From an uncultured bacterium (GTDB taxonomy: Bacteria > Fidelibacterota > Marinisomatia > Marinisomatales > UBA1611), in contig CBFIBM010000001.1 in the NCBI GenBank assembly GCA_965660855.1, positions 256,001 through 320,000 on the forward strand: DNA of 64,000 nucleotides, in the 5' to 3' direction. The translations under genes and the position numbers were made by a program. Below, piece after piece: positions 1 through 64,000 of this stretch. Below the pieces are notes generated by a model. It saw nothing but the letters and a program-made list of their open reading frames with translations. It made no database searches and was not told where the DNA came from. Within the stretch, counting starts at the first letter, position 1; every line of letters begins with the position of its first letter.

Positions 1-636
1 GTTATAGATCCTATCAAAGTTGAAATAATTAATTATCCTGAAAACCAAAAAGAAACTTTGAAAGCGATAAATAATCCTGAAAATGCAAATGCAGGAAAGA
101 GAGATATTCCATTTGGGAGAGAAATATTTATTGAGAGAAATGATTTTATTGAAAACCCACCCAAAAAGTTTTTTAGGTTAGGAGTTGGGAGAGAAGTAAG
201 ATTAAGATATGCATATTTTATTAAATGTGTAGATGTAGTAAAAGATGAAAATGGAAATATCCTCAAAATTAAATGTACATATGATCCTGAGACCTTAGGA
301 GGAAAAGCTCCTGATGGAAGAAAAGTAAAGGGAACAATTCATTGGGTAGATTGTAATAAATCAGTTGATGCTGAAATAAGATTATACGATCGACTTTTTT
401 CTATTGAAAATCCTAATAAAAAAGACAATTTTTTAGATGCATTAAATACAGATTCTTGTATAATTAAAGCAAACGCTAAATTAGAAATTTCAATGGAAAA
501 TCCAGAAGAGAAAACATACCAATTTGAAAGAAACGGTTATTTTAAACTAGATAAAAAATATTCAAATAAAGGGAAAAATGTTTTCATCAGAACAGTCTCG
601 CTTAGAGATTCATGGGCTAAATTAAAAAATAAATAA
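1..636 (+). CDS. glnS: Glutaminyl-tRNA synthetase, C-terminal anticodon-binding part (5' truncated by window edge)
   Basis: Frame is open from base 1. Motifs FFRLGVGREVRLRYAY, RKVKGTIHWV, AEIRLYDRLF, YQFERNGYF and RTVSLRDSW are typical of the GlnRS C-terminus. Confidence 0.93.
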   Translation, partial: VIDPIKVEIINYPENQKETLKAINNPENANAGKRDIPFGREIFIERNDFIENPPKKFFRLGVGREVRLRYAYFIKCVDVVKDENGNILKIKCTYDPETLGGKAPDGRKVKGTIHWVDCNKSVDAEIRLYDRLFSIENPNKKDNFLDALNTDSCIIKANAKLEISMENPEEKTYQFERNGYFKLDKKYSNKGKNVFIRTVSLRDSWAKLKNK

Positions 637-701
637 TGATCGAAAAAATCTTCTCATGATTTTAACTGGATTAAACTGTTTTTTTCCCCTAATTTGAATA
701 A

Positions 702-2021
702 ATGATTGAATTCTTTAGAATATCAAGATTAATAATGTTTTTATTAATAGTGCGGTTTATCTCAGCTGCTGAGCCCTACGTAATCATTTACTTATTACCG
801 TTTGATAATACTCAAAATGATCCTGCTTTAGAATGGATATCCCCAGGATTATCCGATATGACTAAGGAACAGATTAAAAGTATCTACGGAGTTAAAATAA
901 AATCAAAAGAAGATTTAGAGATTATAATGAATGACAGATCTTTAATGTTGCAGCAGCCACGAGGATCAAGGAATTTACTTTTGTTGGGGAAATATAACCG
1001 AAAGCTTGATAAAGTTCATGTTACGATTCAACTTGTTGATGTAGCTAATTGGGAAGAGTTAGGAAAAACACACACTACTGAAGTATATACCAGAATACCT
1101 TCATTGAATAAAAGCGTTGGTGCATCAGTTATCCAAATGATAGAACCTTTTTTGCCCAAACCTCCAAAAACAAAAATATCTCCATTCCCAATGTATGCTA
1201 AGCCAGAATTACAAGATCAAAGAAATCCTGTGTCAACCCAAGCAGAAAAACTTGCTTCGGGCCTAGACAAACAGATAGCAGAACTAGAAGCTTCAATGGA
1301 TTATTTATTAGGTGCAAGAGAACGAAGAAAAGAAAAACCAAAAGTAGATGTTCCCAGGTTTAAATCAGGTGAATGGACAATGGATTTTGATGTTGATCGT
1401 AAGCTTAAGGACAATCCTGAAAATAATTCTAATACACAAATGCTAAGCAATGTATTAGATCAGTTGTTGACTAATCCTTATGAAGTTGAATTACAACGTC
1501 CAGAATTTGACTATCAGAAGGATGACGAATTGTACATGACAGTTAGGTTTCCTATAATATACAGGTTAAAGGATAAGATCTTAAAAGATATGTTATCTAG
1601 TCTGCCTTATACTGGGCTGCAACAAGATGGATCACTTACTGTTTTCTATTTTGACAGAACAAAGTTTAATTTTCCACAAAATCATGTGGAGTCAATAGCA
1701 AATGGTGATTTCAGAATTATCCCTGTTCTGAGGATTTTTGATGAAAATAGAAATACTTTAATCTTGGTGGCTGATACTCCAGAAAAATACTGGCATTCTA
1801 GGTCAAGCGATAAGGTTTATTACGTACCCCAACATCAATTTTCACCTCTTATTGATTTTACGGTTGGCGGTTGGTCTATTCAAGTTGCTATGGAGACTGT
1901 AGAAATTCAAGCCGTTTATGAATTTATATTACCTGTAAGTGAAATGGAATCCCTCAGTAATATTAGTTTGAAATTCATAAAAGAGAATGATTTAAGAGCT
2001 TTTCTTGATCCAATCCTTTGA
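702..2021 (+). CDS. Exported hypothetical protein with TolB-N/CsgG-like N-terminal domain
   Basis: 439-aa ORF with a hydrophobic N-terminus. LLPFDNTQNDPALEWISPGLSDM resembles the 'VLPF.N......W...G..D' start of TolB_N/CsgG-like domains. Confidence 0.55.
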   Translation: MIEFFRISRLIMFLLIVRFISAAEPYVIIYLLPFDNTQNDPALEWISPGLSDMTKEQIKSIYGVKIKSKEDLEIIMNDRSLMLQQPRGSRNLLLLGKYNRKLDKVHVTIQLVDVANWEELGKTHTTEVYTRIPSLNKSVGASVIQMIEPFLPKPPKTKISPFPMYAKPELQDQRNPVSTQAEKLASGLDKQIAELEASMDYLLGARERRKEKPKVDVPRFKSGEWTMDFDVDRKLKDNPENNSNTQMLSNVLDQLLTNPYEVELQRPEFDYQKDDELYMTVRFPIIYRLKDKILKDMLSSLPYTGLQQDGSLTVFYFDRTKFNFPQNHVESIANGDFRIIPVLRIFDENRNTLILVADTPEKYWHSRSSDKVYYVPQHQFSPLIDFTVGGWSIQVAMETVEIQAVYEFILPVSEMESLSNISLKFIKENDLRAFLDPIL

Positions 2022-2097
2022 AAATATAGTTGTTAAAATAAGGATTTATTACTATTTTCGGGATATATTTATTTATTCTGTAAGTGTAGGATTTTAG

Positions 2098-3231
2098 ATG
2101 AAAATACTTTTGTTAATTTTATTGTTAATGTCAAAAATTCAAGGACAGAAACTAGATGCAATTGACATTAATTTAAGAAACCTTAATGATGTCTTAGAAA
2201 CTGCACAAAGATCTTCTCAAAAAGTATTTGTTGACGATTTTACAGGCCTTTTGTGACCATACTGTCCCTCTGCGAGTTTCGCAATTTCAGAAATGTTAGA
2301 TTTATATCCAGAAACTTTGATTAGTGTCGAGTGGCACAGCTCAGGTTTTACTCCAGGAAATTCAGATTTTGATATACCAGCATATTCTACCAGGGCAGCG
2401 TTGTACAATGTAGGAGGTATTCCTCATACTCAATGGAATGGCGTTGTTTCAACTGTTGGTGGGTATCCAAATGGTAACTGGCAAGCCTTTATTGGAGAAT
2501 TTACAAATACCTATAATAGTATGGTTGGAGAAGAAACTCCATACAATATTGACATAAACGGTTACGCGGGTAATACTGTGAATTACGATGTTACGATTTC
2601 AATGGATTCTGATATGAGTAGCTCAAACCAGAAAGTTGATGTCTTCCTTGCTGAAGATAATATATGGTCTTATTGGAGCGGCGCAAGTTCATATCATAAT
2701 GCAAGATTTGTAGCAAGGGAATGGCTTTCTTCGGAGTATCTGAGTATCAGCAGTGCCGGCCAGAGTGAAACTTTTTCTGGTTCATTTGAATACAATGGAA
2801 ATTGGAATAGTGATAGCCTTTTTTTAATTGCTATTGTTCAAAACTATTCATCAAAACAAATTTATCAAGCCTCAAAAGTTAATATAAATGATATGGATCC
2901 GGATATTGATGATGATGGTATTTTGAATAATACTGATAATTGTATTGAAGATTACAATCCTCAGCAAGAAGATATTGATAACGATCAAATAGGTGATGCT
3001 TGCGATCCATGTAATAATTTAATTTATACTCTAGGCAACCCAAATGGTGATACAAATATCAATGGAGATCCCCTCATTGACATCATGGATGTCTTAACCC
3101 TTGTAGATTATCTTGCATTTGATCAAAATGAAAATATTTGCCAGGAACCAACTCTAAATATAAATCAAGATAATCATGTTAATATCGTTGATGTAATAAA
3201 TCTTGTTCAACTGATTCTTAATGGTGCATAA
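2098..3231 (+). CDS. Putative selenoprotein: Omp28-like thioredoxin-fold exported protein (UxxC) with TSP3-like repeats and C-terminal dockerin-like domain
   Basis: ATG 2098 gives MKILLLILLLMSKIQGQ...KVFVDDFTGLL-TGA(2254-2256)-PYCPSASFAISE, continuing in frame into the 2293..3231 ORF. The motif matches the Omp28-type 'v.vedFTg.wC.yCP', and 'YNVGGIPH' is the cis-Pro loop. The tail has DIDDDGILNNTDNC..CDPC and duplicated D/N-x-N-x-D..I.D dockerin loops. Confidence 0.85.
2257..2290 (+). promoter_or_regulatory. Candidate bacterial SECIS hairpin
   Basis: TGCGA(2271-2275)-GTT-TCGCA(2279-2283) is a perfect stem with a G-first loop 19 nt after the in-frame TGA. Confidence 0.65.
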
Positions 3232-3733
3232 TTTCTTAATAAAACCACTATTAAAATTTGTTTTTTTTAGTTCAGTTTTCTTTTCTTTTGCTCTTGCAAA
3301 AAAAGTTCCTGATTTAAATATTAAACTTATTGATGGATCAAAGACTACAATTCTAGAGCTTGCAGAAGATGGTCCATTATTAATTGATTTTTGGGCAACT
3401 TGGTGTGTTCCATGCAAAAAAGTGATGAAACATTTAAATCAATTTCATCTAAAATATGATGATCAAAATTTTAAGGTTTTAATGATTAATACAGATAGTC
3501 CTAGGTCTTTTGGAAAAGTAAAATCATTTATAAGATCTCAAGATTATAAATTTTATGTAGGGTTAGATCCTAACCAAATTACAGCCAGAAAACTTGATGG
3601 ATTAGTTATGCCTACTCTTATTTTAGTTGATGCAGGTGGGGAAATAACTTGGAGACATCAAGGTTACTCACCAGGTGATGAAAAAGAAATTGAAAATCAG
3701 ATTGAATTATTACTAAGTAAAAATACTAAATGA
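3221..3733 (+). CDS. TlpA/ResA-family thiol:disulfide oxidoreductase (exported)
   Basis: Signal peptide, LIDFWATWCVPCKK motif and MPTLILVD cis-Pro loop. Confidence 0.9.
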   Translation: MVHNFLIKPLLKFVFFSSVFFSFALAKKVPDLNIKLIDGSKTTILELAEDGPLLIDFWATWCVPCKKVMKHLNQFHLKYDDQNFKVLMINTDSPRSFGKVKSFIRSQDYKFYVGLDPNQITARKLDGLVMPTLILVDAGGEITWRHQGYSPGDEKEIENQIELLLSKNTK

Positions 3734-5682
3734 TATCAAAATTATTTAGGCTTAGTAAGCTTATTTTTCTTTTATGTTTTTTAACAGCTCAAGACTTTAG
3801 TTATAACGCCTCTATTAATTCAAGTTTTGGAAATAGTTATGATTTTTATTCTTTTTCAGAAAATAGGATAAACATCAACTTATTTTACAATAACTTTCAA
3901 AGTTGGGTTCAATATGAATATTCAAACCCACCCGACGTAGGTTTTCCAATTAATGATATAAGAAAATTTCGATTTGAATATCAAAATAAAGCTTTAAATA
4001 TTAAACTTGGCGACATTTATGAAATTTGGGGTAGGGGTTTAGTTCTTAATCAATTCGATGATCAACTTTTAGATTTTGACAATGGAATAAGAGGACTTTT
4101 TATAAATTATGGTAAAGGTCCGTTTAGTTTAACACACATAAATGGTAATGCAAATTTATGGAGTTACGGTCTTGATTTAAGAAAACCATATTATAATGAT
4201 AAGCATAATGTTATAGCAAACAGACTCCTTTATGAAAAAGGTTCCACAGTATTAGGCTTGACACATTTGATTTCTAGTGAAGAGCATTCCAAGTTAAATT
4301 TAGATGTAGTAGATGTGGGGCATACAATTAAGGGTATTTACGGTGATTATTCTTCTAATAATTTTGATATTTTTTTAGAATATGTAGATAAGGTCTCAAT
4401 CTCTAAAAATATAGTTTCAAATAATTTTCCAAATGATACCCTCAAAACAGGGTATGGTTTATATGGTAATTTGAATTTTTACTTAGGATCTTGGGGTCTA
4501 ACTACCGAGTATAAAAATTATTCTTTTGATTCGTTTATTAGTGATAAAACTCCAGATGATTATGGAAATCAAATTCAATTTCAACAAATGCCAACTTTAG
4601 GTAAGGAGCATAATTCAACGCTACTTGGTAGACTTAGCCATTATTATAATTTTAATGATGAAAGAGGTGTACAGTATGAGTTAAATGGATCATTTATAGG
4701 ACTGTCAATTAACCTTCAATATGCTCATTTAAGTAGGAATGAACAATGGTTTTCACAAAATGGCCCGTTTTCTTGGACAAATAAGATTTTGAGATCAAAA
4801 TTACCTAGTACAAAAATTAATACTAACCCATACTATGAAAACTTCCAAGAATTAAGTGGCTATCTGTTTGAAGATAAACTCTTTTTTAAGATTGGCAGGG
4901 GAGCAAATAAAGAAGTTTTAGGAACAAATTGGTTTTTTAATGGGGTTCAAACAGACACCTCTTATAGTTTGAGTTTTGCTTATGATACAACCTATTCGCC
5001 ATATGCTCCTGATTATCCAATAATTACGGTTGATAGCCTATATGACACATCTTCTGTTAGTTATAATATAAAAGCAGAGAATTGGAGAGAGAGTCAATCT
5101 TTTACGATTCCTGTTGAATTAAATTATACTATGTCAAGTGGATACTCCTTCGGAGTTGGTTTTCAGTACCAGGAGAGAACTTTAAATGAAAAAAGAAAAG
5201 GAAATTCTCATTCATATAATGTTGGAAATTCAAAATGGAATTTAGTTAATCCAGATGATTCAGACTATAAATCTACTTTAATTATATCTCAACTCTCTAT
5301 AAATGGTAAACCTAGGAAAATCCAACATAATCGTCTATTATCATTTACTTTAAGTAAAGCGCAGAAATGGTCAGTTACTATTACACAAGATTGGACTGAT
5401 GCATATGAGGTCCAATCATCTGATCCTTATTATAATCCATTAGAGGCAATAGTATATGGTGATTTAAAATATTTTACTGGGAAAAGAAATAATGTTTCTC
5501 CTCCTTCATTTATTCAAAATAAATGGGTTTCGGCAGAAGTATCATATAACATTAATTCATCTCAAAAAGTTTCAATTTTTTATGGATCTATTCAAGGTGG
5601 CTTATTCTGTAATAATGGAATATGCAGAATTATACCTGCATTCAATGATGGTATAAAAGTTGGCTATTATTTCAGTTTATAA
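3730..5682 (+). CDS. DUF6029-like outer-membrane beta-barrel protein with C-terminal CxxGxC motif (copy 1)
   Basis: Signal peptide, GDIYEIWGRGLVLN, QQMPTLGKEH, and C-terminal GGLFCNNGICRIIPAFNDG..YYFSL. ATGA-coupled to the TlpA gene. Family recalled from motif, not searched. Confidence 0.7.
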   Translation: MISKLFRLSKLIFLLCFLTAQDFSYNASINSSFGNSYDFYSFSENRININLFYNNFQSWVQYEYSNPPDVGFPINDIRKFRFEYQNKALNIKLGDIYEIWGRGLVLNQFDDQLLDFDNGIRGLFINYGKGPFSLTHINGNANLWSYGLDLRKPYYNDKHNVIANRLLYEKGSTVLGLTHLISSEEHSKLNLDVVDVGHTIKGIYGDYSSNNFDIFLEYVDKVSISKNIVSNNFPNDTLKTGYGLYGNLNFYLGSWGLTTEYKNYSFDSFISDKTPDDYGNQIQFQQMPTLGKEHNSTLLGRLSHYYNFNDERGVQYELNGSFIGLSINLQYAHLSRNEQWFSQNGPFSWTNKILRSKLPSTKINTNPYYENFQELSGYLFEDKLFFKIGRGANKEVLGTNWFFNGVQTDTSYSLSFAYDTTYSPYAPDYPIITVDSLYDTSSVSYNIKAENWRESQSFTIPVELNYTMSSGYSFGVGFQYQERTLNEKRKGNSHSYNVGNSKWNLVNPDDSDYKSTLIISQLSINGKPRKIQHNRLLSFTLSKAQKWSVTITQDWTDAYEVQSSDPYYNPLEAIVYGDLKYFTGKRNNVSPPSFIQNKWVSAEVSYNINSSQKVSIFYGSIQGGLFCNNGICRIIPAFNDGIKVGYYFSL

Positions 5683-5760
5683 AACCATTAATTGTTTCTT
5701 TTTATTAATTATCTTTTGAATTTTTCAGTTCCAAAAGTATATCGTGATATTTAAAATTAT

Positions 5761-6645
5761 GTGAAGAATTATATCTTAAGCATTCCTTTAGCAAAATTAA
5801 TTTTTATTCTATCTATTATTTTATCAAATACTATTTATCCTCAAATAGATATAGGTTCAATATCTCCTAATTTCACTGCTCCTGTATGCGCAAACGGTGA
5901 TCTCGAGTTATTCAACTTGTACCAACAAACTAATGGCAGTTTTAATGGTGGTGATTATAAAGTAGTATGGATCAATTTATTTACTTCTTGGTGACCAAGT
6001 TGCCAAGTGGAGGCTCCACTATCAGAAGAAATATGGCAAGAATATTTAAGCGGAGGGGAAGAAAAATTAGTTGTTATGGCAGCTGGGTTTGATTGGCATC
6101 AGCCTTATAGCTGTGAAGAATGGTCAACTGCATTTGGTATAACATACCTAATGGTAGATGATACAAATAATGAAGCATGGAATATTTATGGTGATGGCTA
6201 TATTCCGCATAATGTAGTGTTAGATCATAACATGCAGGTTCTATATACAAGTTCAGGATTTAACTCAAATGAAATAAAAGATGCAATCGATCTCGGCCTA
6301 TCTTATGTTCCAAGAGATTTAGATTTAGATGGAATTAATGATAACATAGATAACTGTGATGATATTTATAATCCTAATCAAGAGGATGTTGATGTAGATG
6401 GCATCGGTGATTTATGTGATAATTGCGATAACTATAATGTATTTATTTCTGGAAATACTGATGGTGGTTTAGTAAATGGAATTCCCATTTTAGATATTTT
6501 TGATGTGTTGAACCTAGTTGATATTGTTTTATTGGATGAATCTGGTACCTGTAGATCTGATATCTCAGATTTGAATTCAGATAATAATATTAATATTATT
6601 GATGTGATATTTCTTGTACAGGGGTTGTTAAATGGTGAATTTTAA
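5761..6645 (+). CDS. Putative selenoprotein: exported redoxin (UxxC) + TSP3-like repeats + dockerin-like domain
   Basis: ORFs 5761..5994 and 6007..6645 are in the same frame and joined by a single TGA (5992-5994), reading INLFTSW-U-PSCQVEAP. Paralogues at 13932 and 15002 read FTSWCGFC and FTSWCAYC. Confidence 0.9.
5995..6039 (+). promoter_or_regulatory. Candidate bacterial SECIS hairpin
   Basis: AGTGGA(6006-6011)-GGC-TCCACT(6015-6020) stem with the loop 17 nt after the TGA. Possible lower stem TTGCCA(6000-6005)/TGGCAA(6034-6039). Confidence 0.7.
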
Positions 6646-6757
6646 ATTCAAAAACTTAGTTAAGATTTAAACAATAAAAAATATTACAATTTAACATTCA
6701 TAAATGTTGATGTTTTTAAAGATTTAGATTAGAATTTATATATATATTTCTACATTC

Positions 6758-9700
6758 ATGAATATTTTTAAAAAAATGACCTTCTTCCTTCTGTTTTTTT
6801 CCTTAATTAAAGGTCAAGGTGATTATTCATTTAAAAATATTTCAGTAGAAGATGGACTTGCTGAAAGTACTGTAAAGATAATCTATGAGTCAAAACAAGG
6901 TTTTTTATTTTTTGGAACTGAAAATGGTCTTGATATTTTTGATGGTTATAAATTTAAAAACTATCATATGGATTCATTCGATAATGAATCAATTCTTGGA
7001 AATAAAGTTTCAGCTATTTACGAATCAAGTAATAATTTGATCTGGGTAGGAAGTGAGCTAGGATTTAGTTCATTTAATCCTTCAACACAAAAATTCAAAA
7101 GACCGTCATTAAGTAATAATAATATTACAAATCCAGAAAAAATTACAGAAGATGAAAGTGGGAAAATCTGGATTAAAGAGGCTCAATCTAGCCGTTTATT
7201 TAAATATGATTTTAATAAAGATATTCTTGAATGTATTTCATGTGATCAAATGAGCATCCTTTTTAATCAAACCATAAATATTCTACACAAATCGAATAAA
7301 GGTGCTTTGTGGATTGGTACTGATAAAGGTCTTTATTTTTATGATATTAATGATAAATCTATCAGGCCGATTGAATCAAAATATTCCTTAAGCATTAATG
7401 AGCCATATTATATTACATCAATTGAAAATGGATCAGATTCCATTTTATGGATAGGAACAAAACAAGGTCTTATCAAAATTGAAGAAAATAATAAGAGTCA
7501 AATTAAGATTTTTAAGAATTCGGAGGTTGAAAATTCTATCGTTTCTAACAAGATAAATGATATTAAATGGGATAATCTTAGGAATGAGTTATGGATTTCT
7601 ACTGTGGATGGAATTTCAAAATATTCACCTGAACTAAATTCTTTTTCTAACATTCAAGTAGGTCCGTTTGCTAATAGCATAATAGAAAATGATGTTACGG
7701 ATATTTTGATTGCTGAAAAGTCTGGAACTTTATGGTTTAAAACCAGAAACCGCTTTGGAATAAATAGTTTTAAAGCAACATTCAATGAATTTGAGGGGCC
7801 GGATACTTCAATTATGCATTTTGAACATGATCCTATTGATCCATTTTCTATTGCTGACAATGATATAACAAATTTTATTGAGGATAGAGCTGGCCACGTC
7901 TGGATAGGAACACGACAAAATGGGATAAGCTTTTATTCATTTTTGAAGCCTAAATTCTCATTGCTTGAATATGATCAAGAAAATGAATGGGGCCTCAAAA
8001 GTAATAAGATTTATTCAATTACAACCGATTCTTATGGTATGATGTGGGTTGCAACAGGGTTTGGATTAGAAAATATTTCTTCGGATGGTATTAGAGATTT
8101 TGAATTTGAAAAATCTTTTATTGAATCCAACCATGTCATGGATTTAGAGTTAGTAAATGATCAATATTTATGGGCGGCAACTGAAAATGGAATTCTTAGA
8201 ATTGATGTATTATCAGAAGAAATTATTCGATTTAACACCTCTCAAAATGTTAATAAAAAAAGATTAATTTCTGATAATTTTATTAGAGACCTGCTTATAA
8301 CAAAAAATGGTTCTATTTGGGCGGGGACAAAATCAGGAATTACAATAATAGATACAGTTGATTTAAGTGCTGTCAGTTTTAGCTCAGATTTTACTGCTAG
8401 GGTATTATACCAAGACGAAAGTGAAAATATATGGATAGGAACAGATTATAATGGATTATATCAAATACCATATGAAATTATTTCTGATCTAAAAAAAGAA
8501 GATATTTTTGAAGTAGAGGGTCATGTTTTTGACTCAGAGTTTTCTGATGGTCTATCATCTTCACAAATAACCTCTATAACTCAAGATACGACTGGTGTTT
8601 TATGGGTTGGTACAGCTAGTGGTTTAAATAAGTATATTGAAAGTGAAGATACCTTCTATCATTATTTCATGAAAGATGGTCTACCTAGTAACTATATTAC
8701 GGGTGTTATTGTAGATCAAAGTAATAACCTGTGGATAAGCTCTAAGAACGGTATTTCTTTCTTTAATCAGAAAGACTCTTCTTTTATAAATTATGGGGTT
8801 TCCGATGGAATAGGGAATATTGATTTTCATCAACATTCTTTTGAAAAAAGTATTGATGGAAACATATATTTTGGTGGGCCAAAAGGAATAACTAAAGTAA
8901 ATCCCTCAAATTTACAATATAATGAATACAAACCTCCTTGTTCAATTCTACGCATTAAAAAAACACTTTATGATGGATCTATTACTGAAGTTTTTCCTCA
9001 AAAAAGTTCGAAACTAGAAATTCAAAAGATTAATATAAATCATAAAGTAAAATCATTCTCAATCGATTTTGTTGCTCTGAATTATCATAAAACTATAAAG
9101 AATGAATATAGATATAAACTTCAACCTTTTGATAGGAATTGGGTAGAATCGGGGAATATTAAATTTGCATCTTACAATAATTTAGGTAGAGGAGAGTATA
9201 CCTTTTTTGTGCAAGGATCTAACGATGATGGATTATGGAGTCAGTCTGCTGTTTTAGATTTTAAATTTATTCCTCATCCTCTTTTAAGTTATGGTGCTTT
9301 TGGAGTCTATCTTGCACTAATTATATTTGGTGTATACTGGCTAGTTAAACAAAGAATATTAAAACAGCAATCTGAGGCTGATGAAAAGAGAAGAGCCGAA
9401 GAATTAGAGCAAGCTCGGGAATTCCAGATGTCACTAATACCTCAAAATCCTCCTTCTATCAGCGGATTTGAATTTGCTTTGCATATGAAAACATCTACGG
9501 AGGTTGGTGGTGATTATTATGATTTTTTTCCTCAAAAAAATAATGTTCTTTATGTAGTTTGTGGTGACGCCACTGGGCACGGTTTAAATGCTGGTATGAT
9601 GGTTTCAATTACAAAAGCAGGATTATTCGGATCAGACTTTAGTAATCCAGGTATTACAACTACTAGGTTAAATCAAACAATAAAAGCTATTGATCTTGGA

Positions 9701-10105
9701 ACAACAAGGATGTCTTTGAATATGGCTAAGTTTGAAAATGAATCCTTTGAGTTTACATCAGCTGGTATGCCTCCTGCATATTTATTTCGTGGTGAAACAA
9801 AGGTTGTAGAGGAAATTTTAATTCCTGGTTTGCCTCTGGGGTCTATGAAAAATGCTACATTTGATTCTGAGATATTTGAATTTAAAATAGATGATGCGTT
9901 AATCTTAATTTCAGATGGACTTCCTGAATGTGTTGACCATAAAGATGAAATGTTAGATTATGATGCAGTAAAGAACTGTATTGAAAAAAATGGGCATAAA
10001 TCAGCAAATGGCATTAAAGATGCCTTGATAAAATTGGGTGATGACTGGATGGACGGTCTAATGAATGATGATGATATAACATTGGTAATTATAAAGAGGA
10101 AATAG
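6758..10105 (+). CDS. Membrane sensor: two-component-type beta-propeller repeats + Y_Y_Y domain + TM + SpoIIE/PP2C Ser/Thr phosphatase
   Basis: Repeated 'LWIGT..GL' propeller motifs, YRYKL..FD..W/ASYNNL.RGEYTF (Y_Y_Y), a TM near residue 850, then EVGGDYYDF, GDATGHG, LISDGL and DDDITLV PP2C motifs. Confidence 0.9.
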   Translation: MNIFKKMTFFLLFFSLIKGQGDYSFKNISVEDGLAESTVKIIYESKQGFLFFGTENGLDIFDGYKFKNYHMDSFDNESILGNKVSAIYESSNNLIWVGSELGFSSFNPSTQKFKRPSLSNNNITNPEKITEDESGKIWIKEAQSSRLFKYDFNKDILECISCDQMSILFNQTINILHKSNKGALWIGTDKGLYFYDINDKSIRPIESKYSLSINEPYYITSIENGSDSILWIGTKQGLIKIEENNKSQIKIFKNSEVENSIVSNKINDIKWDNLRNELWISTVDGISKYSPELNSFSNIQVGPFANSIIENDVTDILIAEKSGTLWFKTRNRFGINSFKATFNEFEGPDTSIMHFEHDPIDPFSIADNDITNFIEDRAGHVWIGTRQNGISFYSFLKPKFSLLEYDQENEWGLKSNKIYSITTDSYGMMWVATGFGLENISSDGIRDFEFEKSFIESNHVMDLELVNDQYLWAATENGILRIDVLSEEIIRFNTSQNVNKKRLISDNFIRDLLITKNGSIWAGTKSGITIIDTVDLSAVSFSSDFTARVLYQDESENIWIGTDYNGLYQIPYEIISDLKKEDIFEVEGHVFDSEFSDGLSSSQITSITQDTTGVLWVGTASGLNKYIESEDTFYHYFMKDGLPSNYITGVIVDQSNNLWISSKNGISFFNQKDSSFINYGVSDGIGNIDFHQHSFEKSIDGNIYFGGPKGITKVNPSNLQYNEYKPPCSILRIKKTLYDGSITEVFPQKSSKLEIQKININHKVKSFSIDFVALNYHKTIKNEYRYKLQPFDRNWVESGNIKFASYNNLGRGEYTFFVQGSNDDGLWSQSAVLDFKFIPHPLLSYGAFGVYLALIIFGVYWLVKQRILKQQSEADEKRRAEELEQAREFQMSLIPQNPPSISGFEFALHMKTSTEVGGDYYDFFPQKNNVLYVVCGDATGHGLNAGMMVSITKAGLFGSDFSNPGITTTRLNQTIKAIDLGTTRMSLNMAKFENESFEFTSAGMPPAYLFRGETKVVEEILIPGLPLGSMKNATFDSEIFEFKIDDALILISDGLPECVDHKDEMLDYDAVKNCIEKNGHKSANGIKDALIKLGDDWMDGLMNDDDITLVIIKRK

Positions 10106-10116
10106 GTTAAACTCTC

Positions 10117-10683
10117 ATGATAAAAAATACAATTAGAATAATCTATTTGCTTATGTTTCTTTCACTTGGATATTCTCAAGAAAAAATACCAAACTTGAGA
10201 CTTAAAATGTTGAATGGAAAATATGCAAAAGTAAATGATTTTTTAAAAGATGGACCAATGATTATAGATTTTTGGGCTACTTGGTGTGAGCCATGTAAGA
10301 AACAGATGAAATATCTTAATATATTTAATAATCATTTTAAGGAAACTGGATTTAAAGTACTTGCTGTTAACACTGATACACCTAAAAGTATGAGTAAGGT
10401 TAAATCTTATGTCAGAACAAAAAAGTTTGAGTTTGACGTTGCAGTGGACCCGAATAGTCAGGTTAAAAAGAAAATGAAGGTTTTGCAAATGCCTACAACT
10501 ATTTTAGTTGATAAAACTGGACAAATAGTTTTTAGACATCAAGGATATTTACCTGGCGATGAACATGATATTCTTCAAGCTATTTATGGTTTAATGGATA
10601 AAAACAATACTAGTTATGAAAAACTTGATTTGAATAAGAACAATAAAAAACAAATTAAATCCGGTGCTGAAGTTGATTTTTAA
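10117..10683 (+). CDS. TlpA/ResA-family thiol:disulfide oxidoreductase (copy 2)
   Basis: Signal peptide, IIDFWATWCEPCKK and MPTTILVD. Clear paralogue of 3221..3733. Confidence 0.9.
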   Translation: MIKNTIRIIYLLMFLSLGYSQEKIPNLRLKMLNGKYAKVNDFLKDGPMIIDFWATWCEPCKKQMKYLNIFNNHFKETGFKVLAVNTDTPKSMSKVKSYVRTKKFEFDVAVDPNSQVKKKMKVLQMPTTILVDKTGQIVFRHQGYLPGDEHDILQAIYGLMDKNNTSYEKLDLNKNNKKQIKSGAEVDF

Positions 10684-12946
10684 TAAGCAAATAATTGTAT
10701 CATTCATATTGATACTTAGTAATTCAGATTTATTTTCCCAAATAACAGCTGGTGGGAACTCTATTCTAAAATTTGGCGAGAGTAAAAATGAATTTCACTA
10801 TTCAGAGGTTTTGCTGAATATGAACTTATCAAATGATTATTTGGAGACTTGGTTTCAATTCGAATACAGCAAACCACCTGAGATTGGGATGAGTATTAAT
10901 GGTCTGAGAAAATTTAGGATTGACTATTCTGATGGCCCTTTCGAATTATCTGTTGGAGATATATATAAAATTTGGGGGAGGGGGTTAATATTGAACCAGT
11001 TTGATGATCAGGATGTAAATCTTGATAATGGTTATAGAGGATTAAGTTTCAGTATAATAAAAGATAACTATACCATTGATTTAATATCTGGAATTTCAAA
11101 TATACATAGAATTAGTCAAGATTACTGGCAAAATATAGATCAAGAATCAAGAAAGCCAAATCATTTATCAAAACATTCTATGTTTGGTAGTGATTTAGAG
11201 TTTTTTCAAGGACCTTTTTCTCTAGGTTTATCCTTTCTTCAAAGTAGAGAGAATCATCCCATCAATAATCCGATCACGATGATGGCAGATAGTATTAATG
11301 TAATTCATCGAATAAATGGTTTAAGAGCCGGATATGAAGGCGGGCGTCTCGCCTCCTACTTAGAATTATCTGGAAAAAATACGCTATTATCTCAATCCGA
11401 AAGTCAAATATATAAGGAAAATTTTAATCCTTATAATGGCTTCAGTCTTTTTGGAAATATTAATTATTATTTTCAAAGTCAGCTTCTAGACGGATGGTCA
11501 TTAACAATGGAGTATAAAAACTACAATACAACAAAATTAAATACATCAGATAAAGACAATTTTGTTAAAAATTATGATATGAATTTAATTTTTACTCAAC
11601 CCCCGACTGTTTTAAGGGAACATAGCAGTGTATTTTTAGCTAGACTTATTCCTCAGGTAAATTTCAGCGATGAAGTAGGTTATCAATTTTCTCTTGTTGG
11701 TCCTATTATGGGGATAGGGTATTTTACTCTCAACTATCAAGCCGCAAGTAGAACAAACTTATGGGGTAAAACATACCCAGATACTGTAAATGCTATATTA
11801 TCTACTAAATGGGAAAGTGATAGTGCAGTTACCGTATTGCCATTCAGTGAAAAATCCGGACTGCCATACAATGAACTTTATCTTGAAATGGAAGGTTACA
11901 TAAAAAATATTAGGTATCAATTTGGCTTTGGTATCACAAACAAAATACCTGAATATCATTCGTCGTATAATAGTGGAAAGAATGGTGTCTGGGATAATGG
12001 TGAAGCGTTTGATGATTTAAATGGCAATAATATTTATGATATTGGAGAAAATTTTACTGATCTTTACAGTATAGTAAATGAAAAAATTGATAATAAAACT
12101 GTTACAGCCATTACAATACCTTCTCTTCTAAATTATAATTTAGGAAATGGGTGGAGTATTGATTTAAAATATGAATTTCAAAAGATTAAAAGTGGTACAA
12201 AATATTATAATTCATTGTCCTCTGATGAAGTATTCTATGATAGTAATGGAAATGGTGTTTGGGATATTGCAGAGTTATTTGAAGATAGTAATGGTGATGG
12301 TATTTGGAACCAAGCTGAAGAGACATGGTATGATTTATGGCAAAGTGGTTTAATACCCGATGAACAATTATACTACTATGATACTGACGGCGATGGTTTA
12401 TTTTCGGAGGGAGAATATTTTACTGATGCTGATGGAAATGGCATGTGGAATTCATCAGAAAACTTAATTGATGAAGATGGTGATGGAATATGGGATGATT
12501 CAGAGTATTTGGAGGATCTAAATAATGATGGAGTCTGGACAAAAAGTGGAGTGTATGAAGATAGGTATCAATCTAATTTTTATTCAAATGATTCAAAAAG
12601 TGGGTTGAGTATTCCTGAAGATTTTCAAAATAATCATCTGATATCACTCGGAATAGGAAAATCGCCTTATTGGTCACTATCTTTAACGGTTGAATCAAGT
12701 TCAACCTATGAATATGGTCCATTAAAAAATAGTGTTGTTAATCCTCTAGAGAGTTTCTTAGGTAATATTATTGATTTAAATAATAAGTGGATTGCTTTAG
12801 AATTTATGGTGAATATAAATTCAAATACTAGGCTCGATTTAATGTACGGTACGCAAAGGGGAGGGATTATTTGCAGTAATGGAATTTGTAGGTATGTTGA
12901 ACCTTTCGATGATGGATTTAAATTAGCGTTATCAACAGTATTTTAA
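10664..12946 (+). CDS. DUF6029-like outer-membrane protein (copy 2) with inserted acidic DxxGxGxWD repeats
   Basis: Shares GDIYKIWGRGLILNQFDDQ, QPPTVLREH and C-terminal GGIICSNGICRYVEPFDDG with 3730..5682, and ends in Phe. Confidence 0.7.
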   Translation: MLKLIFNKQIIVSFILILSNSDLFSQITAGGNSILKFGESKNEFHYSEVLLNMNLSNDYLETWFQFEYSKPPEIGMSINGLRKFRIDYSDGPFELSVGDIYKIWGRGLILNQFDDQDVNLDNGYRGLSFSIIKDNYTIDLISGISNIHRISQDYWQNIDQESRKPNHLSKHSMFGSDLEFFQGPFSLGLSFLQSRENHPINNPITMMADSINVIHRINGLRAGYEGGRLASYLELSGKNTLLSQSESQIYKENFNPYNGFSLFGNINYYFQSQLLDGWSLTMEYKNYNTTKLNTSDKDNFVKNYDMNLIFTQPPTVLREHSSVFLARLIPQVNFSDEVGYQFSLVGPIMGIGYFTLNYQAASRTNLWGKTYPDTVNAILSTKWESDSAVTVLPFSEKSGLPYNELYLEMEGYIKNIRYQFGFGITNKIPEYHSSYNSGKNGVWDNGEAFDDLNGNNIYDIGENFTDLYSIVNEKIDNKTVTAITIPSLLNYNLGNGWSIDLKYEFQKIKSGTKYYNSLSSDEVFYDSNGNGVWDIAELFEDSNGDGIWNQAEETWYDLWQSGLIPDEQLYYYDTDGDGLFSEGEYFTDADGNGMWNSSENLIDEDGDGIWDDSEYLEDLNNDGVWTKSGVYEDRYQSNFYSNDSKSGLSIPEDFQNNHLISLGIGKSPYWSLSLTVESSSTYEYGPLKNSVVNPLESFLGNIIDLNNKWIALEFMVNINSNTRLDLMYGTQRGGIICSNGICRYVEPFDDGFKLALSTVF
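12238..12545 (+). repeat. Coding repeat: ~6 acidic D-x-[ND]-G-[DN]-G-x-W/F units (putative Ca-binding loops)
   Basis: DSNGNGVWD, DSNGDGIWN, DTDGDGLFS, DADGNGMWN, DEDGDGIWD, DLNNDGVWT. Confidence 0.8.
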
Positions 12947-13015
12947 TCTAGCTTTTAATGAAAAATATCAATAAATTGAAAATAATTACATAACTTCAAT
13001 TAAAACAAAACTTAC

Positions 13016-13909
13016 ATGAAAAAATTCATTTTAAAGTTTTTTATTTTATTTTCTATAACATTTCCCTCATTTGTTATATGTCAGGGTCAAATTATACAAG
13101 ATTTTTCCTACCCAATTTGTGCTAATGGTGATGGTGAAACAGTTTTAAATTTTTATGAATCATTCAACGGATCAGTAAACAATTGTGAGTATAAAGTAGT
13201 TCTTGCTACACTTTTCACCTCCTGGTGACCATCCTGTATGACGGAGGCTCCGGTTCTAGAAGAAATATTTAACACCTACAAAGATCAAGGATTAGAAGTT
13301 GTTGCATTTGGAGCCGACTGGTATCCTGATGGACCCTATACTTGTGAAGGGTGGGATCAACAATTTAATCTTTCTTACCCAATACTTGATTTTGAGACAG
13401 GATTAGAAAATTGGTATTGGGAGTCAGCTCCGTATGATTTATACCAGCCCGAGTTAGGTTGGGGGTTACCTTTTAATGTAATAATAAATCATGAGATGGA
13501 AGTTTTATGGGGTGCAGCAGCCAACTTTGAGGGTGATGTAATGGCTGAGGCTATAGGTGTTATTGAATCAGCTCTCCAAGCGTTGAATGAAGAATTTCCC
13601 GATGGTCCAGGGGATGATGATGGAGATGGAATAGCAAATGGTTGTGATCCTTGTCCAGAATCTCATTTACACCATCCTGGAAATTTTGATTTTTCTCAGG
13701 TTTATTCACATTTTGATAATGGTGCAGTCTTTGTACCATCTGTAGATATTTTTGATTTAATACTATTTTCAGATTATATAATGGATGGTGGCTACCTAAC
13801 TGATTGTATCTTAGAGGCGCACGATATTACCGGGGATGGTTATGTCAATCCTTTCGATGTTATAGCATTAGCTCAATTAATTCTTGGAAATGATTGGGGT
13901 TTAAATTAG
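13016..13909 (+). CDS. Putative selenoprotein: exported redoxin (UxxC) + short TSP3-like motif + dockerin-like domain
   Basis: ORFs 13016..13228 and 13238..13909 are in the same frame and joined by one TGA (13226-13228), reading ATLFTSW-U-PSCMTEAP. Homologous throughout to 5761..6645. Confidence 0.9.
13229..13260 (+). promoter_or_regulatory. Candidate bacterial SECIS hairpin
   Basis: CGGA(13242-13245)-GGC-TCCG(13249-13252), with the same GGC loop and 17-nt spacing as at 6006-6020. Confidence 0.65.
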
Positions 13910-13931
13910 CCTGATTATTTTCTTCTTATAA

Positions 13932-14855
13932 ATGAAATTATTTTATCATATTTTTCAGAAGAGTATTATTATTTTTGTTTTAATTTATACTTCTACCACT
14001 TCAGAAATGCAAGGTCAGGTAGCTGTAGGTGACACTATAAACCCTTCTCAATTAAGTTTACCAATTTGCGCTAATCAAGAACCCTTTGGCCCTTCAGAGC
14101 AATTTTTTGATATTTCGATTTATAATAACCCAGATCAAGATTCACAATCAAAAGTAATTTTACTTTCTATTTTTACATCATGGTGCGGATTTTGTCAAAC
14201 TGAAGCTACACACTTACAAGATTTACATACTGAATTTGCCGATGATGGATTGTTAGTTGTTTCAGCTGGAGGAGATTGGGGTTTTCCATATGATTGTGAG
14301 GGTTGGTCTAATGAATTTGATTTAAGTTATCCAATATTAGATTTTATGAATCCCTTTAATCCTAATTGGGGAGAAGCGCCATTAATGACCTATTTAGGAG
14401 TAGCTGCAATACCCTTTAATGTAATTATAGATCATAGGAACATAGTCTCAAATATTATAATAGGATATAATGAGGAAATATTGAACCTAGCTATTGAAGA
14501 TGCTCTTGAAGCAATGATTCAAGATAGTGATGGTGATGGAATTAATTCTGAAGCAGATAACTGTCCATCAATATTCAACCCAGGTCAATCTGATTTTGAC
14601 GGTGATGGCATAGGAGATGTCTGCGATGCTTGTGATAATCTTAATATATTTGTTAACGGAAATCTTAATGGTACATTAAATCTTGATCAAGAACCAACCA
14701 TTGATATTCTAGACTTATTGTTACTGGCCGACTTCCTTGAGGGATTACCAGATCAAAATATCTGTCATGAGGCTGCCTCTGATATTAATGAGGATTCTAA
14801 TATAAATTTACTTGATGTATTTTCACTTGCCTATCAAATTACTGGGCAAAATTAA
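13932..14855 (+). CDS. Exported redoxin (CxxC, Cys paralogue of the selenoproteins) + TSP3-like repeats + dockerin-like domain
   Basis: Signal peptide, PICAN, IFTSWCGFCQTEA, IPFNVIID, DSDGDGINSEADNCP..CDAC and a dockerin-like tail. Confidence 0.88.
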   Translation: MKLFYHIFQKSIIIFVLIYTSTTSEMQGQVAVGDTINPSQLSLPICANQEPFGPSEQFFDISIYNNPDQDSQSKVILLSIFTSWCGFCQTEATHLQDLHTEFADDGLLVVSAGGDWGFPYDCEGWSNEFDLSYPILDFMNPFNPNWGEAPLMTYLGVAAIPFNVIIDHRNIVSNIIIGYNEEILNLAIEDALEAMIQDSDGDGINSEADNCPSIFNPGQSDFDGDGIGDVCDACDNLNIFVNGNLNGTLNLDQEPTIDILDLLLLADFLEGLPDQNICHEAASDINEDSNINLLDVFSLAYQITGQN

Positions 14856-15001
14856 AATAGGATAAAGGCCTTGAGCAAAGTTATACTTTTATCGTTGGTT
14901 ATTTATTATCAAATTTTGAACCTATATAAAAAGGTATCTATTTTGTATAATCAGGTTCTATTTACAAAATTTTAACAAAAATTATTTTAAAAAGATCAGT
15001 T

Positions 15002-15916
15002 TTGTTAAAAAAAAATTTTAAAAAAATAAATTACCTCAAAGTATTTACAATACTTTTATTGCAATCATTATTATATAGTCAAATTGCAATTGGTGATACT
15101 GTCTTTAATCTGCAATTACCAATATGTGCTAATTCTGATCCTGATATTCACGAACAGCAATATTTTGATATAAATGATTATAATGGTTTTCCCGAAAGTA
15201 CTATCAGCCCAAGGGTAATTCTTCTTGCAATCTTTACTTCATGGTGTGCGTATTGTCAAACTGAAGCGTTCCTTTTAGAAGATTTACATGAGGAGTATAT
15301 TGATGATGGATTATTGGTCCTTTCTGCTGGTGGTGATTGGGGCTTCCCATATGATTGTAGTGGTTGGGCAAATTCATTTAATTTAACTCATCCAATATTA
15401 AATTTTATGACAACTAATGTGGAAAGTTGGGAAGATGCTCAATTGATAAACTATTTGGGAGTTGGTATTGTACCACATGCTGTTGTAATTGATCATCGAA
15501 ATATTCTTTCAAACACCATTGTGGGTTATAATCCTAATGCTTTGAATCAAGCTGTTGAAAGTGCGCTTGAAACAATGGCTCAAGACCTTGATGGTGATGG
15601 AGTTTTATTTGATGATGATAATTGTCCTTCAATTCATAACCCAGAACAAATAGATATTGACAATGATAACCTTGGTGATGAATGTGATTTATGTGATAAT
15701 CTTAATAATTTTGTAATTGGCAATCTAAATGGTACACTAGATCAATTTCAGCAAGCAACCATTGATATTTTTGATTTATTGTTATTAACTGATTTTTTAG
15801 ATAATTCTTACGAGAATAATGTATGCTCTAACGCTGTATCCGATATTAATGGTGATAATTCTATAGATCTAATTGACGTATTTACGCTTGCTTATATTAT
15901 TTCAGAACAAAATTAA
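15002..15916 (+). CDS. Exported redoxin (CxxC) + TSP3-like repeats + dockerin-like domain; tandem paralogue of 13932..14855
   Basis: TTG start, PICAN, IFTSWCAYCQTEA, shared SAGGDWGFPYDC, DLDGDGVLFDDDNCP..CDLC. Confidence 0.88.
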   Translation: MLKKNFKKINYLKVFTILLLQSLLYSQIAIGDTVFNLQLPICANSDPDIHEQQYFDINDYNGFPESTISPRVILLAIFTSWCAYCQTEAFLLEDLHEEYIDDGLLVLSAGGDWGFPYDCSGWANSFNLTHPILNFMTTNVESWEDAQLINYLGVGIVPHAVVIDHRNILSNTIVGYNPNALNQAVESALETMAQDLDGDGVLFDDDNCPSIHNPEQIDIDNDNLGDECDLCDNLNNFVIGNLNGTLDQFQQATIDIFDLLLLTDFLDNSYENNVCSNAVSDINGDNSIDLIDVFTLAYIISEQN

Positions 15917-15974
15917 AAAAAAATAAATTTTTTGAAAGGAAGTCTGTAATTTCAATCCTATTCAAAGAGTATAT

Positions 15975-16048
15975 GCGCCCGTAGCTCAACTGGATAGAGT
16001 GTCTGGCTACGGACCAGAAGGTTGGGGGTTCGAATCCTCCCGGGCGTA
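15975..16048 (+). tRNA. tRNA-Arg (anticodon ACG, read as ICG); CCA not encoded
   Basis: Acceptor GCGCCCG/CGGGCGT, D-arm TAGCTCAACTGGATAGAG, anticodon arm TCTGG-CTACGGA-CCAGA (ACG at 16009-16011), T-arm GGGGG-TTCGAAT-CCTCC. Confidence 0.97.
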
Positions 16049-16056
16049 CTGACGAC

Positions 16057-16091
16057 AAACCCTTCTTTTCAGAGGGGTTTTTTGTTTTTTT
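16057..16091 (+). terminator. Rho-independent terminator after tRNA-Arg
   Basis: AAACCCTTCT-TTTC-AGAGGGGTTT hairpin followed by a T-run. Confidence 0.85.
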
Positions 16092-16136
16092 GAAAGTGTA
16101 ATTTTGTGTAAATAAGATGCAGTAGACGGGATTAAG

Positions 16137-16157
16137 AATGTCCCAAAAATGTCCCAA
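16137..16157. repeat. Tandem direct repeat AATGTCCCAA x2 (possible integrase arm-type binding sites)
   Basis: Exact 10-mers at 16137-16146 and 16148-16157, abutting the stop codon of the integrase remnant. Confidence 0.55.
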
Positions 16158-16325
16158 TTACAACTGATTGATAATAGGGGATAGTTTATCTACATTAATA
16201 TGGACATATTGAGCAGTAACATCATCAGCCTTATGTCCTAATAGATATTTGGTATCCCACTTGGTAGCACCAAACTCTTTCAGGTGCGTAGAGAATGAAT
16301 CGCGAAGAGTATGCAAATCGCTATG
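16158..16325 (-). pseudogene. Tyrosine recombinase/integrase C-terminal remnant
   Basis: The minus strand reads HSDLHTLRDSFSTHLKEFGATKWDTKYLLGHKADDVTAQYVHINVDKLSPIINQL*, containing box II H-x-L-R, LLGH and the catalytic Y. No ATG in frame upstream before a stop. Confidence 0.85.
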
Positions 16326-16608
16326 AATTATATTTAATGTAGAATTTTTGTAATATTCATATCTTGAGTAATTTATTTTTTTTATAAAGTTTTTTAAATG
16401 AAAATAATCATTAATGATTATTCAATCTATTTACTTATTAATCTTGATTAATTCTTTTTCGTTTGCTCAGGAAACATGATTTATTTAAAATTTGCCATAA
16501 ACTGACTATTGAGCTTATATTCTAGTAGAGTAAAGTACTCACGAGGTAAGTGAAAAAGTTAAATAATTGAAGATCACACGGTGCGGTGTGTCTTATATGG
16601 AGTTCAAC

Positions 16609-17403
16609 ATGTCGAAAAGAATGAATAGTTCTATTCTTATTCGTGCAGTTCAAATTATAATTTGGACTAGCCTATTTCTACTTATTTTAACCCCCACATC
16701 CCTAATATATGGTCAGGATGCTGAAGATGATGTTGAAGAATATTTTGGAGATGATGATGAATATTTAGATGATGAAGAATACCTTGATGATGAAGAATAC
16801 CTTGATGATGATGAATATGACGATGAATATGACGATGAAGAATATGATGATGAAGAATATGACGATGAAGAATATGAGGATGAAGAATATGAGGATGAAA
16901 TTCTTGAGGATAGTGCTGAAAATTTAGGTTACACAATTGACCTCGCTCTCGGTTCACCGCGATTCACAAATAGAGTACTCATGGATTGGACTTCTGCAGT
17001 CGACCTTCGGGCAAGTGTAGAGTTTCCAATTTTAATGCAATTGCTTGGTGCAAATTTTAGATTTGGTGCTGAAGTTGGTTCTTTCAAGTTTGAGAATGCT
17101 ATTCCTAAAGAAGAGGCAGATGGAAGCCTCCTTCAATTAGGTGAGACAATAAGTGGCATTACTGCTATGGGTATTGTTTCGTTTCCAGCAGGACCGGGAA
17201 AAATTAAATTTGGTGCTGGTCTTGTAGGCTCTTCTCCAGGTTTTTCCATGGAAGCTTCATACGGTATACGCATAGGTGAAATGGTAGAGATAAGAGGTGG
17301 GATTAGATCTACAGAAGCATTAAATACGAAAACTTCTGAATCCAATGAACTTGGTAGGGCGGGTTGGATGGATGGACAAATTGTTTTAGGTGTAAACCTT
17401 TAA
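16609..17403 (+). CDS. Exported protein with long Asp/Glu/Tyr repeat and probable small beta-barrel C-terminus
   Basis: ATG 16609 is preceded by GGAG (the ORF track starts at TTG 16567). Signal peptide ending IYG-Q, an acidic tract, then amphipathic strands ending WMDGQIVLGVNL. Confidence 0.7.
   Translation: MSKRMNSSILIRAVQIIIWTSLFLLILTPTSLIYGQDAEDDVEEYFGDDDEYLDDEEYLDDEEYLDDDEYDDEYDDEEYDDEEYDDEEYEDEEYEDEILEDSAENLGYTIDLALGSPRFTNRVLMDWTSAVDLRASVEFPILMQLLGANFRFGAEVGSFKFENAIPKEEADGSLLQLGETISGITAMGIVSFPAGPGKIKFGAGLVGSSPGFSMEASYGIRIGEMVEIRGGIRSTEALNTKTSESNELGRAGWMDGQIVLGVNL
16750..16899 (+). repeat. Imperfect tandem repeat (18-nt then 12/15-nt units) encoding (DDEEYL)n(DDEEY)n
   Basis: GATGATGAAGAATACCTT-like units followed by GA[CTG]GATGAAGAATAT units. 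Confidence 0.9.
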
Positions 17404-17413
17404 AATCTAAACA

Positions 17414-20400
17414 ATGTATAAATCATATAATTCTAAGTATTTATCTGTCGTATTATTCCTGTTTTTTCAGTCGGGTTTGATATTTGGACAAGCTATTGAT
17501 TTTTATCCTGCTGGTCAAGTAGCAGATGGTGATAATATTTACAATATTAATTCAACAGTTGCAACTAATGGTCCTTTTTCTGGGTCAAATGCCGGTGGAG
17601 TATGGGTAACGGGATCAAGTCTTGAATACACTTCATGGGATGTTCAAATACAATTTGATGGTGGGGCGTTTACTACTATAAACGGTGATGGTTCAAATGA
17701 TGATAATGCCTCTGCTAATGGGCAAAGTTTTGGAAGTGCAACTGTTCGCCCAACTGCTGATGGTGATCTTAATATCTGGTTTAGTCATGCAGAGATTGCG
17801 GCCACCTCAGGTTATCCTGGAACTGTTGATGGGATTAACATCTCATTTAGAATAAGAAAAGTAAGTGATGGTAGTACATTACCAACTTCGCCACAAGATT
17901 ATGCCTTTGATTTAGTTGCTCCGACTCTTACTTCTGCCAGTATAGCTTCAGATAACGATAATACAAGTTGGGCTAAGTCTGGCGACAATATTACCATAAC
18001 GTTAACTGCACCAAGTGGAAGTGACGGAGAAAATTTAGGTACCTCAGATCAATGGTCAACATCAATTCAGGGTCTTGGTGCTTCTGTATCAGGTTCAGGG
18101 CTTGTTTGGACTGTCTCAGCAACTGTAAGTAGTCATCCGGAAGGGACTGTTTATTTTCAAATAACATATTACGATGCATATGAAAACCCAGGAACTGTAC
18201 TAACCGCTGTAGTGGGAAATACTTCACAAGTAATAATAGATAAGACTCCCCCTAATATTTCAGCTACAATTCTATCAGATGATAATACAAATAATACACA
18301 ATATTTAGCGACTACTGGTGACGACGTTACTTTAACAATTACTGCAACTGATGATGATGGAGGTGCAGAGATTATTCAAGTTCCAACCGTAACTATTGAC
18401 GGAAATACTCCTACTGGAAGTAATCTTTCTGTTCCAGCTAGTTCCTACACTGCTTACAGAACGATGCAAGCAGGTGATACGCAAGGAGATGTTGGCTTTG
18501 CAATTACTGGTATAAAAGATAGAGCCGGTAATACGGCTACCAATGTAACTGCTGTTACATCTGGTAGTAATGTTCGGTTTGATTCAGCTGTTCCAACAAT
18601 AAATTCTCTCACAGTTGCATCAAATAACGCCATTGCGAGTAATAAAGCTACCATAGGAGATGTTATAACTATTTCCTTTGCATCAACTGGTAATGAATCT
18701 TTACAAACTCCTGTTGTTACTATCGATGGTGAAGATGCGCTTGAGCAACAAAATGGGAATGCTTATACTTGGACAGCAACAAAAACAATGGATGCGGAAG
18801 ATACGGAGCGACTTACGCAGTTCTCATTGAATTTTAAAGATTTAGCTGCTAACAGTGGTACCGCTTTAGATCATGGTGATATTACAGCTGGTACACTTGT
18901 TGATTTTGACGCAACGCCTCCAACAATTAATTCGGAAACTGCTTCCACCACAAATTCCTACGATAACACGCTAGCAATTTTAAATCAGGTCATCTCTATT
19001 GATATTGTAAGTGCTGAAGAACTCTATAGTATTAAGGATGTTCTTATCGCAGGGAAAGCGGTAGCTGATCAAGTGACTGCAGCAACAAATGTAACAGATT
19101 GGACTATAAATCATGTAGTGGATGGTACGGAAGCGGATGGGTATGTTGGTTATTCTTACACAGCTGTTGATTTAGCTGGAAATGAGACAAATGTAGTTAA
19201 ATCAAGTAGTAGTATTCGTATCGATAACTCAAAACCAGTGCTAAATACAGTTACCATTATTTCAAATAATACAAATACTGCTTACGCAAAAATTGGTGAT
19301 GTTGCTACGATAAATATTGTTGCAAATGAGGCTCTCCGCATTAGCCCTGTTGTTTCGATTCAAGGGAGAACTGCGACTATCGCTGCTGCAGGAGATGGCA
19401 TCACCTTTACAGCAACTCATACCTTTGATAATACTGATACTGAAGGTCTCGTAGCTTTTCAAATTGATTTTGAAAATGCTTTTGGACTTGCTGGAGACAG
19501 AATTATTGATGATGGTACAGGTTCCACAACTAATAATGGCGCAACCGTAAGGTTTGATAGAACAGCTCCTACATTAAACCCTGTTACTGTAACATCAAAT
19601 AATAATAATTCTTCATATGCGAAAGTAGGTGATATTGTTACGTTATCTTTTACTTCTATTGAAGCGATTCAAGATCCACCAACAGTCGTTTTCCTAAGCA
19701 CACCGGGAGATAATCGAGCTGGGACTGTTTCTGGAAGTGGTACAAGTTGGAATGCAACATATACTATGCAAAACTCTGATACAGAGGGAGATGTTGATTT
19801 TTACATTGATTTTGTTGATATCGCGGGGAATACGGGTGTAAGAGAAACAAGTCTTTCATCTGGAAGTGAAATTATTTTTGATCGTGATATACCCGAACTC
19901 ACAACTGTAGATATATCCTCGAGTAATGCAAATCCAGCTCTATCAAAAGTTGGTGATGTTATAACCTTAGCTATTACTTCAGATGAAGATATTCAGATAC
20001 CGACTGTTACTATTGCAGGAACCACAATAGCTAGTGAAAATATTACCGGTAATGATGGTGAAAGAAACTTCACAGCTACATATACGATGCAAAGCTCAGA
20101 CAATACAACAGCTGCTATTGGTTTTACAATTGATTTTGCAGATCTTGCAAATAATTTAGGAACTCAAAAAACAGCTATAGTAAATGATGGAGATGGACTT
20201 GGAGTTGGTTTTGACAAACAGGCGCCAGGTTTAAATATTGTTACTATACTTTCGAATAATGATAATAGAGCAGGAACAGGAAATAAAACTGGTTTAGCAA
20301 TAGTAAATGATATCATCACTTTAAACTTTGAGTCAGACGAAGATTTAAAAACTGGAGTGACTCCGGCTGTCCTTATTGCGGGAAATGCTGCAACGGTTGT

Positions 20401-23400
20401 TCGTAATGCAAATAATGATTTTACTGCCACTTATCAAATGGCATCAGATGATGACACAGATGGAGCTAATATTACTATTTCTATTTCTAACCTTGTTGAC
20501 CCATCTGGGAATACTCCTGCTAGTGCAATAACAACAACTACTGATGGTTCGTATGTTAAATTTGATAAAACAAACCCAATCTTGGGTTCTATTACTATTG
20601 CATCTAATAATTTAAATAATACACTTGCTATCGAGGGTCAAGTTGTTACATTGACTTTTGCATCTAGTGAAGATATCGGAACACCAACTGTGAATATCTT
20701 GGGTGGTGCTGCTACAGTTACTAATGTTGCAGACTCAAGTAATTGGGTTGCCACAAAAACTGTTGGTGGCGCTGATAGCGAGGGTGTAGTAGGATTTAGT
20801 ATTGCTTATTCTGATAAGGCAGGAAATAACGGAACGACGAGAACTGATTTAACAGGCGGAGGTGATCCTGTTACTGTTGATCTAACAGTACCTCAAATTA
20901 CCAAAGCTTCTATAGCTACAAATAATTCCACAGGCGATGAATTATCGGTTCCTGGTGATGTCGTAACTCTTGAAATAGAGACCTCAGAGGCTATTCAGAC
21001 ACCGACTGTTACTATTGCCACACAAACAGCTACTGTAAGTCAAGGTGCAGATGCATTAACGTGGACAGCCACATACGCGATGACAACAAATGAATCAAAT
21101 GGAGCAGTTCCTTTCGCAATTGATTTTACGGATCTTTCCGGAAACCAAGGAAATGGTGGGGCTTCCTATACCGCCTTACTAAATGACGATGATGGAAACT
21201 CTGTCAGTTTTGATAAAACTCAGCCAGAGTTAGATTATGTAAATATACAATCAGATAATACTTTGCCTGCTTATGCTAGAGTTGGATCTGAAGTAACTTT
21301 AGGGTTCGAGTCTAACGAAGCATTAAGCTCATATGCTGTAACTATTAATGGAAATACAGTTGCAGTTTCTTATGATGCTGTTGCAGATAGATATAGCGCT
21401 GCATATACCTTAGTTGACGGAGATTCGGAAGGGGATGTTACGTTTACAATTGATTATACAGATTTAAATGGTTATCAGGGCGTTCAGCAAACGGAAACTT
21501 TAGATGATTCTAATGTAGAGTTTGATAAAACTCCTCCACAGATGGATGTACTCACTTATTCTTCAAATAATGCAAATATGACATCAATGGCAAAAGAAGG
21601 AGATGTTATTACTGTAAATCTTGAAGCGGATGAAAATTTACAATCTCCAACTATTACCCTAGCAGGAAATGCTAGCGGAACTCCAGTTGTTGGAGGTACA
21701 AATGCTATTTGGAGTTCGGCTTACACTGTTCCATCTCTGTCTGATGGTGTTGTTGCATTGCAAGTTGATTTTAAAGATTATGCAGGTAATTCTGGTACTA
21801 GGCAGGTTGCGCCGTTGACAGGATCTGCTGTGACCTATGATGGTACTGCTCCGACACTTGGAACAGTAACCTTTGTAAGTAATAATAGCTATTCAACTGC
21901 AAAAGCAAAATTATTTGATGAGGTAACTCTTACAATTGCTGCAGATGAAAGCATTCAAACACCAACTATTACAATTTCAGGGACTTCTATAACTCCAACG
22001 ATGGGACTAAATTCTGAAAATTGGGTTGCTACATACATTTTACAAGAATCCGACGCAGAAATAGATATTCCATTTACTGTAGATTTTAATGATTTAGCTG
22101 ATAACGCTGGAACTCAAGTAATTGCTACTACCGGTGGTGAGGTCGTTAATTATGATAATACAGCTCCTGTAACTACCGGACTTGTTGTTGATTTGAAAGA
22201 TGCATCGGACACAGGGTTATCAAATAGCGATAATATCACAACTGTTTTAACTCCTACATTTGAAATTCAAAATTTAACATCAGGTCCTGCTTCTGCGACA
22301 GGAGAGAAGTTAATTCTTAATATTAATGGCACGGACTATGATTCTCTGACAATCACTGTTAATGCAATGAGTATATCTGTCCCTGATGCAACCCCGCTTA
22401 CAAATAATGTACTTCCCTATACGGTGACAGCATATATAAGAGATCTTGCTGGTAATTTATCTCTTGCATCCACATCCTCTATTTCATTAACAATTGATAC
22501 TGAAGCACCATTAACAAATGCTGAAATAAATCTTGTTGATGGGTCAGACTCCGGATCTGATAATGCTGATAATATTACAAGTGACAATACGCCCACTTTA
22601 GAAGTGAATGGATTAGCTGATGGAGAGATTTATACTGTTATTGTTGAATATGATCTTGAAGGTGGTGCATCTGACCAAGTAGTTGTTAATGATCTTATGA
22701 GTCAAGCAGTAACGGATCAATTTACTACAACCGCATTAAGTGATGGGGTTTATACTTTTACGTATAAATTGGTAGATACAGCGGGAAATACTTCATTGGA
22801 AAGTGATCCTCTTGCAGTAACAATTGACCGAACACAACCTGCAATATCAAGCGCTCCTGATCTTGTTGATGTGTTTGATACAGGTACTCTAGATAGCGAT
22901 AATCTTACAAATCTCGAAAATCTTCAATTTAGTGTATCAAATTTAGTTGTGGGTGAAACCTTAACAATATATAACGATGCTGATGATAGTGTCTTAGGTA
23001 GCAAAACAATAACAGCAGTAACAGAGACTATTACGATAAATGGTTTTACGGAAGGTGCACATACTGTTTACGCACGACTAACAGATTTAGCAGGAAACCA
23101 GTGTGGTGAATCTGGAGCACTTAGTTTTACTGTAGATATAACTGCAATCGATGTTACTGGTATTACTCTCGATCTAAATACTGCAGATGACTCTGGTACT
23201 AGGTCTGATGACGATCTTACAAATATTAACACACCAACTTTTACATTAGCAACGGTCTCTATTAATGATATCGTACATCTTTACGCAGATGGCAGTTTAG
23301 TTGGTTCAGCAACTTCTATTGGATCATCAGTTGAGGTAACAAGTAGCACGCTAGTTGATAATCCGTATGAAATGAGTTTTACCGTGACAGATTATGCTGG

Positions 23401-26400
23401 AAATGTATCTCTTGTTTCAGGTAATACATTGGATATTACGATTGATACGACTCCATGGGGAACGTTAAAAGACCTTGTCTTAGTTACAGATACTGGCGTA
23501 GATAATGCAGACAATATTACCAATGATCAAACGCCTACATTTAATATTCCTTCTGATTTAGATTTTGCCGAATTAGATATGATTCGTCTATACAGGAATA
23601 ATGGTGTTTCAACGACTCTTATTCACTCTGAGAGAAAGTTAGCTTCTACAACTTCTCATAGTATTACTGTTCCTAATGCGTCTGCGCTTGGGGAAGGTAG
23701 TTATGATTTCAGATACGACATAGTGGACTATGCTGGGAATGTATCCTTAGCAACGAGTGCCTCTTTATCAATTACTATAGATGTAACGCCTCCACTATAT
23801 TCGCAAAATACTCCTGATTTAAGTGATAATACAGATACAGGAGGAGATTCATCAGACCCAACGGATCCTTTAACTATTGATAATTTAACAAATAGTTCAA
23901 CGCTTACGGTTACTCTAGGTGGGTATACAACAGGTGATTATGCTGTTTTAAGTTATTCCTATGGCGGCGTAATAACTGTAGTAGAAGATTATAGCTTAGT
24001 TGAAGCCGGTGATGCAGGAAGCAAGACGTTCTCATTTCCGCATGTTGGAGAAGGAACCTACTCAATACTTTCAAATGCATCTGATGCAGCAGGAAATCTT
24101 ACAGGAACTACAGCCTTAACTGTCACCGTTGATACCACCCCTCCAGATGCAAATCTAGTTGTATTAGATTTAGTAGATGGCTCTGATACTGGTGGTGATC
24201 CTTTAAATGGTTCTGATCCTTTAACTATTGATAATATTACAAATGATACTACTCCAGATATAACAATTTCTGGAGTCTCATCTCTGGATTCGGTTATTGT
24301 ACATAATAATGATGTTAATAACTCAGGAAAAGCTAGAGGGCTTCCAACTGGAACGACAATAACATTAACACAAGATTTTACATCTGCTGCAGATGCGCAA
24401 ATTAATATGCATGTAACCTTAAAAGATCTTGCTGGAAATGAATCCGTAGCTTCTCCTGTTCCCCTGGTTCTAACCTTAGATACTACTGCACCGCTTTCTG
24501 GAACAACTCCCACCTTGCCAGACTTAACGGATGCAACGGATACAGGAGAATATCCATCAGATAATAAAACATACCTACAAAATCCAAGTTTTGATTTAGA
24601 TCTAACAGGCGTCTTTGAAGCAGATAGTATTATTCTTTTTGCCCAAACAGGAATAATAAAATCTACAGTGGGACGTAGTATTAAAATTTTGAATGATCAA
24701 ACCGCATCCATTACAGTAGGTGAAGGTGGAGTAGCTGTTGGAACAAAATTAAGTGAAGCTAGTGATTATATTATAACCTATAAATTAAAGGATGCAGCAG
24801 GAAATATATCCTCTGAAAGTGCTCCTTTGAACCCATTGCATATTGATATCACTTACCCAGCTGTTCCTGGAAATCCAGATCTTGAATCTGCATATGATAC
24901 GGGGAAAAGTGATTCTGATAATATTACAAATGCATCAAATGTTTTTATTGATATGCCAGGGATTGAACCCGGTCTAATTGGAAAGCTCTATACCTTCTCT
25001 GATGTGGGAGATGATGGTATAGCTGGAACTGGAGATACTGGTGAAAATGATGGGATATTTAATTTTGAGGATTATGGTTTAGATGCTACACCTGGTACCA
25101 ATGATTTTGGTGAAGGGAATGGTGCATATGATGAAGGAGAAAACTCTGCAGAATCGCCTACAATCGTTGTTGCTGATTACAGCGGTGATAACCCTAACTT
25201 TGATAATTGGTTTTTAAATGATTGGGATCTTTCAGGAAATGACTCAGATTGTGGATGTTTAGATGGAACTCTTACTTATAATTACGAAACAGCTCCAAAT
25301 GATTCTGTAGCGATTGGTTTTTTTACAATTCATGAAGATTTAGTTGGTCATAGAAAACAGTCTTCTAATGCATTAATTATTCAAGCGGATAGAAAAATTC
25401 CATTACAATTAGCTACTGTGACTTATTCAGATGCTGATTTCTTAGTGAACTCTACTAATATTCTAAGGTATACTTTTACTTATCCAGAAGAATTAGATTC
25501 TAGTATTGAACCTCCAACTTTTGACCTGAGGTTCCCTACAGAAGCACCAACTTTAGAAAATCAACCATTGGTTTATTCTGGATCTAACAATGTATGGTAT
25601 TATGATTTAAACCTATCAGGTTATAGTGGCGAAAATGGTTTAATCATAGCTCAAAATCATTCAGCTCGTGATGTTGCAGGTAATTCAATTGTAGCACCTC
25701 TTTGGACAGATATAACAATTGATAATTTACCTGCGGAATTCACTCAGATATCACCAGATACAGGTTCATTCAATAATGTTTTGAATAATTTCTCCTGGAT
25801 CTTAAGTGAAGATTTAGATCCTGCGCAAACAAACGTTATCAATTTTTATCAAAACAATACTGTTGTCACGACTTACCCTCTTTCTGGAACTGAGCTTTTG
25901 GCTGGAATACGTGCAATTGGTGAATTGGGTATTGGTTTTTCTATTGCAGATGGAATGTACACTATATCTTTTGAGACAGTAGATGTTGTTGGGAATGTTG
26001 GAAAAGTAGATTTAGAAAATTACTCATATGATACAAAAAATCCTTCCGTTTCGATGAGCTACTCTAGAGAAGTAGTAACGGCTGATTCTATAGTAACAAT
26101 TACAGCTACCTTTGATGAACCTGTTAAGAGTTCTCCTGTAATTCACCTTACAGCGATGGATAGTTTGATTGCTGGTGCAAATCATATTGAAGCTGAAATG
26201 ACACTACCTGGCGGTTGCGAGTGTTTAGATAATAATGGAATTCTTATTCCTGAATGTGATCCTGCAATTGATGAAGCTACTTGCACAGATGTTAATGGAT
26301 TTAATGCAAATTGGGATCCTGATTACTTTGGTGTAGATGATAGTACTATTTGGATTTATCATTACACCGCCCCTGATATTGATGAAGTTAATTTAAGTAT

Positions 26401-29400
26401 TACCAATTCAGGTGTAGTTGATGTTTGGATAATTGCAAATGATTTAGCTGCAAATCCATTATATATGAATGATAATGCAGTAAATGGTACCACATCAGGA
26501 TATACAAATTCAAAACCTCTGTATGTTGATAACGATAAAACAATACCAACTTACAGTTATGTGAATCTTACAAATAGCTCCATAGTAGATGCAGCTGGTA
26601 ACCCAACTAATTATGCTGGTGCAGGTGGGGATATAATTGAAATTACCATTACTTTAAATCAGCCCATCTTAACTAATAATCCTATTCCAGAGCTGAGATA
26701 TTCCTATGGATCTGGTTCTGGAGATGGAATAAGTGATGTTACTTTCGTCTCTGTTGCTGATGTAGAAGATGGAATTGACCCTTCATCTATTGACCCCTTA
26801 ACTGAGGCTAATAGAATTTGGAAGTGGAATTTACTCATTCCTGATTTGCTGGAGTGGGATGGAGAAATAGATTTTAACTTATATGCTCGAGATTTAGCAA
26901 ATGTACTCATTTCAGATATAAATGAAGTAGATGATAAAAGTTTTATTGTAGATAATATTCATCCTGCTGATTTTCAAACTGGTACAGTTACTGTTGCTGG
27001 TGAAAATCCAGTACAGGGATATATAACAGGTTTTATAAATCAAATTAGTGTGGCTGTTCCAATTCCTACACAAGCTGAAGATCCTACAATTATTAACGGT
27101 GAAGTAAAAGTGGAGTTCTTTAATTTGAATAGGGGCGTTGATTGGGTTACCATTGGAACAAATTCAGACATCACAGAGGTAGGCGATTTAGTGTTCACTA
27201 GGAATTTAACAGATCTTTATGCAGTTATGACTCAAGATGTTGATATTATTACTGGTGATCAAATTTCTGTTCGTGCTAGTCTCATTGATCGTAATGGAAA
27301 TGTAACAATTGGATCTGAAAGTGCTATGCAAATGGCGTATGATCCAACTGCTCCTGTTATGGGTTCTATAACAGGTGGTAATTTTTCAGGTGAAAGTAGC
27401 CCTCAATATTCGAATGATTTAATTAATCTAGAATGGTCTGAGTTTCTTGAAAGTGATCCAGGTGAATCTGGTGTCCAGAAATACGAAATATTAATTCGAA
27501 AACTAGCAGACGGAGATTGTGATTGTCTTGACTCTGATGGAAATATTATTGCAGAATGTGAATCCACCGTTGATTATACTACCTGTGTTTCAGATGTTGA
27601 AGATGGTGGCTTTGCGAGTAACTGGTCTATTGAAGATATTGCTGATAGTGTACTTATCGATTGGACGGAAGTCTTACCGCCAACAACAAGTTTCTCCTAT
27701 GAACCTGTTTTAGAGCACAATAATAAGTATAGAGCTTTTGTTCGAGCTATAGATGTAGCAGGAAATATATCTTCTACGTTATCTTCCGAGATTTTATTTA
27801 GATTAAACTCTGCTCCAATTATATCATCTTTAGAATCTGCAATATTAAATGAGGATTTTTTCTGGTCGGATACGATAAAATTCACAGATCTTGATTTAAA
27901 TATCCAACAAAATGATCAATTTACGTTTGAAGTAATTACAACTCTTCAAGAAGGAGCAACAGCATTTTTAGAAGAGGGTGTAGCACAAGGTGGTAGTGTA
28001 TCTGAGATTATTTTCTCTGAATCAGCAGTGCCTCAAGATAATTTTTATAAAGGAAATGTCGTCACATTATTAGGTGGTGTTGAGGATAGTGTTAGGACAA
28101 TTTTAGACTATGATGGTACAACAAAGGTTGCTACTATATCAGAAGGGTTAAATGATTGGACTTCTCCACCAATACAGGGTTCTCAATATAAAATAACCAG
28201 AGGGTCCGTTTCGATAAATGCATATACACCAGAGGAAGGTGATTCAGGCATTGACAGGTATGCCATTTTATCTTGGAAACCAACACAAGTTGATGTAAAC
28301 AGCTATGATCTATCAATTAGAGTAAATGATGCATATAACCACGCTGACACATTACCGCTTGTATTAACCGTTCGACCTATCAATGACCCACCAGTATTTG
28401 TGATTGCTGACGATAATAAAACTATTGAATGGAGAGAAGACACTAGTTCTGTTTTGCCTGCTACACTGAATTTAAGTCGTTATATGTATGATGTTGATAA
28501 TGATATGACAAACGAAGATGAAATAAACTGGACTGCTATTATTTATGATACATCCCAAATTGATGAAGACTTTCCCTATGGACAAGTTTTTGTGAAACCA
28601 GGAACTCCAAAACATATACAAGCAAGGCTACTTAGAGATAATATAGGTTTTGACATTTATGATATGGATTCAAAAGGAAGCAATAAAATATCTAGACGTA
28701 CATTAGAATTGATGAATAGTTCTGTAGTAAATGATCCTCTAATTAATATTACATTTACTATGACTGCAGCGGACTCGACCATAGCTACATTTTTTAGTGC
28801 ACCTAACTATTACGGTTCCAATCACATGGTTGTATTTGAGGTATCTGATTTGGATGGTGCTGCAGCTCGTGACACAATTACAGTTAATGTATTACCGGAA
28901 AATGATCCACCTTTAATCACAACTCTTGAAAATGCATTCGTTGCTGAAAATGACTCAATTAATTTAGAATTTGGTTCTTTCACTACTGATATTGATGATA
29001 CATCATTGACATTTACAATTGAAGCATTCAGAGCAAATAGACAAACGGGCGAAGTCATTTTAAATGAAAGTGGTTTACCCATACCTCAGGATAGTATCAC
29101 TATATTTCCAAATACTTTTATTTCACATAATGTTGGTGACTCTGTTTTATTTATTCCAGATAAGCTCTGGTCTCATAAAGCCATTATTCAAGTTGTTGCT
29201 AGTGATGGGGTTTCTTCTGATACCTCAAGTTTTACACTTGATGTAGAAAGAGTTTTGCGCCCTCATTTAACTGTTGCTCTTATACAAAATACTGCTTTTA
29301 GTAGATTCTTGCAGGTCATTGTTACAGATACAGCCTCCAAAGCAACAAATATTTCTATGGAAATTCAAAATCAAGATATAGAAATAGATACAATAGCTGC

Positions 29401-30157
29401 CCACACATATGTTAGCGATCTAAGTTTTGAGTCCTCAGGAAATTACTCTGTTGATATTTTTGCAAATGCTTCTGTTGGTGATACTACAATCAATGAATAT
29501 TTTGCATTAGTTGCAGGTAAATCTGCCTCTAGATGGGTTGGACGTAGTTTTGACGGTAATTTTGGTGTTTCTGGAGATCCAGGTGCAGTAAGCCATGATC
29601 AACCATTTTTAATTGCTGATTCAACTTTGTTTATAAATAATTTTCATGATAGAGCATCTTATATTTTTGGAAATGAGGATATCTCATTTAATAAGGCAAT
29701 AGAAGTTAGGCTTCGTAGTAAAAGAGATGACTTAGCAATATATAGAAGAAAAAATGGAGTAGTCTGGGAAGAATTGCCCTCTATATCAATTGAAAATGAA
29801 ATTTTTACCTTAACAGAAAAAGCAGGTTATTTTAAATTGGGTCCAAAAACTTTAATTGTACCAGAAAAGACTAATATACACCAAAATTACCCGAACCCGT
29901 TTAATCCGACAACAAAGATAAGCTATGATATTGGCTTAATGGATGGGCTTAGTCAGAATGTCTCTATAGATGTATATAATCTACTTGGTCAGCATGTAAA
30001 ATCTCTTATCAGAGATATTGATCAAATAGGTCAATATACAATACAATGGGATGGTCAGGATTCTTTTGGTCAGCAAATGTCATCTGGTGTGTATTTTATC
30101 CAATTGAAAACAAAAACTGGAATAGTTAAAAATAAAAAAATGATGTTATTAAAATAA
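17414..30157 (+). CDS. Giant (4247 aa) secreted surface protein/adhesin: tandem bacterial Ig-like repeats, cadherin-like units, C-terminal FlgD-Ig/T9SS type A sorting domain
   Basis: Signal peptide, many repeats ending D-x-A-G-N, 'DL...DTG...DNITN..TP.F' Big-type repeats, INDPP/ENDPP cadherin-like ends, and HQNYPNPFNPTT...YNLLGQ..WDG...SSGVYF...KKMMLLK C-terminus. Confidence 0.88.
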   Translation: MYKSYNSKYLSVVLFLFFQSGLIFGQAIDFYPAGQVADGDNIYNINSTVATNGPFSGSNAGGVWVTGSSLEYTSWDVQIQFDGGAFTTINGDGSNDDNASANGQSFGSATVRPTADGDLNIWFSHAEIAATSGYPGTVDGINISFRIRKVSDGSTLPTSPQDYAFDLVAPTLTSASIASDNDNTSWAKSGDNITITLTAPSGSDGENLGTSDQWSTSIQGLGASVSGSGLVWTVSATVSSHPEGTVYFQITYYDAYENPGTVLTAVVGNTSQVIIDKTPPNISATILSDDNTNNTQYLATTGDDVTLTITATDDDGGAEIIQVPTVTIDGNTPTGSNLSVPASSYTAYRTMQAGDTQGDVGFAITGIKDRAGNTATNVTAVTSGSNVRFDSAVPTINSLTVASNNAIASNKATIGDVITISFASTGNESLQTPVVTIDGEDALEQQNGNAYTWTATKTMDAEDTERLTQFSLNFKDLAANSGTALDHGDITAGTLVDFDATPPTINSETASTTNSYDNTLAILNQVISIDIVSAEELYSIKDVLIAGKAVADQVTAATNVTDWTINHVVDGTEADGYVGYSYTAVDLAGNETNVVKSSSSIRIDNSKPVLNTVTIISNNTNTAYAKIGDVATINIVANEALRISPVVSIQGRTATIAAAGDGITFTATHTFDNTDTEGLVAFQIDFENAFGLAGDRIIDDGTGSTTNNGATVRFDRTAPTLNPVTVTSNNNNSSYAKVGDIVTLSFTSIEAIQDPPTVVFLSTPGDNRAGTVSGSGTSWNATYTMQNSDTEGDVDFYIDFVDIAGNTGVRETSLSSGSEIIFDRDIPELTTVDISSSNANPALSKVGDVITLAITSDEDIQIPTVTIAGTTIASENITGNDGERNFTATYTMQSSDNTTAAIGFTIDFADLANNLGTQKTAIVNDGDGLGVGFDKQAPGLNIVTILSNNDNRAGTGNKTGLAIVNDIITLNFESDEDLKTGVTPAVLIAGNAATVVRNANNDFTATYQMASDDDTDGANITISISNLVDPSGNTPASAITTTTDGSYVKFDKTNPILGSITIASNNLNNTLAIEGQVVTLTFASSEDIGTPTVNILGGAATVTNVADSSNWVATKTVGGADSEGVVGFSIAYSDKAGNNGTTRTDLTGGGDPVTVDLTVPQITKASIATNNSTGDELSVPGDVVTLEIETSEAIQTPTVTIATQTATVSQGADALTWTATYAMTTNESNGAVPFAIDFTDLSGNQGNGGASYTALLNDDDGNSVSFDKTQPELDYVNIQSDNTLPAYARVGSEVTLGFESNEALSSYAVTINGNTVAVSYDAVADRYSAAYTLVDGDSEGDVTFTIDYTDLNGYQGVQQTETLDDSNVEFDKTPPQMDVLTYSSNNANMTSMAKEGDVITVNLEADENLQSPTITLAGNASGTPVVGGTNAIWSSAYTVPSLSDGVVALQVDFKDYAGNSGTRQVAPLTGSAVTYDGTAPTLGTVTFVSNNSYSTAKAKLFDEVTLTIAADESIQTPTITISGTSITPTMGLNSENWVATYILQESDAEIDIPFTVDFNDLADNAGTQVIATTGGEVVNYDNTAPVTTGLVVDLKDASDTGLSNSDNITTVLTPTFEIQNLTSGPASATGEKLILNINGTDYDSLTITVNAMSISVPDATPLTNNVLPYTVTAYIRDLAGNLSLASTSSISLTIDTEAPLTNAEINLVDGSDSGSDNADNITSDNTPTLEVNGLADGEIYTVIVEYDLEGGASDQVVVNDLMSQAVTDQFTTTALSDGVYTFTYKLVDTAGNTSLESDPLAVTIDRTQPAISSAPDLVDVFDTGTLDSDNLTNLENLQFSVSNLVVGETLTIYNDADDSVLGSKTITAVTETITINGFTEGAHTVYARLTDLAGNQCGESGALSFTVDITAIDVTGITLDLNTADDSGTRSDDDLTNINTPTFTLATVSINDIVHLYADGSLVGSATSIGSSVEVTSSTLVDNPYEMSFTVTDYAGNVSLVSGNTLDITIDTTPWGTLKDLVLVTDTGVDNADNITNDQTPTFNIPSDLDFAELDMIRLYRNNGVSTTLIHSERKLASTTSHSITVPNASALGEGSYDFRYDIVDYAGNVSLATSASLSITIDVTPPLYSQNTPDLSDNTDTGGDSSDPTDPLTIDNLTNSSTLTVTLGGYTTGDYAVLSYSYGGVITVVEDYSLVEAGDAGSKTFSFPHVGEGTYSILSNASDAAGNLTGTTALTVTVDTTPPDANLVVLDLVDGSDTGGDPLNGSDPLTIDNITNDTTPDITISGVSSLDSVIVHNNDVNNSGKARGLPTGTTITLTQDFTSAADAQINMHVTLKDLAGNESVASPVPLVLTLDTTAPLSGTTPTLPDLTDATDTGEYPSDNKTYLQNPSFDLDLTGVFEADSIILFAQTGIIKSTVGRSIKILNDQTASITVGEGGVAVGTKLSEASDYIITYKLKDAAGNISSESAPLNPLHIDITYPAVPGNPDLESAYDTGKSDSDNITNASNVFIDMPGIEPGLIGKLYTFSDVGDDGIAGTGDTGENDGIFNFEDYGLDATPGTNDFGEGNGAYDEGENSAESPTIVVADYSGDNPNFDNWFLNDWDLSGNDSDCGCLDGTLTYNYETAPNDSVAIGFFTIHEDLVGHRKQSSNALIIQADRKIPLQLATVTYSDADFLVNSTNILRYTFTYPEELDSSIEPPTFDLRFPTEAPTLENQPLVYSGSNNVWYYDLNLSGYSGENGLIIAQNHSARDVAGNSIVAPLWTDITIDNLPAEFTQISPDTGSFNNVLNNFSWILSEDLDPAQTNVINFYQNNTVVTTYPLSGTELLAGIRAIGELGIGFSIADGMYTISFETVDVVGNVGKVDLENYSYDTKNPSVSMSYSREVVTADSIVTITATFDEPVKSSPVIHLTAMDSLIAGANHIEAEMTLPGGCECLDNNGILIPECDPAIDEATCTDVNGFNANWDPDYFGVDDSTIWIYHYTAPDIDEVNLSITNSGVVDVWIIANDLAANPLYMNDNAVNGTTSGYTNSKPLYVDNDKTIPTYSYVNLTNSSIVDAAGNPTNYAGAGGDIIEITITLNQPILTNNPIPELRYSYGSGSGDGISDVTFVSVADVEDGIDPSSIDPLTEANRIWKWNLLIPDLLEWDGEIDFNLYARDLANVLISDINEVDDKSFIVDNIHPADFQTGTVTVAGENPVQGYITGFINQISVAVPIPTQAEDPTIINGEVKVEFFNLNRGVDWVTIGTNSDITEVGDLVFTRNLTDLYAVMTQDVDIITGDQISVRASLIDRNGNVTIGSESAMQMAYDPTAPVMGSITGGNFSGESSPQYSNDLINLEWSEFLESDPGESGVQKYEILIRKLADGDCDCLDSDGNIIAECESTVDYTTCVSDVEDGGFASNWSIEDIADSVLIDWTEVLPPTTSFSYEPVLEHNNKYRAFVRAIDVAGNISSTLSSEILFRLNSAPIISSLESAILNEDFFWSDTIKFTDLDLNIQQNDQFTFEVITTLQEGATAFLEEGVAQGGSVSEIIFSESAVPQDNFYKGNVVTLLGGVEDSVRTILDYDGTTKVATISEGLNDWTSPPIQGSQYKITRGSVSINAYTPEEGDSGIDRYAILSWKPTQVDVNSYDLSIRVNDAYNHADTLPLVLTVRPINDPPVFVIADDNKTIEWREDTSSVLPATLNLSRYMYDVDNDMTNEDEINWTAIIYDTSQIDEDFPYGQVFVKPGTPKHIQARLLRDNIGFDIYDMDSKGSNKISRRTLELMNSSVVNDPLINITFTMTAADSTIATFFSAPNYYGSNHMVVFEVSDLDGAAARDTITVNVLPENDPPLITTLENAFVAENDSINLEFGSFTTDIDDTSLTFTIEAFRANRQTGEVILNESGLPIPQDSITIFPNTFISHNVGDSVLFIPDKLWSHKAIIQVVASDGVSSDTSSFTLDVERVLRPHLTVALIQNTAFSRFLQVIVTDTASKATNISMEIQNQDIEIDTIAAHTYVSDLSFESSGNYSVDIFANASVGDTTINEYFALVAGKSASRWVGRSFDGNFGVSGDPGAVSHDQPFLIADSTLFINNFHDRASYIFGNEDISFNKAIEVRLRSKRDDLAIYRRKNGVVWEELPSISIENEIFTLTEKAGYFKLGPKTLIVPEKTNIHQNYPNPFNPTTKISYDIGLMDGLSQNVSIDVYNLLGQHVKSLIRDIDQIGQYTIQWDGQDSFGQQMSSGVYFIQLKTKTGIVKNKKMMLLK

Positions 30158-30933
30158 TGAACCTTAAAAAATTAAAAATAAATCAAGTTATGTCGTTGTG
30201 TTTTATTTGTTTAATACTTCTAAATTGTAGAGGTGAGGTAATCGCGACAGATACAGATCTTTCAAGTTATGGATGGGCTTTATATGAAGATGGGGAATAT
30301 ATAGAAGCTCTTGATTGGTTTAAAGAATCCATAAAATCGGATTCAAATCATTATGATGCATATAATGGTGCTGGGTGGACAATGGGCCAATTGCGACAAG
30401 CAGATCAAGCGATTGATTATTTTAGTTCTTATCTGGAAAAGGATTCCTCAGATTTTCAGGATAAACTAGATTTTTATGCAGGATTAAGCTTTGGTTATAG
30501 CGCTGTTGGAAATGATGCTAAAGCTTTAGAATATGCTAAAACTTACTTTTTTGGTACTCAAAATTCAGATCTTGGTGACCCCAATTGGTGTTTTTGCCAT
30601 AAAACAGATATAAATATGTTGGATGTTAGATTAATTCTAGCAATATCAGAATTTAGATTAGGGTTATTTCAAAACTCGTTAATAACAATAAATGATACAT
30701 ATAATGAACTTGGGTATGCTGATGGTGATTCTTTAAAAAATGGTGAAGTTAAGGGTGTGAGAGAATTAAATGATGCATATCCACTTGAGTATGATGTTTC
30801 AACAATTTCTGGTCGTACATTTATGGCTAATCATCTTGAAATCTTACAAAGAAAATTAGCGAGTAGTAATGGTGAAAATAATTTAAGTTGTAATGAAAAT
30901 AATGGTTTAGGTGGAGGTTATTGCGACCAATAA
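30157..30933 (+). CDS. TPR-containing lipoprotein
   Basis: Lipobox-like LLNC and TPR pattern GWALYEDGEYIEALDWF...AYNGAGW. Start overlaps the stop of the giant gene. Confidence 0.7.
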   Translation: MNLKKLKINQVMSLCFICLILLNCRGEVIATDTDLSSYGWALYEDGEYIEALDWFKESIKSDSNHYDAYNGAGWTMGQLRQADQAIDYFSSYLEKDSSDFQDKLDFYAGLSFGYSAVGNDAKALEYAKTYFFGTQNSDLGDPNWCFCHKTDINMLDVRLILAISEFRLGLFQNSLITINDTYNELGYADGDSLKNGEVKGVRELNDAYPLEYDVSTISGRTFMANHLEILQRKLASSNGENNLSCNENNGLGGGYCDQ

Positions 30934-31411
30934 TTTATTGATTGAGTTATCCAAAACAGACTCAGAATGGATGGACTCTGCAATTAGAATGGCAGAAAAA
31001 GCATTCTCTAAAAGTGAAGTTCCTGTTGGTGCAGTAATTGTAAAAGATAACAAGATAATTGGTAGAGGAAGCAATCAGACTCAAGCTTTAAATGATCCCA
31101 CAGCGCACGCAGAAATTATAGCGATAACCGCAGCATCATCTTCTTTAAATGATTGGCGACTAAATGGCGCAAGTATTTATGTTACAAAAGAGCCATGTGC
31201 TATGTGCGCTGGAGCAATAATGAATGCTCGTTTATCTAATTTAATTTTTGGTGCTTATGATGATAAAAAAGGTTGCTGTGGTTCTCTTTATCAACTTTGT
31301 GGAGACTATAGATTGGATAGTAAAACATCTGTGAGAGGCGGAGTGAGGGAGGAAAGCTGTCAGCAATTATTGAAGGCTTTCTTTTCAAAAAAACGAAAGC
31401 CCTCAATATAG
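30911..31411 (+). CDS. tadA: tRNA adenosine(34) deaminase
   Basis: EVPVGAVIV, DPTAHAE, TKEPCAMCAGA and C-terminal LLKAFF. Start may be GTG 30911 or ATG 30971. Confidence 0.9.
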   Translation: MEVIATNNLLIELSKTDSEWMDSAIRMAEKAFSKSEVPVGAVIVKDNKIIGRGSNQTQALNDPTAHAEIIAITAASSSLNDWRLNGASIYVTKEPCAMCAGAIMNARLSNLIFGAYDDKKGCCGSLYQLCGDYRLDSKTSVRGGVREESCQQLLKAFFSKKRKPSI

Positions 31412-31427
31412 TATTTTTTTCTGGTAA

Positions 31428-31817
31428 TTAATTTTTAGTCAAAACAAATTTTTCTGATTCGAATTTCCCATTTTTTATATTACCTTCAATCTCTGCAACT
31501 CTCACAGCATTACAAAATCCATCCTTAGCATGTGAATTACCATGATCGTCAATGTTTGTACCTTTCACAGAAAATACATTTTCGTTAATTTTTATTGCAA
31601 GACTACAGTCTTTTTCATTTATCATTCCAAAATTACACATTCCGCAAGATGCTAGAGCTAGACCTTTTACTTTACCAGATTTGCTAACTGTTTTGATAAA
31701 ATCAGAGGAAGCAGCAGGGGCTGTAATTGATTTTTTTGATACTTTACAAGATGCACAGCCAGCATAAACGGTTTGTAATGTTAATAAAATAGAAAGACTG
31801 AGTATGAATTTTTTCAT
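31428..31817 (-). CDS. Small exported Cys/His-rich protein (DUF6370-like)
   Basis: AGGAG RBS upstream on the minus strand and a signal peptide. Motif ASCGMCNFGM..CSLAIKI..GTNIDDHGNSHAKDGFCN; family recalled, not searched. Confidence 0.7.
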   Translation of the reverse strand: MKKFILSLSILLTLQTVYAGCASCKVSKKSITAPAASSDFIKTVSKSGKVKGLALASCGMCNFGMINEKDCSLAIKINENVFSVKGTNIDDHGNSHAKDGFCNAVRVAEIEGNIKNGKFESEKFVLTKN

Positions 31818-32013
31818 TTAAAACTCCTATTAAATATATTGTTACACTAAAATTACAACAATAATTACCCTTTTGATGCACTAAAATAATATCAATGATA
31901 AATATTTTAAAAGATTATAAATTTAATTGACTCTGGTAATTCATCAGCGACGTTAAATTAAAAACTAGATTAGGACATCAATCAATATATTTTATTAAAT
32001 TAAGATTACTATT

Positions 32014-32205
32014 ATGGCAGCAACAGAATCACAAAGAGCAGAGTTGGAAGAATATTTAGAAACCATATTGGACTTGTATACAGAAGATGAATATGAAGAA
32101 ATGGTCGAGAATATTATCTATCAGTATTGCAAACGAAAGTTTGGCTGGGATAGAGATTATTCAGTAAAGTTATTTTATGAAATTGCGAATGGCAAAATTA
32201 ATTAA
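32014..32205 (+). CDS. Small acidic hypothetical protein
   Basis: 63-aa ORF with helical, protein-like composition, overlapping the next gene. Confidence 0.55.
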   Translation: MAATESQRAELEEYLETILDLYTEDEYEEMVENIIYQYCKRKFGWDRDYSVKLFYEIANGKIN

Positions 32206-33523
32206 ATTGCTTTTCTCTTTTAATAGAAATTATCAACTGATAAAGTTTTCTTCATCAGTTTTAACCTTCTTTATTTTCTCTTCATATCTGAATGCTAGCA
32301 AATTAGAGCTTGAGAAAGGGTTTTATGTTGGCTCTCTTTTAAACGATTCAATTGAAGTTGATGTTTCCGATAACAAAATTAACATAATATTTGAAGATAA
32401 ATCTAAACTTATTTTTAAAAAATCTGGTGAGGAGAAGTTCTTATTGGAAATAATCAAAGATGAAGCATTACTTAATCTCAATGTCATTGATGAGCAAAAT
32501 TTTCAAGTTAGTCAAAATAACCCATTTGAAGATTCATCTAATATTGTTCGCTATAAACTTTATAAAAAACCTGGAATATTAAACAAAATAATAGCAGCAT
32601 TGGTTACAAGTGCACTTTTATTTTCTGTATTCCAATTTTATCTTAAACTAAATAAAGTTTGGAAAAGAAGAAAAATATTAGAGGTTGCTAATAGTATTTC
32701 TATTGTTGCTTCCTTACTAGGTTTTGCTACTCTTGTTCCATTTTTATTAAACAGTATTCTTATCACAGCAGATTACCCATCTGCAGTCAAATATATTCTT
32801 GGACTCATTCTTGCAATTGCATTTTCTCTAATTAGTATGGGGTATTTTGTAGAAGAAAACCGTGGAGTTGGTTTTTTAACCTTATTGGGAAGAGCCCTAA
32901 AAACAGAAGGGAAAGAATCTGGTGACTTAATTTCAGATATGCTGAGACCAAAAGGTGCAACTAAAATCATTGATATATTAGTAAAACTTGCTGCTATTGA
33001 TGATGAAATCGCTCAAGAAGAAATTGATCTAATAAATCAATTTGCTTCAAAATGGGATATAAAAATTCCTGATCTAAAACCAGGTAAACCTGAAAAGGTA
33101 ACTAATCTTGTCGAATTAAAGTCTTTAGTACAATCTTATCTTAATGAGGGGCCGGATATTGAAGTTGCTGAAGGGTTGGTCGATCTAATTAATATGATGG
33201 CTGAAGCTGATGACGAGGTAACAAAAGAAGAAGCTATGGCAGTGGCTGAATTTACTGGAATGATTGCTCACTATGTTGGGTCAGAAAAAGGAGGGAGAAT
33301 GGATATGTATGAAGTAAATATCGTCCCTCAAGACGACAAGCAAATTGATGCTGTGAAAGAAATATTACCTGAATTAGAGGTTGTAGTTGATCGAGGTGGT
33401 AAGGTTTTTAAGATTGGAAAATATTTTTCTGAAGATTATGCTGAAGCTGTATGTGAAAAATATATAACCCTTGGTCTCTATTCGGTGACATCGAAAGTGA
33501 CTATCGATCTTAGTAATGAATAA
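32177..33523 (+). CDS. Membrane protein with C-terminal TerB-like domain
   Basis: Three or four TM segments, then two TerB-type motifs LAAIDDEIAQEE and MAEADDEVTKEE. Confidence 0.65.
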   Translation: MKLRMAKLIKLLFSFNRNYQLIKFSSSVLTFFIFSSYLNASKLELEKGFYVGSLLNDSIEVDVSDNKINIIFEDKSKLIFKKSGEEKFLLEIIKDEALLNLNVIDEQNFQVSQNNPFEDSSNIVRYKLYKKPGILNKIIAALVTSALLFSVFQFYLKLNKVWKRRKILEVANSISIVASLLGFATLVPFLLNSILITADYPSAVKYILGLILAIAFSLISMGYFVEENRGVGFLTLLGRALKTEGKESGDLISDMLRPKGATKIIDILVKLAAIDDEIAQEEIDLINQFASKWDIKIPDLKPGKPEKVTNLVELKSLVQSYLNEGPDIEVAEGLVDLINMMAEADDEVTKEEAMAVAEFTGMIAHYVGSEKGGRMDMYEVNIVPQDDKQIDAVKEILPELEVVVDRGGKVFKIGKYFSEDYAEAVCEKYITLGLYSVTSKVTIDLSNE

Positions 33524-33564
33524 TGAACATTTAATTGCCACTTTTTTCTAATACTTAAAACATA

Positions 33565-33876
33565 ATGCTTTACTTTCTTCTTGGTATTTTAGCTCCTGTA
33601 TTTTTAAACCTCATACATTTAGTTGTTGGTATATATATTGTAGTAAAGCGTGGATCAATTATTTCTCTTGGCTTTACAGGAATAGGTTTTTTAACGAAAA
33701 CAATAGGTATGTTGTTTCTTACGTGGTTGGGGGTTGGTTACTTTAAGCTTGATTTTAGAATATTTGTTCCGCTTTTGTCTTTTTTCTGGTTTTTTACTCA
33801 TGTTGTTGAGGCATTTATAATTCAGCATTATATGAAAAAGAATGAAAGTAAGCTAATAAAATCTATCCAGATATAA
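33565..33876 (+). CDS. Small membrane protein (3 TM)
   Basis: 103-aa hydrophobic ORF. Confidence 0.6.
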   Translation: MLYFLLGILAPVFLNLIHLVVGIYIVVKRGSIISLGFTGIGFLTKTIGMLFLTWLGVGYFKLDFRIFVPLLSFFWFFTHVVEAFIIQHYMKKNESKLIKSIQI

Positions 33877-34077
33877 ATTTTTAAATTATAGCAATAAATT
33901 CATTTTTAATTATATAATAGCTGAAGCAGATATTATAAAGCTATTTATCTATCTCAAGGTTTAAAATATTTTCTTTATACTTTTAAAATACCTTCCCTTC
34001 TAGTTAGTATATTTATTAAATGTAAATAATAAGGTCTATTAGTGCTAAATTAATATCAAATACTCAGGATATATAAT

Positions 34078-35322
34078 TTGGACAAAAATACTAAATACGA
34101 TTTAGTGGTTTATGGAGCTACAGGTTTTACAGGTAGACTTATAGTTGATTACATTATAAAAGAGTATGGTATAACTAATGATGATTTTAGTTGGGCGATA
34201 GCAGGGAGAAATAAAAACTCACTGTTTAAAATAAGAAAATTATATGAGTCTTCTAATCCTGAATCAAAAAATATTCCGATTATTCATGCTGATTGTGAAG
34301 ATTTTGATTCTTTGGATCAAATGGCTTCTTCATGTAGTATTATTATTTCAACAGTAGGTCCTTACTTGAAGTATGGATCTTATCTAGTCGAATCATGTGT
34401 TAAAAATAAGACGCATTATTGTGATTTAACTGGCGAAGTCCCATTTATAAGACAATCAATTCTTAAAAATGATTCAGAAGCAAAATTAAGTCAAGTAAAA
34501 GTAGTGCATTGTTGTGGTTTTGATTCATTGCCTTCGGACATTGGTGTTCAGATGTTACAATTAAGTTCGAAAAACAAATTTGATTTACCTTGTAATAATG
34601 TTACAACTTATGCATCGGCCAGAGGAGGATTAAGCGGCGGAACATTTTCAAGTATGATTAATATTTTCAATTATATGCAATCTAATCCAGATTTAAAGCA
34701 TATTTTTAAAAATCCATATTGCCTTGAAATTAATGAAAATAAACCTATATCTATTTCCAGAAAGAGTTTAAAAAGTATCATTTGGAATAAAGAAGAAAAT
34801 GGATGGTTATGTCCATTTATTATGTCTGGGATTAATAGCAGGGTAGTTTATAAAACAAATTCAATTTCTGGATATCAATATGGAACTGATTTTACATATT
34901 CAGAGGTTTCATTTTTTAAGAGGGGAATCTCGGGTTTTTTAAATGCATTTAAACTTTATTTAAGTTTAATTATTATAAGAATTGGTATGAGTGTTCCTCT
35001 GTTATTATCCTTGCTTCATTTGTTTTATATTCCTAAACCTGGCAATGGACCTAGTAAAAAAATAATGGAAAATGGATATTTTAAAATGAGAATAAAAGGA
35101 TATACATCCAATAAAGATATTTCTCAAGTGACGGTATATGGAAATAGTGACCCAGGGTATTCTGCTACTGCTAAAATGATTACAGAGTCAGCTCTTTCAA
35201 TTTTATTAAATGGAGATAAGATTAATAAGTCCTATGGTGTTCTTACACCTGCTTCAGCAATAGGTCCAACAGTAATAAATCGATTAAAAACAAAAGGAAT
35301 AACTTTCACAATCGATATTTAA
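34078..35322 (+). CDS. Saccharopine dehydrogenase-like / trans-acting enoyl reductase family oxidoreductase
   Basis: YDLVVYGATGFTG, AIAGRN, TVGPY, YCDLTGE, CGFDSLPSD, DPGYSATAKM. Confidence 0.9.
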   Translation: MDKNTKYDLVVYGATGFTGRLIVDYIIKEYGITNDDFSWAIAGRNKNSLFKIRKLYESSNPESKNIPIIHADCEDFDSLDQMASSCSIIISTVGPYLKYGSYLVESCVKNKTHYCDLTGEVPFIRQSILKNDSEAKLSQVKVVHCCGFDSLPSDIGVQMLQLSSKNKFDLPCNNVTTYASARGGLSGGTFSSMINIFNYMQSNPDLKHIFKNPYCLEINENKPISISRKSLKSIIWNKEENGWLCPFIMSGINSRVVYKTNSISGYQYGTDFTYSEVSFFKRGISGFLNAFKLYLSLIIIRIGMSVPLLLSLLHLFYIPKPGNGPSKKIMENGYFKMRIKGYTSNKDISQVTVYGNSDPGYSATAKMITESALSILLNGDKINKSYGVLTPASAIGPTVINRLKTKGITFTIDI

Positions 35323-35326
35323 TATT

Positions 35327-36757
35327 ATGATGAATTCCATTAGTATTTTTGAAATTTTTAAAATTGGTTTGGGACCATCGAGCTCTCATGCAATGGGTCC
35401 TTGGAATGCAGCAAAGGATTTTTTATATCAAATAAAACTTGATAAAAAGTCTTTAAAGTCAATAATAAATATAGATATAGTATTATATGGATCGTTGGCT
35501 AAGACGGGGTTTGGGCATGGAACAGATAAAGCTATAATGATGGGTTTATGTGGACATGATATTGAAAGATTTGATACTAGGGATTTAAATAATAATATTG
35601 AACAGATACAGAAATGTGGAAAAATAAATCTTTTAGGTGAACAAGAAATTCTATTTTCGCCAACTAAAAATATAATTTTCAATAAAAAAGATTCATCATA
35701 TGCTCATCCAAATATGATAAAATTTGAAGTACAATATTCTAATTCTACCACTTCATCGGAGACCTATTTTTCAATAGGTGGTGGATTCATTGAAAAAAAT
35801 AGTAAAAAGAATAATAAAGAAAAAGAAAAGGCTAAAATACCATACCCAGTTGAAACTGCATCAGACATGTTGCAATGGTGTGAATTAGAAAATAAAACTA
35901 TTGCTCAAATTTCTATAGAGAATGAATTAAAATGGAATAGTAAACTTGAAATTGACAACCGTATCGATCTTCTCTGGGAAATAATGCTATCCTCAATTTA
36001 TGAAGGATGCATTACCTCAGGAACCTTACCAGGTGGTTTGAATGTAGAGAGACGTGCGGCTAAACTTTGTTACGATTTATTGGGAACTAATGAGTTTAAT
36101 TCAAAACAAGAGTGGCTGGATATGATTCGCAATCAACCAAATGATATGGAAACGGTAATGAAATGGGTAAGTTGCTATGCACTAGCTGTAAATGAGGTGA
36201 ATGCTTCTTATGGTAAAATTGTAACTGCACCAACCAATGGCGCAGCTGGCGTTATTCCATCAGTTATACTTTATGATTATATTTTTAGAAAAAAGAATAA
36301 TCCAATAAATATAAGAGAATTTATTTTAGTAGCTGGTGAAATTGGGATGTTGTTTAAAAAAGGTGCGACTATTTCTGCAGCTGCTGGTGGATGCCAAGCA
36401 GAAATAGGGGTTTCAAGTGCAATGGCAGCGGGAGCACTGGCTAATTCTATGGGTGGAAATACTTATCAAGTATTAATGGCGGCTGAAATAGCAATGGAGC
36501 ATCATTTAGGATTGTCTTGTGATCCTATTGGTGGATTGGTTCAAATACCATGTATAGAGCGTAATACAATGGGTGCAATTAAAGCAATAACAGCAGCACA
36601 ATTATCATGTCATACAGATCCTAAAAATGCAAAAGTCTCTTTAGACGATGTTATTAAAACAATGTGGGAGACTTCAAAAGATATGTTGAGTAAATATAAA
36701 GAAACATCAGAAGGTGGACTTGCCTTGCAAATTTCAGTAAATCAGGCAGAATGTTAG
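35327..36757 (+). CDS. sdaA: L-serine ammonia-lyase (Fe-S, single chain)
   Basis: GPSSSHAMGP, TAPTNGAAG, GGCQAEIG, HHLGLSCDP, QIPCIERN, KYKETSEGGLA. Confidence 0.95.
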   Translation: MMNSISIFEIFKIGLGPSSSHAMGPWNAAKDFLYQIKLDKKSLKSIINIDIVLYGSLAKTGFGHGTDKAIMMGLCGHDIERFDTRDLNNNIEQIQKCGKINLLGEQEILFSPTKNIIFNKKDSSYAHPNMIKFEVQYSNSTTSSETYFSIGGGFIEKNSKKNNKEKEKAKIPYPVETASDMLQWCELENKTIAQISIENELKWNSKLEIDNRIDLLWEIMLSSIYEGCITSGTLPGGLNVERRAAKLCYDLLGTNEFNSKQEWLDMIRNQPNDMETVMKWVSCYALAVNEVNASYGKIVTAPTNGAAGVIPSVILYDYIFRKKNNPINIREFILVAGEIGMLFKKGATISAAAGGCQAEIGVSSAMAAGALANSMGGNTYQVLMAAEIAMEHHLGLSCDPIGGLVQIPCIERNTMGAIKAITAAQLSCHTDPKNAKVSLDDVIKTMWETSKDMLSKYKETSEGGLALQISVNQAEC

Positions 36758-36779
36758 TCTGATATTTTTTATCTAATCT

Positions 36780-38897
36780 TTGAAGATTAACTTAATAAAA
36801 TTAAGTATTTTACTTCTCCATTTGCTTGGTGCTCAAACAAAGCCTGTGAGTGGTTATGTAATAAATACATTGGGGAAGCCACTATCCAATGTTAATATTA
36901 CCTCAAACCCTTCAAAATCAGGTACTCAAACAGATCAAGATGGAAGATTCTATTTTTTAATTCCTGTTACGGATTCTCAATTACTATTTCAATATATTGG
37001 CTATGAAGATTCAAAAATAAATGTTGTTCTGTTTAAAAATAAATCGAAAATTATTTTGAAAGAAACAATAATAGAATTGGATTCTTTAGTTGTAGAAGAA
37101 AAAAAAATTAAACAATTCAATTCTGATAAAGAAAAAAATAGTGTTTTTTATATTGACTCAGAGGATTTGACAAAAAAAGGAGCAACTGATCTTGCAGATG
37201 GAATATACTTTGATCAATCTATCATACTAAATGAAACTATTACTGGTCAAAAAACAATATCTCTTCGCGGATCATCATCAAATGAACTTTCCATATTTTA
37301 TGATGGAATTCAAATAAATAGAATAGGCGATCCTATGATGGATTTATCAGTTTTCCCAACCTCAAGTATTAAAGGAATAGAAATTTTAAAAGGTTCTCAT
37401 GAAAGCGCAATATCATCCTCTGGGTCAATTAATCTTATTCCAAATGTAGTATTCGGAAATAACATTTCTTTAAAACAGCAATTTGGCACCTATGATTACG
37501 GTGGGTATGATGGGGTTGGCTCTTTATCATTTAGAAATATTTCTGCTAATTATGGTATATCTGAATCACAGTATTCACAATCATATACAGATACAACGAC
37601 TTCTGATATTAATACTTTAGTACAAAGGGATTATTTAAATGTCGGTTATAAAAATGGTGATAATTTGAATTTAAAACTTTTGACCTATAATCATAAAAAA
37701 TATTTTAATAATTACAGGAGTGAAGATTCGATAAGTTTTAAGTCGTATGCTTATATTTTTAAATTATCCCAATATAATTTATTACAAAGCAATATTTTTT
37801 TATATGGTATGTATCAAAATCAGGAAGGATTAGAAAACTTAAAGATACTCACTCGAAGTAAAGTTTCAGAAAATAGAGAATTTGGGTTTGAGCTTTTTAA
37901 AAAGATAAAAAATGCTGATATAAAAATTTCTTCTCAAGCTTCATTTCTAAAATTTGAATGGGATATTCCTGAAGGGAAAGTGGTAACTGAAAGACAGAAT
38001 TCAATTTTAACAGGGTCTTTTGAATTGAATAAACCAGATCAGGAAGATAAATTTATTTTAAAAGATTTAAAATTAGTTTTAAGTAATCATCGCATAACCG
38101 ATCAAACAGATACCTCGAAAAGCATAGAAATTCCATATCAATTTTGGGAAAATAATAATTTTCACTTCACGATGTCATTTATGAAAAAGACGGTTCAGAG
38201 GAGAATTTTCTATTACACAAACTTTACAACATCTTTTAGATCTCCAAGTTTGTATGAATCTTTAAGTAGTTATACAAATAACGTACTAAATACCACTGAA
38301 AAATTAGATCCGGAACAGAAATCAGCATTTGAATTAGGTTATAAAATAAATAGGAACCTTGAGGAGGGCGAAAGTTCTTATAATTTGAATACTTCTTTCT
38401 TTTTTTATAGTTATTTAAATAAAATGAAAAATATTATCATTTCAGGAACTCCATCTCAATTTATTGTTAACTCTGGTAAAGCAAAAATTTTTGGTTTTGA
38501 TGCAAAACTAAAATTAAATCCATCTGTTAATTGGATTGGGTTTCAATTTTTAATATCAAATTATTTTTACTCTGATCCATTATCTTTTCCATTGCAACCG
38601 GATAAGGTTTTTAAGAATATTATCACCTTAAATACGAAATGGATTAATATTGATCTAATAAATAGAAATGAGGGAAAGAAAGTATTGTCATCAATTTTAT
38701 CAGATGGAACCATTGTAGAAAATAGTCTGAAGCCAAATATAGGATTTGATTGTACTATCTTTAAAAAATTTAATTATAAGTTTTTAAAGTTTTCTATCAG
38801 TTTGAGTGGAAAAAATCTTTTATCCAAGGAAACATCAATCAGTGGAATATCTATTTATGATAAGAGATATTACTTTTCAATAAATGTTAAAATATAA
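36780..38897 (+). CDS. TonB-dependent receptor-like outer-membrane protein (CarboxypepD-reg-like N-terminus + plug + barrel)
   Basis: GTQTDQDGRF/FQYIGYE N-domain, ISLRGSSSNELSIFYDG and IEILKG plug motifs, FRSPSLYE, LDPEQK..ELG. Confidence 0.75.
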   Translation: MKINLIKLSILLLHLLGAQTKPVSGYVINTLGKPLSNVNITSNPSKSGTQTDQDGRFYFLIPVTDSQLLFQYIGYEDSKINVVLFKNKSKIILKETIIELDSLVVEEKKIKQFNSDKEKNSVFYIDSEDLTKKGATDLADGIYFDQSIILNETITGQKTISLRGSSSNELSIFYDGIQINRIGDPMMDLSVFPTSSIKGIEILKGSHESAISSSGSINLIPNVVFGNNISLKQQFGTYDYGGYDGVGSLSFRNISANYGISESQYSQSYTDTTTSDINTLVQRDYLNVGYKNGDNLNLKLLTYNHKKYFNNYRSEDSISFKSYAYIFKLSQYNLLQSNIFLYGMYQNQEGLENLKILTRSKVSENREFGFELFKKIKNADIKISSQASFLKFEWDIPEGKVVTERQNSILTGSFELNKPDQEDKFILKDLKLVLSNHRITDQTDTSKSIEIPYQFWENNNFHFTMSFMKKTVQRRIFYYTNFTTSFRSPSLYESLSSYTNNVLNTTEKLDPEQKSAFELGYKINRNLEEGESSYNLNTSFFFYSYLNKMKNIIISGTPSQFIVNSGKAKIFGFDAKLKLNPSVNWIGFQFLISNYFYSDPLSFPLQPDKVFKNIITLNTKWINIDLINRNEGKKVLSSILSDGTIVENSLKPNIGFDCTIFKKFNYKFLKFSISLSGKNLLSKETSISGISIYDKRYYFSINVKI

Positions 38898-39741
38898 AAT
38901 AGTAATATTTCTAAAAATTTTAATGACTTTTGGATGCACTAGTAATCCTTTTTGGGATGACTTTAATCGTAAGGATAACGTATTAAAAGGGCAGGTTATC
39001 ACAATTGGTTCGAATTTTCAACATCCAGTTTTAGTTTGGGATGATTATTCAATGCGTTTAAAAGAAACTGATAGTCTTGGTTTTTTTTCATTAGACCTCA
39101 ACAATATCTATGGTGATCTTCAATCTGTATCAGGACAATTAAAAATCTATTTTTATACTTTAAATTATAATTTAGACTCAGCGATAGTAATTCTTGCTGG
39201 GGGGTATCTATCTAAAAATCAATTAGACTTCAATCAGGATGGTGTTTTAACCAAAGTTATTGAGTTAAACAAAAAAATAAACGTTGAAATGAATTCTTTG
39301 AATAATGAATTAAATATTTATGATACAATCCGAATTCAGTATAATATAGAAGTCATTGAACCAATAACTATTAAATCTTACAAGTTTAGTGATCAATATA
39401 CTAGTAACGAATCTGGTTTGTTTTTTTCAAACCTTGAAACAAATAAGAGCACTAAATATAATCATTCAAGTTTAAATGAGGATGGTATTTTGATCGAACA
39501 TCAACTAAAATATACAGATTACAATGCCAAGGGTAATTATCAATGGAATTATTTAATTCCCTATGAGAATCTATCCCTTGAACCCGGTATTTATACCATA
39601 AAACCCTATTATGTAATTATTGATAAATTTTTAGATCGCTTCTATCCTAAAATGGATAAAGAAGTATATTCATTTGAATATGATGAAAGTTATTTGAATA
39701 TCCCCTCTGACATTAAAGCTGATACTATTATTATTAATTAA
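38884..39741 (+). CDS. Hypothetical lipoprotein
   Basis: Lipobox-like TFGC; overlaps the upstream gene. Confidence 0.6.
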   Translation: MLKYKIVIFLKILMTFGCTSNPFWDDFNRKDNVLKGQVITIGSNFQHPVLVWDDYSMRLKETDSLGFFSLDLNNIYGDLQSVSGQLKIYFYTLNYNLDSAIVILAGGYLSKNQLDFNQDGVLTKVIELNKKINVEMNSLNNELNIYDTIRIQYNIEVIEPITIKSYKFSDQYTSNESGLFFSNLETNKSTKYNHSSLNEDGILIEHQLKYTDYNAKGNYQWNYLIPYENLSLEPGIYTIKPYYVIIDKFLDRFYPKMDKEVYSFEYDESYLNIPSDIKADTIIIN

Positions 39742-39828
39742 AAAAATAGAAGATTTTAATTTCTAGAGTTAAAAAAGTTAAACTAACTTAAACAATAATA
39801 TTTTACAATTAATGGAGCATTTGATGCT

Positions 39829-40155
39829 ATGTCAAACAACGTACATGAGTTTAACGATACTAATTTTGAAACCGATGTTGAAAATTCTGATTTACCTGTT
39901 TTAATTGATTTTTGGGCTACATGGTGTGGTCCTTGTAAAGCAATCGCTCCTATCATTGAGGAAATTGCTGGTGATTTTGAAGGTAAAGTAAAAGTAGGCA
40001 AAGTTGATGTCGATAAAAATCAAAATACAGCCATGAAATTTGGCGTAAGAAGTATCCCTACACTTTTAGTTATTAAAAATGGGGAAGTAGTAAATCAATT
40101 AGTCGGTGCTGTTCCTAAAAGTAATATCACTGATATTTTAAATGAAGTTTTATAA
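39829..40155 (+). CDS. trxA: Thioredoxin
   Basis: DFWATWCGPCK and SIPTLL. Confidence 0.97.
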   Translation: MSNNVHEFNDTNFETDVENSDLPVLIDFWATWCGPCKAIAPIIEEIAGDFEGKVKVGKVDVDKNQNTAMKFGVRSIPTLLVIKNGEVVNQLVGAVPKSNITDILNEVL

Positions 40156-40179
40156 ATAATACAATAAACATGAAGGACA

Positions 40180-41100
40180 ATGAAGCGAAAATCAATCATT
40201 ATTGGCTCTGGACCAGCCGGATTAACGGCAGCGATTTACTTAGCTAGAGCAAACTTAAATCCATTGGTATTTGAGGGTTCGCAACCAGGTGGACAATTGA
40301 CGATTACAACGGATGTCGAAAACTACCCAGGGTTTCCAGATGGAATAATGGGTCCAGACATGATGGATGAGTTTAGAAAACAAGCTAAAAAATTTGGAGC
40401 GGAATGTCAATATCAAACTGTTGATAAAGTCAATCTATCAGGTCCAACTTTTGAAGTATTTTCTAATGATCAAAAATATTTCGCTGAATCAATTATTATC
40501 TCTACAGGGGCCTCCGCTAGGCTACTAGGTCTTAAATCTGAATCTGAATTAATGGGAAATGGAGTTTCTGCGTGTGCTACTTGTGATGGCTTTTTTTTTA
40601 AAGATAAAGAAGTTATTGTAGTAGGTGGAGGGGATTCTGCAATGGAAGAAGCATCTTTTTTAACTAAATTTGCTTCAGAAGTGACAATAGTTCACAGAAG
40701 AGAAGAATTCAGAGCCTCCAAAATAATGGTAGACAGAGCTCTATCTAATCCTAAAATTAAAGTCTCCTATAATTCTTCTGTGAAAGATATTATAGGAACT
40801 AAAGAAGCAGGAGTTAACTCTGTTTTAATTGAAGATACAATTACAAAAAAGGTTACAGAAAAAAAATGTGATGGTATTTTTATGGCAATAGGACATATAC
40901 CCAATACACAACTTTTTGAAGGTGTTGTAGACTTAGATAATGCTGGATATATAATTACAAAGCCAGATTCTACACATACTAATATTGAAGGTGTATTTGC
41001 ATGCGGTGACGTTCAAGATCATACATATAGGCAAGCTGTAACTGCAGCGGGTTCTGGGTGTATGGCGGCTTTAGATGCAGAGAGGTGGTTAGAGACTTAA
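40180..41100 (+). CDS. trxB: Thioredoxin-disulfide reductase
   Basis: [45 protein letters not shown]. Confidence 0.97.
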
Positions 41101-41150
41101 TAATTTGATTTTTTCTTGTTCCTAATGGTTTAATACCTAAAGGTAAATAA

Positions 41151-41912
41151 ATGAATCAAACAAAAAGACTTATATTTAAGTTGAGAGGTTTAGAAAAGTC
41201 CCTTGGTAATGAAAACTTTTTGAAAATAAGTAAGTTGGAAGTACATCCTGGTACCATTTATGGTATTGTCGGTACTGTAGGAAGTGGTAAAACAACTTTA
41301 TTAAATATTTTATCTGGTGTTACTTCTCAAACTAGTGGTGCTATGCTCTATGATAATCATCCATATAAGAAAAATTGGTTTGGAAAGTTAAATCCAAATG
41401 ATGATGTTTATTATTCAAAAAATAATAAATTAATAAAATCTAATAAATCGGTTTCTTCTTTTATAAAAAAATACTTTAAAAAAAAGCAAAATACCCTTAA
41501 AAAACGTTATTTTAACGATGGTAGTTTCAAATCTTTATGGTCAAGAAAAATTAGTGATATTTCATCAGCAGAATTGAATTGGTTAGGTACTGTTTTAGCT
41601 TGTGAAGAAGATCCAAGAGTTATGCTCATCGATGATTATGGTATTTTTTTCAGTAGTGACATGGAAAAAGATTTTAGAAATAAAATTTTGAAAATGAATC
41701 GCACCCTTGGAACGACAATAATACTTAGCTCTCCCAGTGATCAGTTTTTAAAACATTTTGTTTCGGTTCTAGTCTATTTAGATCATGGACATATATCAAA
41801 AATAAGACCTGGAATTTCAAGAAAACCAAATCGAAATAATAGGAAAAATAGATCTAATAACTATATCAAAAATTCAAAGAATAAACGCGGACACAAAAAA
41901 AATAAACAGTAA
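41151..41912 (+). CDS. ABC-ATPase-like protein with degenerate signature/Walker B and basic tail
   Basis: Walker A GTVGSGKTT is intact; ISSAE replaces LSGG[QE] and MLIDDYG replaces LLDEP. K/R/N-rich C-terminus. Confidence 0.7.
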   Translation: MNQTKRLIFKLRGLEKSLGNENFLKISKLEVHPGTIYGIVGTVGSGKTTLLNILSGVTSQTSGAMLYDNHPYKKNWFGKLNPNDDVYYSKNNKLIKSNKSVSSFIKKYFKKKQNTLKKRYFNDGSFKSLWSRKISDISSAELNWLGTVLACEEDPRVMLIDDYGIFFSSDMEKDFRNKILKMNRTLGTTIILSSPSDQFLKHFVSVLVYLDHGHISKIRPGISRKPNRNNRKNRSNNYIKNSKNKRGHKKNKQ

Positions 41913-41953
41913 TTCTTATTTTGCTAATTATTAATAATGAAATTTAAAGATTT

Positions 41954-43579
41954 ATGAAAATCAATTGTGTTTTTAAATCAATTGTGTTTTCAATCTGTTA
42001 TCTGTATTCACAACCAGATTCTCGCTTCAGGCCATTCGATTGGGTTCTTTATCATGGATCTGGAATAATTAATTCAATTTCCGAGGGATATAACTATGTT
42101 TATGTAGGTACTGAAAATGGTGGTTTGAAAAGATTTAATACATTTAGTTTGAATTTTGATGAGCCGATAACAATGGCCCAAGGTTTAAAAAGCAATAAAA
42201 TAAATGCAGTTCATTTCGATAAAGAAATGGGCTGTCTATGGGCTGCAACACCTAAGTTTTTAAATTATAGTTTTTCTCGTGAAGGTAATTGGTTCTCCAT
42301 CAGTTTAGAATCTTTAGGCTTAAGCAGGTACGAAAAAATAAAAAAAATTGGTTCTTCTACAGGTCATATTTGGTTAAAACTCAATTCCTCCTATATAAAG
42401 TTAAATCATACAAATGGATTCTTGATAGGCACTTATTCTAAACCTGATGAATTATCCATTGATTGGAGTAGTGGTCCTGTATCTTTTGATGCTAAAATTA
42501 AAAAAATATTATTGGAATTCTCATTTTCAGAAGGATGGTTATTTTTAGATAATAGTTTGATTGATAAGCTTGGTAGAAAATTTGATATAACGACATACTT
42601 CCATGCAAGACATGGAAATATCTTTCTGGGTTTAGAAAATGGAATTTTCTTCTATGGAACAGACGTTATGCAAATTTTTAATCCAATAAATCCTGATATT
42701 AATAATTTTGATATTTCAGCACTAGGAAATTTTGAAGATGAATTATTTTTAGGAAGTATTGATTATATTAATTCAAAATCAATTACGCAAATAGATACAT
42801 GGAATGAAAATAAAATATCATTCGACTTTGAAGAAACAATTAACATGACTCCTTTGCCTGTCTTTTCAATAAATGCTTCGAAAAATGAGCTTTGGGTTGG
42901 CGGGGAAGATCTAATGTTATTTTATGATAGAAAAAAAGATTTTTGGCGTACGTTTGGTTTAGAAACTGGGATGCCTTCCGGAAAGATTTTAGATATTAAT
43001 GTTGACAGCTCGTATGTTTGGATAGCTACATCTAGTGGACTAAGTAGAATGTCACGCAAAGATAAAAAAAATGATCTAGTTGGTTTTGAATATTTATTTT
43101 CTGGTATGCCAGTATATCAAGTTAAAAGCCAAAAAAATTTTTTATGGATTGGGGCGTGGTCTGGTATTTATTTATACTCTAAATTATCTCCCCAATTAAA
43201 AAATGGAATGGAGATAGGACAAAGATATTTTGATCAAAAAATTACTCATGTAACAGCCATTAAAGTATCCGATGACTTTGTTTATATTGTGGGTGACCTA
43301 GGTATCGTTAAATATGATTTTGAGTCTTCGGTTTGGGATTTGATATTTAATGCGGGAGTATATAAAAATAAAATGGTTTATAGTATTGATATAAATGGAA
43401 ATAATATTTTTATTGGAACCTCTGATGGAATTACAAAAATAAATGAAAAAACTGGTTTTGTTAAGGAATTTAATTTTCCATTTTTAGAACAGGTTAATGA
43501 TATAATAATTATTGATAATTATCTTTGGGCCGGAACAAATAGCGGACTTATAAAATTTAAATGGAAAACGAGTTTATGA
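41954..43579 (+). CDS. Exported beta-propeller repeat protein
   Basis: Signal peptide and repeated [VL]W[IV][GA]T..G[LI] motifs. Confidence 0.7.
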   Translation: MKINCVFKSIVFSICYLYSQPDSRFRPFDWVLYHGSGIINSISEGYNYVYVGTENGGLKRFNTFSLNFDEPITMAQGLKSNKINAVHFDKEMGCLWAATPKFLNYSFSREGNWFSISLESLGLSRYEKIKKIGSSTGHIWLKLNSSYIKLNHTNGFLIGTYSKPDELSIDWSSGPVSFDAKIKKILLEFSFSEGWLFLDNSLIDKLGRKFDITTYFHARHGNIFLGLENGIFFYGTDVMQIFNPINPDINNFDISALGNFEDELFLGSIDYINSKSITQIDTWNENKISFDFEETINMTPLPVFSINASKNELWVGGEDLMLFYDRKKDFWRTFGLETGMPSGKILDINVDSSYVWIATSSGLSRMSRKDKKNDLVGFEYLFSGMPVYQVKSQKNFLWIGAWSGIYLYSKLSPQLKNGMEIGQRYFDQKITHVTAIKVSDDFVYIVGDLGIVKYDFESSVWDLIFNAGVYKNKMVYSIDINGNNIFIGTSDGITKINEKTGFVKEFNFPFLEQVNDIIIIDNYLWAGTNSGLIKFKWKTSL

Positions 43580-44838
43580 GAACTATTTTACTAGTTATAT
43601 CCTTTCTTATTTTTATCAATGACACTATTCTTGCGCAAAACTTCAATTCAAAAAGCAAAAGAAAAAATAGTGTTGAAAAATATATTCTAGCGCCATTTGT
43701 AGAAGCGATTCATGAAGACTCAATTAAAATAGTTACCTTTGCAGAAATACCATATAGTTCACTACAATTTATTAAAAAAGGGACTAATTATATTGCAAAA
43801 TATCAAGTTACGATTTCACTTAAGCGTAAAAAGGGTGATAATATTTATAATAAGGTCTGGATTGATTCGATGGTGGTTCAAAGTTACGATGATTCTAGAT
43901 CAGTTTTTAAAAATTCAAAGCATCAATTTTCTGTTAATGTAAAAAATAATGGACATTATATCATTACATGTGAGTTGCAGGATTTAGATACTCGAAAAAA
44001 AGGTGTTTTAATAAAGGAAGTTGATTTACGTAAGTTTAGTAAAAAGCCTAATATCCTTAAACCTATATTTTTACTTGACCTTCAAGGTGATTGGGGGTTT
44101 GAAAAAGATAAAATACCAACTAAAGGAATTAGAGTTAGAGAAGTTGGTTTAGGAGTTGATATAATTCTTAATGGGTTTATAAATAGAACTGCGTATGAAA
44201 TTAATTTGTATGTCACTAATAATGAGTCAATGGATAGTTTAATTTATCATATGCTTGGTAATGGAAAAGATGGTTACTTTAATCATTCAGTCTTTGTTCC
44301 TTCAAAATATCTAGAAAATATAAAAAACAATTTCAAGGTATCAATAAAACAGGATGGTAAAGAGATTGATAGAGAATTTGTATTTGGTACGTTTAAATCA
44401 GGTATTGCTAGCTCGATAAATGATATTGATAATGCAATTAAGCAGATGAAATATCTTCTTTCAAAGGAAGAAGCTGATATGTTTAAATCTAAAAATAAAT
44501 TTGAACGTGAAGAATTGTTCAACCAAATCTGGAAAAAATTAGATCCAACACCTGAAAGTGATTATAATGAATTGATGGAAGAATATTTTAAAAGAGTAGA
44601 TTATACAAATGAACACTTTGATGGCTGGCAACCAGGTTGGAAGACAGATAGAGGGATGATTTATATCCTTTTTGGTGCTCCAGATCAAATCAATAGGTAT
44701 AATTCAACAAATAACATGAATAAAACTCGTCAAATATGGTATTATCAAAAAATAGCAAAAGAGTTCTCTTTTATTGACCAGAATGGGTTTGGAGACTACA
44801 GGCTCGAAAATCAATTTTTAACTAATTGGAATTTCTAA
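43576..44838 (+). CDS. GWxTD domain-containing exported protein
   Basis: WKKLDPTP...NELMEEYFKRV...PGWKTDRGMIYILFGAPD. ATG 43576 overlaps the upstream TGA (ORF track starts at 43561). Confidence 0.85.
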   Translation: MRTILLVISFLIFINDTILAQNFNSKSKRKNSVEKYILAPFVEAIHEDSIKIVTFAEIPYSSLQFIKKGTNYIAKYQVTISLKRKKGDNIYNKVWIDSMVVQSYDDSRSVFKNSKHQFSVNVKNNGHYIITCELQDLDTRKKGVLIKEVDLRKFSKKPNILKPIFLLDLQGDWGFEKDKIPTKGIRVREVGLGVDIILNGFINRTAYEINLYVTNNESMDSLIYHMLGNGKDGYFNHSVFVPSKYLENIKNNFKVSIKQDGKEIDREFVFGTFKSGIASSINDIDNAIKQMKYLLSKEEADMFKSKNKFEREELFNQIWKKLDPTPESDYNELMEEYFKRVDYTNEHFDGWQPGWKTDRGMIYILFGAPDQINRYNSTNNMNKTRQIWYYQKIAKEFSFIDQNGFGDYRLENQFLTNWNF

Positions 44839-44899
44839 TTTTAAGTAATTTATTTAAACAAAATATTACTTAAATTCTCGTAATCATAAGATATTTTAT

Positions 44900-45925
44900 A
44901 TGGCATCAACAAATTTTTTAAATCTCATAAATTGGATCTCTGGAGATGTAGCTATTGACCTTGGTACAGCAAATACTTTGATATGGTTAAAAGGCCGTGG
45001 AATTGTTGTTAATGAACCTTCGATAGTTACTAGAAATGTTCACGATGATACAATAGTTGCCGTAGGTGATGAGGCAAAAGCAATGTTAGGTAAAACTCAT
45101 AGAGAGCTTGAAACAATAAGACCCTTGCAAGATGGTGTTATTGCTGACTTCAAAATGACAGATGGCATGCTTCAGGGGTTTATCCGAAAAATTAATTTAA
45201 ATCGCTTAGCAAGGCCTAGAATGGTTATTTGCGTTCCTTCAGGTGTTACCGAAGTTGAACGAAGAGCAGTTAAAGATTCTGGTGAGAGAGCGAATGCGAG
45301 AGAGGTCTATTTGATAGAGGAACCTGTGGCGGCAGCAATTGGAATAGGGCTAGATATAAGTAAGCCAATTGGAAATATAATAGTAGACATTGGAGGAGGC
45401 ACTACTGAAATAGCTGTCATATCTTTAAATGGTGTTGTAACTAAAGAGACTATAAGAATTGCCGGCGATGAAATGGATGAGGCTGTATTGCAATGGTTTA
45501 GAAACGAACATAAACTTGAAATAGGTCTTGGAATGAGTGAGAAAATCAAGAAGACTGTTGGGTCAGCAATGAAAATGAAATCTGCAGATATTGCAGTCAA
45601 GGGACGTGACTTGGTTTCTGGAATACCCAAAACAATCGAGGTTTCCTCAGATGAGGTTCGTCAAGCACTAAAAGATCCAGTAAATCAAATTGTAGAAGCT
45701 GTAAAAAGATGTCTTGAGCAAACACCTCCGGAACTAGCTGCTGATATTTTAGAGAGAGGTATTATTCTAGCTGGAGGAGGTAGTCTTTTAAAAGGAATTG
45801 ACCAAATAATTAGAGAAAGAACAAACGTACCCGTTAATGTATCTGAGGATCCATTACTTTCAGTTGTGAAGGGGACAGGCATGGTTTTAGAGAATTTAAA
45901 AAAATACGAAGCTGTCTTATTATAG
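44900..45925 (+). CDS. mreB: Rod shape-determining protein MreB
   Basis: AIDLGTANT, RPLQDGVIADF, DIGGGTTE, LAGGGSLL. Confidence 0.97.
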   Translation: MASTNFLNLINWISGDVAIDLGTANTLIWLKGRGIVVNEPSIVTRNVHDDTIVAVGDEAKAMLGKTHRELETIRPLQDGVIADFKMTDGMLQGFIRKINLNRLARPRMVICVPSGVTEVERRAVKDSGERANAREVYLIEEPVAAAIGIGLDISKPIGNIIVDIGGGTTEIAVISLNGVVTKETIRIAGDEMDEAVLQWFRNEHKLEIGLGMSEKIKKTVGSAMKMKSADIAVKGRDLVSGIPKTIEVSSDEVRQALKDPVNQIVEAVKRCLEQTPPELAADILERGIILAGGGSLLKGIDQIIRERTNVPVNVSEDPLLSVVKGTGMVLENLKKYEAVLL

Positions 45926-45931
45926 AGGTAT

Positions 45932-46732
45932 ATGTACGGATTTTATCTTGTCATTGTTCGAAATAAAGATCATTTTTTATTTTTCCTAGCTTTAGTAATA
46001 TCATTATTACTCCTCTTAAGTAATGAAAATCCAAAAATGGGTGTTATAAGGGGAAAATCATCCGAGCTAATATCTTTTATCTCCTCTCCTGTAACATTTA
46101 TAAAGTCCTTAATGTATTTAGAAAAAAAGTCACAAGAGTTAAGAGAAAAAAATATCAAATTGACATTGAAAGTTGAGGCTATGTCAAACTTAAAAAATGA
46201 AAATATTGAATTACTCCGTATGCTCAACTATAAAAATCGTATGAATATATCTATGAAGCCTGCAAGAGTTGTAAATAAAGGTTTGCAACCTAACCTTTTG
46301 TCGATGGTTATTGATGCTGGTCTTCAAAATGGAATAAAAAAAAATCAAGCTGTTTTAACGCCATTAGGAGTTATTGGTAAAACTGTAGAAGTAGGAGAAA
46401 AAGCTTCTATTGTGCAATTAATTACAGACTCCAATTATAGACTAAGTGTTCGAATATTACCAAGTGGTGCAACTGGTATTCTAAGATTTTTAAAAGATGG
46501 TTTTGCTCAAATAAGAGAAGTCCAAAAAAATGTAAGTGTAAATATAGGCGATAAAGTTATTACTTCGGGTTTTAGTGATATTTATCCTCAAGGTTTACCT
46601 GTTGGTTCCGTATCAAGTGTATTGGATGATCGTGGTAGTTTTCAAAAAGTTGTTAATATACAATTACCAAATGATATGAATTCATTCCAAAATGTTTTTG
46701 TAATTATTGAGAATATAGATGAAATGGACTGA
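45932..46732 (+). CDS. mreC: Rod shape-determining protein MreC
   Basis: N-terminal TM, coiled coil, GDKVITSG...YPQGLPVG; follows mreB. Confidence 0.93.
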   Translation: MYGFYLVIVRNKDHFLFFLALVISLLLLLSNENPKMGVIRGKSSELISFISSPVTFIKSLMYLEKKSQELREKNIKLTLKVEAMSNLKNENIELLRMLNYKNRMNISMKPARVVNKGLQPNLLSMVIDAGLQNGIKKNQAVLTPLGVIGKTVEVGEKASIVQLITDSNYRLSVRILPSGATGILRFLKDGFAQIREVQKNVSVNIGDKVITSGFSDIYPQGLPVGSVSSVLDDRGSFQKVVNIQLPNDMNSFQNVFVIIENIDEMD

Positions 46733-47210
46733 TTATTTTCTTCCATGCGTTTTGGTATGGGTATCGCAGCTTTTATTTATTGATTTATTCGCAATAGGTA
46801 CAATTAGGCCTGATTTTTTATTAATTTTAATTCTTTATTTTTCAATTAGTAATGGTCGATTTACAGGAACGGCTCTTGGTTTTTCAATGGGTCTATTAGT
46901 AGATATTTCGGGTTCAGCTATTTTTTTTGGTTTATCACCATTGACTTATACAATTACTGGATATATCGCAGGTAATTTAAAAGGTTTATATCACAACATA
47001 AGCCCAATATATTTTATGATATTTTGGTTATTAATACTATTTTTTCATTTTTTCATTTTTTGCATTGTCCTCTATCAGGATATTTGGATTATAAATAAAA
47101 GTATGTTTTTTGCACGGTGGATTGGTACATCAATTTATACAATTTTATTTATTATGATTTTACAATTTTTATACCCTTTTAATAAATTGAAAAATGTTAA
47201 AAGCAGATAA
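46719..47210 (+). CDS. mreD: Rod shape-determining protein MreD
   Basis: Hydrophobic; RPDFLLI..GF..GLLVD; position in the operon. Confidence 0.88.
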   Translation: MKWTDYFLPCVLVWVSQLLFIDLFAIGTIRPDFLLILILYFSISNGRFTGTALGFSMGLLVDISGSAIFFGLSPLTYTITGYIAGNLKGLYHNISPIYFMIFWLLILFFHFFIFCIVLYQDIWIINKSMFFARWIGTSIYTILFIMILQFLYPFNKLKNVKSR

Positions 47211-48960
47211 CTTAGTATCTTTTAAACAATATTTTTTTGTTGTAGTAGTTACTTGGAGTTTAATATTTATTCTTATCCTAAGATATTTCCAATTACAAAT
47301 TTTAGGCTATGACCAATACTCAAAGAAAGCAAATACAAACCGAATCAGAAAAGTTACTTTATCTGCCCCAAGAGGGTTGATATTAGATAGAAATAGACAA
47401 ATTTTAGTAGACAATCAGCCTACTTATATACTAAATACAATACCTGGTGAATTAAAAAATAAAAAAAAGACATTCAATTCAATTTACAAAACAATTGGAA
47501 TTGATACATTATTAGTTGAAAAAAATTATAAAAAATATTTTAGAGGTAAATTTATTCCAACCAGGTTAGCAAAGGATTTATCTTTTGTTCAAATTTCGAA
47601 GCTAGAGGAAAACAGAACTGACCTAAGAGGTTTATATTATCAACAATTTCCAGAAAGATATTTTCCCTCTGAAGCTAGATCTTCACATATTTTGGGCTAT
47701 GTAAAAGAAGTAGATAGAGAAATTAGAAATTCCCTTAAGGAACAAGATGATTACGAATTAGGAGATATTATTGGTTGGAGTGGTTTAGAGAAGAGCTATG
47801 AAGATTATTTAAAAGGAAAAAGAGGTGTTCAATTTTATCAAGTTGATGCATATGGAAGAGAGGCAGGGCTCATAGAGGATCTTAATCCCATATTACCAGA
47901 ACCAGGACAAAATATTTTAACAACCATTGATATTGATATTCAAAAAGTTATTGAAAAGCTGATGGTAGGTAAAAAAGGGGTAGTACTTGTTGGTATTCCA
48001 GAAACTGGCGAGATACTTGGTGCTGTAAGTGCACCAGATTTTGAACCTGATTTATTCACTGGTAGAATCTCTTCAAATGACTGGGGAGTCGTAATCAATG
48101 ATCCTGATAGGCCTTTGGTAAATAGATTTAATACAGGCTTGTACCCTCCTGGATCAATAATGAAAATGATTACTGAATTAGCTTTGCTACAAAACTCTGA
48201 GTTTGATCCAAATAAACCCTATAATTGTGAAGGCTCCTACCAGTTTGGAGATAGAGTATTTGGTTGTTGGAGTATTGAAGGGCATGGGGAAGTTGATCTT
48301 ACAAATGCTATCAGTCAGTCTTGTGATATATATTTTTATAAAACAATTAATAATTATGACTTAGATATATTATCAGAATTATTTAGTTCATTTGGTTTTG
48401 GAAACCCTGTAGGAATTGATATAGAAGGAGAATTAAAAGGTTTGATTCCAACTGTGGATTATATGAATAATCGATATGGAAAATCTGGTTGGAGTAAGGG
48501 CGCGCTATTAAATTTTTGTATTGGACAAGGAGAGATTTTAGTAACACCTATGCAAGTTTTTAATTATACTAATATTTTAGCTACCAAAGGAAAGTCCTTT
48601 CGACCTCATTTTGTAAAATTAAATGCATCAGTTCATAATAAATCCATGGACATAGAACCTAAACATTGGAATAGAATTGTTTCTGACATGGAACAGGTGG
48701 TTATGAATTCTAGCGGTACGGGTAAAAGTGCAAATCCATTGATTAAAAATCTTAAGGTTTTTGGTAAAACTGGAACTGCCGAAAATCCACATGGTAATGA
48801 TCATGCCTGGTTTATTGGATGGATGGAGAAATATGATAAAAAATTTTCAGTTGTTGTTTTACATGAAAATGGTGGTTCAGGTGGAAGTATTGCTGCTCCT
48901 GTTGCAAAAAATATTTTTACTGAGTTGAACAAACTTGTTGTAAAAAGAGACCAAATATGA
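47194..48960 (+). CDS. mrdA: Penicillin-binding protein 2
   Basis: APRGLILDRN, YPPGSIMK (SxxK), SCD, GKTGTAE. Confidence 0.93.
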   Translation: MLKADNLVSFKQYFFVVVVTWSLIFILILRYFQLQILGYDQYSKKANTNRIRKVTLSAPRGLILDRNRQILVDNQPTYILNTIPGELKNKKKTFNSIYKTIGIDTLLVEKNYKKYFRGKFIPTRLAKDLSFVQISKLEENRTDLRGLYYQQFPERYFPSEARSSHILGYVKEVDREIRNSLKEQDDYELGDIIGWSGLEKSYEDYLKGKRGVQFYQVDAYGREAGLIEDLNPILPEPGQNILTTIDIDIQKVIEKLMVGKKGVVLVGIPETGEILGAVSAPDFEPDLFTGRISSNDWGVVINDPDRPLVNRFNTGLYPPGSIMKMITELALLQNSEFDPNKPYNCEGSYQFGDRVFGCWSIEGHGEVDLTNAISQSCDIYFYKTINNYDLDILSELFSSFGFGNPVGIDIEGELKGLIPTVDYMNNRYGKSGWSKGALLNFCIGQGEILVTPMQVFNYTNILATKGKSFRPHFVKLNASVHNKSMDIEPKHWNRIVSDMEQVVMNSSGTGKSANPLIKNLKVFGKTGTAENPHGNDHAWFIGWMEKYDKKFSVVVLHENGGSGGSIAAPVAKNIFTELNKLVVKRDQI

Positions 48961-50186
48961 TTCAAAACAAAAATTTTTCGTACTCTGAGTTACCATTTAA
49001 AATAATATGGTCTGTATTATTTTTATCTTTTATTGGACTAGTTATTCTTTATAGCATATCTCAGAACTATGAAGGTCCCGTTTCATCAAACCCATTTATA
49101 AAACAATTAATGTTTTTAATACCTGCTTTGATATTTGCATTCTTTTTTATACATCTACCAAGGTATACCATACATAAATATTCATATGCTTTTTATTTTA
49201 TTGGAATATTTATTGTTATTATTCCATTTTTTAGTAGTCCACATGCTGGAACCCATAGATGGATAAATATAGGATTACCTTTTTCAATTCAGCCATCTGA
49301 GTTTGCAAAAATATTTACAACAATTGCACTTGCAAGGTATCTATCTGATAATACGTTGCATATGAAAAAGTTTACATCCGTTATTCTTCCAATTGGCCTA
49401 GCATTAATTCCTACAATAATTGTATTAAACCAACCAGATTTAGGAACTTCTATCGTAATGATGACACCAATTTTACCTATGTTATACTGGGCTGGTGCAA
49501 GACCTTTTTATTTGTTTTTAATGTTGGCACCTATATTTAGTATGCTTACGGCTTTTAATACCTTAGTTTTTAGCATATGGGCTTTATTTTTGGGTTTATT
49601 CATAGTTATGGCAAGACCTGTTTTATTTATTTCATTAATATTATTTTTCGGAAATATTTTCTTAGGCCTACTTTCCCCATTAGTATGGAATTCGCTGTCC
49701 ACATATCAACAAAATAGAATTTTAACCTTCATTAATCCTGAAAAAGATCCCTTGGGTGCAGCATATCAAATTATACAAAGTAAAACAGCTATTGGATCTG
49801 GTGGTTTATTTGGAAAAGGTTGGGGAGAGGGTACTCAAACACACTTGAAGTTCCTTCCAGTTCAAGAATCTGATTTCATATTATCCGTGCTTGGTGAAGA
49901 AATGGGTTTTGTATTAATCCTTGCTGTATTACTAACCGTAGGATTTATGATATCCCAAATCTTAAAAAGCTCTTTTGAGTCCAAAGATAGGTTCTCCAGC
50001 TTAGCTCTTATTGGAATTGCTACTATTCTTTTAGCTCATGTTTTTGTTAATACTGCGATGACTGTAGGCCTTATTCCGGTTAAAGGTTTGCCTTTTCCTT
50101 TCATTTCCGCTGGTGGATCTTTTTTGTTTACTTCTTTTATCATGATAGGCTTGGTTTCAAAACTTTCAATTAATTATACAGATTGA
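48957..50186 (+). CDS. rodA: SEDS peptidoglycan polymerase RodA
   Basis: IQPSEFAK, QPDLGT, QSKTAIGSGG, GLPFPFISAGGS. Confidence 0.95.
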   Translation: MIQNKNFSYSELPFKIIWSVLFLSFIGLVILYSISQNYEGPVSSNPFIKQLMFLIPALIFAFFFIHLPRYTIHKYSYAFYFIGIFIVIIPFFSSPHAGTHRWINIGLPFSIQPSEFAKIFTTIALARYLSDNTLHMKKFTSVILPIGLALIPTIIVLNQPDLGTSIVMMTPILPMLYWAGARPFYLFLMLAPIFSMLTAFNTLVFSIWALFLGLFIVMARPVLFISLILFFGNIFLGLLSPLVWNSLSTYQQNRILTFINPEKDPLGAAYQIIQSKTAIGSGGLFGKGWGEGTQTHLKFLPVQESDFILSVLGEEMGFVLILAVLLTVGFMISQILKSSFESKDRFSSLALIGIATILLAHVFVNTAMTVGLIPVKGLPFPFISAGGSFLFTSFIMIGLVSKLSINYTD

Positions 50187-50258
50187 TAAACTTATTTGAT
50201 GAACATCTCTATGGAGATAAATTCAAATATTATAAATAGGAGGTTTTTCGTATTTACA

Positions 50259-51077
50259 ATGAATAATTATAAATGTTTTTTTCAAATAATCCCATTTTTC
50301 CTACTTTTAATAAGTGTCTCCTTTGGTCAAACAAAAGATTCGTCCAGAGAACTCAAGCGATTAAATGCTAAAATAGATAGAGTCAGGGTTATGGTTGACT
50401 CACTAGAGCTAGATAATCAGATTCTTCTTCCTGAATTGATGAGTGCATTTAAACAAGCAGTGAAAAGTAAAGCTCAGCAAGATTCGATAACCTTAGTTCT
50501 TTTAAAAAGAATCAATACCCTTAGTAATAAAATTTCAAAACTTGAAAACCAATCAAGATACATGGATAGTACAAGTCTTGAAATTTTCAACAAACTTGTA
50601 CTTGTTGATAATAAAATTGTCACACTAACCAATAGTTATAATGAAATGGCTAAATTGAAATCAGGAAACCCAATATCATCAGAGCCAAAATTTAATAGTG
50701 CAGAATATAAAAATACTTACATGGAGAGTTTGTCGCATTTTCAAAATCAAGAGTTTGCAGATGCTATAATAGGTTTTGAGAAATTAGTTTCTGCTGATGC
50801 TACAAATGACCTTGCAGATAATAGTCAATACTGGCTTGCTGAGTGTTTTTACTCCCAAAAAGATTTTAAGCGTGCCATCATTGAATTCGAAAAAGTCTTT
50901 ACCTATGCAGGAACAGATAAAGATGACGACGCTCAATTGAAGATTGGTTTATCTTACCAAAGTATCGGTAATGTAAATAAAGCTAAAGAAGAATTTCAAA
51001 GACTAGTCGATTATTTTCCTGGAAGTGAATACTATCCAAAAGCTAAAGAAGCACTTAAACAACTTTCCCTAAACTAG
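50259..51077 (+). CDS. CpoB/YbgF-like periplasmic coiled-coil + TPR protein
   Basis: Signal peptide, coiled coil, LADNSQYWLAE, DDAQLKIG, LVDYFPGS. Start chosen after AGGAGG (ORF track starts at 50196). Confidence 0.75.
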   Translation: MNNYKCFFQIIPFFLLLISVSFGQTKDSSRELKRLNAKIDRVRVMVDSLELDNQILLPELMSAFKQAVKSKAQQDSITLVLLKRINTLSNKISKLENQSRYMDSTSLEIFNKLVLVDNKIVTLTNSYNEMAKLKSGNPISSEPKFNSAEYKNTYMESLSHFQNQEFADAIIGFEKLVSADATNDLADNSQYWLAECFYSQKDFKRAIIEFEKVFTYAGTDKDDDAQLKIGLSYQSIGNVNKAKEEFQRLVDYFPGSEYYPKAKEALKQLSLN

Positions 51078-51094
51078 AATACCCACGGACTAAA

Positions 51095-51925
51095 ATGTCA
51101 AAAAAACTTTATTTTCTAACAACGGAAATCATTCCATTTGCTGATGTGTCCTCTTTAGCACAGTTCTCAACAAAAATTCCCTTAGCGTTACAAGAAAAAG
51201 GGCATGATATTAGGACTATCATCCCAAAATATGGATATGTTAGCGAAAGAAAGTATATCTTGCGAGAGGTGATTAGATTAAGAGAAATCCCCTTTGAATT
51301 TAATGGCGAAGAGAGAATTGCAAGTGCTAAGAGCGCGTTTATACCTAAAACAAGAGTTCAAGTTTATTTTTTAGAGGATGAAGAATGGTTTAAACCGCTA
51401 ACAAATTTAATTTATAAAGCAAAAAATGGCAGAGTTTTGGCGGATAATGGTCAACGATATGCATACTTTGCAAAAGCTGTATTGAGTACTTTGCCACATT
51501 TATTTTGGTCACCGGATATATTTATTTGTAATGGATGGCAAAGTGCTATGGTTCCAGGGATGTTTAATAGGCACTTTGAAGGTATTAGTGATTTCTATAA
51601 TGACATAAAAACTATAATGATTATTCATGATTTAGATGAGTATTCTACCGTTTCTCGCAATGATTTAGAAAAAGCTGAATTACCAGTGCATAAATCACTA
51701 AAAGGTGATGATTTAGATCTTTATGATGTTGCATCTTATGAGGTTGATGCAATTATAATTATGGATAAACCTTCAAAATGTATTTCAAAAACCTTGCTTA
51801 AGCAGCAAGGTTTAAAAGCTAATAAAAGTAAAGTTTCAGTTCTTAGCTATTCTGATGATGAATTTCCTAACTATTTAGAATTAGGAAATGAAGTTGAAGA
51901 AGTTTTAAAGAAACTTTCAGAATAA
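51095..51925 (+). CDS. Glycogen/starch synthase N-terminal (Glyco_transf_5) domain-only protein
   Basis: EIIPF, GHDIRTIIPKYG, EVIRL, QVYFL, DNGQR..YF, PDIFICNGWQSA. No C-terminal GT-B domain. Confidence 0.8.
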   Translation: MSKKLYFLTTEIIPFADVSSLAQFSTKIPLALQEKGHDIRTIIPKYGYVSERKYILREVIRLREIPFEFNGEERIASAKSAFIPKTRVQVYFLEDEEWFKPLTNLIYKAKNGRVLADNGQRYAYFAKAVLSTLPHLFWSPDIFICNGWQSAMVPGMFNRHFEGISDFYNDIKTIMIIHDLDEYSTVSRNDLEKAELPVHKSLKGDDLDLYDVASYEVDAIIIMDKPSKCISKTLLKQQGLKANKSKVSVLSYSDDEFPNYLELGNEVEEVLKKLSE

Positions 51926-51942
51926 AATTTAGTTATTAAAAT

Positions 51943-53175
51943 ATGAAAGTAATTTGTTTTAATTGGCTATTAAGTCTATCCTTTATATTTCTAACAATAT
52001 TAAGTTTGAATTGTTCTGATGATCCTGTCTTGTCATCGCTTGATAATTCGTTACTTCAATTGGATACACTCTCCATCAGTAGTATTGATATTGAAAATTA
52101 TACGGTATACCCTAATATTGGTCTTAATAGTAAGTTATATTTAGGAACAAAAAATCATATAGAGGCCCCATATATCTTTATAAAAATGACTAACCCGAGT
52201 CCTGTTAATTACTGGGATATATTAAATGATACCAATGTAACTATAGATAGTATTAGGTTTATGGTATTCTCTGAAGATAGCACCTTAAGTGAAAACTCTT
52301 TTCCTAACTTGTATTATTCTCCAGATTCACATTTCAATGAAAACACTAGTACTTATCTAGATTTTGAAAACTTTTCATTTCCAAATTGGTTAGATATAGG
52401 CGCACCTTCATTAATAGAAGAGCTTGATGACTCTAGTAACTTTATTAATGCTAAACTAGTTTGGTCCTTGGATAGCTTTAAAACTGCATTCTATGATACG
52501 TTAGATTCAAATTTTACAAGAACTTTTGGAATGCAATTTCCTTCATCTGATTCAAATTTCATTCAATTATATAGCGAAGAGGCAGGGTATCAAACCACAG
52601 ATCCAAAAGTTCTTATTTATTATCGATTTGAAACAATAAGTAATGATACTATCTTATTGGATACAACCTTTAGGACTATTTATTCTGCAAGCGATATCTC
52701 TATAATCAAATTAAATCAGAATTTGGTTGATACTACTAAAATTTGTATCAGTAATGGACTAGGACAAAGAGCAAAAGTTTATGCTTCAATTTCTGGTGAA
52801 TTACTTCCTAGCGGATCTCTGGTAAAATCTGCAAATTTAATCTTACCGATAGATAGTATAAAAAGTGAAATTAACTATAGATTAATACTAGATCCAATTA
52901 AGATTGATTCATCTAATTCTGATCCTTATAATATTTATCTAGAAGACCCGTATGAATCGTATGGCTTCCCATACAGAATCTCAAATTTGACAACAGATTC
53001 TACTTTTACTGTCTCAATTAAAGAATATATACAAAATCTGTTACTTGATAACGTTAGTAGCTTAGGATTTAAAATTATTGCAGATGAAAATAATGACCCT
53101 TTTGAATCTACCTGGCTAAAAATTTCTGAAAATACCATTAAACCTAAAATAAAAATTATTTATGTTAAAAATTAA
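51943..53175 (+). CDS. Lipoprotein (DUF4270-like by context)
   Basis: Lipobox SLNC-SDD, internally repeated 'S.E....PK..IYY' ends, and a position after the short glgA-like gene as in Bacteroidota. Confidence 0.55.
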   Translation: MKVICFNWLLSLSFIFLTILSLNCSDDPVLSSLDNSLLQLDTLSISSIDIENYTVYPNIGLNSKLYLGTKNHIEAPYIFIKMTNPSPVNYWDILNDTNVTIDSIRFMVFSEDSTLSENSFPNLYYSPDSHFNENTSTYLDFENFSFPNWLDIGAPSLIEELDDSSNFINAKLVWSLDSFKTAFYDTLDSNFTRTFGMQFPSSDSNFIQLYSEEAGYQTTDPKVLIYYRFETISNDTILLDTTFRTIYSASDISIIKLNQNLVDTTKICISNGLGQRAKVYASISGELLPSGSLVKSANLILPIDSIKSEINYRLILDPIKIDSSNSDPYNIYLEDPYESYGFPYRISNLTTDSTFTVSIKEYIQNLLLDNVSSLGFKIIADENNDPFESTWLKISENTIKPKIKIIYVKN

Positions 53176-54433
53176 TTTTCTTTTCTTTTTAATATTTTTC
53201 TTTAACTTTGTTTTAAGTCAAGGTATTACTAATGGATTTGGGGTTGGAAGTCTTTCTTCATTTAATGGAGCATATAATGCAACAGCCGGGTTGACTGAAT
53301 TAGTACCTTCCTTTCAAAAAGGGGTTTCTGTAACGAATCCAATAACTTGGAAAAACTTAAGGTTTACTTACTTATCAGTGTCATACGGATACTCTATTGC
53401 AAATTTGAATAATTCATTAGCGATTAATGAATTTTCAAATTTATCAAATATTTCATGGATAATACCGATAAAATCAAAGACAGCCATTGGATTATCATTA
53501 TCTCCTTACAGCAATCAAAAAATTAATGTAGCATCAAAAGATACATTAATTTTTTCAGCTTTTGATGATACTTTGAAAACAAGCAATAAAATAGAAAGGT
53601 ACGGTGGAATAATGTCATTTAAAGTTGGTGGATCTAGACAAGTCAGCGATAAACTAACATTTGGGACTCAATTTAACTTTTTATTTGGATCCAGTAGATA
53701 TGATGAAATAATACAGTTTGATTTTAGTCCTTCAGTTGTAATAAATACACGACATAGGTACACTGGACTCTTAAATGCTAATTATTTAGGTTTTAAATTC
53801 AATGAAAAACTTAATTTTTATGGGAAATATTCTTTTCCATTAAACGCCCTAAACGTAGCAGTTCTTAGTAGACCAATATATGAAGATGTAAATGGAAATA
53901 ACTATCATGATTATTCAACTCAGCAGGATTTTCCGCACCCTGATAGTGTCATTGTTTCTAATGAGGATAGGCTAGATGGAATACACAAGCCTACTGAATA
54001 TCTATTTGCAATTGAGTATAAATTGAATAATAGGTCATTTATATCTACTGAAATTATTCAATTTAATGATTTTGGAAATTATAATCTTATTAAAGTTCCA
54101 ATGAATAATTCAATTTCTAAACTGGATATTCAAAGGCTTCAGCTTATCCGTTTTAGTGATGAATTGAGTTTAAAATTCATTGATAAATTTATTTCTAGAA
54201 TTGGAGTGCAAATGAAAACTGTAGTTTTAGATAAAAACCAATCAGAAATAAAAGAGAGGTCTGTATCTCTTGGTTTTGGGTTCAAGTTTAAAAAAATGGG
54301 AAATCAGATTGATCTTAATTATTATTTTGGAAATAGAGTTTATAAAAACATTCAAAATGAAGAAATCTTTCAACAATTTCAGCTGAGTACCAGCCTTGCT
54401 GATTTATGGTTTGTAAAAAGGAGACAGAAATAA
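53162..54433 (+). CDS. Outer-membrane beta-barrel protein (FadL/OmpP1-like)
   Basis: Signal peptide, FGVG, NP..W, amphipathic strands, SLGFGF, C-terminal WFVKRR. Confidence 0.6.
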   Translation: MLKINFLFFLIFFFNFVLSQGITNGFGVGSLSSFNGAYNATAGLTELVPSFQKGVSVTNPITWKNLRFTYLSVSYGYSIANLNNSLAINEFSNLSNISWIIPIKSKTAIGLSLSPYSNQKINVASKDTLIFSAFDDTLKTSNKIERYGGIMSFKVGGSRQVSDKLTFGTQFNFLFGSSRYDEIIQFDFSPSVVINTRHRYTGLLNANYLGFKFNEKLNFYGKYSFPLNALNVAVLSRPIYEDVNGNNYHDYSTQQDFPHPDSVIVSNEDRLDGIHKPTEYLFAIEYKLNNRSFISTEIIQFNDFGNYNLIKVPMNNSISKLDIQRLQLIRFSDELSLKFIDKFISRIGVQMKTVVLDKNQSEIKERSVSLGFGFKFKKMGNQIDLNYYFGNRVYKNIQNEEIFQQFQLSTSLADLWFVKRRQK

Positions 54434-54434
54434 A

Positions 54435-55709
54435 ATGAATTTGAAAAAGGTAGTAATAACAATTTTTGGGATAACAATGATCTACATGTGTGTCCCTCCA
54501 GATGAAGGTTCAAGTCAATCTGCTGCAGATAAAGCAAAGTTAGATTCTTTAAGAAAAGTACGTTGCCCAAGATTAATGAGCAGCGCTGCAGAATATTATA
54601 GAAATAGAGATTGGAAACAAACCGTTAGAATATACAAGGAAATTACCTCACTTAATTGTGATGAATGGAACCCTATATATGCACCACCCCAAGAAATTTA
54701 TCAATACTATGCGATTGCTTATGAGCAGATGGGAAGGTTTGATAGCTCTGAATATGTTTTACTTGATGGTTTACAAAAATTGCCTAACAATGTGGAGCTA
54801 AGAAAAAGGCTAGCATATTCATTTAAAAAACAAGGAAAGTTTGATCAAGAGATTATTGAATATGAAAGAATGATCGAAATGGCCCCTAACGATTTAGCTG
54901 TGATGAATGATTTATCTAAACTTTACAAAGAATATAATCGTTTTGATGATCAGATTTTTGTTCTTGAAAAAATTCTTAAACTTGATGGAAATAATGAAAT
55001 AGCACAGAGTGAATTAGCAATGGCATTCGAATCCAGCGGTAGGGATCCATTGGATGTTTACAGAAAAAGATATGATGATAACCCTGATAACCTTAGCTAT
55101 GGTCTAGATTACGCTGATAGGTTAATACAGGTGGACCGTCAAGAAGATGCGATTCCAATATTAACTGAAGTTATCAATCAAGACCCTAGTAGTAAACTTG
55201 CCTACAGGAGGCTGGGTGAAGCTAACAAATCAATTGATCAATTAAAAAAAGCAGCTTCTGCATATGAAGAATTATTCAAAATTGATCCTAGAGACATTAG
55301 AGTTGCGATAAGTATCTCTGATATATACCTTGATGATAATGATTATAGACTAGCTCTCAAATGGGCAGATAAAGCTTCTAACTTAGATAACTCATCTGGA
55401 GATGGTTATGGTCAAAAAGGAAAAGTCTATTACTATGGGTGGGAAAATTTCAGACAAAATCCTTTTACAATTGATGATCGTATTGTTGCGAAATTAGCAT
55501 TTGATTATTTTATTAAAGCGGAGAAAAAAGGATTTAATGGTTATTCTAAAAGTTCTTGGCTTGATGAAAATGCAAAAGATATTTTGTACGGAAAAGCTCA
55601 GTGGTTTATGGCAACCGATAAGGTGAAAAGAACAAGGAGTATATCGACTTCAACCGCCAATTATGATTGGGTAACCGAATCTTTAAAAGCTGAGAGCAAC
55701 TGGAAATAA
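54435..55709 (+). CDS. TPR-repeat (lipo)protein
   Basis: Short signal ending YMC, followed by multiple TPR-like helix pairs. Confidence 0.75.
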
Positions 55710-55713
55710 TAAT

Positions 55714-57003
55714 ATGTCTTACATTAAAAAATCTGACCCTGAGTTATTTGATATTTTAGAGCAAGAGCTAAATCGTGAAGAGAGCACTATTGAATTAATT
55801 GCTTCTGAAAATTTTACCAGCCAAGCTATTATGGAAATGACAGGTGGTGTAATGACAAATAAATATGCAGAAGGTTATCCAGGGAAAAGATATTATGGTG
55901 GTTGTGAAGTAGTGGATCAAGCTGAGAATATTGCCAGAGATCGGTTAAAAACCTTGTTTAATGCTGAATATGTTAATGTTCAACCTCATTCTGGATCTCA
56001 AGCAAACATGGCAGTTTTTATGACCTTCTTAAGCCCAGGTGATACAGTTTTAGGGTTAGACTTAGCTCATGGAGGCCATCTTACTCATGGTAGTCATGTC
56101 AATTTTTCGGGTCAATTATATAATTTCATTTCGTATCATGTTGATAAAGACACTGGTAGAGTAGATTTTAATGAGGTAAAAAAATTAGCTAAAGAAAATA
56201 AACCTAAATTAATAATTTGTGGTGGTAGTGCATATCCAAGGTTCGTGGAGTTTGAAAACTTTAGGGAAATCGCAAATGAAGTAAATGCATTTTTAATGGC
56301 TGATGTTGCTCATCCAAGTGGGCTAATTGCTGGAGGAGTACATCCTTCTCCAATCCCTCATTGTGATGTTGTAACTAGTACAACACATAAAACTCTCCGC
56401 GGTCCAAGAGGTGGTATTATTATGATGGGAAAAGATTTTGAAAACCCTTGGGGAAAAATTGCTCCTAAATCCGGAAGAGTAAAACAAGTATCTGAATTGT
56501 TGGATACTACAGTAATGCCTGGAATACAAGGTGGGCCATTAATGCATGTTATAGCCGCAAAAGCAATTGCTTTTGGTGAAGCCTTAAAGCCTGATTTTAA
56601 AGTTTACACTAAAAATGTTGTAGAAAACGCAAAAATAATGTCAGAAGAATTTATCAAAATGGGCTATAATTTAGTTTCTGGTGGAACAGATACTCATGTT
56701 ATGCTTATTGATCTTTCGAATAAGCATATTAATGGTAAACAAGCTGAGATTGCACTTGGAAATGCTGGAATTGCTTTAAATAAAAATATGGTTCCTTTTG
56801 ATACCAGGAGTCCTTTTGTAACTAGTGGTATTCGAATCGGAACTCCTGCAATTACTACGAGAGGGATGGGTAAAGATGAAATGAAACAAATTACTTCTTG
56901 GATAGATTTAGTTATTAAAAATCCTGAAAATGAAACTATTTTAAAATCTGTAAAAAAAGATGTGAACTCCCTCTGTCAAAACTTTCAAATTTATCATCAT
57001 TAA
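55714..57003 (+). CDS. glyA: Serine hydroxymethyltransferase
   Basis: [42 protein letters not shown]. Confidence 0.98.
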
Positions 57004-57019
57004 ATCATTTTAGAATAAG

Positions 57020-57859
57020 ATGAAGATGAACTCTTATCATTATATCTTGTTTCTTTTTTTAATTGTTAGCTGCTCACCGACAAAAGTTTTAATAAAACAT
57101 GATAAGATATTATCTTTTTATTTTGAAAATAAAATTTCAATGGTAGATAAAAAGAAAAATAAAACCAAAATAGATAAAAATTCTTTGTTAAAATTAAATG
57201 TGGAGTATGGTTTTGGTGTTTTGATGGAAAAAAGCGATAGAATTATCTTTGAGGATTATTCTGAGGGATTAAAAAGTTATAAAAAAGCAAAAGAGTATTT
57301 TGGCCATGCTAGAATTATTGGAATAGAATTGCTATCTGAAAAATATAGTTCTTTTGACAAATGGCTATTAGGTGATGTTGAAATAGAATTTGAACAAAAA
57401 GATGTTGAAAATCTTTATTGGCTTATGGCTGCATATTCAGGTTCTATCTCATCAAGTAGAGGTGACCCTTTTGAATTAATAAATATCCCTGTCGTTGAAA
57501 AGCTTTTACAAACATGTATGAAATTAGATTCTGATTGGAATAATGGAGCATTATATAGTGCTTTGATGAGTTATACATCTATAAGAACAGATTTGAATGA
57601 AGAAAATAAAATAGATACTATAACTTTTTATTTCAATAAGGCATTAACTTATTCAGATAGTCTAGATGCTAGCTTATATGTTAGTTATTCCGAACTTGTT
57701 CACAAACCTAACTTAGAAAAAGAGCTTTTTTTAGAAAAACTAAATATAGCTAAAAGAATAAAAGTAGTGAAAAAAAATAGATATTATTTAACTAATTTCA
57801 TCGCACAAAAAAGAGCAAGATGGTTAATTTCTAATATAGATGAATATTTTTTAGATTAA
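57020..57859 (+). CDS. TRAP transporter TatT-like lipoprotein
   Basis: Lipobox IVSC, helical, LYW..A..G..I and N.IAQKRARWL C-terminus; directly upstream of dctP. Confidence 0.75.
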   Translation: MKMNSYHYILFLFLIVSCSPTKVLIKHDKILSFYFENKISMVDKKKNKTKIDKNSLLKLNVEYGFGVLMEKSDRIIFEDYSEGLKSYKKAKEYFGHARIIGIELLSEKYSSFDKWLLGDVEIEFEQKDVENLYWLMAAYSGSISSSRGDPFELINIPVVEKLLQTCMKLDSDWNNGALYSALMSYTSIRTDLNEENKIDTITFYFNKALTYSDSLDASLYVSYSELVHKPNLEKELFLEKLNIAKRIKVVKKNRYYLTNFIAQKRARWLISNIDEYFLD

Positions 57860-57902
57860 CTGCGATATTTTTAATTTTATTTTTTAAACTACATAAAAAG
57901 AT

Positions 57903-58877
57903 ATGAGAAAGTATATATCAATATTTTTAATTCTGTCATCATTAACATACGGTAGAAAAATTATCGTAAAAATGGCAACCCTTGCACCAAAAGGAACAGA
58001 CTGGCATGGAATGCTAATTGAGATGGGTCAGGAGTGGAAAAAAATTACAAAAGGAAAAGTTCAATTAAAAATTTATCCTGGTGGCATTATTGGTGATGAA
58101 AGGGATATGGTTCGAAAAATGAGGATTGGTCAGATTCATGCGGCAGGTATTACAGCTGAAGGTCTTTCTGAAATTACTCCGGAATTTGGTGGGTATTTTG
58201 TACCATTAGCTTATCAGTCAACCAGTGATGTAAAAAGTGTTACAGATGCTCTTATGCCTCAGTTTAATGAGGGTCTTAACAAAAGTGGTTTTAAAATGCT
58301 TCATCTTGGAGAAGTGGGATGGGTATACTGGTTCTCAAAATTTACTATTAAAGAACCTGACGACCTTAGAAAAATGAAATTTTTTACTTGGGCTGGTGAT
58401 TTTAAATGGGAACAAGCTTGGAAAAAAGCAGGCTTTAACCCGGTTGCGCTTGCTTCAACTGATATTATTTCAAGTTTACAAACTGGTCTTATAAATACTA
58501 TACCTACCATGCCCATTTACGCTCTTGCACAACAATCATTTGGAATTGCAAATCAAATGCTTAACTTAAAATGGGGTGTGTTAATGGCTGGTATTGTGAT
58601 TGATCTAGATACATGGAATAGAATCCCAGAAAAATATCATGGTGACTTAATTAAAGTTGTAAATAATATTCAAACTAAATATAGTACGTTGAATTTAGAT
58701 TCAGAAAAAAAAGCAATTTCTGCAATGCAAAAATATGGTTTGACTGTTCATGAAATTAGTGATTCACAAAAATCAAAATGGTTTAAAGAAGTAGATAAAA
58801 TTGAGCCACTTCTTCGAGGTTCAATAATTCCTGAAAATATCTATGACACTGTAATAAAATTGACAAATAAGCAGTAA
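57903..58877 (+). CDS. dctP: TRAP transporter substrate-binding protein (DctP/TatP type)
   Basis: KMATLAPKGTDW, YPGGIIGDE..MVRKMRIGQ, SLQTGLI. Confidence 0.88.
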   Translation: MRKYISIFLILSSLTYGRKIIVKMATLAPKGTDWHGMLIEMGQEWKKITKGKVQLKIYPGGIIGDERDMVRKMRIGQIHAAGITAEGLSEITPEFGGYFVPLAYQSTSDVKSVTDALMPQFNEGLNKSGFKMLHLGEVGWVYWFSKFTIKEPDDLRKMKFFTWAGDFKWEQAWKKAGFNPVALASTDIISSLQTGLINTIPTMPIYALAQQSFGIANQMLNLKWGVLMAGIVIDLDTWNRIPEKYHGDLIKVVNNIQTKYSTLNLDSEKKAISAMQKYGLTVHEISDSQKSKWFKEVDKIEPLLRGSIIPENIYDTVIKLTNKQ

Positions 58878-58883
58878 AATATT

Positions 58884-60692
58884 TTGGTTCTTAAACCTTT
58901 TCAGATTTTAAAAGATTCATATCTCAAGTTTGAAATTATTTTGACCATTATTATTCTTTTTGGTATGGTCTTTCTTCCATTTATAGAAACTTTCACAAGA
59001 TTATTTAATCTCCCTAACATTCCAGCCTCTCAAGTATTAGTTCAGCATTTTACCTTATGGATTGCATTTCTTGGTGCAATAATTGCAACTAGAGATAATA
59101 ATTTACTGGCATTAACCAGATCTTCTATATTTTCAAAACAAGAAAGTTTTGATATTGGAAATAAAATAGCTCAATTAACAACATTTCTTGTTTTAATATC
59201 CTTAGCTTATGGAAGCTATGAACTGTTAAGAATTGAATTAACTGACTCAATAAATATCGCGCCGATGATCCCTAGGTGGTTTGCGCAAATAATTATGCCA
59301 TTGGGTTTTTTAATTATTGCATTAATTATTTTCATGAAGAGTTTCGAAGAATATATTTATAAAATATTAGCTTTCGTTATTTTGATTTTATTTTCGAATA
59401 ATTTTTTTATTGAATCGTTTATTGAACCTCTTCCAGTTAGATTGTTGGGCTTCTTAATTATTATGTTCTCCATCATAAAAGGCGCTCCTATTTTTATTGG
59501 ATTAGGCGGATTAGCAGTTCTCTTTTTTTGGTATGATTTTACTCCTATTGCTGCAATACCAGCTGAAGCTTATAGAATTGTGGTTTCTCCAACATTACCT
59601 ACCATACCACTATTTACTTTTGCAGGGTACCTTCTTGCAGAGAGTAATACTTCAGAGAGATTAGTGAAGGTTTTTAGAACTACATTTGGATGGATTCCCG
59701 GAGGAACACCTGTTGTAATTGTTTTCTTGTGTGGGTTTTTCAGTGCCTTAACTGGTGGATCTGGAGTAACAATTTTAGCCTTAGGAGGTTTATTAGTTCC
59801 CTTACTAATTAAAGAGGGTTATAGTAAATCATTTTCTATAGGGTTAATTACAGTTTCAGGAGCAATTGGACTATTATTCCCTCCAAGTTTGCCAGTAATT
59901 ATTTACGGTATCACGGCTGGAATTTCAATAAAAAATATTTTCATTGCAGGACTCATTCCAGGGTTTATATTAATCGCTCTAGTTTCAAGCTGGGCAATTT
60001 TTCAAGGAAAAAATCAAAATGTAATTAGAAATAGTTTCAATCTTAAAAAATCATTAACAGTATGTTGGGAAACTAAGTGGGAGCTAATTATTCCGGTAAT
60101 GATTTTAATGGGTATATTCGGAGGTTATTCTACATTAGTAGAAACGGCGTCGATTACTGTTCTTTATATTCTTTTTATTGAAATATTTATTTTAAAGGAC
60201 CTTAATGTTGAAGATCTTCCTAAAATTATTAGAGAATGTTCAAGCTTAATTGGAGGAGTTTTAATCATCCTTGGTATTGCGATGGGCCTTACTAGTTATT
60301 TGATAGATGCACAGATTCCACTAATTCTCCTGGAAAAAGCAAAAATTTTAATCAAGTCAAAATTTTTATTCTTACTTTTATTAAATGTTTTTCTTTTAAT
60401 TGTTGGTTGCCTTATGGATATCTTTTCTGCAATTATTGTTATAGTACCATTGATTGCTCCACTAGGAATACATTTTGGCATTGACCCAATACATTTGGCA
60501 ATTATTATTATAGCTAATTTAGAATTAGGTTTTTTAACTCCACCTGTTGGAATGAATTTATTCCTCGCAGCGTATCGCTTTAATGAGGATATGCCAACAA
60601 TTTATAAAGCGACATTGCCATTTTTTCTTGTAAAACTCTTTGTAGTTATTTTAATCACTTATTTACCATTTTTAACTTTATCTTTTTTTTAA
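58884..60692 (+). CDS. TRAP transporter fused small+large permease (DctQM)
   Basis: N-terminal DctQ-like 4 TM, then IPLFTFAG, GLLFPPSLP, GFLTPPVGMNLF. Confidence 0.9.
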   Translation: MVLKPFQILKDSYLKFEIILTIIILFGMVFLPFIETFTRLFNLPNIPASQVLVQHFTLWIAFLGAIIATRDNNLLALTRSSIFSKQESFDIGNKIAQLTTFLVLISLAYGSYELLRIELTDSINIAPMIPRWFAQIIMPLGFLIIALIIFMKSFEEYIYKILAFVILILFSNNFFIESFIEPLPVRLLGFLIIMFSIIKGAPIFIGLGGLAVLFFWYDFTPIAAIPAEAYRIVVSPTLPTIPLFTFAGYLLAESNTSERLVKVFRTTFGWIPGGTPVVIVFLCGFFSALTGGSGVTILALGGLLVPLLIKEGYSKSFSIGLITVSGAIGLLFPPSLPVIIYGITAGISIKNIFIAGLIPGFILIALVSSWAIFQGKNQNVIRNSFNLKKSLTVCWETKWELIIPVMILMGIFGGYSTLVETASITVLYILFIEIFILKDLNVEDLPKIIRECSSLIGGVLIILGIAMGLTSYLIDAQIPLILLEKAKILIKSKFLFLLLLNVFLLIVGCLMDIFSAIIVIVPLIAPLGIHFGIDPIHLAIIIIANLELGFLTPPVGMNLFLAAYRFNEDMPTIYKATLPFFLVKLFVVILITYLPFLTLSFF

Positions 60693-60848
60693 GGCAACTT
60701 AAATTATAAGACATTAAATAGTTGAACTTCTCGATTTTTAATATATATATTATATAAATAATTAACAGGACAAAGATATACCTATAACGATATCAGTTTG
60801 CAAGGGTGCTAGCTAAAAAATTATAAAATAGAATTAGGAGTTATTTTA

Positions 60849-62240
60849 ATGAAACGTTTAGGTATAATGTTATCTATGCTGATAACTATTTATAATCCAA
60901 CTTTCTCTCAAAGTGAAGCAGGAGCTATATTTCTTTTGATTGCACCAGGAGCAAGGGCAGGTGGAATGGGAGAGGCTCAAGTTGCAGTTGCAAATGATGC
61001 ATATGCTAGTTATTGGAATCCTGCTGGATTGGGTTTTCTTGAAGGGCAAGAATTAGCCTTAATGCATGTAAATTGGTTACCTGGTCTAGCAGATGATTTA
61101 TATTATGAATTTTTTGCATTTAGGAAAAAATACCCTACCCTTGGGACTTTAGGTGGCCATCTTATATTTTTAAATTTGGGAGAGCAGATTAGGACTAGTG
61201 AAACAGGAGATGAGCTAGGTACTTTTACCAGTTATATGACTGCATTTTCTTTATCTTATTCCGCTTTAATTTCTAGTACTCAATCGTTTGGTGTAAATAC
61301 TAAAATTTCATATCAACATCTTGTTGAAATTGGAGCAGGTGCAGAAAAAGGAAAAGGTACATCTATTGACTTTGGTTTTGATTTGGGTTATATGCATAAA
61401 GAATGGCTTATACCAAATTTAACTTTGGGACTCAATTTATCAAACCTGGGTCCAAAAGTATCTTTTATTGATCCTGATCAAGCTGATCCTCAACCAACAA
61501 ACCTCAGTATAGGGTTCAATTATGCAGCAATTAATAGTGAATTTAATAAACTAAATATTGTCTATGATGTTGATAAATTATTGGTTTCGTCTTACCCAGA
61601 TATGGATTGGGATGGAGATGGTTATATAGGGGGATTTGATGAAGATGGAAATGAGAGCCCATATAATGATTATAATTCTGATGGACAGATTGAAATAGCT
61701 CATACTGATCCTATTTATAAAGCCCTTTTAACCTCATGGGTTAACGATTGGATTCTTGGAGGTGATATTGACTATGGGTCTTCTAGTCCTGGTAATGGAG
61801 ACGGTATAATTGGTGGCTATGATTGGATTGATGGTAATGGTGATGGAAATATTGATGGCACTAAATGGTATGATTCAAATAGTAACAATGATGTTGACCC
61901 AGGGGAAGGAGAAATGGTTTTAACTGATGGTCAACCAGGAGATGAAGGTTGGGGTAAATATAATGAATATGGTATCAAAGAAAAAGGGAATGCTAAAGAT
62001 AGAAAGTTATCTGATGAATTAGATCGTTTAGTACACAATATAGGTATGGAATATTGGTATGGAGAATATTTTGCAATAAGATCAGGTTTTTATTATGATA
62101 AAACTGGAAAAATAAGTAACCCTACATTTGGAATTGGTTTGAGATTTTCTGGGTATGGTTTTGATTTTGGGTACACATATGGTGAAACTGGACACCCACT
62201 AACCAATACAATGCGTTTTTCATTGAACATGGAATTCTAA
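60849..62240 (+). CDS. porV: PorV-family outer-membrane protein with large acidic insertions
   Basis: AGGAG RBS, FLLIAPGARAGGMGE..AVANDAYASYWNPAGL, HPLTNTMRFSL C-terminus. Confidence 0.8.
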   Translation: MKRLGIMLSMLITIYNPTFSQSEAGAIFLLIAPGARAGGMGEAQVAVANDAYASYWNPAGLGFLEGQELALMHVNWLPGLADDLYYEFFAFRKKYPTLGTLGGHLIFLNLGEQIRTSETGDELGTFTSYMTAFSLSYSALISSTQSFGVNTKISYQHLVEIGAGAEKGKGTSIDFGFDLGYMHKEWLIPNLTLGLNLSNLGPKVSFIDPDQADPQPTNLSIGFNYAAINSEFNKLNIVYDVDKLLVSSYPDMDWDGDGYIGGFDEDGNESPYNDYNSDGQIEIAHTDPIYKALLTSWVNDWILGGDIDYGSSSPGNGDGIIGGYDWIDGNGDGNIDGTKWYDSNSNNDVDPGEGEMVLTDGQPGDEGWGKYNEYGIKEKGNAKDRKLSDELDRLVHNIGMEYWYGEYFAIRSGFYYDKTGKISNPTFGIGLRFSGYGFDFGYTYGETGHPLTNTMRFSLNMEF

Positions 62241-62252
62241 TCTATTTATTTA

Positions 62253-64000
62253 ATGCCTATTCTGATCAATTTAATTAGATCAATAATTTTACTTTTTTTA
62301 TTATCTTCATCCATAAAAACCGAAATAATAGATGAGATTCGGATTTGTGCGCTAAGAGTTTCTTTTAAAGAAGATTCATTACAAAGTACAACTGGAGATG
62401 GATCTTTTTTAAAAGAAAATTTAGGTATTGATTGTGGAGCTTATACTATCGATCCTCCACCTCATGATAAATCTTATTTTCAATCCCAGCTTATAGCAGT
62501 AAATAATTACTTTCGATCGGTTTCCTATGGAAATTTTGGTATAAATTTAAATGAATCAACTGTCTATCCAATAGGCAAAGATGATTCATTTATTTTGCCT
62601 AATAAAATGAACTATTACAATCCTTATGATAGCACAGAAGTTCAAGAAAAGTTAATAACTGATTTATTTTATGATGCATTATCCATCGCTGATTCTAATG
62701 GGATAAATTTTGAAAATTATGATTTAATCGTCGTTTTCCATGCTGGTATTGGACAAGATTTTTCATTACCATTTTTAGACCCAACACCAGAGGATATTCC
62801 TTCAACATATATTGATCAAAAAATGATCGAAAAGAATTTTAATGTATCTTCCTTTGAGATTGGTAATGCTCAAATTTCTGAAGGAATATTATTACCTGAG
62901 AGTCAAAATCATTTATTATATGATGTGGCAGAGTCTATGTTTTTAGATGCAAATGAACCATGTGAATATCAGTATGGTTTAACAGGAACATTTGCATTAA
63001 TGATAGGATTTGCAGTTGGTTTACCTCCAATGTGGAACATAGATACAGGAGAGAGCGGTATTGGAGTATTTGGTTTAATGGATCAGGGCTCTAATAATGG
63101 AAGAGGTATTATTCCAGCTCCACCTAATGCATGGACAAGAATTTATAGTGGTTGGGAAGTACCAATTACAACTGAATACCCAGACACTATTTTCCTTCCA
63201 TCAAGATCCGAGAATAAAGTTGTAAAAATTCCTATAAATAACAATGAATATTTTTTAATTGAAAACAGAAATAATAAAGTAGGCAATAAATATAGTTTAG
63301 ATTCAATCAGAGTATTAATGTCCAGTGATAATAATTATCCCCCTTATATAGAAGTCTTAATTGATTCTATTGGAATAAATAGAGATACAAATAATGTGAT
63401 AACATCAATTCCTAATTATGATATTGGACTTCCAGCGTCTGGTTTACTCATATGGCATATTAATGATGAGATTATTAATTCCAAAATTGAAAATTTTTCT
63501 ATTAACAAAGATCTTTCTAATCTTGGAGTTGATCTAGAGGAGGCTGATGGAGCACAAGATATTGGTTTTGAATCTGTCTTTGTATTTAATGATGTATCTT
63601 CAGGTTATTTTGGTGATGTATGGTTTAACGGTAATTCTCAGTATGAGTTGGCAAATTTTGAGATGAAAGGTATAAAGCCAAAATTTAGTTTTTCAACTAT
63701 ACCATCTACCATTTCCAGTAATGGTTCTGATAGTTTTATTGTAATTGAAAATATTTCTGCTCCAAAAGATACGATGGATTTTATAATAACTAATTCTTTG
63801 ATAGAAAATAACTTTCCGGATTATGAAGCTCATATTCTTTCTGTTTATGATTTAAATGCAGATGGATTTAATGAATATTTAGGTGGTCAAGACTCTTTAT
63901 TTATAGGAAGTATTACTAATAATAGTAAAAAAAAATTTCACAATATAATTGAAGATGATCTCGATGTGACAGTTACTGAAAATAATAATATTTTAGAAAT
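62253..64000 (+). CDS. Secreted M6 (immune inhibitor A-like) metallopeptidase homologue, 3' truncated by window edge; zinc motif degenerate
   Basis: Not in the ORF track (no stop within the window). Translation from ATG 62253 gives YFRSVSYG, VVFHAG.GQD, GLMDQGSNN, AWTR..GW, EYFLIENR, GLLIWHI and VDLEEADG, followed later by FG-GAP-like DLNADGFNE. Confidence 0.8.
   Translation, partial: MPILINLIRSIILLFLLSSSIKTEIIDEIRICALRVSFKEDSLQSTTGDGSFLKENLGIDCGAYTIDPPPHDKSYFQSQLIAVNNYFRSVSYGNFGINLNESTVYPIGKDDSFILPNKMNYYNPYDSTEVQEKLITDLFYDALSIADSNGINFENYDLIVVFHAGIGQDFSLPFLDPTPEDIPSTYIDQKMIEKNFNVSSFEIGNAQISEGILLPESQNHLLYDVAESMFLDANEPCEYQYGLTGTFALMIGFAVGLPPMWNIDTGESGIGVFGLMDQGSNNGRGIIPAPPNAWTRIYSGWEVPITTEYPDTIFLPSRSENKVVKIPINNNEYFLIENRNNKVGNKYSLDSIRVLMSSDNNYPPYIEVLIDSIGINRDTNNVITSIPNYDIGLPASGLLIWHINDEIINSKIENFSINKDLSNLGVDLEEADGAQDIGFESVFVFNDVSSGYFGDVWFNGNSQYELANFEMKGIKPKFSFSTIPSTISSNGSDSFIVIENISAPKDTMDFIITNSLIENNFPDYEAHILSVYDLNADGFNEYLGGQDSLFIGSITNNSKKKFHNIIEDDLDVTVTENNNILE

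What the first reader, a model, noticed from the sequence alone, without database searches (positions are those of the whole stretch)
5992..13260. SECIS-like hairpins with a compensatory base pair, absent or weak in Cys paralogues
Seen: both UPSC genes have the core GGA-GGC-TCC with the loop exactly 17 nt after the UGA. The next pair is T6008-A6018 in one and C13242-G13252 in the other, the latter involving the synonymous change CCA->CCG. The Omp28-like gene has an analogous TGCGA-GTT-TCGCA with a G-first 3-nt loop at 19 nt. All three have CCA directly after UGA. The Cys paralogues encode the same E-A with ACT GAA GCT ACA or ACT GAA GCG TTC, giving no stem or only 3 bp. Known: bacterial SECIS elements lie just 3' of the UGA with a G early in the apical loop. 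Inference: a compact, possibly lineage-specific SECIS form.
Basis: partly seen in the sequence, partly recalled or inferred. Interest (0 to 1): 0.75.

Follow-up and report, generated by a model that had tools for sequence, protein, structure and literature searches.

The report
Selenocysteine-insertion hairpins in three marine redox genes
Three secreted thiol-redox genes of a marine Marinimicrobia-like bacterium carry an in-frame UGA followed by a small conserved RNA hairpin that fits the textbook bacterial selenocysteine-insertion signal, so the finding is real but of a known kind.

Summary
Three genes (2098-3231, 5761-6645, 13016-13909) have an in-frame TGA at the first Cys position of a UxxC motif. 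A hairpin loop starts 19, 17 and 17 nt after the TGA.

Folding energy alone does not support the hairpins. They are weak (-3.9, -5.7, -2.2 kcal/mol), and looser hairpins of this sort are common at ordinary CxxC sites.

Comparative data do support them. In 44 related loci:
- 53 of 57 TGA-bearing homologues of the thioredoxin-like gene keep the exact 9-mer GGAGGCUCC, against their own codon bias.
- The next pair covaries: C-G 42, U-A 9, G-C 3.
- All 29 Omp28-like homologues keep GCGA-GUU-UCGC, and the outer pair covaries between two synonymous sites.
- All 3 Cys-coding homologues lack the hairpin.

The "new compact, lineage-specific SECIS form" reading is not supported. The loops A-GGC-U and A-GUU-U and the 17-19 nt spacing match the published bacterial SECIS consensus. 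The 9-mer follows the gene family across records labelled as several phyla. Both protein families were already listed as selenoproteins in 2008 (Prx-like 1/3 and GOS_C, now NF045500).

SelB binding and Sec insertion are inferred, not tested.

The parts
2098..3231 (+). Omp28-related selenoprotein gene (377 aa; motif UPYC; signal-peptide-like N-terminus; TSP3/dockerin-like C-terminus)
   Evidence: NCBIfam NF045500 Omp28_seleno scores 562.6 bits against a cut-off of 200. The review PMC13188914 lists this model as 'Hypothetical protein GOS_C'. Translation with TGA=U.
2254..2256 (+). In-frame UGA read as Sec (U53)
   Evidence: All 29 homologues in the window and loci have TGA at this aligned codon.
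2271..2283 (+). SECIS hairpin: 5-bp stem UGCGA/UCGCA, loop GUU, 19 nt after the UGA
   Evidence: 100% paired in 28 distinct sequences. Outer pair: CG 18, UA 9, UG 1. RNAalifold predicts only this helix. Model R2, built without the window, scores 56.4 bits, E 8e-19. Isolated stem -3.9 kcal/mol.
5761..6645 (+). Thioredoxin-fold (Redoxin/AhpC-TSA-like) selenoprotein gene (294 aa; FTSWUPSC; secreted; TSP3/dockerin-like C-terminus)
   Evidence: Pfam Redoxin 31 bits against a cut-off of 26.6. Translation. Homologues. Sequences with the same motif are listed under 'Prx-like 1' and 'Prx-like 3' in GOS Dataset S1.
5992..5994 (+). In-frame UGA read as Sec (U78)
   Evidence: 57 of 60 family members in the window and loci have TGA at this aligned codon.
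6006..6020 (+). SECIS hairpin: 6-bp stem AGUGGA/UCCACU, loop GGC, 17 nt after the UGA
   Evidence: present in the best fold, -12.1 kcal/mol for 60 nt; isolated stem -5.7; R1 37.2 bits, E 5e-7, model built without the window.
13016..13909 (+). Second thioredoxin-fold selenoprotein gene (297 aa; FTSWUPSC)
   Evidence: Translation. Pfam AhpC-TSA 26.2 bits against 26, Thioredoxin 23.6 against 23.5. Nearest relatives L009_17566, L010_18077 and L017_17630.
13226..13228 (+). In-frame UGA read as Sec (U71)
13242..13252 (+). SECIS hairpin: 4-bp stem CGGA/UCCG, loop GGC, 17 nt after the UGA. The weakest of the three.
   Evidence: -2.2 kcal/mol at 37 C. Absent from the best fold of the 60 nt. R1 nevertheless scores it 39.8 bits, E 1e-7.
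13932..14855 (+). Cys paralogue (FTSWCGFCQTEAT; TGC at 14184), no hairpin
   Evidence: no hairpin found. No R1 match in either Cys paralogue gene at E up to 10.
15002..15916 (+). Cys paralogue (FTSWCAYCQTEAF; TGT at 15245), no equivalent hairpin
   Evidence: only an unrelated -0.7 kcal/mol stem. No R1 match in either Cys paralogue gene at E up to 10.

Best explanation
The three hairpins are bacterial SECIS elements inside the coding sequence of three secreted thiol-redox selenoprotein genes.

Proposed mechanism, inferred from the E. coli paradigm:
- When the ribosome puts the UGA in its A site, the small hairpin begins 11-14 nt downstream, with its loop 17-19 nt downstream, so it sits at the mRNA entrance.
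- Its apical G-G/U nucleotides bind SelB carrying GTP and Sec-tRNA(Sec).
- SelB delivers selenocysteine in competition with release factor 2.

What is shown here: the in-frame UGA sits at the UxxC active site, the hairpin has a fixed position, it covaries, and it is maintained against codon bias.

What is inferred: SelB binding and actual Sec insertion.

In the thioredoxin-like family the element is written over the residues x-E-A-P. Glu (GA-) and Pro (CC-) supply part of the stem. The RNA fixes the free positions: GAG rather than GAA, GCU for Ala, a G at the third position of the preceding codon, and the third base of the Pro codon matched to the second base of the preceding codon.
For: 1. 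Position and recoding.
- Only 3 in-frame TGAs occur in 41 + strand ORFs, all at UxxC. TGA ends 6 of these 41 ORFs, so there is no global reassignment.
- 57 of 60 and 29 of 29 homologues have TGA at the same aligned codon.

2. Sequence conservation beyond the protein.
- 53 of 57 TGA forms carry GGAGGCTCC.
- The hairpin Glu is GAG in 56 of 56, against 29% GAG elsewhere in the same genes. A second conserved Glu 5 codons later is GAA in 44 of 47.
- Ala is GCT in 53 of 55, against 30%. The preceding codon ends in G in 55 of 57, against 13-22%.
- In the Omp28-like family: GCG 25 of 25 against 9.8%, TTC 29 of 29 against 20.6%, AGT 29 of 29 against 26%.

3. Covariation.
- Thioredoxin-like pair 17-27: CG 42, UA 9, GC 3, CU 3.
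- The 7-pair helix is 85.2% paired against 69.9% in shuffles (0 of 500 shuffles reach it). With the 3' partners slid by 1-3 columns it is 21-47% paired.
- Omp28-like pair 18-30: CG 18, UA 9, UG 1, never a mismatch. Both sides are synonymous third positions.
- On protein trees built with the hairpin residues masked, these pair states change at least 6 times and at least 5 times.

4. RNAalifold, given no structure, predicts exactly these helices and nothing else.

5. Covariance models built without the window rows hit the three window sites (39.8, 37.2 and 56.4 bits). Nothing else in the 64 kb scores above 11.2 bits (E 0.67), and neither model matches the Cys paralogues' active-site region at E up to 10 (R2's only hit inside one of those genes is a 5.0-bit chance-level match about 375 nt downstream, E 4.9).

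6. Fit to the published bSECIS model (loop, G position, spacing), quoted.

7. Both protein families are catalogued selenoproteins.
Against: - The hairpins are thermodynamically weak. As isolated stems at 37 C they score -5.7, -2.2 and -3.9 kcal/mol, below the -7.5 kcal/mol threshold of the published search model.
- The hairpin of gene 13016-13909 is not in that region's best fold.
- By energy alone they cannot be told from chance: 17 of 173 ordinary CxxC sites have a qualifying hairpin at -3 kcal/mol or better.
- One TGA-bearing homologue (L008, TGA at 17529, UPYCEADAP) has no qualifying hairpin.
- Only 3 Cys-coding homologues were available, so 'absent in Cys forms' rests on a small sample.
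- No selA, selB, selD or tRNA-Sec gene lies in the window or in the 44 loci' tRNA scans. The organism's Sec machinery is therefore unverified here.
- No Rfam SECIS family matches.
- Part of the core (G19-C25 and half of two other pairs) is dictated by the Glu and Pro codons themselves.
Confidence: 0.85

Rival explanations
1. The hairpin is a real conserved RNA structure but has a job other than recruiting SelB. Examples: a ribosome pause site, a binding site for the anti-Shine-Dalgarno sequence (the motif contains GGAGG), or an mRNA-stability element that indirectly favours read-through.
For: GGAGG lies inside the invariant 9-mer of the thioredoxin-like family. The stems are too weak to be obviously stable on their own.
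Against: The Omp28-like hairpin GCGAGUUUCGC has no Shine-Dalgarno-like sequence, yet it shows the same architecture, the same position and covariation. Covariation outside GGAGG (pairs 17-27 and 16-28) argues for a stem, not a linear motif. The element is present only with UGA and lost in the Cys forms. The loops match the SelB-type consensus.
Confidence: 0.07
2. There is no RNA function. The nucleotide conservation is a by-product of protein constraints, codon-pair preferences or shared ancestry of the sequences.
For: E and A are invariant in both Sec and Cys forms, and P in all Sec forms of the protein alignments. Related sequences can beat shuffle controls without any structure, as the tool's own caveat says.
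Against: Synonymous choices are fixed against the genes' own codon usage, while proteins are only 28-64% identical. Two purely synonymous sites 12 nt apart covary without a single mismatch in 28 distinct sequences. Pair states change at least 5-6 times on the trees. The Cys paralogues keep E-A but use GAA and lose the stem.
Confidence: 0.03
3. The UGA is not read as Sec. Either the genes are pseudogenes or split genes, or UGA is read through as Trp, Cys or Gly without SelB.
For: Public gene calls treat them as split. Of the 120 listed homologues, 58 start at xEAP just after the TGA and 9 carry W at the site.
Against: The TGA is conserved at the catalytic position of the UxxC motif in 57 of 60 and 29 of 29 homologues, and both flanks are conserved as protein. 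TGA is a normal stop for 6 of 41 ORFs in the window. Both families are curated selenoproteins.
Confidence: 0.03

Closest known systems
Bacterial SECIS consensus model (bSECISearch model of Zhang and Gladyshev, as restated in PMC13188914, text and Fig. 2 legend; passages seen)
   Same: Lies immediately 3' of the Sec-UGA inside the ORF. Small apical loop with G then G or U (pattern N1-G-[G|U]-N-N2 with N1-N2 paired; here A-GGC-U and A-GUU-U). Spacing within 16-37 nt (here 17 and 19). Upper stem within 4-16 bp (here 4, 5 and 6).
   Different: These sit at the minimal end of every range. The isolated stems do not reach the model's energy threshold of -7.5 kcal/mol. The top of the hairpin is fixed at sequence level across the whole gene family.
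E. coli fdhF SECIS (details recalled, not from a call)
   Same: The same logic: a hairpin about 11 nt after the UGA, with loop G and U nucleotides contacted by SelB. The loop begins about 18 nt after the UGA, against 17-19 nt here.
   Different: As recalled, fdhF has a 4-nt GGUC loop, a bulged U in the upper stem and a long lower stem that includes the UGA. The elements here have a 3-nt loop (5-nt if the closing A-U pair is open), no conserved bulge and no conserved lower stem.
Predicted SECIS of 'Hypothetical protein GOS_C' (Zhang and Gladyshev 2008, PMC2398784, Fig. 7; only the legend was visible to me)
   Same: The same protein family as window gene 2098-3231. NF045500 is listed as GOS_C. 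UPYCPSASFA strings occur 22 times in Dataset S2. A SECIS was drawn there for one representative.
   Different: I could not see the drawn structure, so identity with GCGA-GUU-UCGC is unverified.
Rfam curated SECIS families
   Same: The same functional class.
   Different: No match at gathering score over the whole window, or at E up to 10 over 1900-16000.

Membership tests
Bacterial SECIS element (published consensus model, PMC13188914 Fig. 2 legend) | Located in the coding region immediately downstream of an in-frame Sec-UGA | tested here: met
   TGA at 2254, 5992 and 13226 in open frames. The hairpins begin 14, 11 and 13 nt after the TGA.
Bacterial SECIS element (published consensus model, PMC13188914 Fig. 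2 legend) | Apical loop of 3-9 nt on an upper stem of 4-16 bp | tested here: met
   The loop is 3 nt in all three. The stems are 5, 6 and 4 bp.
Bacterial SECIS element (published consensus model, PMC13188914 Fig. 2 legend) | G in the first two loop positions; usual pattern N1-G-[G|U]-N-N2 | tested here: met
   A-GGC-U in 53 of 57 thioredoxin-like forms, A-GGC-A in L038, and A-GUU-U in 29 of 29 Omp28-like forms.
Bacterial SECIS element (published consensus model, PMC13188914 Fig. 2 legend) | 16-37 nt between the UGA and the apical loop | tested here: met
   17 nt in 50 of the 56 thioredoxin-like forms with a qualifying hairpin, 16 nt in the other 6, and 19 nt in 29 of 29 Omp28-like forms.
Bacterial SECIS element (published consensus model, PMC13188914 Fig. 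2 legend) | Minimum free energy of -7.5 kcal/mol or lower (a search-program cut-off) | tested here: inconclusive
   Isolated stems: -5.7, -2.2 and -3.9 kcal/mol at 37 C, and -9.5, -4.7 and -7.0 at 10 C. Best folds of the 60 nt: -12.1 (contains the hairpin), -6.6 (does not) and -7.3 (contains it). I do not know over what span the published program computes the energy.
Bacterial SECIS element (published consensus model, PMC13188914 Fig. 2 legend) | Structure conserved with compensatory changes among orthologues, and absent when Cys replaces Sec | tested here: met
   Cys forms: 3 of 3 lack it. The Cys sample is small.
Bacterial SECIS element (published consensus model, PMC13188914 Fig. 2 legend) | Binds SelB and directs Sec insertion | not testable with these tools
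   Needs binding and reporter assays.
Bacterial SECIS element (published consensus model, PMC13188914 Fig. 2 legend) | The organism encodes selA, selB, selC (tRNA-Sec) and selD | tested here: inconclusive
   None of these lies in the 64 kb window, and no tRNA-Sec lies in the 44 loci. The rest of the genome was not available.
Omp28-related selenoprotein, NCBIfam NF045500 (= GOS_C) | Score above the model's curated cut-off, with Sec at the UxxC motif | tested here: met
   562.6 bits against 200 over residues 6-375. The motif is UPYC.
Prx-like / Redoxin-type UxxC selenoproteins ('Prx-like 1' and 'Prx-like 3' of the GOS selenoproteome) | Thioredoxin-fold domain with Sec at the first position of UxxC; sequence likeness to listed members | tested here: met
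   Pfam Redoxin 31 bits against 26.6 (P0001) and AhpC-TSA 26.2 against 26 (P0002). 'SWUPSC' occurs 19 times in Dataset S1, in sequences such as ...FTSWUPSCQVEAPQTEDIWQ.... This is a match by motif and visible text, not by a formal alignment. No dedicated NCBIfam model reaches its cut-off.
Rfam SECIS families | Match to a curated covariance model | tested here: not met
   No SECIS family was reported at gathering score, or at E up to 10.

The most novel reading that the evidence does not exclude
SelB of Marinimicrobia and allied lineages may recognise a minimal mini-hairpin defined by sequence, G-A-[G-(G/U)-N]-U-C, that works with as few as 4 bp (about -2 kcal/mol at 37 C). Recognition would then depend on sequence more than on stem stability. 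The E-x-P motif found in some TlpA/ResA-type thioredoxin folds would pre-adapt the site, because GA- and CC- already supply half the stem. That would help explain why this fold so often carries Sec, and why energy-thresholded SECIS searches and gene callers miss these genes.
Probability: 0.25. Interest if true: 0.45.

Novelty: new member of a known kind. Interest (0 to 1): 0.3.

Why it matters
1. Annotation. None of the 120 listed database homologues of the thioredoxin-like gene is read correctly. 58 are ORFs starting at xEAP just after the UGA, 9 carry W at the Sec site, and 53 start further downstream. No NCBIfam model covers the family above its cut-off. The models R1 and R2, or the plain motifs UGA-N14-GGAGGCUCC and UGA-N15-[UC]G[CU]GAGUUUCGC[AG], would flag these genes directly.

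2. Method. This is a clean natural example of a coding-region RNA signal holding synonymous sites fixed across very divergent proteins, and relaxing when Sec is replaced by Cys. It also shows that folding energy alone would have missed, or failed to distinguish, a real element.

3. Biology. A cluster of secreted selenoproteins in abundant ocean bacteria bears on marine selenium use. This was already noted by the 2008 GOS study.

Tried and rejected
- Folding alone gave no significant z-scores, so I dropped it as evidence.
- Rfam at gathering score and at E up to 10 gave no SECIS family.
- The search for related loci with the 19-row alignment A1, which included the Cys paralogues, failed because no stretch was conserved enough. 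I reran it with the 15-row Sec-form alignment A2. That used the single genome scan, and the patterns chosen (GYIPHN.., EAP..E.I.Q) favour Sec forms. This is one reason why only 3 Cys forms were recovered.
- I screened all in-frame TGAs with at least 45 open codons on both sides in the window and loci (423 candidates), then filtered for redox motifs. Almost all were noise, mainly antisense or high-GC frames. One plausible extra candidate remained (L033 12396-12788).
- An extended lower stem, as seen in the best fold of window 5992-6051, is not conserved. RNAalifold keeps only the apical helix.
- 'CCA after UGA' as a signal was rejected.
- Searches for Sec machinery or tRNA-Sec in the window and loci found nothing.
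- Literature:
  - 'Omp28' plus 'selenoprotein' gave 0 papers.
  - 'Marinimicrobia' plus 'selenocysteine' gave 5 papers. Of the 4 listed, I opened only PMC8318568, which mentions Marinimicrobia only as a genome bin; the other three were seen as listings only.
  - The nucleotide motifs gave 331 papers. The 15 listed are unrelated uses, and none holds a motif together with 'SECIS'.


Full report
**What is in the window.**

The window has 32% G+C. Its closest relatives are Marinimicrobia (SAR406, Neomarinimicrobiota, Fidelibacterota) assemblies.

Reading TGA as Sec joins three pairs of adjacent ORFs into whole genes:
- 2098-3231, motif UPYC, TGA at 2254.
- 5761-6645, motif FTSWUPSC, TGA at 5992.
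- 13016-13909, motif FTSWUPSC, TGA at 13226.

These are the only in-frame TGAs in 41 + strand ORFs. TGA is the ordinary stop of 6 of these ORFs, so the code is not reassigned.

All three proteins start with a signal-peptide-like segment and end in a TSP3/dockerin-like module.

Two more paralogues, 13932-14855 (CGFC) and 15002-15916 (CAYC), have Cys at the same position.

**The observation.**

- The first hairpin is longer than stated: A6006-T6020 makes 6 bp.
- The second is 4 bp.
- The Omp28-like one is 5 bp.
- The loops are GGC, GGC and GUU, starting 17, 17 and 19 nt after the UGA.

GGAGGCTCC occurs only at these two places in 64 kb (expected 0.11).

The window on its own gives weak support:
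- RNAfold z-scores are -1.36, +0.77 and -0.37, and the second hairpin is not in its region's best fold.
- The isolated stems are worth only -5.7, -2.2 and -3.9 kcal/mol.
- Of 173 ordinary CxxC sites in long ORFs of the loci, 100 have some hairpin of at least 4 bp with an early loop G at 16-37 nt. 17 of these reach -3 kcal/mol or better.

One compensatory pair between two paralogues was a lead, not a proof.

**Comparative evidence.**

A protein search with the first gene returned 134 hits, of which 120 were listed:
- 58 begin xEAP..., that is, an ORF called from the codon just before the Glu.
- 9 are full length with W at the Sec position.
- None has C or U there.
- 53 start further downstream.

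The family is therefore almost always UGA-bearing and is routinely mis-called.

I mapped the active-site codon in these by tblastn.

Thioredoxin-like family (60 genes: 57 with TGA, 3 with Cys):
- 53 of the 57 have GGAGGCTCC at the same offset.
- L038 has GGAGGCACC, with a compensating 7-bp stem.
- Two tandem genes in a Bacteroidaceae-labelled record (L043, motif E-F-P) have a different hairpin at the same place: CACCG-AGUUUC-CGGUG.
- One gene (L008, TGA at 17529) has no qualifying hairpin.

Omp28-like family (29 genes): all 29 have TGA and G[C/U]GA-GUU-UCGC.

**Covariation.**

In the thioredoxin-like set, the pair next to the core joins the second base of the codon before Glu with the third base of the Pro codon. 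It is C-G in 42 sequences, U-A in 9, G-C in 3 and C/U in 3. The three C/U cases can instead pair as UGAC/GUCA with a bulged U. That is my own reading and was not scored.

Further out, pairs 16-28, 15-29 and 14-30 also show several Watson-Crick types.

The 7-pair helix is 85.2% paired. Shuffles give 69.9% (0 of 500 reach the observed value). Sliding the 3' partners by 1-3 columns gives 21-47%.

In the Omp28-like set all five pairs are formed in all 28 distinct sequences:
- The outer pair, formed by two synonymous third positions, is C-G 18, U-A 9 and U-G 1, with no mismatch.
- The Ala-to-Val variants keep a U-G wobble.

RNAalifold, given no structure, predicts exactly these helices and no other.

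On protein trees built with the hairpin-encoded residues masked, the pair state changes at least 6 times (thioredoxin-like pair 17-27) and at least 5 times (Omp28-like pair 18-30). The signal is therefore not one inherited event. These are 'quick' trees with some long branches.

**Codon control.**

Thioredoxin-like genes:

| Position | At the hairpin | Elsewhere in the same genes |
|---|---|---|
| Glu | GAG 56 of 56 | 29% GAG |
| Ala | GCT 53 of 55 | 30% GCT |
| Preceding codon ends in G | 55 of 57 | 13-22% |

A second conserved Glu five codons later is GAA in 44 of 47.

Omp28-like genes:

| Codon | At the hairpin | Elsewhere in the same genes |
|---|---|---|
| GCG | 25 of 25 | 9.8% |
| TTC | 29 of 29 | 20.6% |
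| AGT | 29 of 29 | 26% |

The proteins are only 28-64% identical to the query, so this is selection on the RNA.

**Cys forms.**

The three Cys-coding homologues lack the element:
- The two window paralogues keep Glu-Ala but write it ACT GAA GCT ACA and ACT GAA GCG TTC, and have lost the Pro.
- L041 (TGT at 1691) has AAG GAG CTG CCT.

On the tree the window's Cys pair sits inside Sec-bearing clades. The join is flagged as a long-branch one. This fits loss of the signal after a Sec-to-Cys change. Three is a small sample.

**Independent detection.**

Covariance models built from the loci alone (46 and 22 distinct rows, no window rows) find the three window sites at 39.8, 37.2 and 56.4 bits. Nothing else in the 64 kb scores better than 11.2 bits (E 0.67). 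The two Cys paralogues' active-site region is not hit by either model at E up to 10; R2's only match inside one of those genes is a 5.0-bit chance-level one (E 4.9) well downstream.

**What it is.**

The best explanation is that these are bacterial SECIS elements. The mechanism is inferred from the E. coli paradigm, which I recall rather than tested here. With the UGA in the A site, the hairpin sits at the mRNA entrance. Its apical G-G/U binds SelB carrying GTP and Sec-tRNA(Sec), which then outcompetes release factor 2.

In the thioredoxin-like family the element is laid over x-E-A-P. Glu (GA-) and Pro (CC-) give part of the stem for free, and the RNA fixes the remaining free positions. An E-x-P motif after CxxC also occurs in some Cys-type relatives in these data (L041: ELP). 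As I recall, it occurs in ResA-type proteins too. This may have pre-adapted the site.

**Comparison with what is known.**

A 2026 review (PMC13188914; passages seen) restates the consensus bSECIS model:
- a loop of 3-9 nt;
- an upper stem of 4-16 bp;
- a G in the first two loop positions, usually as N1-G-[G|U]-N-N2 with N1-N2 paired;
- 16-37 nt from the UGA;
- an MFE of -7.5 kcal/mol or lower.

A-GGC-U and A-GUU-U at 17 and 19 nt fit this exactly. Only the energy cut-off is not clearly met.

The review lists NF045500 as 'Hypothetical protein GOS_C'. The GOS paper (PMC2398784; passages and supplement passages seen) reports:
- 74 Sec and 312 Cys sequences of GOS_C;
- a predicted SECIS drawn in its Fig. 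7 (only the legend was visible to me);
- sequences such as ...FTSWUPSCQVEAPQTEDIWQ... listed under 'Prx-like 1' and 'Prx-like 3' ('SWUPSC' 19 times in Dataset S1).

Both selenoprotein families, and the kind of element, are therefore already known.

The 9-mer is not lineage-specific. It occurs in records labelled Marinimicrobia/Fidelibacterota, CSSED10-310, Calditrichota, KSB1 and Cytophagia.

I found no paper that gives these nucleotide motifs together with SECIS (only 15 of 331 motif-holding papers were listed). 'Omp28' with 'selenoprotein' gave no paper.

**Verdict.**

'SECIS-like' is supported. 'A new compact or lineage-specific form' is not.

The novelty is modest:
- well-supported, minimal-size members of a known class;
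- a useful pair of detection models;
- a clear annotation gap.

**Open points.**
- SelB binding and Sec insertion are untested.
- The Sec machinery of this genome is unseen.
- Few Cys homologues were examined.
- The original bSECISearch paper and the figures of the GOS paper were not read.
- The closed metagenome and viral collections were not searched.

Noticed in passing
window 3221-5682 and 10117-12946: A module occurs twice. It is a TlpA/ResA-like Cys thioredoxin (3221-3733; 10117-10683) directly followed by a large DUF6029 protein (3730-5682, 650 aa; 10664-12946, 760 aa). Both DUF6029 proteins end in a similar ...C.NGICR...F.DG... tail. Each module sits next to a selenoprotein gene, which suggests one extracytoplasmic redox system.
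   Followed up: partly
window 6758-10105: A 1115-aa protein with Reg_prop/Y_Y_Y beta-propeller repeats and a C-terminal SpoIIE/PP2C phosphatase domain lies between the selenoprotein genes. The GOS paper mentions a Prx selenoprotein fused to a distant PP2C-type phosphatase homologue (passage). The adjacency here may reflect the same association.
   Followed up: no
window 17414-30157: A single open reading frame of 4247 aa on the + strand. It was not analysed.
   Followed up: no
L033 12396-12788 (+): A 130-aa secreted Thioredoxin_7 protein (44.2 bits against a cut-off of 27) with an in-frame TGA at WULPC. This is a possible third selenoprotein family in a Marinimicrobia-like MAG. By eye, only a weak AU-rich stem (UUUG/CAAA, 9-nt loop starting GU, 19 nt after the UGA) follows it. 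It is a single sequence, so it is unvalidated.
   Followed up: partly
L008 17529 (+): The one UGA-bearing family member without a qualifying hairpin (UPYCEADAP; GCG GAC GCC CCG). It may use another structure, or it may be decaying.
   Followed up: no
L043 8294 and 10106 (+): Two tandem UGA-bearing paralogues in a Bacteroidaceae-labelled record encode E-F-P instead of E-A-P. At the same offset they carry a different hairpin (CACCG-AGUUUC-CGGUG, -6.1 kcal/mol). Its apical AGUUU resembles the Omp28-like loop.
   Followed up: partly
Protein database hits P0007-P0126: There is systematic mis-annotation. 58 of 120 listed homologues are ORFs starting at xEAP just after the UGA, 9 have W at the Sec site, and none is read as a full-length selenoprotein. 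Sources name them 'hypothetical protein'.
   Followed up: yes
L002, L004, L008, L009, L010, L017 (upstream of the thioredoxin-like gene): Three or four tandem Omp28-related selenoprotein paralogues lie in a row in several related genomes, each with its own UGA and hairpin. The window has one.
   Followed up: partly
window 15975-16049 and many loci: A tRNA-Arg(ACG) gene lies just downstream of the thioredoxin-like gene cluster in the window and in many loci (conserved synteny). The two Cys paralogues sit between the second selenoprotein gene and this tRNA only in the window.
   Followed up: no
window 6009-6013 and 13243-13247: The invariant hairpin core contains GGAGG, a Shine-Dalgarno-like sequence. 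It is treated as a rival reading and is probably incidental, because the Omp28-like hairpin has none.
   Followed up: partly

Follow-up and report, generated by a model that had tools for sequence, protein, structure and literature searches.

Background

Thiol-disulfide oxidoreductases of the TlpA/ResA/CcmG (DsbE) type are alike in having a thioredoxin fold, an active site of the W-C-x-x-C type, a Glu at the third position past the second Cys, a loop bearing a cis-Pro and an N-terminal export signal. These features recur, the export signal as a prediction, in the product of a gene at 13016..13909 of the window, by which is meant the whole 64,000-nt stretch of DNA analysed here. This protein, the Sec redoxin, differs from TlpA, ResA and DsbE in that a predicted selenocysteine (Sec) stands in place of the first Cys, C35 and C110 make up an additional invariant Cys pair, a 23-residue aromatic loop precedes the putative cis-Pro, and the C-terminus consists of a TSP3/dockerin-like tail.

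Proteins of this kind have been listed before. In the survey of Zhang and Gladyshev (2008, PLoS Genet, PMC2398784), the '#Prx-like 1' (UxxC) section of Dataset S1 lists reads of the redoxin family treated here, and Table 2 characterises the group by a UxxC motif combined with similarity to pfam00578, both of which are found in the Sec redoxin (U-P-S-C). When compared by eye, the reads of Dataset S1 match the orthologues L019-L021 along their whole length, insertion included; JCVI_READ_1096619 and 1103647 have FTSW-U-GYCWGEAP, the insertion and a reduced TSP3 segment, as these orthologues do, and JCVI_READ_1018099 and 1011732 represent the redoxin-1 and C1:123935 types. The orthologue motif WUGYCWGEAP occurs eight times in Dataset S1. 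The exact W-U-PSC-M motif of the Sec redoxin has no occurrence in the dataset files of PMC2398784, and the protein shares no more than 49-51% identity with the orthologue type found there (redoxin alignment A2). The Sec redoxin belongs to the GOS 'Prx-like 1' group of selenoproteins of 2008, and its selenoprotein status is mostly not new. For this subfamily, Table 2, section 9 and the term passages of PMC2398784 give no taxon, gene context or SECIS. A 2026 review (PMC13188914) includes the broader class 'Prx-like thiol:disulfide oxidoreductase' in the table of its section 7, and a term search of its text returned no occurrence of Marinimicrobia or SAR406. In a literature search combining selenoprotein and Marinimicrobia, neither term appeared in a title or abstract among the matches listed.

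A second relative is the Omp28-related selenoprotein NF045500, which is the 'hypothetical protein GOS_C' of Dataset S2 of PMC2398784 and has a full member in the window (2098..3231, 562.6 bits). It is similar to the Sec redoxin in its C-terminal TSP3 and dockerin-like tail (positions 296-376 corresponding to residues 199-290 of the target, E 1.9e-11), in its UxxC site, and in its genome neighbourhood and phylum. In contrast, the N-terminal catalytic domains are unrelated, being TlpA-like in the target and Omp28-like in NF045500, and the target scores only 44 bits where the cut-off is 200.

The coding sequence and its paralogues

The gene, its UGA codon, the predicted leader and the paralogues of the window are located as follows.

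13016..13909, + strand: Sec redoxin coding sequence, 297 residues and a TAG stop, with TGA 13226-13228 read as selenocysteine, as indicated by homologues and by purifying selection on both sides
13226..13228, + strand: UGA selenocysteine codon, residue 71, position 1 of the U-x-x-C redox motif, occupied by Cys in aligned paralogues
13016..13084, + strand: predicted N-terminal signal peptide MKKFILKFFILFSITFPSFVICQ, residues 1-23, as judged from the sequence and from alignment A2
5761..6645, + strand: 'redoxin 1', a Sec paralogue with TGA 5992-5994, third in the other cassette, which comprises 3221..3733, 3730..5682 and 5761..6645
13932..15916, + strand: two tandem Cys paralogues, 13932..14855 (FTSWCGFC) and 15002..15916 (FTSWCAYC), both lacking the hairpin

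The open reading frame of the Sec redoxin (297 codons) contains a single in-frame TGA, at residue 71 within the motif LFTSW-U-PSC, and the same motif surrounds the TGA of redoxin 1 at residue 78. Downstream of the TGA, both frames are open up to a TAA or TAG stop. The identity between the two proteins is 39% in the genome search and 37% in alignment A2, which bears out the earlier observation of an identical TGA position (FTSW-U-PSC) in two diverged copies. The two tandem Cys paralogues form one clade in the tree (support 100/100). A hydrophobic leader similar to that of the Sec redoxin begins all homologues in alignment A2, and the predicted signal peptide was modelled as a lone helix (residues 3-14).

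A related-locus search of the genome contigs with the single 13016..13909 protein returned no relative. The database protein P0012 (284 aa), apparently a chimera between a GPx-like N-terminus and the redoxin family, was ignored.

Selenocysteine decoding of the UGA codon

The genome, which is AT-rich (about 31% GC), encodes tRNA-Sec, selA, selB and selD, all four above curated cut-offs. The tRNA-Sec gene at C25:5796-5890 scores 63.3 bits in Rfam (cut-off 47) and is assigned the anticodon tca by ARAGORN; selA (423 bits) adjoins selB (303 bits), and selD (389 bits) has an in-frame TGA of its own. A different explanation would have TGA encode a standard amino acid throughout the genome (Trp or Gly, on the pattern of genetic codes 4 or 25), with no involvement of selenium. 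The W found at the residue-71 position of the database homologues P0006, P0208, P0210 and P0224, as expected under code-4 translation, fits such a recoding, as does the AT-richness of the genome. Against it, TGA is the terminator of 229 of the 1291 genome frames of at least 200 codons and the true stop of several homologues, a second TGA ending the same gene in L023, L028, L041 and L042. Moreover, gene packing in the window is normal under table 11, a W at the first position of the CxxC would abolish the redox site, and the tRNA with the UCA anticodon is tRNA-Sec according to both Rfam and ARAGORN. Genome-wide recoding is thus given practically no credence.

Conservation of the codon points to Sec as well. 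Among 33 homologous ORFs, taken from 30 loci (L018-L047) with a protein match at E<=1e-8, the residue-71 codon is TGA in 30 and Cys in three, which goes well beyond chance; in alignment A2, the U71 column is Cys in 13932..14855, 15002..15916 and L045. Matches at E<=1e-10 occur in 34 of the 54 genomes of the bacterial family, covering 13 of its 15 genera. dN/dS (NG86) upstream and downstream of the TGA is 0.23 and 0.17 between L020 and L021, and 0.09 and 0.115 between L019 and L020; for the target against the orthologues, the downstream value is 0.17-0.20, with dS saturated. At closer range, two independent metagenome contigs with 98% identity keep the TGA and are identical over the next 50 nt, and they differ from the target by seven synonymous and five non-synonymous changes in one case and by five and five in the other, with no indels and no stops. 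Contigs from four metatranscriptome libraries, which can contain DNA and say nothing about translation, span the TGA and show no difference there; one of them, X15, is a 1507-nt record covering 12600-13958.

These data also bear on the possibility that the TGA is simply a stop, leaving either a 70-residue peptide and a separate 223-residue protein starting from ATG 13238, or a decaying pseudogene. Public collections do hold pieces of this kind, namely P0003 (223 aa, 99% identical) and the N-terminal fragments P0202 (70 aa), P0226 (69 aa) and P0229 (74 aa), all three ending in ...FTSW, and the hairpin of this copy is weak (see below). However, each piece would break the thioredoxin fold at its active site, the Cys homologues are contiguous, dN/dS is equally low on either side, and the TGA is kept in the 30 ORFs across genera, with a complete Sec machinery and a hairpin whose core is invariant and covarying. 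A stop is therefore considered very improbable.

The preliminary description had read both TGAs of the window as selenocysteine codons rather than nonsense mutations, and the machinery, the Sec/Cys alignment, the cross-genus TGA, the covarying hairpin and the low dN/dS all agree with this. It had also named dN/dS on the two sides of the TGA as a check, and frameshifts or relaxed selection downstream as the outcome which would speak against Sec; among the relatives, dN/dS lies at 0.09-0.23 both upstream and downstream, and neither sign of decay was found downstream, whether in dN/dS or in the 98%-identity contigs. On this comparative sequence evidence from a marine SAR406 bacterium and its relatives, UGA 13226-13228 is a genuine selenocysteine codon in what appears to be an exported thioredoxin-like redox protein.

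A SECIS-like hairpin downstream of the UGA

In SECIS elements of the Escherichia coli fdhF type, a stem-loop lies within the coding sequence a few nucleotides after the UGA, its apical loop begins with G and it contains a bulged base. A candidate element was located in the redoxin gene.

13234..13259, + strand: SECIS-like hairpin (alignment A1, pair counts), with the invariant core GGAGGCUCC at 13243-13251 and the loop GGC at 13246-13248

The hairpin, with its invariant core, lies 14 nt downstream of the TGA. It is similar to the fdhF element in its position a few nucleotides past the UGA and inside the coding sequence, in the G that opens its apical loop, and in a consensus bulged C (alignment column 19) under the upper stem. 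It differs in that its invariant GGAG/CUCC stem, which also encodes the conserved E-A-P, is capped by a GGC triloop, and in matching no Rfam model. Scanning 5500-16500 against Rfam at E<=10 returned no SECIS family, the only matches being a tRNA-Arg and chance ones.

Across the 31 aligned sequences, pairing is found in 83.3% of cells, compared with 73.5% in shuffles, and a compensatory pattern, with both sides changed, is seen in six of the 11 pairs. The covariation score is 0.301, compared with 0.151 in shuffles (reached by none of 500) and 0.03-0.12 in slid controls. The hairpin was sought in the Cys paralogues 13932..14855 and 15002..15916, and is absent from both.

Within the redoxin family, few hairpins are weaker than that of the target. 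Its stem is reduced to four core pairs, one G-U pair and three lower pairs, keeping eight of the 11 consensus pairs, and with -1.9 kcal/mol in the consensus structure it ranks 28th of 31; the minimum free energy of the 30-nt segment is -4.1 kcal/mol. Folded on its own, the sequence following the UGA did not exceed shuffles in stability (z = +1.41 for 65 nt and +0.42 for 111 nt), and the hairpin consequently stands on comparative evidence only. Given this weakness and the lack of stability above shuffles, the efficiency of Sec insertion could be low in this copy.

Fold and active site

The catalytic part of the protein was delimited through Pfam, a structure model and Foldseek.

13097..13600, + strand: domain with a thioredoxin fold of the TlpA/ResA/DsbE type, spanning residues about 28-195

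Pfam matches are marginal, with AhpC-TSA at 26.2 bits (E 8.4e-6, cut-off 26) and Thioredoxin at 23.6 bits (cut-off 23.5); Redoxin, at 22.1 bits, remains below its cut-off of 26.6. The core of the structure model has a pLDDT of about 80-96, falling below 50 in the insertion (residues 130-148), and the linker is unreliable. The best Foldseek match is DsbE 3gl3 (E 3e-9, target-normalised TM 0.79-0.81), and ResA reaches 0.75-0.79. None of the corresponding NCBIfam cut-offs is attained, the scores being 35.7 against 170 bits for ResA, 20.9 against 123.15 for DsbE and 20.8 against 230 for TlpA. Judging from the model, the Sec redoxin has the TlpA/ResA/DsbE fold and would work like that family, and it belongs to none of its curated NCBIfam subfamilies. 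The residues invariant in alignment A2 are C35, W70, U71, C74, E77, C110 and P152. E77, three residues past the second Cys, has the spacing of C77/E80 in ResA, where the entry titles number the site C74/C77/E80.

Sec is common in peroxidases, and the protein might be a true selenoprotein of a different activity, a peroxiredoxin-like enzyme detoxifying peroxide at the cell envelope instead of reducing or isomerising disulfides. AhpC/TSA is indeed the best Pfam match, peroxiredoxins are found among the lower Foldseek matches, and the name 'Prx-like 1' was given on the basis of AhpC/TSA in the 2008 survey (PMC2398784). The motif S-W-U-P-S-C nevertheless follows the W-U-x-x-C of thioredoxin and TlpA-like proteins, not the T/S-x-x-C(U) of peroxiredoxins, and true Prx selenoproteins are entered with TxxU in Table 2 of PMC2398784. 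Furthermore, DsbE and ResA structures superpose with a target-normalised TM of 0.75-0.81, compared with about 0.5 and a large rmsd for peroxiredoxins, the invariant Glu at +3 matches ResA, and the partner in the cassette is a TlpA-like reductase. Taken together, a peroxidase is improbable, and thiol-disulfide exchange is the favoured activity.

Insertion and C-terminal tail

Outside the common core, three segments set this copy apart or extend it.

13406..13474, + strand: Trp/Tyr-rich insertion ENWYWESAPYDLYQPELGWGLPF, residues 131-153 (alignment A2), with the terminal invariant Pro152 at 13469-13471
13613..13654, + strand: single remaining TSP3-like calcium-binding repeat with CxxC (DDDGDGIANGCDPC), residues 200-213 (alignment A2)
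13733..13885, + strand: dockerin-like C-terminal module, residues about 240-290 (Pfam Dockerin_1; tail of NCBIfam NF045500)

The insertion, which the preliminary description had noticed before the cis-Pro, is real: it is 11-13 residues longer than the equivalent stretch of the 5761 paralogue in alignment A2, and is shared with the orthologues L019-L021, from another genus, and with the database fragments P0004, P0005 and P0013. From its place in the alignment, Pro152 is probably the cis-Pro itself, and the Trp/Tyr-rich loop before it may shape the substrate site of the subfamily; it might also change substrate specificity, as the preliminary description suggested.

The reduction of the TSP3 segment, also proposed from the first reading, held up equally. 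About 25 alignment columns, corresponding to the first TSP3 repeat of the other paralogues, are missing from the target and from the three orthologues, and the shortening is thus conserved in another genus. The paralogues match Pfam TSP_3 below its cut-off (E 1.4e-4), and fragment P0013 combines the insertion with a full TSP3 pair.

Pfam Dockerin_1 matches the C-terminal module at E 0.0097 and 16.5 bits, under the cut-off of 22.9, and a calcium-loop pattern can be recognised by eye only in its second repeat (DITGDGYVNPFD), for which reasons the term 'dockerin-like' is used. Similar tails were found in six proteins of the genome, with one further weak match. As for a cohesin partner, one borderline match (C2:68962-69288, 22.2 bits) was obtained and was not used as evidence. 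The type IX sorting domain Por_Secre_tail is present in four of the five long homologues scanned and absent from the Sec redoxin, which ends after the dockerin-like module. Since relatives from other genera have this sorting domain, the redoxin family is probably surface-exposed; for the present copy, which lacks it, the final site would be either the periplasm or the surface.

A duplicated cassette with a predicted DUF6029 barrel

The Sec redoxin occupies the third place in a cassette present twice in the window, each time composed of a TlpA-like redoxin, a DUF6029 outer-membrane barrel and a Sec redoxin. The first two genes of its cassette are the following.

10117..10683, + strand: TlpA/ResA-like Cys redoxin (WCEPC), first cassette gene, overlapping the start of DUF6029 (Pfam AhpC-TSA 85 bits, Redoxin 80 bits)
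10664..12946, + strand: DUF6029 protein of 760 residues (Pfam PF19494), immediately preceding the redoxin gene and predicted to form a large beta-barrel in the outer membrane

In all 30 loci sampled across the phylum, DUF6029 has a TlpA-like gene immediately 5' of it; the redoxin has a DUF6029 homologue immediately 5' of it in 21 of 30 loci. The genome has only two DUF6029 genes, one per cassette, and genus g2 shows synteny over the entire cluster. DUF6029 has an invariant C-terminal Cys pair, C-x-N-G-x-C. A model of the paralogue 3730..5682 (pLDDT 67.9) resembles 22-stranded TonB-dependent receptor barrels with a TM of 0.31-0.45 and an rmsd above 11 A, and a Pfam search of DUF6029 found no plug domain; the protein is predicted to be a large all-beta barrel, and its loose likeness to TonB-dependent receptors is taken no further. 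A DsbD-type membrane electron carrier is encoded elsewhere in the genome (C2:60707-61384), and no cytochrome c maturation context was seen around the Sec redoxin. In a mixed literature search, DUF6029 did not occur among the matches listed.

The following mechanism is proposed. The genome's own SelA/SelB/SelD/tRNA-Sec system would decode UGA 13226-13228 as selenocysteine, directed by the short hairpin 14 nt downstream. The product would be a thiol-disulfide oxidoreductase whose active site, W-U-x-x-C-x-x-E, precedes the calcium-binding TSP3 remnant and the dockerin-like tail; it would undergo Sec-dependent export and act outside the cytoplasm. There, as gene order suggests, it could serve as the terminal selenol/thiol partner of the TlpA-like Cys reductase and of the DUF6029 barrel with its Cys pair, reducing or isomerising the disulfides of an extracytoplasmic substrate. 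This reading as a whole, an exported selenoprotein of the TlpA/ResA/DsbE type with hairpin-directed Sec, a redox partner in its cassette and a disulfide substrate, is held to be highly probable; its observed part comprises the Sec codon with its hairpin and the genome's Sec machinery, the class of fold, the selection on both sides and the conserved neighbourhood.

A more tentative extension, which we regard as possible and rather doubtful, would give Marinimicrobia a dedicated redox relay in the cell envelope, with the Sec redoxin as its outermost part. Electrons would pass from the DsbD-type inner-membrane carrier to the periplasmic TlpA-like reductase, then to the Cys pair of the DUF6029 barrel and finally to the selenol redoxin, which its calcium-binding TSP3/dockerin-like tail would anchor to the cell surface, with type IX export taking over in other genera. 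Such a relay would supply reducing power to extracellular substrates, and the loop before the cis-Pro would tune the redoxin paralogues to different ones.

Conclusions

The identification of a selenoprotein adds little in itself: marine lists have included the family from 2008 onwards, with reads of this copy's orthologue group among them. Public gene calls nevertheless still break redoxin genes, giving pieces of 70 and 223 residues or a W at the Sec site, and, as the family also has no NCBIfam model, SAR406 annotation undercounts it. What is added for the redoxin family is an organism, a SECIS supported by covariation and a structural class, which is TlpA/ResA-like and not peroxiredoxin.

The duplicated cassette, with its reductase-barrel pair in every locus sampled in the phylum, provides a testable hypothesis for DUF6029, an uncharacterised outer-membrane family. 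Should the relay exist, the TlpA-DUF6029 pair, found in 30 of the 30 sampled loci, would be the first functional clue for DUF6029. The cassette also offers a hypothesis as to why abundant deep-ocean bacteria place selenium in exported proteins.

Selenocysteine in two diverged redoxins

The redoxin gene at 13016..13909 (the target) is 297 codons long and contains one in-frame TGA (13226-13228, residue 71), which lies within LFTSW-U-PSCMTEAP, while the TGA of its paralogue 5761..6645 (5992-5994) lies within LFTSW-U-PSCQVEAP. The preliminary description had placed the two TGA codons at the same position of an FTSW-U-PSC motif in otherwise substantially diverged copies, and both points hold, the proteins being 37-39% identical in a genome search and in a redoxin protein alignment (A2).

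Redoxin genes of the source genome (G000) and the two cassettes of the window
3221..3733, +, TlpA-like redoxin, cassette 1
3730..5682, +, DUF6029 protein, cassette 1
5761..6645, +, selenocysteine (Sec) redoxin, cassette 1
10117..10683, +, TlpA-like redoxin, cassette 2
10664..12946, +, DUF6029 protein, cassette 2
13016..13909, +, Sec redoxin (target), cassette 2
13932..14855, +, Cys paralogue, FTSWCGFC, Cys at the Sec codon
15002..15916, +, Cys paralogue, FTSWCAYC, Cys at the Sec codon
G000:C1:123935-124747, fifth genomic copy, Sec, FATW-U-GGC, in-frame TGA

The copy on contig C1 has no DUF6029 neighbour, and its type is present among GOS reads.

Homologues at E<=1e-10 occur in 34 of 54 genomes and 13 of 15 genera of the same taxonomic family. 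In the 30 loci fetched, the TGA falls exactly at W-U-x-x-C in 30 of 33 matching ORFs and is replaced by Cys in three, two of which are the window's own paralogues 13932..14855 and 15002..15916. The source genome (2.09 Mb, 81 contigs, 84% complete) encodes tRNA-Sec (Rfam 63.3 bits, cut-off 47; ARAGORN anticodon tca), selA with selB adjoining it, and selD (G000:C19:7427-8353); the latter has one in-frame TGA of its own, and SelD is probably a selenoprotein itself. Outside Sec sites TGA is an ordinary stop in this genome: of 1291 stop-to-stop frames with 200 codons or more, 229 end in TGA; under table 11 the window's genes show normal packing; and several redoxin homologues in alignment A2 have a second TGA as their true stop.

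Three orthologues of the target from another genus (L019-L021) are 49-51% identical to it and share its insertion and its reduced TSP3 (calcium-binding repeat) segment. Among relatives, NG86 dN/dS is similarly low upstream and downstream of the TGA (0.23 and 0.17 for L020 vs L021; 0.09 and 0.115 for L019 vs L020), and between the target and L019-L021 it is 0.17-0.20 downstream, with dS saturated. Downstream frameshifts or relaxed selection, which would speak against Sec, were looked for in relatives and not seen. Two metagenome contigs of 98% identity keep the TGA and are identical over the next 50 nt, with seven synonymous and five non-synonymous changes in one, five of each in the other, and no indels. 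The TGA is also bridged, with no difference at it, by contigs of four metatranscriptome libraries from four studies, for example one of 1507 nt spanning 12600-13958 and one of 451 nt that spans 13115-13565 and is free of differences; such contigs may contain DNA and do not bear on translation. The Sec machinery, the conservation of the TGA and the low dN/dS on both sides argue for Sec over a nonsense mutation, as had been proposed, and the target is a genuine selenoprotein gene.

In an unrooted maximum-likelihood tree of 33 rows (two partial rows omitted), the target and its three orthologues cluster together (100/99), and the two Cys paralogues make up a single clade (100/100). This Cys clade is placed, with weak support (87/76), as sister to that of the target, a join for which the program issued a long-branch warning. 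Since nearly all other rows of this unrooted tree are Sec, the simplest reading would be that Sec changed to Cys before a tandem duplication.

A proposed SECIS hairpin

The element GGAGGCTCC, 14 nt after the TGA, is common to all 31 Sec copies and absent from the three Cys copies. The proposed hairpin has 11 pairs, a GGC loop and one bulged base. In this structure, derived from the same mutually related sequences used for testing it, 83.3% of the alignment cells are paired vs 73.5% in shuffles, six pairs have changed on both sides, and the covariation score of 0.301 (0.151 shuffled) was reached by 0 of 500 shuffles; a control in which the 3' partner was shifted by 1-3 columns gave 0.03-0.12. 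The target's hairpin (13234-13259) keeps the invariant core, forms only 8 of the 11 pairs and ranks 28th of 31 in energy. Folded alone, this region is indistinguishable from shuffles, and no Rfam family matches the hairpin. In the Cys paralogues 13932..14855 and 15002..15916 the hairpin is lost, with GAAGCT.. in place of the shared element.

Fold and redox class

Pfam matches of the target to AhpC-TSA and Thioredoxin are marginal, and those to Redoxin, Thioredoxin_8 and Dockerin_1 are sub-threshold. An AlphaFold model built from alignment A2 (mean pLDDT 72.9) has a confident thioredoxin core, and its top Foldseek match in the PDB is DsbE of Chlorobium tepidum (3gl3; E 3e-9, target-normalised TM 0.79-0.81), with Bacillus ResA also among the first (0.75-0.79); peroxiredoxins stand lower in the list and superpose poorly. 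Family-invariant residues in alignment A2 are C35, N37, F67, W70, U71, C74, E77, G99, W102, Y108, C110, W113 and P152. In ResA, the glutamate E80 is important. The target's E77 lies three residues past the second Cys, and its C74/E77 spacing equals that of C77/E80 in ResA, as given in PDB entry titles. By sequence and alignment, every homologue starts with a hydrophobic leader. To judge by sequence and model, the target would work like an extracytoplasmic thiol-disulfide oxidoreductase of the TlpA/ResA/DsbE type; the curated NCBIfam ResA, DsbE and TlpA models do not include it, because its scores lie far below every cut-off.

The aromatic insertion noted earlier is present in alignment A2 (residues 131-153, ending at the invariant Pro152), in the stretch preceding the cis-Pro. 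In thioredoxin-fold proteins this stretch flanks the active site. Insertion residues 130-148 and the linker have pLDDT <50, and a different substrate specificity conferred by the insertion is hypothetical, since the model cannot show its conformation.

C-terminal tail and surface targeting

Alignment A2 also bears out the reduced TSP3 segment, the target lacking the first repeat. Its residues 199-290 align with the C-terminal region of NCBIfam NF045500 (E 1.9e-11), of which a neighbouring gene is a full member:

2098..3231, +, Omp28-related selenoprotein (NF045500), 562.6 bits vs cut-off 200

This gene has a TGA (2254-2256) in GLL-U-PYCP and the same TSP3/dockerin-like tail as the target. It is the third selenoprotein gene in the window besides the two Sec redoxins, and table 11 ORF calling yields only 2293..3231. 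The tail is present in six source-genome proteins, with one further weak match. In the target it contains C210, C213 and C264 (alignment A2), and a passage in the text of PMC2398784 resembles the tail with these cysteines. A borderline cohesin-like match of marginal score (G000:C2:68962-69288, inside a 1281-residue frame) is a possible docking partner of the dockerin-like tails.

The target itself lacks a type IX secretion sorting domain. Redoxins of other genera reach ~500 residues and end in such a domain (four of five scanned), and PorV and a PorZ-like protein are encoded in the window, so the family is probably surface-directed.

17414..30157, 41954..43579, 60849..62240, group including the PorZ-like gene, the PorV gene and a 4247-residue protein

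The 4247-residue protein follows the redoxin cluster, and its C-terminus resembles a type IX sorting tail by eye.

Prior catalogues and public annotation

Reads of the target's family stand under '#Prx-like 1' in Dataset S1 of PMC2398784 (Zhang and Gladyshev 2008), whose Table 2 gives for Prx-like 1 pfam00578, UxxC and 225 selenoproteins in 37 samples. The orthologue group of the target has the motif WUGYCWGEAP, which occurs eight times in Dataset S1, where JCVI_READ_1096619 has, compared by eye, the same insertion and reduced TSP3 as the target; the target's own W-U-PSC-M has zero occurrences in the two text supplements. In Dataset S2, the Omp28-related neighbour 2098..3231 has its counterpart in 'hypothetical protein GOS_C'. 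A 2026 review (PMC13188914) counts among its high-confidence predictions a 'Prx-like thiol:disulfide oxidoreductase' (PF00578; UxxC, UxxU), and a term search of its text found neither Marinimicrobia nor SAR406.

In public protein collections the target is a 223-residue piece starting from a Met past the active site (P0003, 99% identical), and its orthologues are likewise split (P0004, 82%; P0005, 79%). N-terminal pieces of 69-74 residues ending in ...FTSW or ...FTAW also occur, as do full-length entries with W at the Sec position. Split (pieces of ~70 and ~220 residues) or TGA-as-W entries are P0003, P0006, P0202, P0208, P0210, P0224, P0226 and P0229. No NCBIfam model covers the redoxin family. 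The target is a new member of an already catalogued selenoprotein family, and the selenoprotein call is therefore of low interest.

The duplicated cassette

A TlpA-like Cys redoxin, a DUF6029 protein and a Sec redoxin follow one another twice in the window, and the source genome has only these two DUF6029 genes. Names given to the sources of DUF6029 homologues at about 54% identity put the organism in Marinimicrobia. The entire cluster is syntenic in one genome of another genus. In 21 of the 30 family loci, the gene immediately upstream of the redoxin is a DUF6029 homologue; among the nine others, one has an upstream flank of just 59 nt. Across the phylum, 30 of the 81 genomes sampled contain DUF6029, and a TlpA-like gene immediately precedes it in all 30 loci (L051-L080), where the third gene is mostly absent.

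DUF6029 proteins carry an invariant C-x-N-G-x-C close to the C-terminus, and their model is all-beta with long antiparallel strands, the best, loose matches being 22-stranded outer-membrane barrels. The second copy (10664..12946) has, at about residues 520-625, an insertion of repeated D-x-D/N-G-D-G-x-W-D acidic loops, kept in orthologues and absent from the first copy; these look calcium-binding.

Several further genes were observed. Between the cassettes, right before the TlpA-like gene, 6758..10105 (+) encodes a large regulator that combines Reg_prop/Y_Y_Y propeller repeats with a SpoIIE/PP2C phosphatase domain at its C-terminus, syntenic in genome G001; a Prx fused to a distant PP2C phosphatase is described in the GOS paper (PMC2398784), and the two may be related. 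A thioredoxin and thioredoxin reductase pair lies at 39829..41100. ORF 16567..17403, just past tRNA-Arg (15975..16049), is without a Pfam match and contains an extended acidic D/E-Y repeat (DDEEYLDDEEY...). Elsewhere in the genome, a DsbD-type carrier is encoded as a membrane protein (G000:C2:60707-61384), close to a weak redoxin match (G000:C2:62286-62495) and to the borderline cohesin-like match on the same contig.

From gene order only, we infer a redox relay that would run from a periplasmic TlpA-like reductase through the DUF6029 barrel to the Sec redoxin. The selenoprotein call is of less interest than the cassette duplication and the invariant pairing of TlpA-like and DUF6029 genes, both at the level of hypothesis; this pairing is possibly the first functional clue for PF19494.
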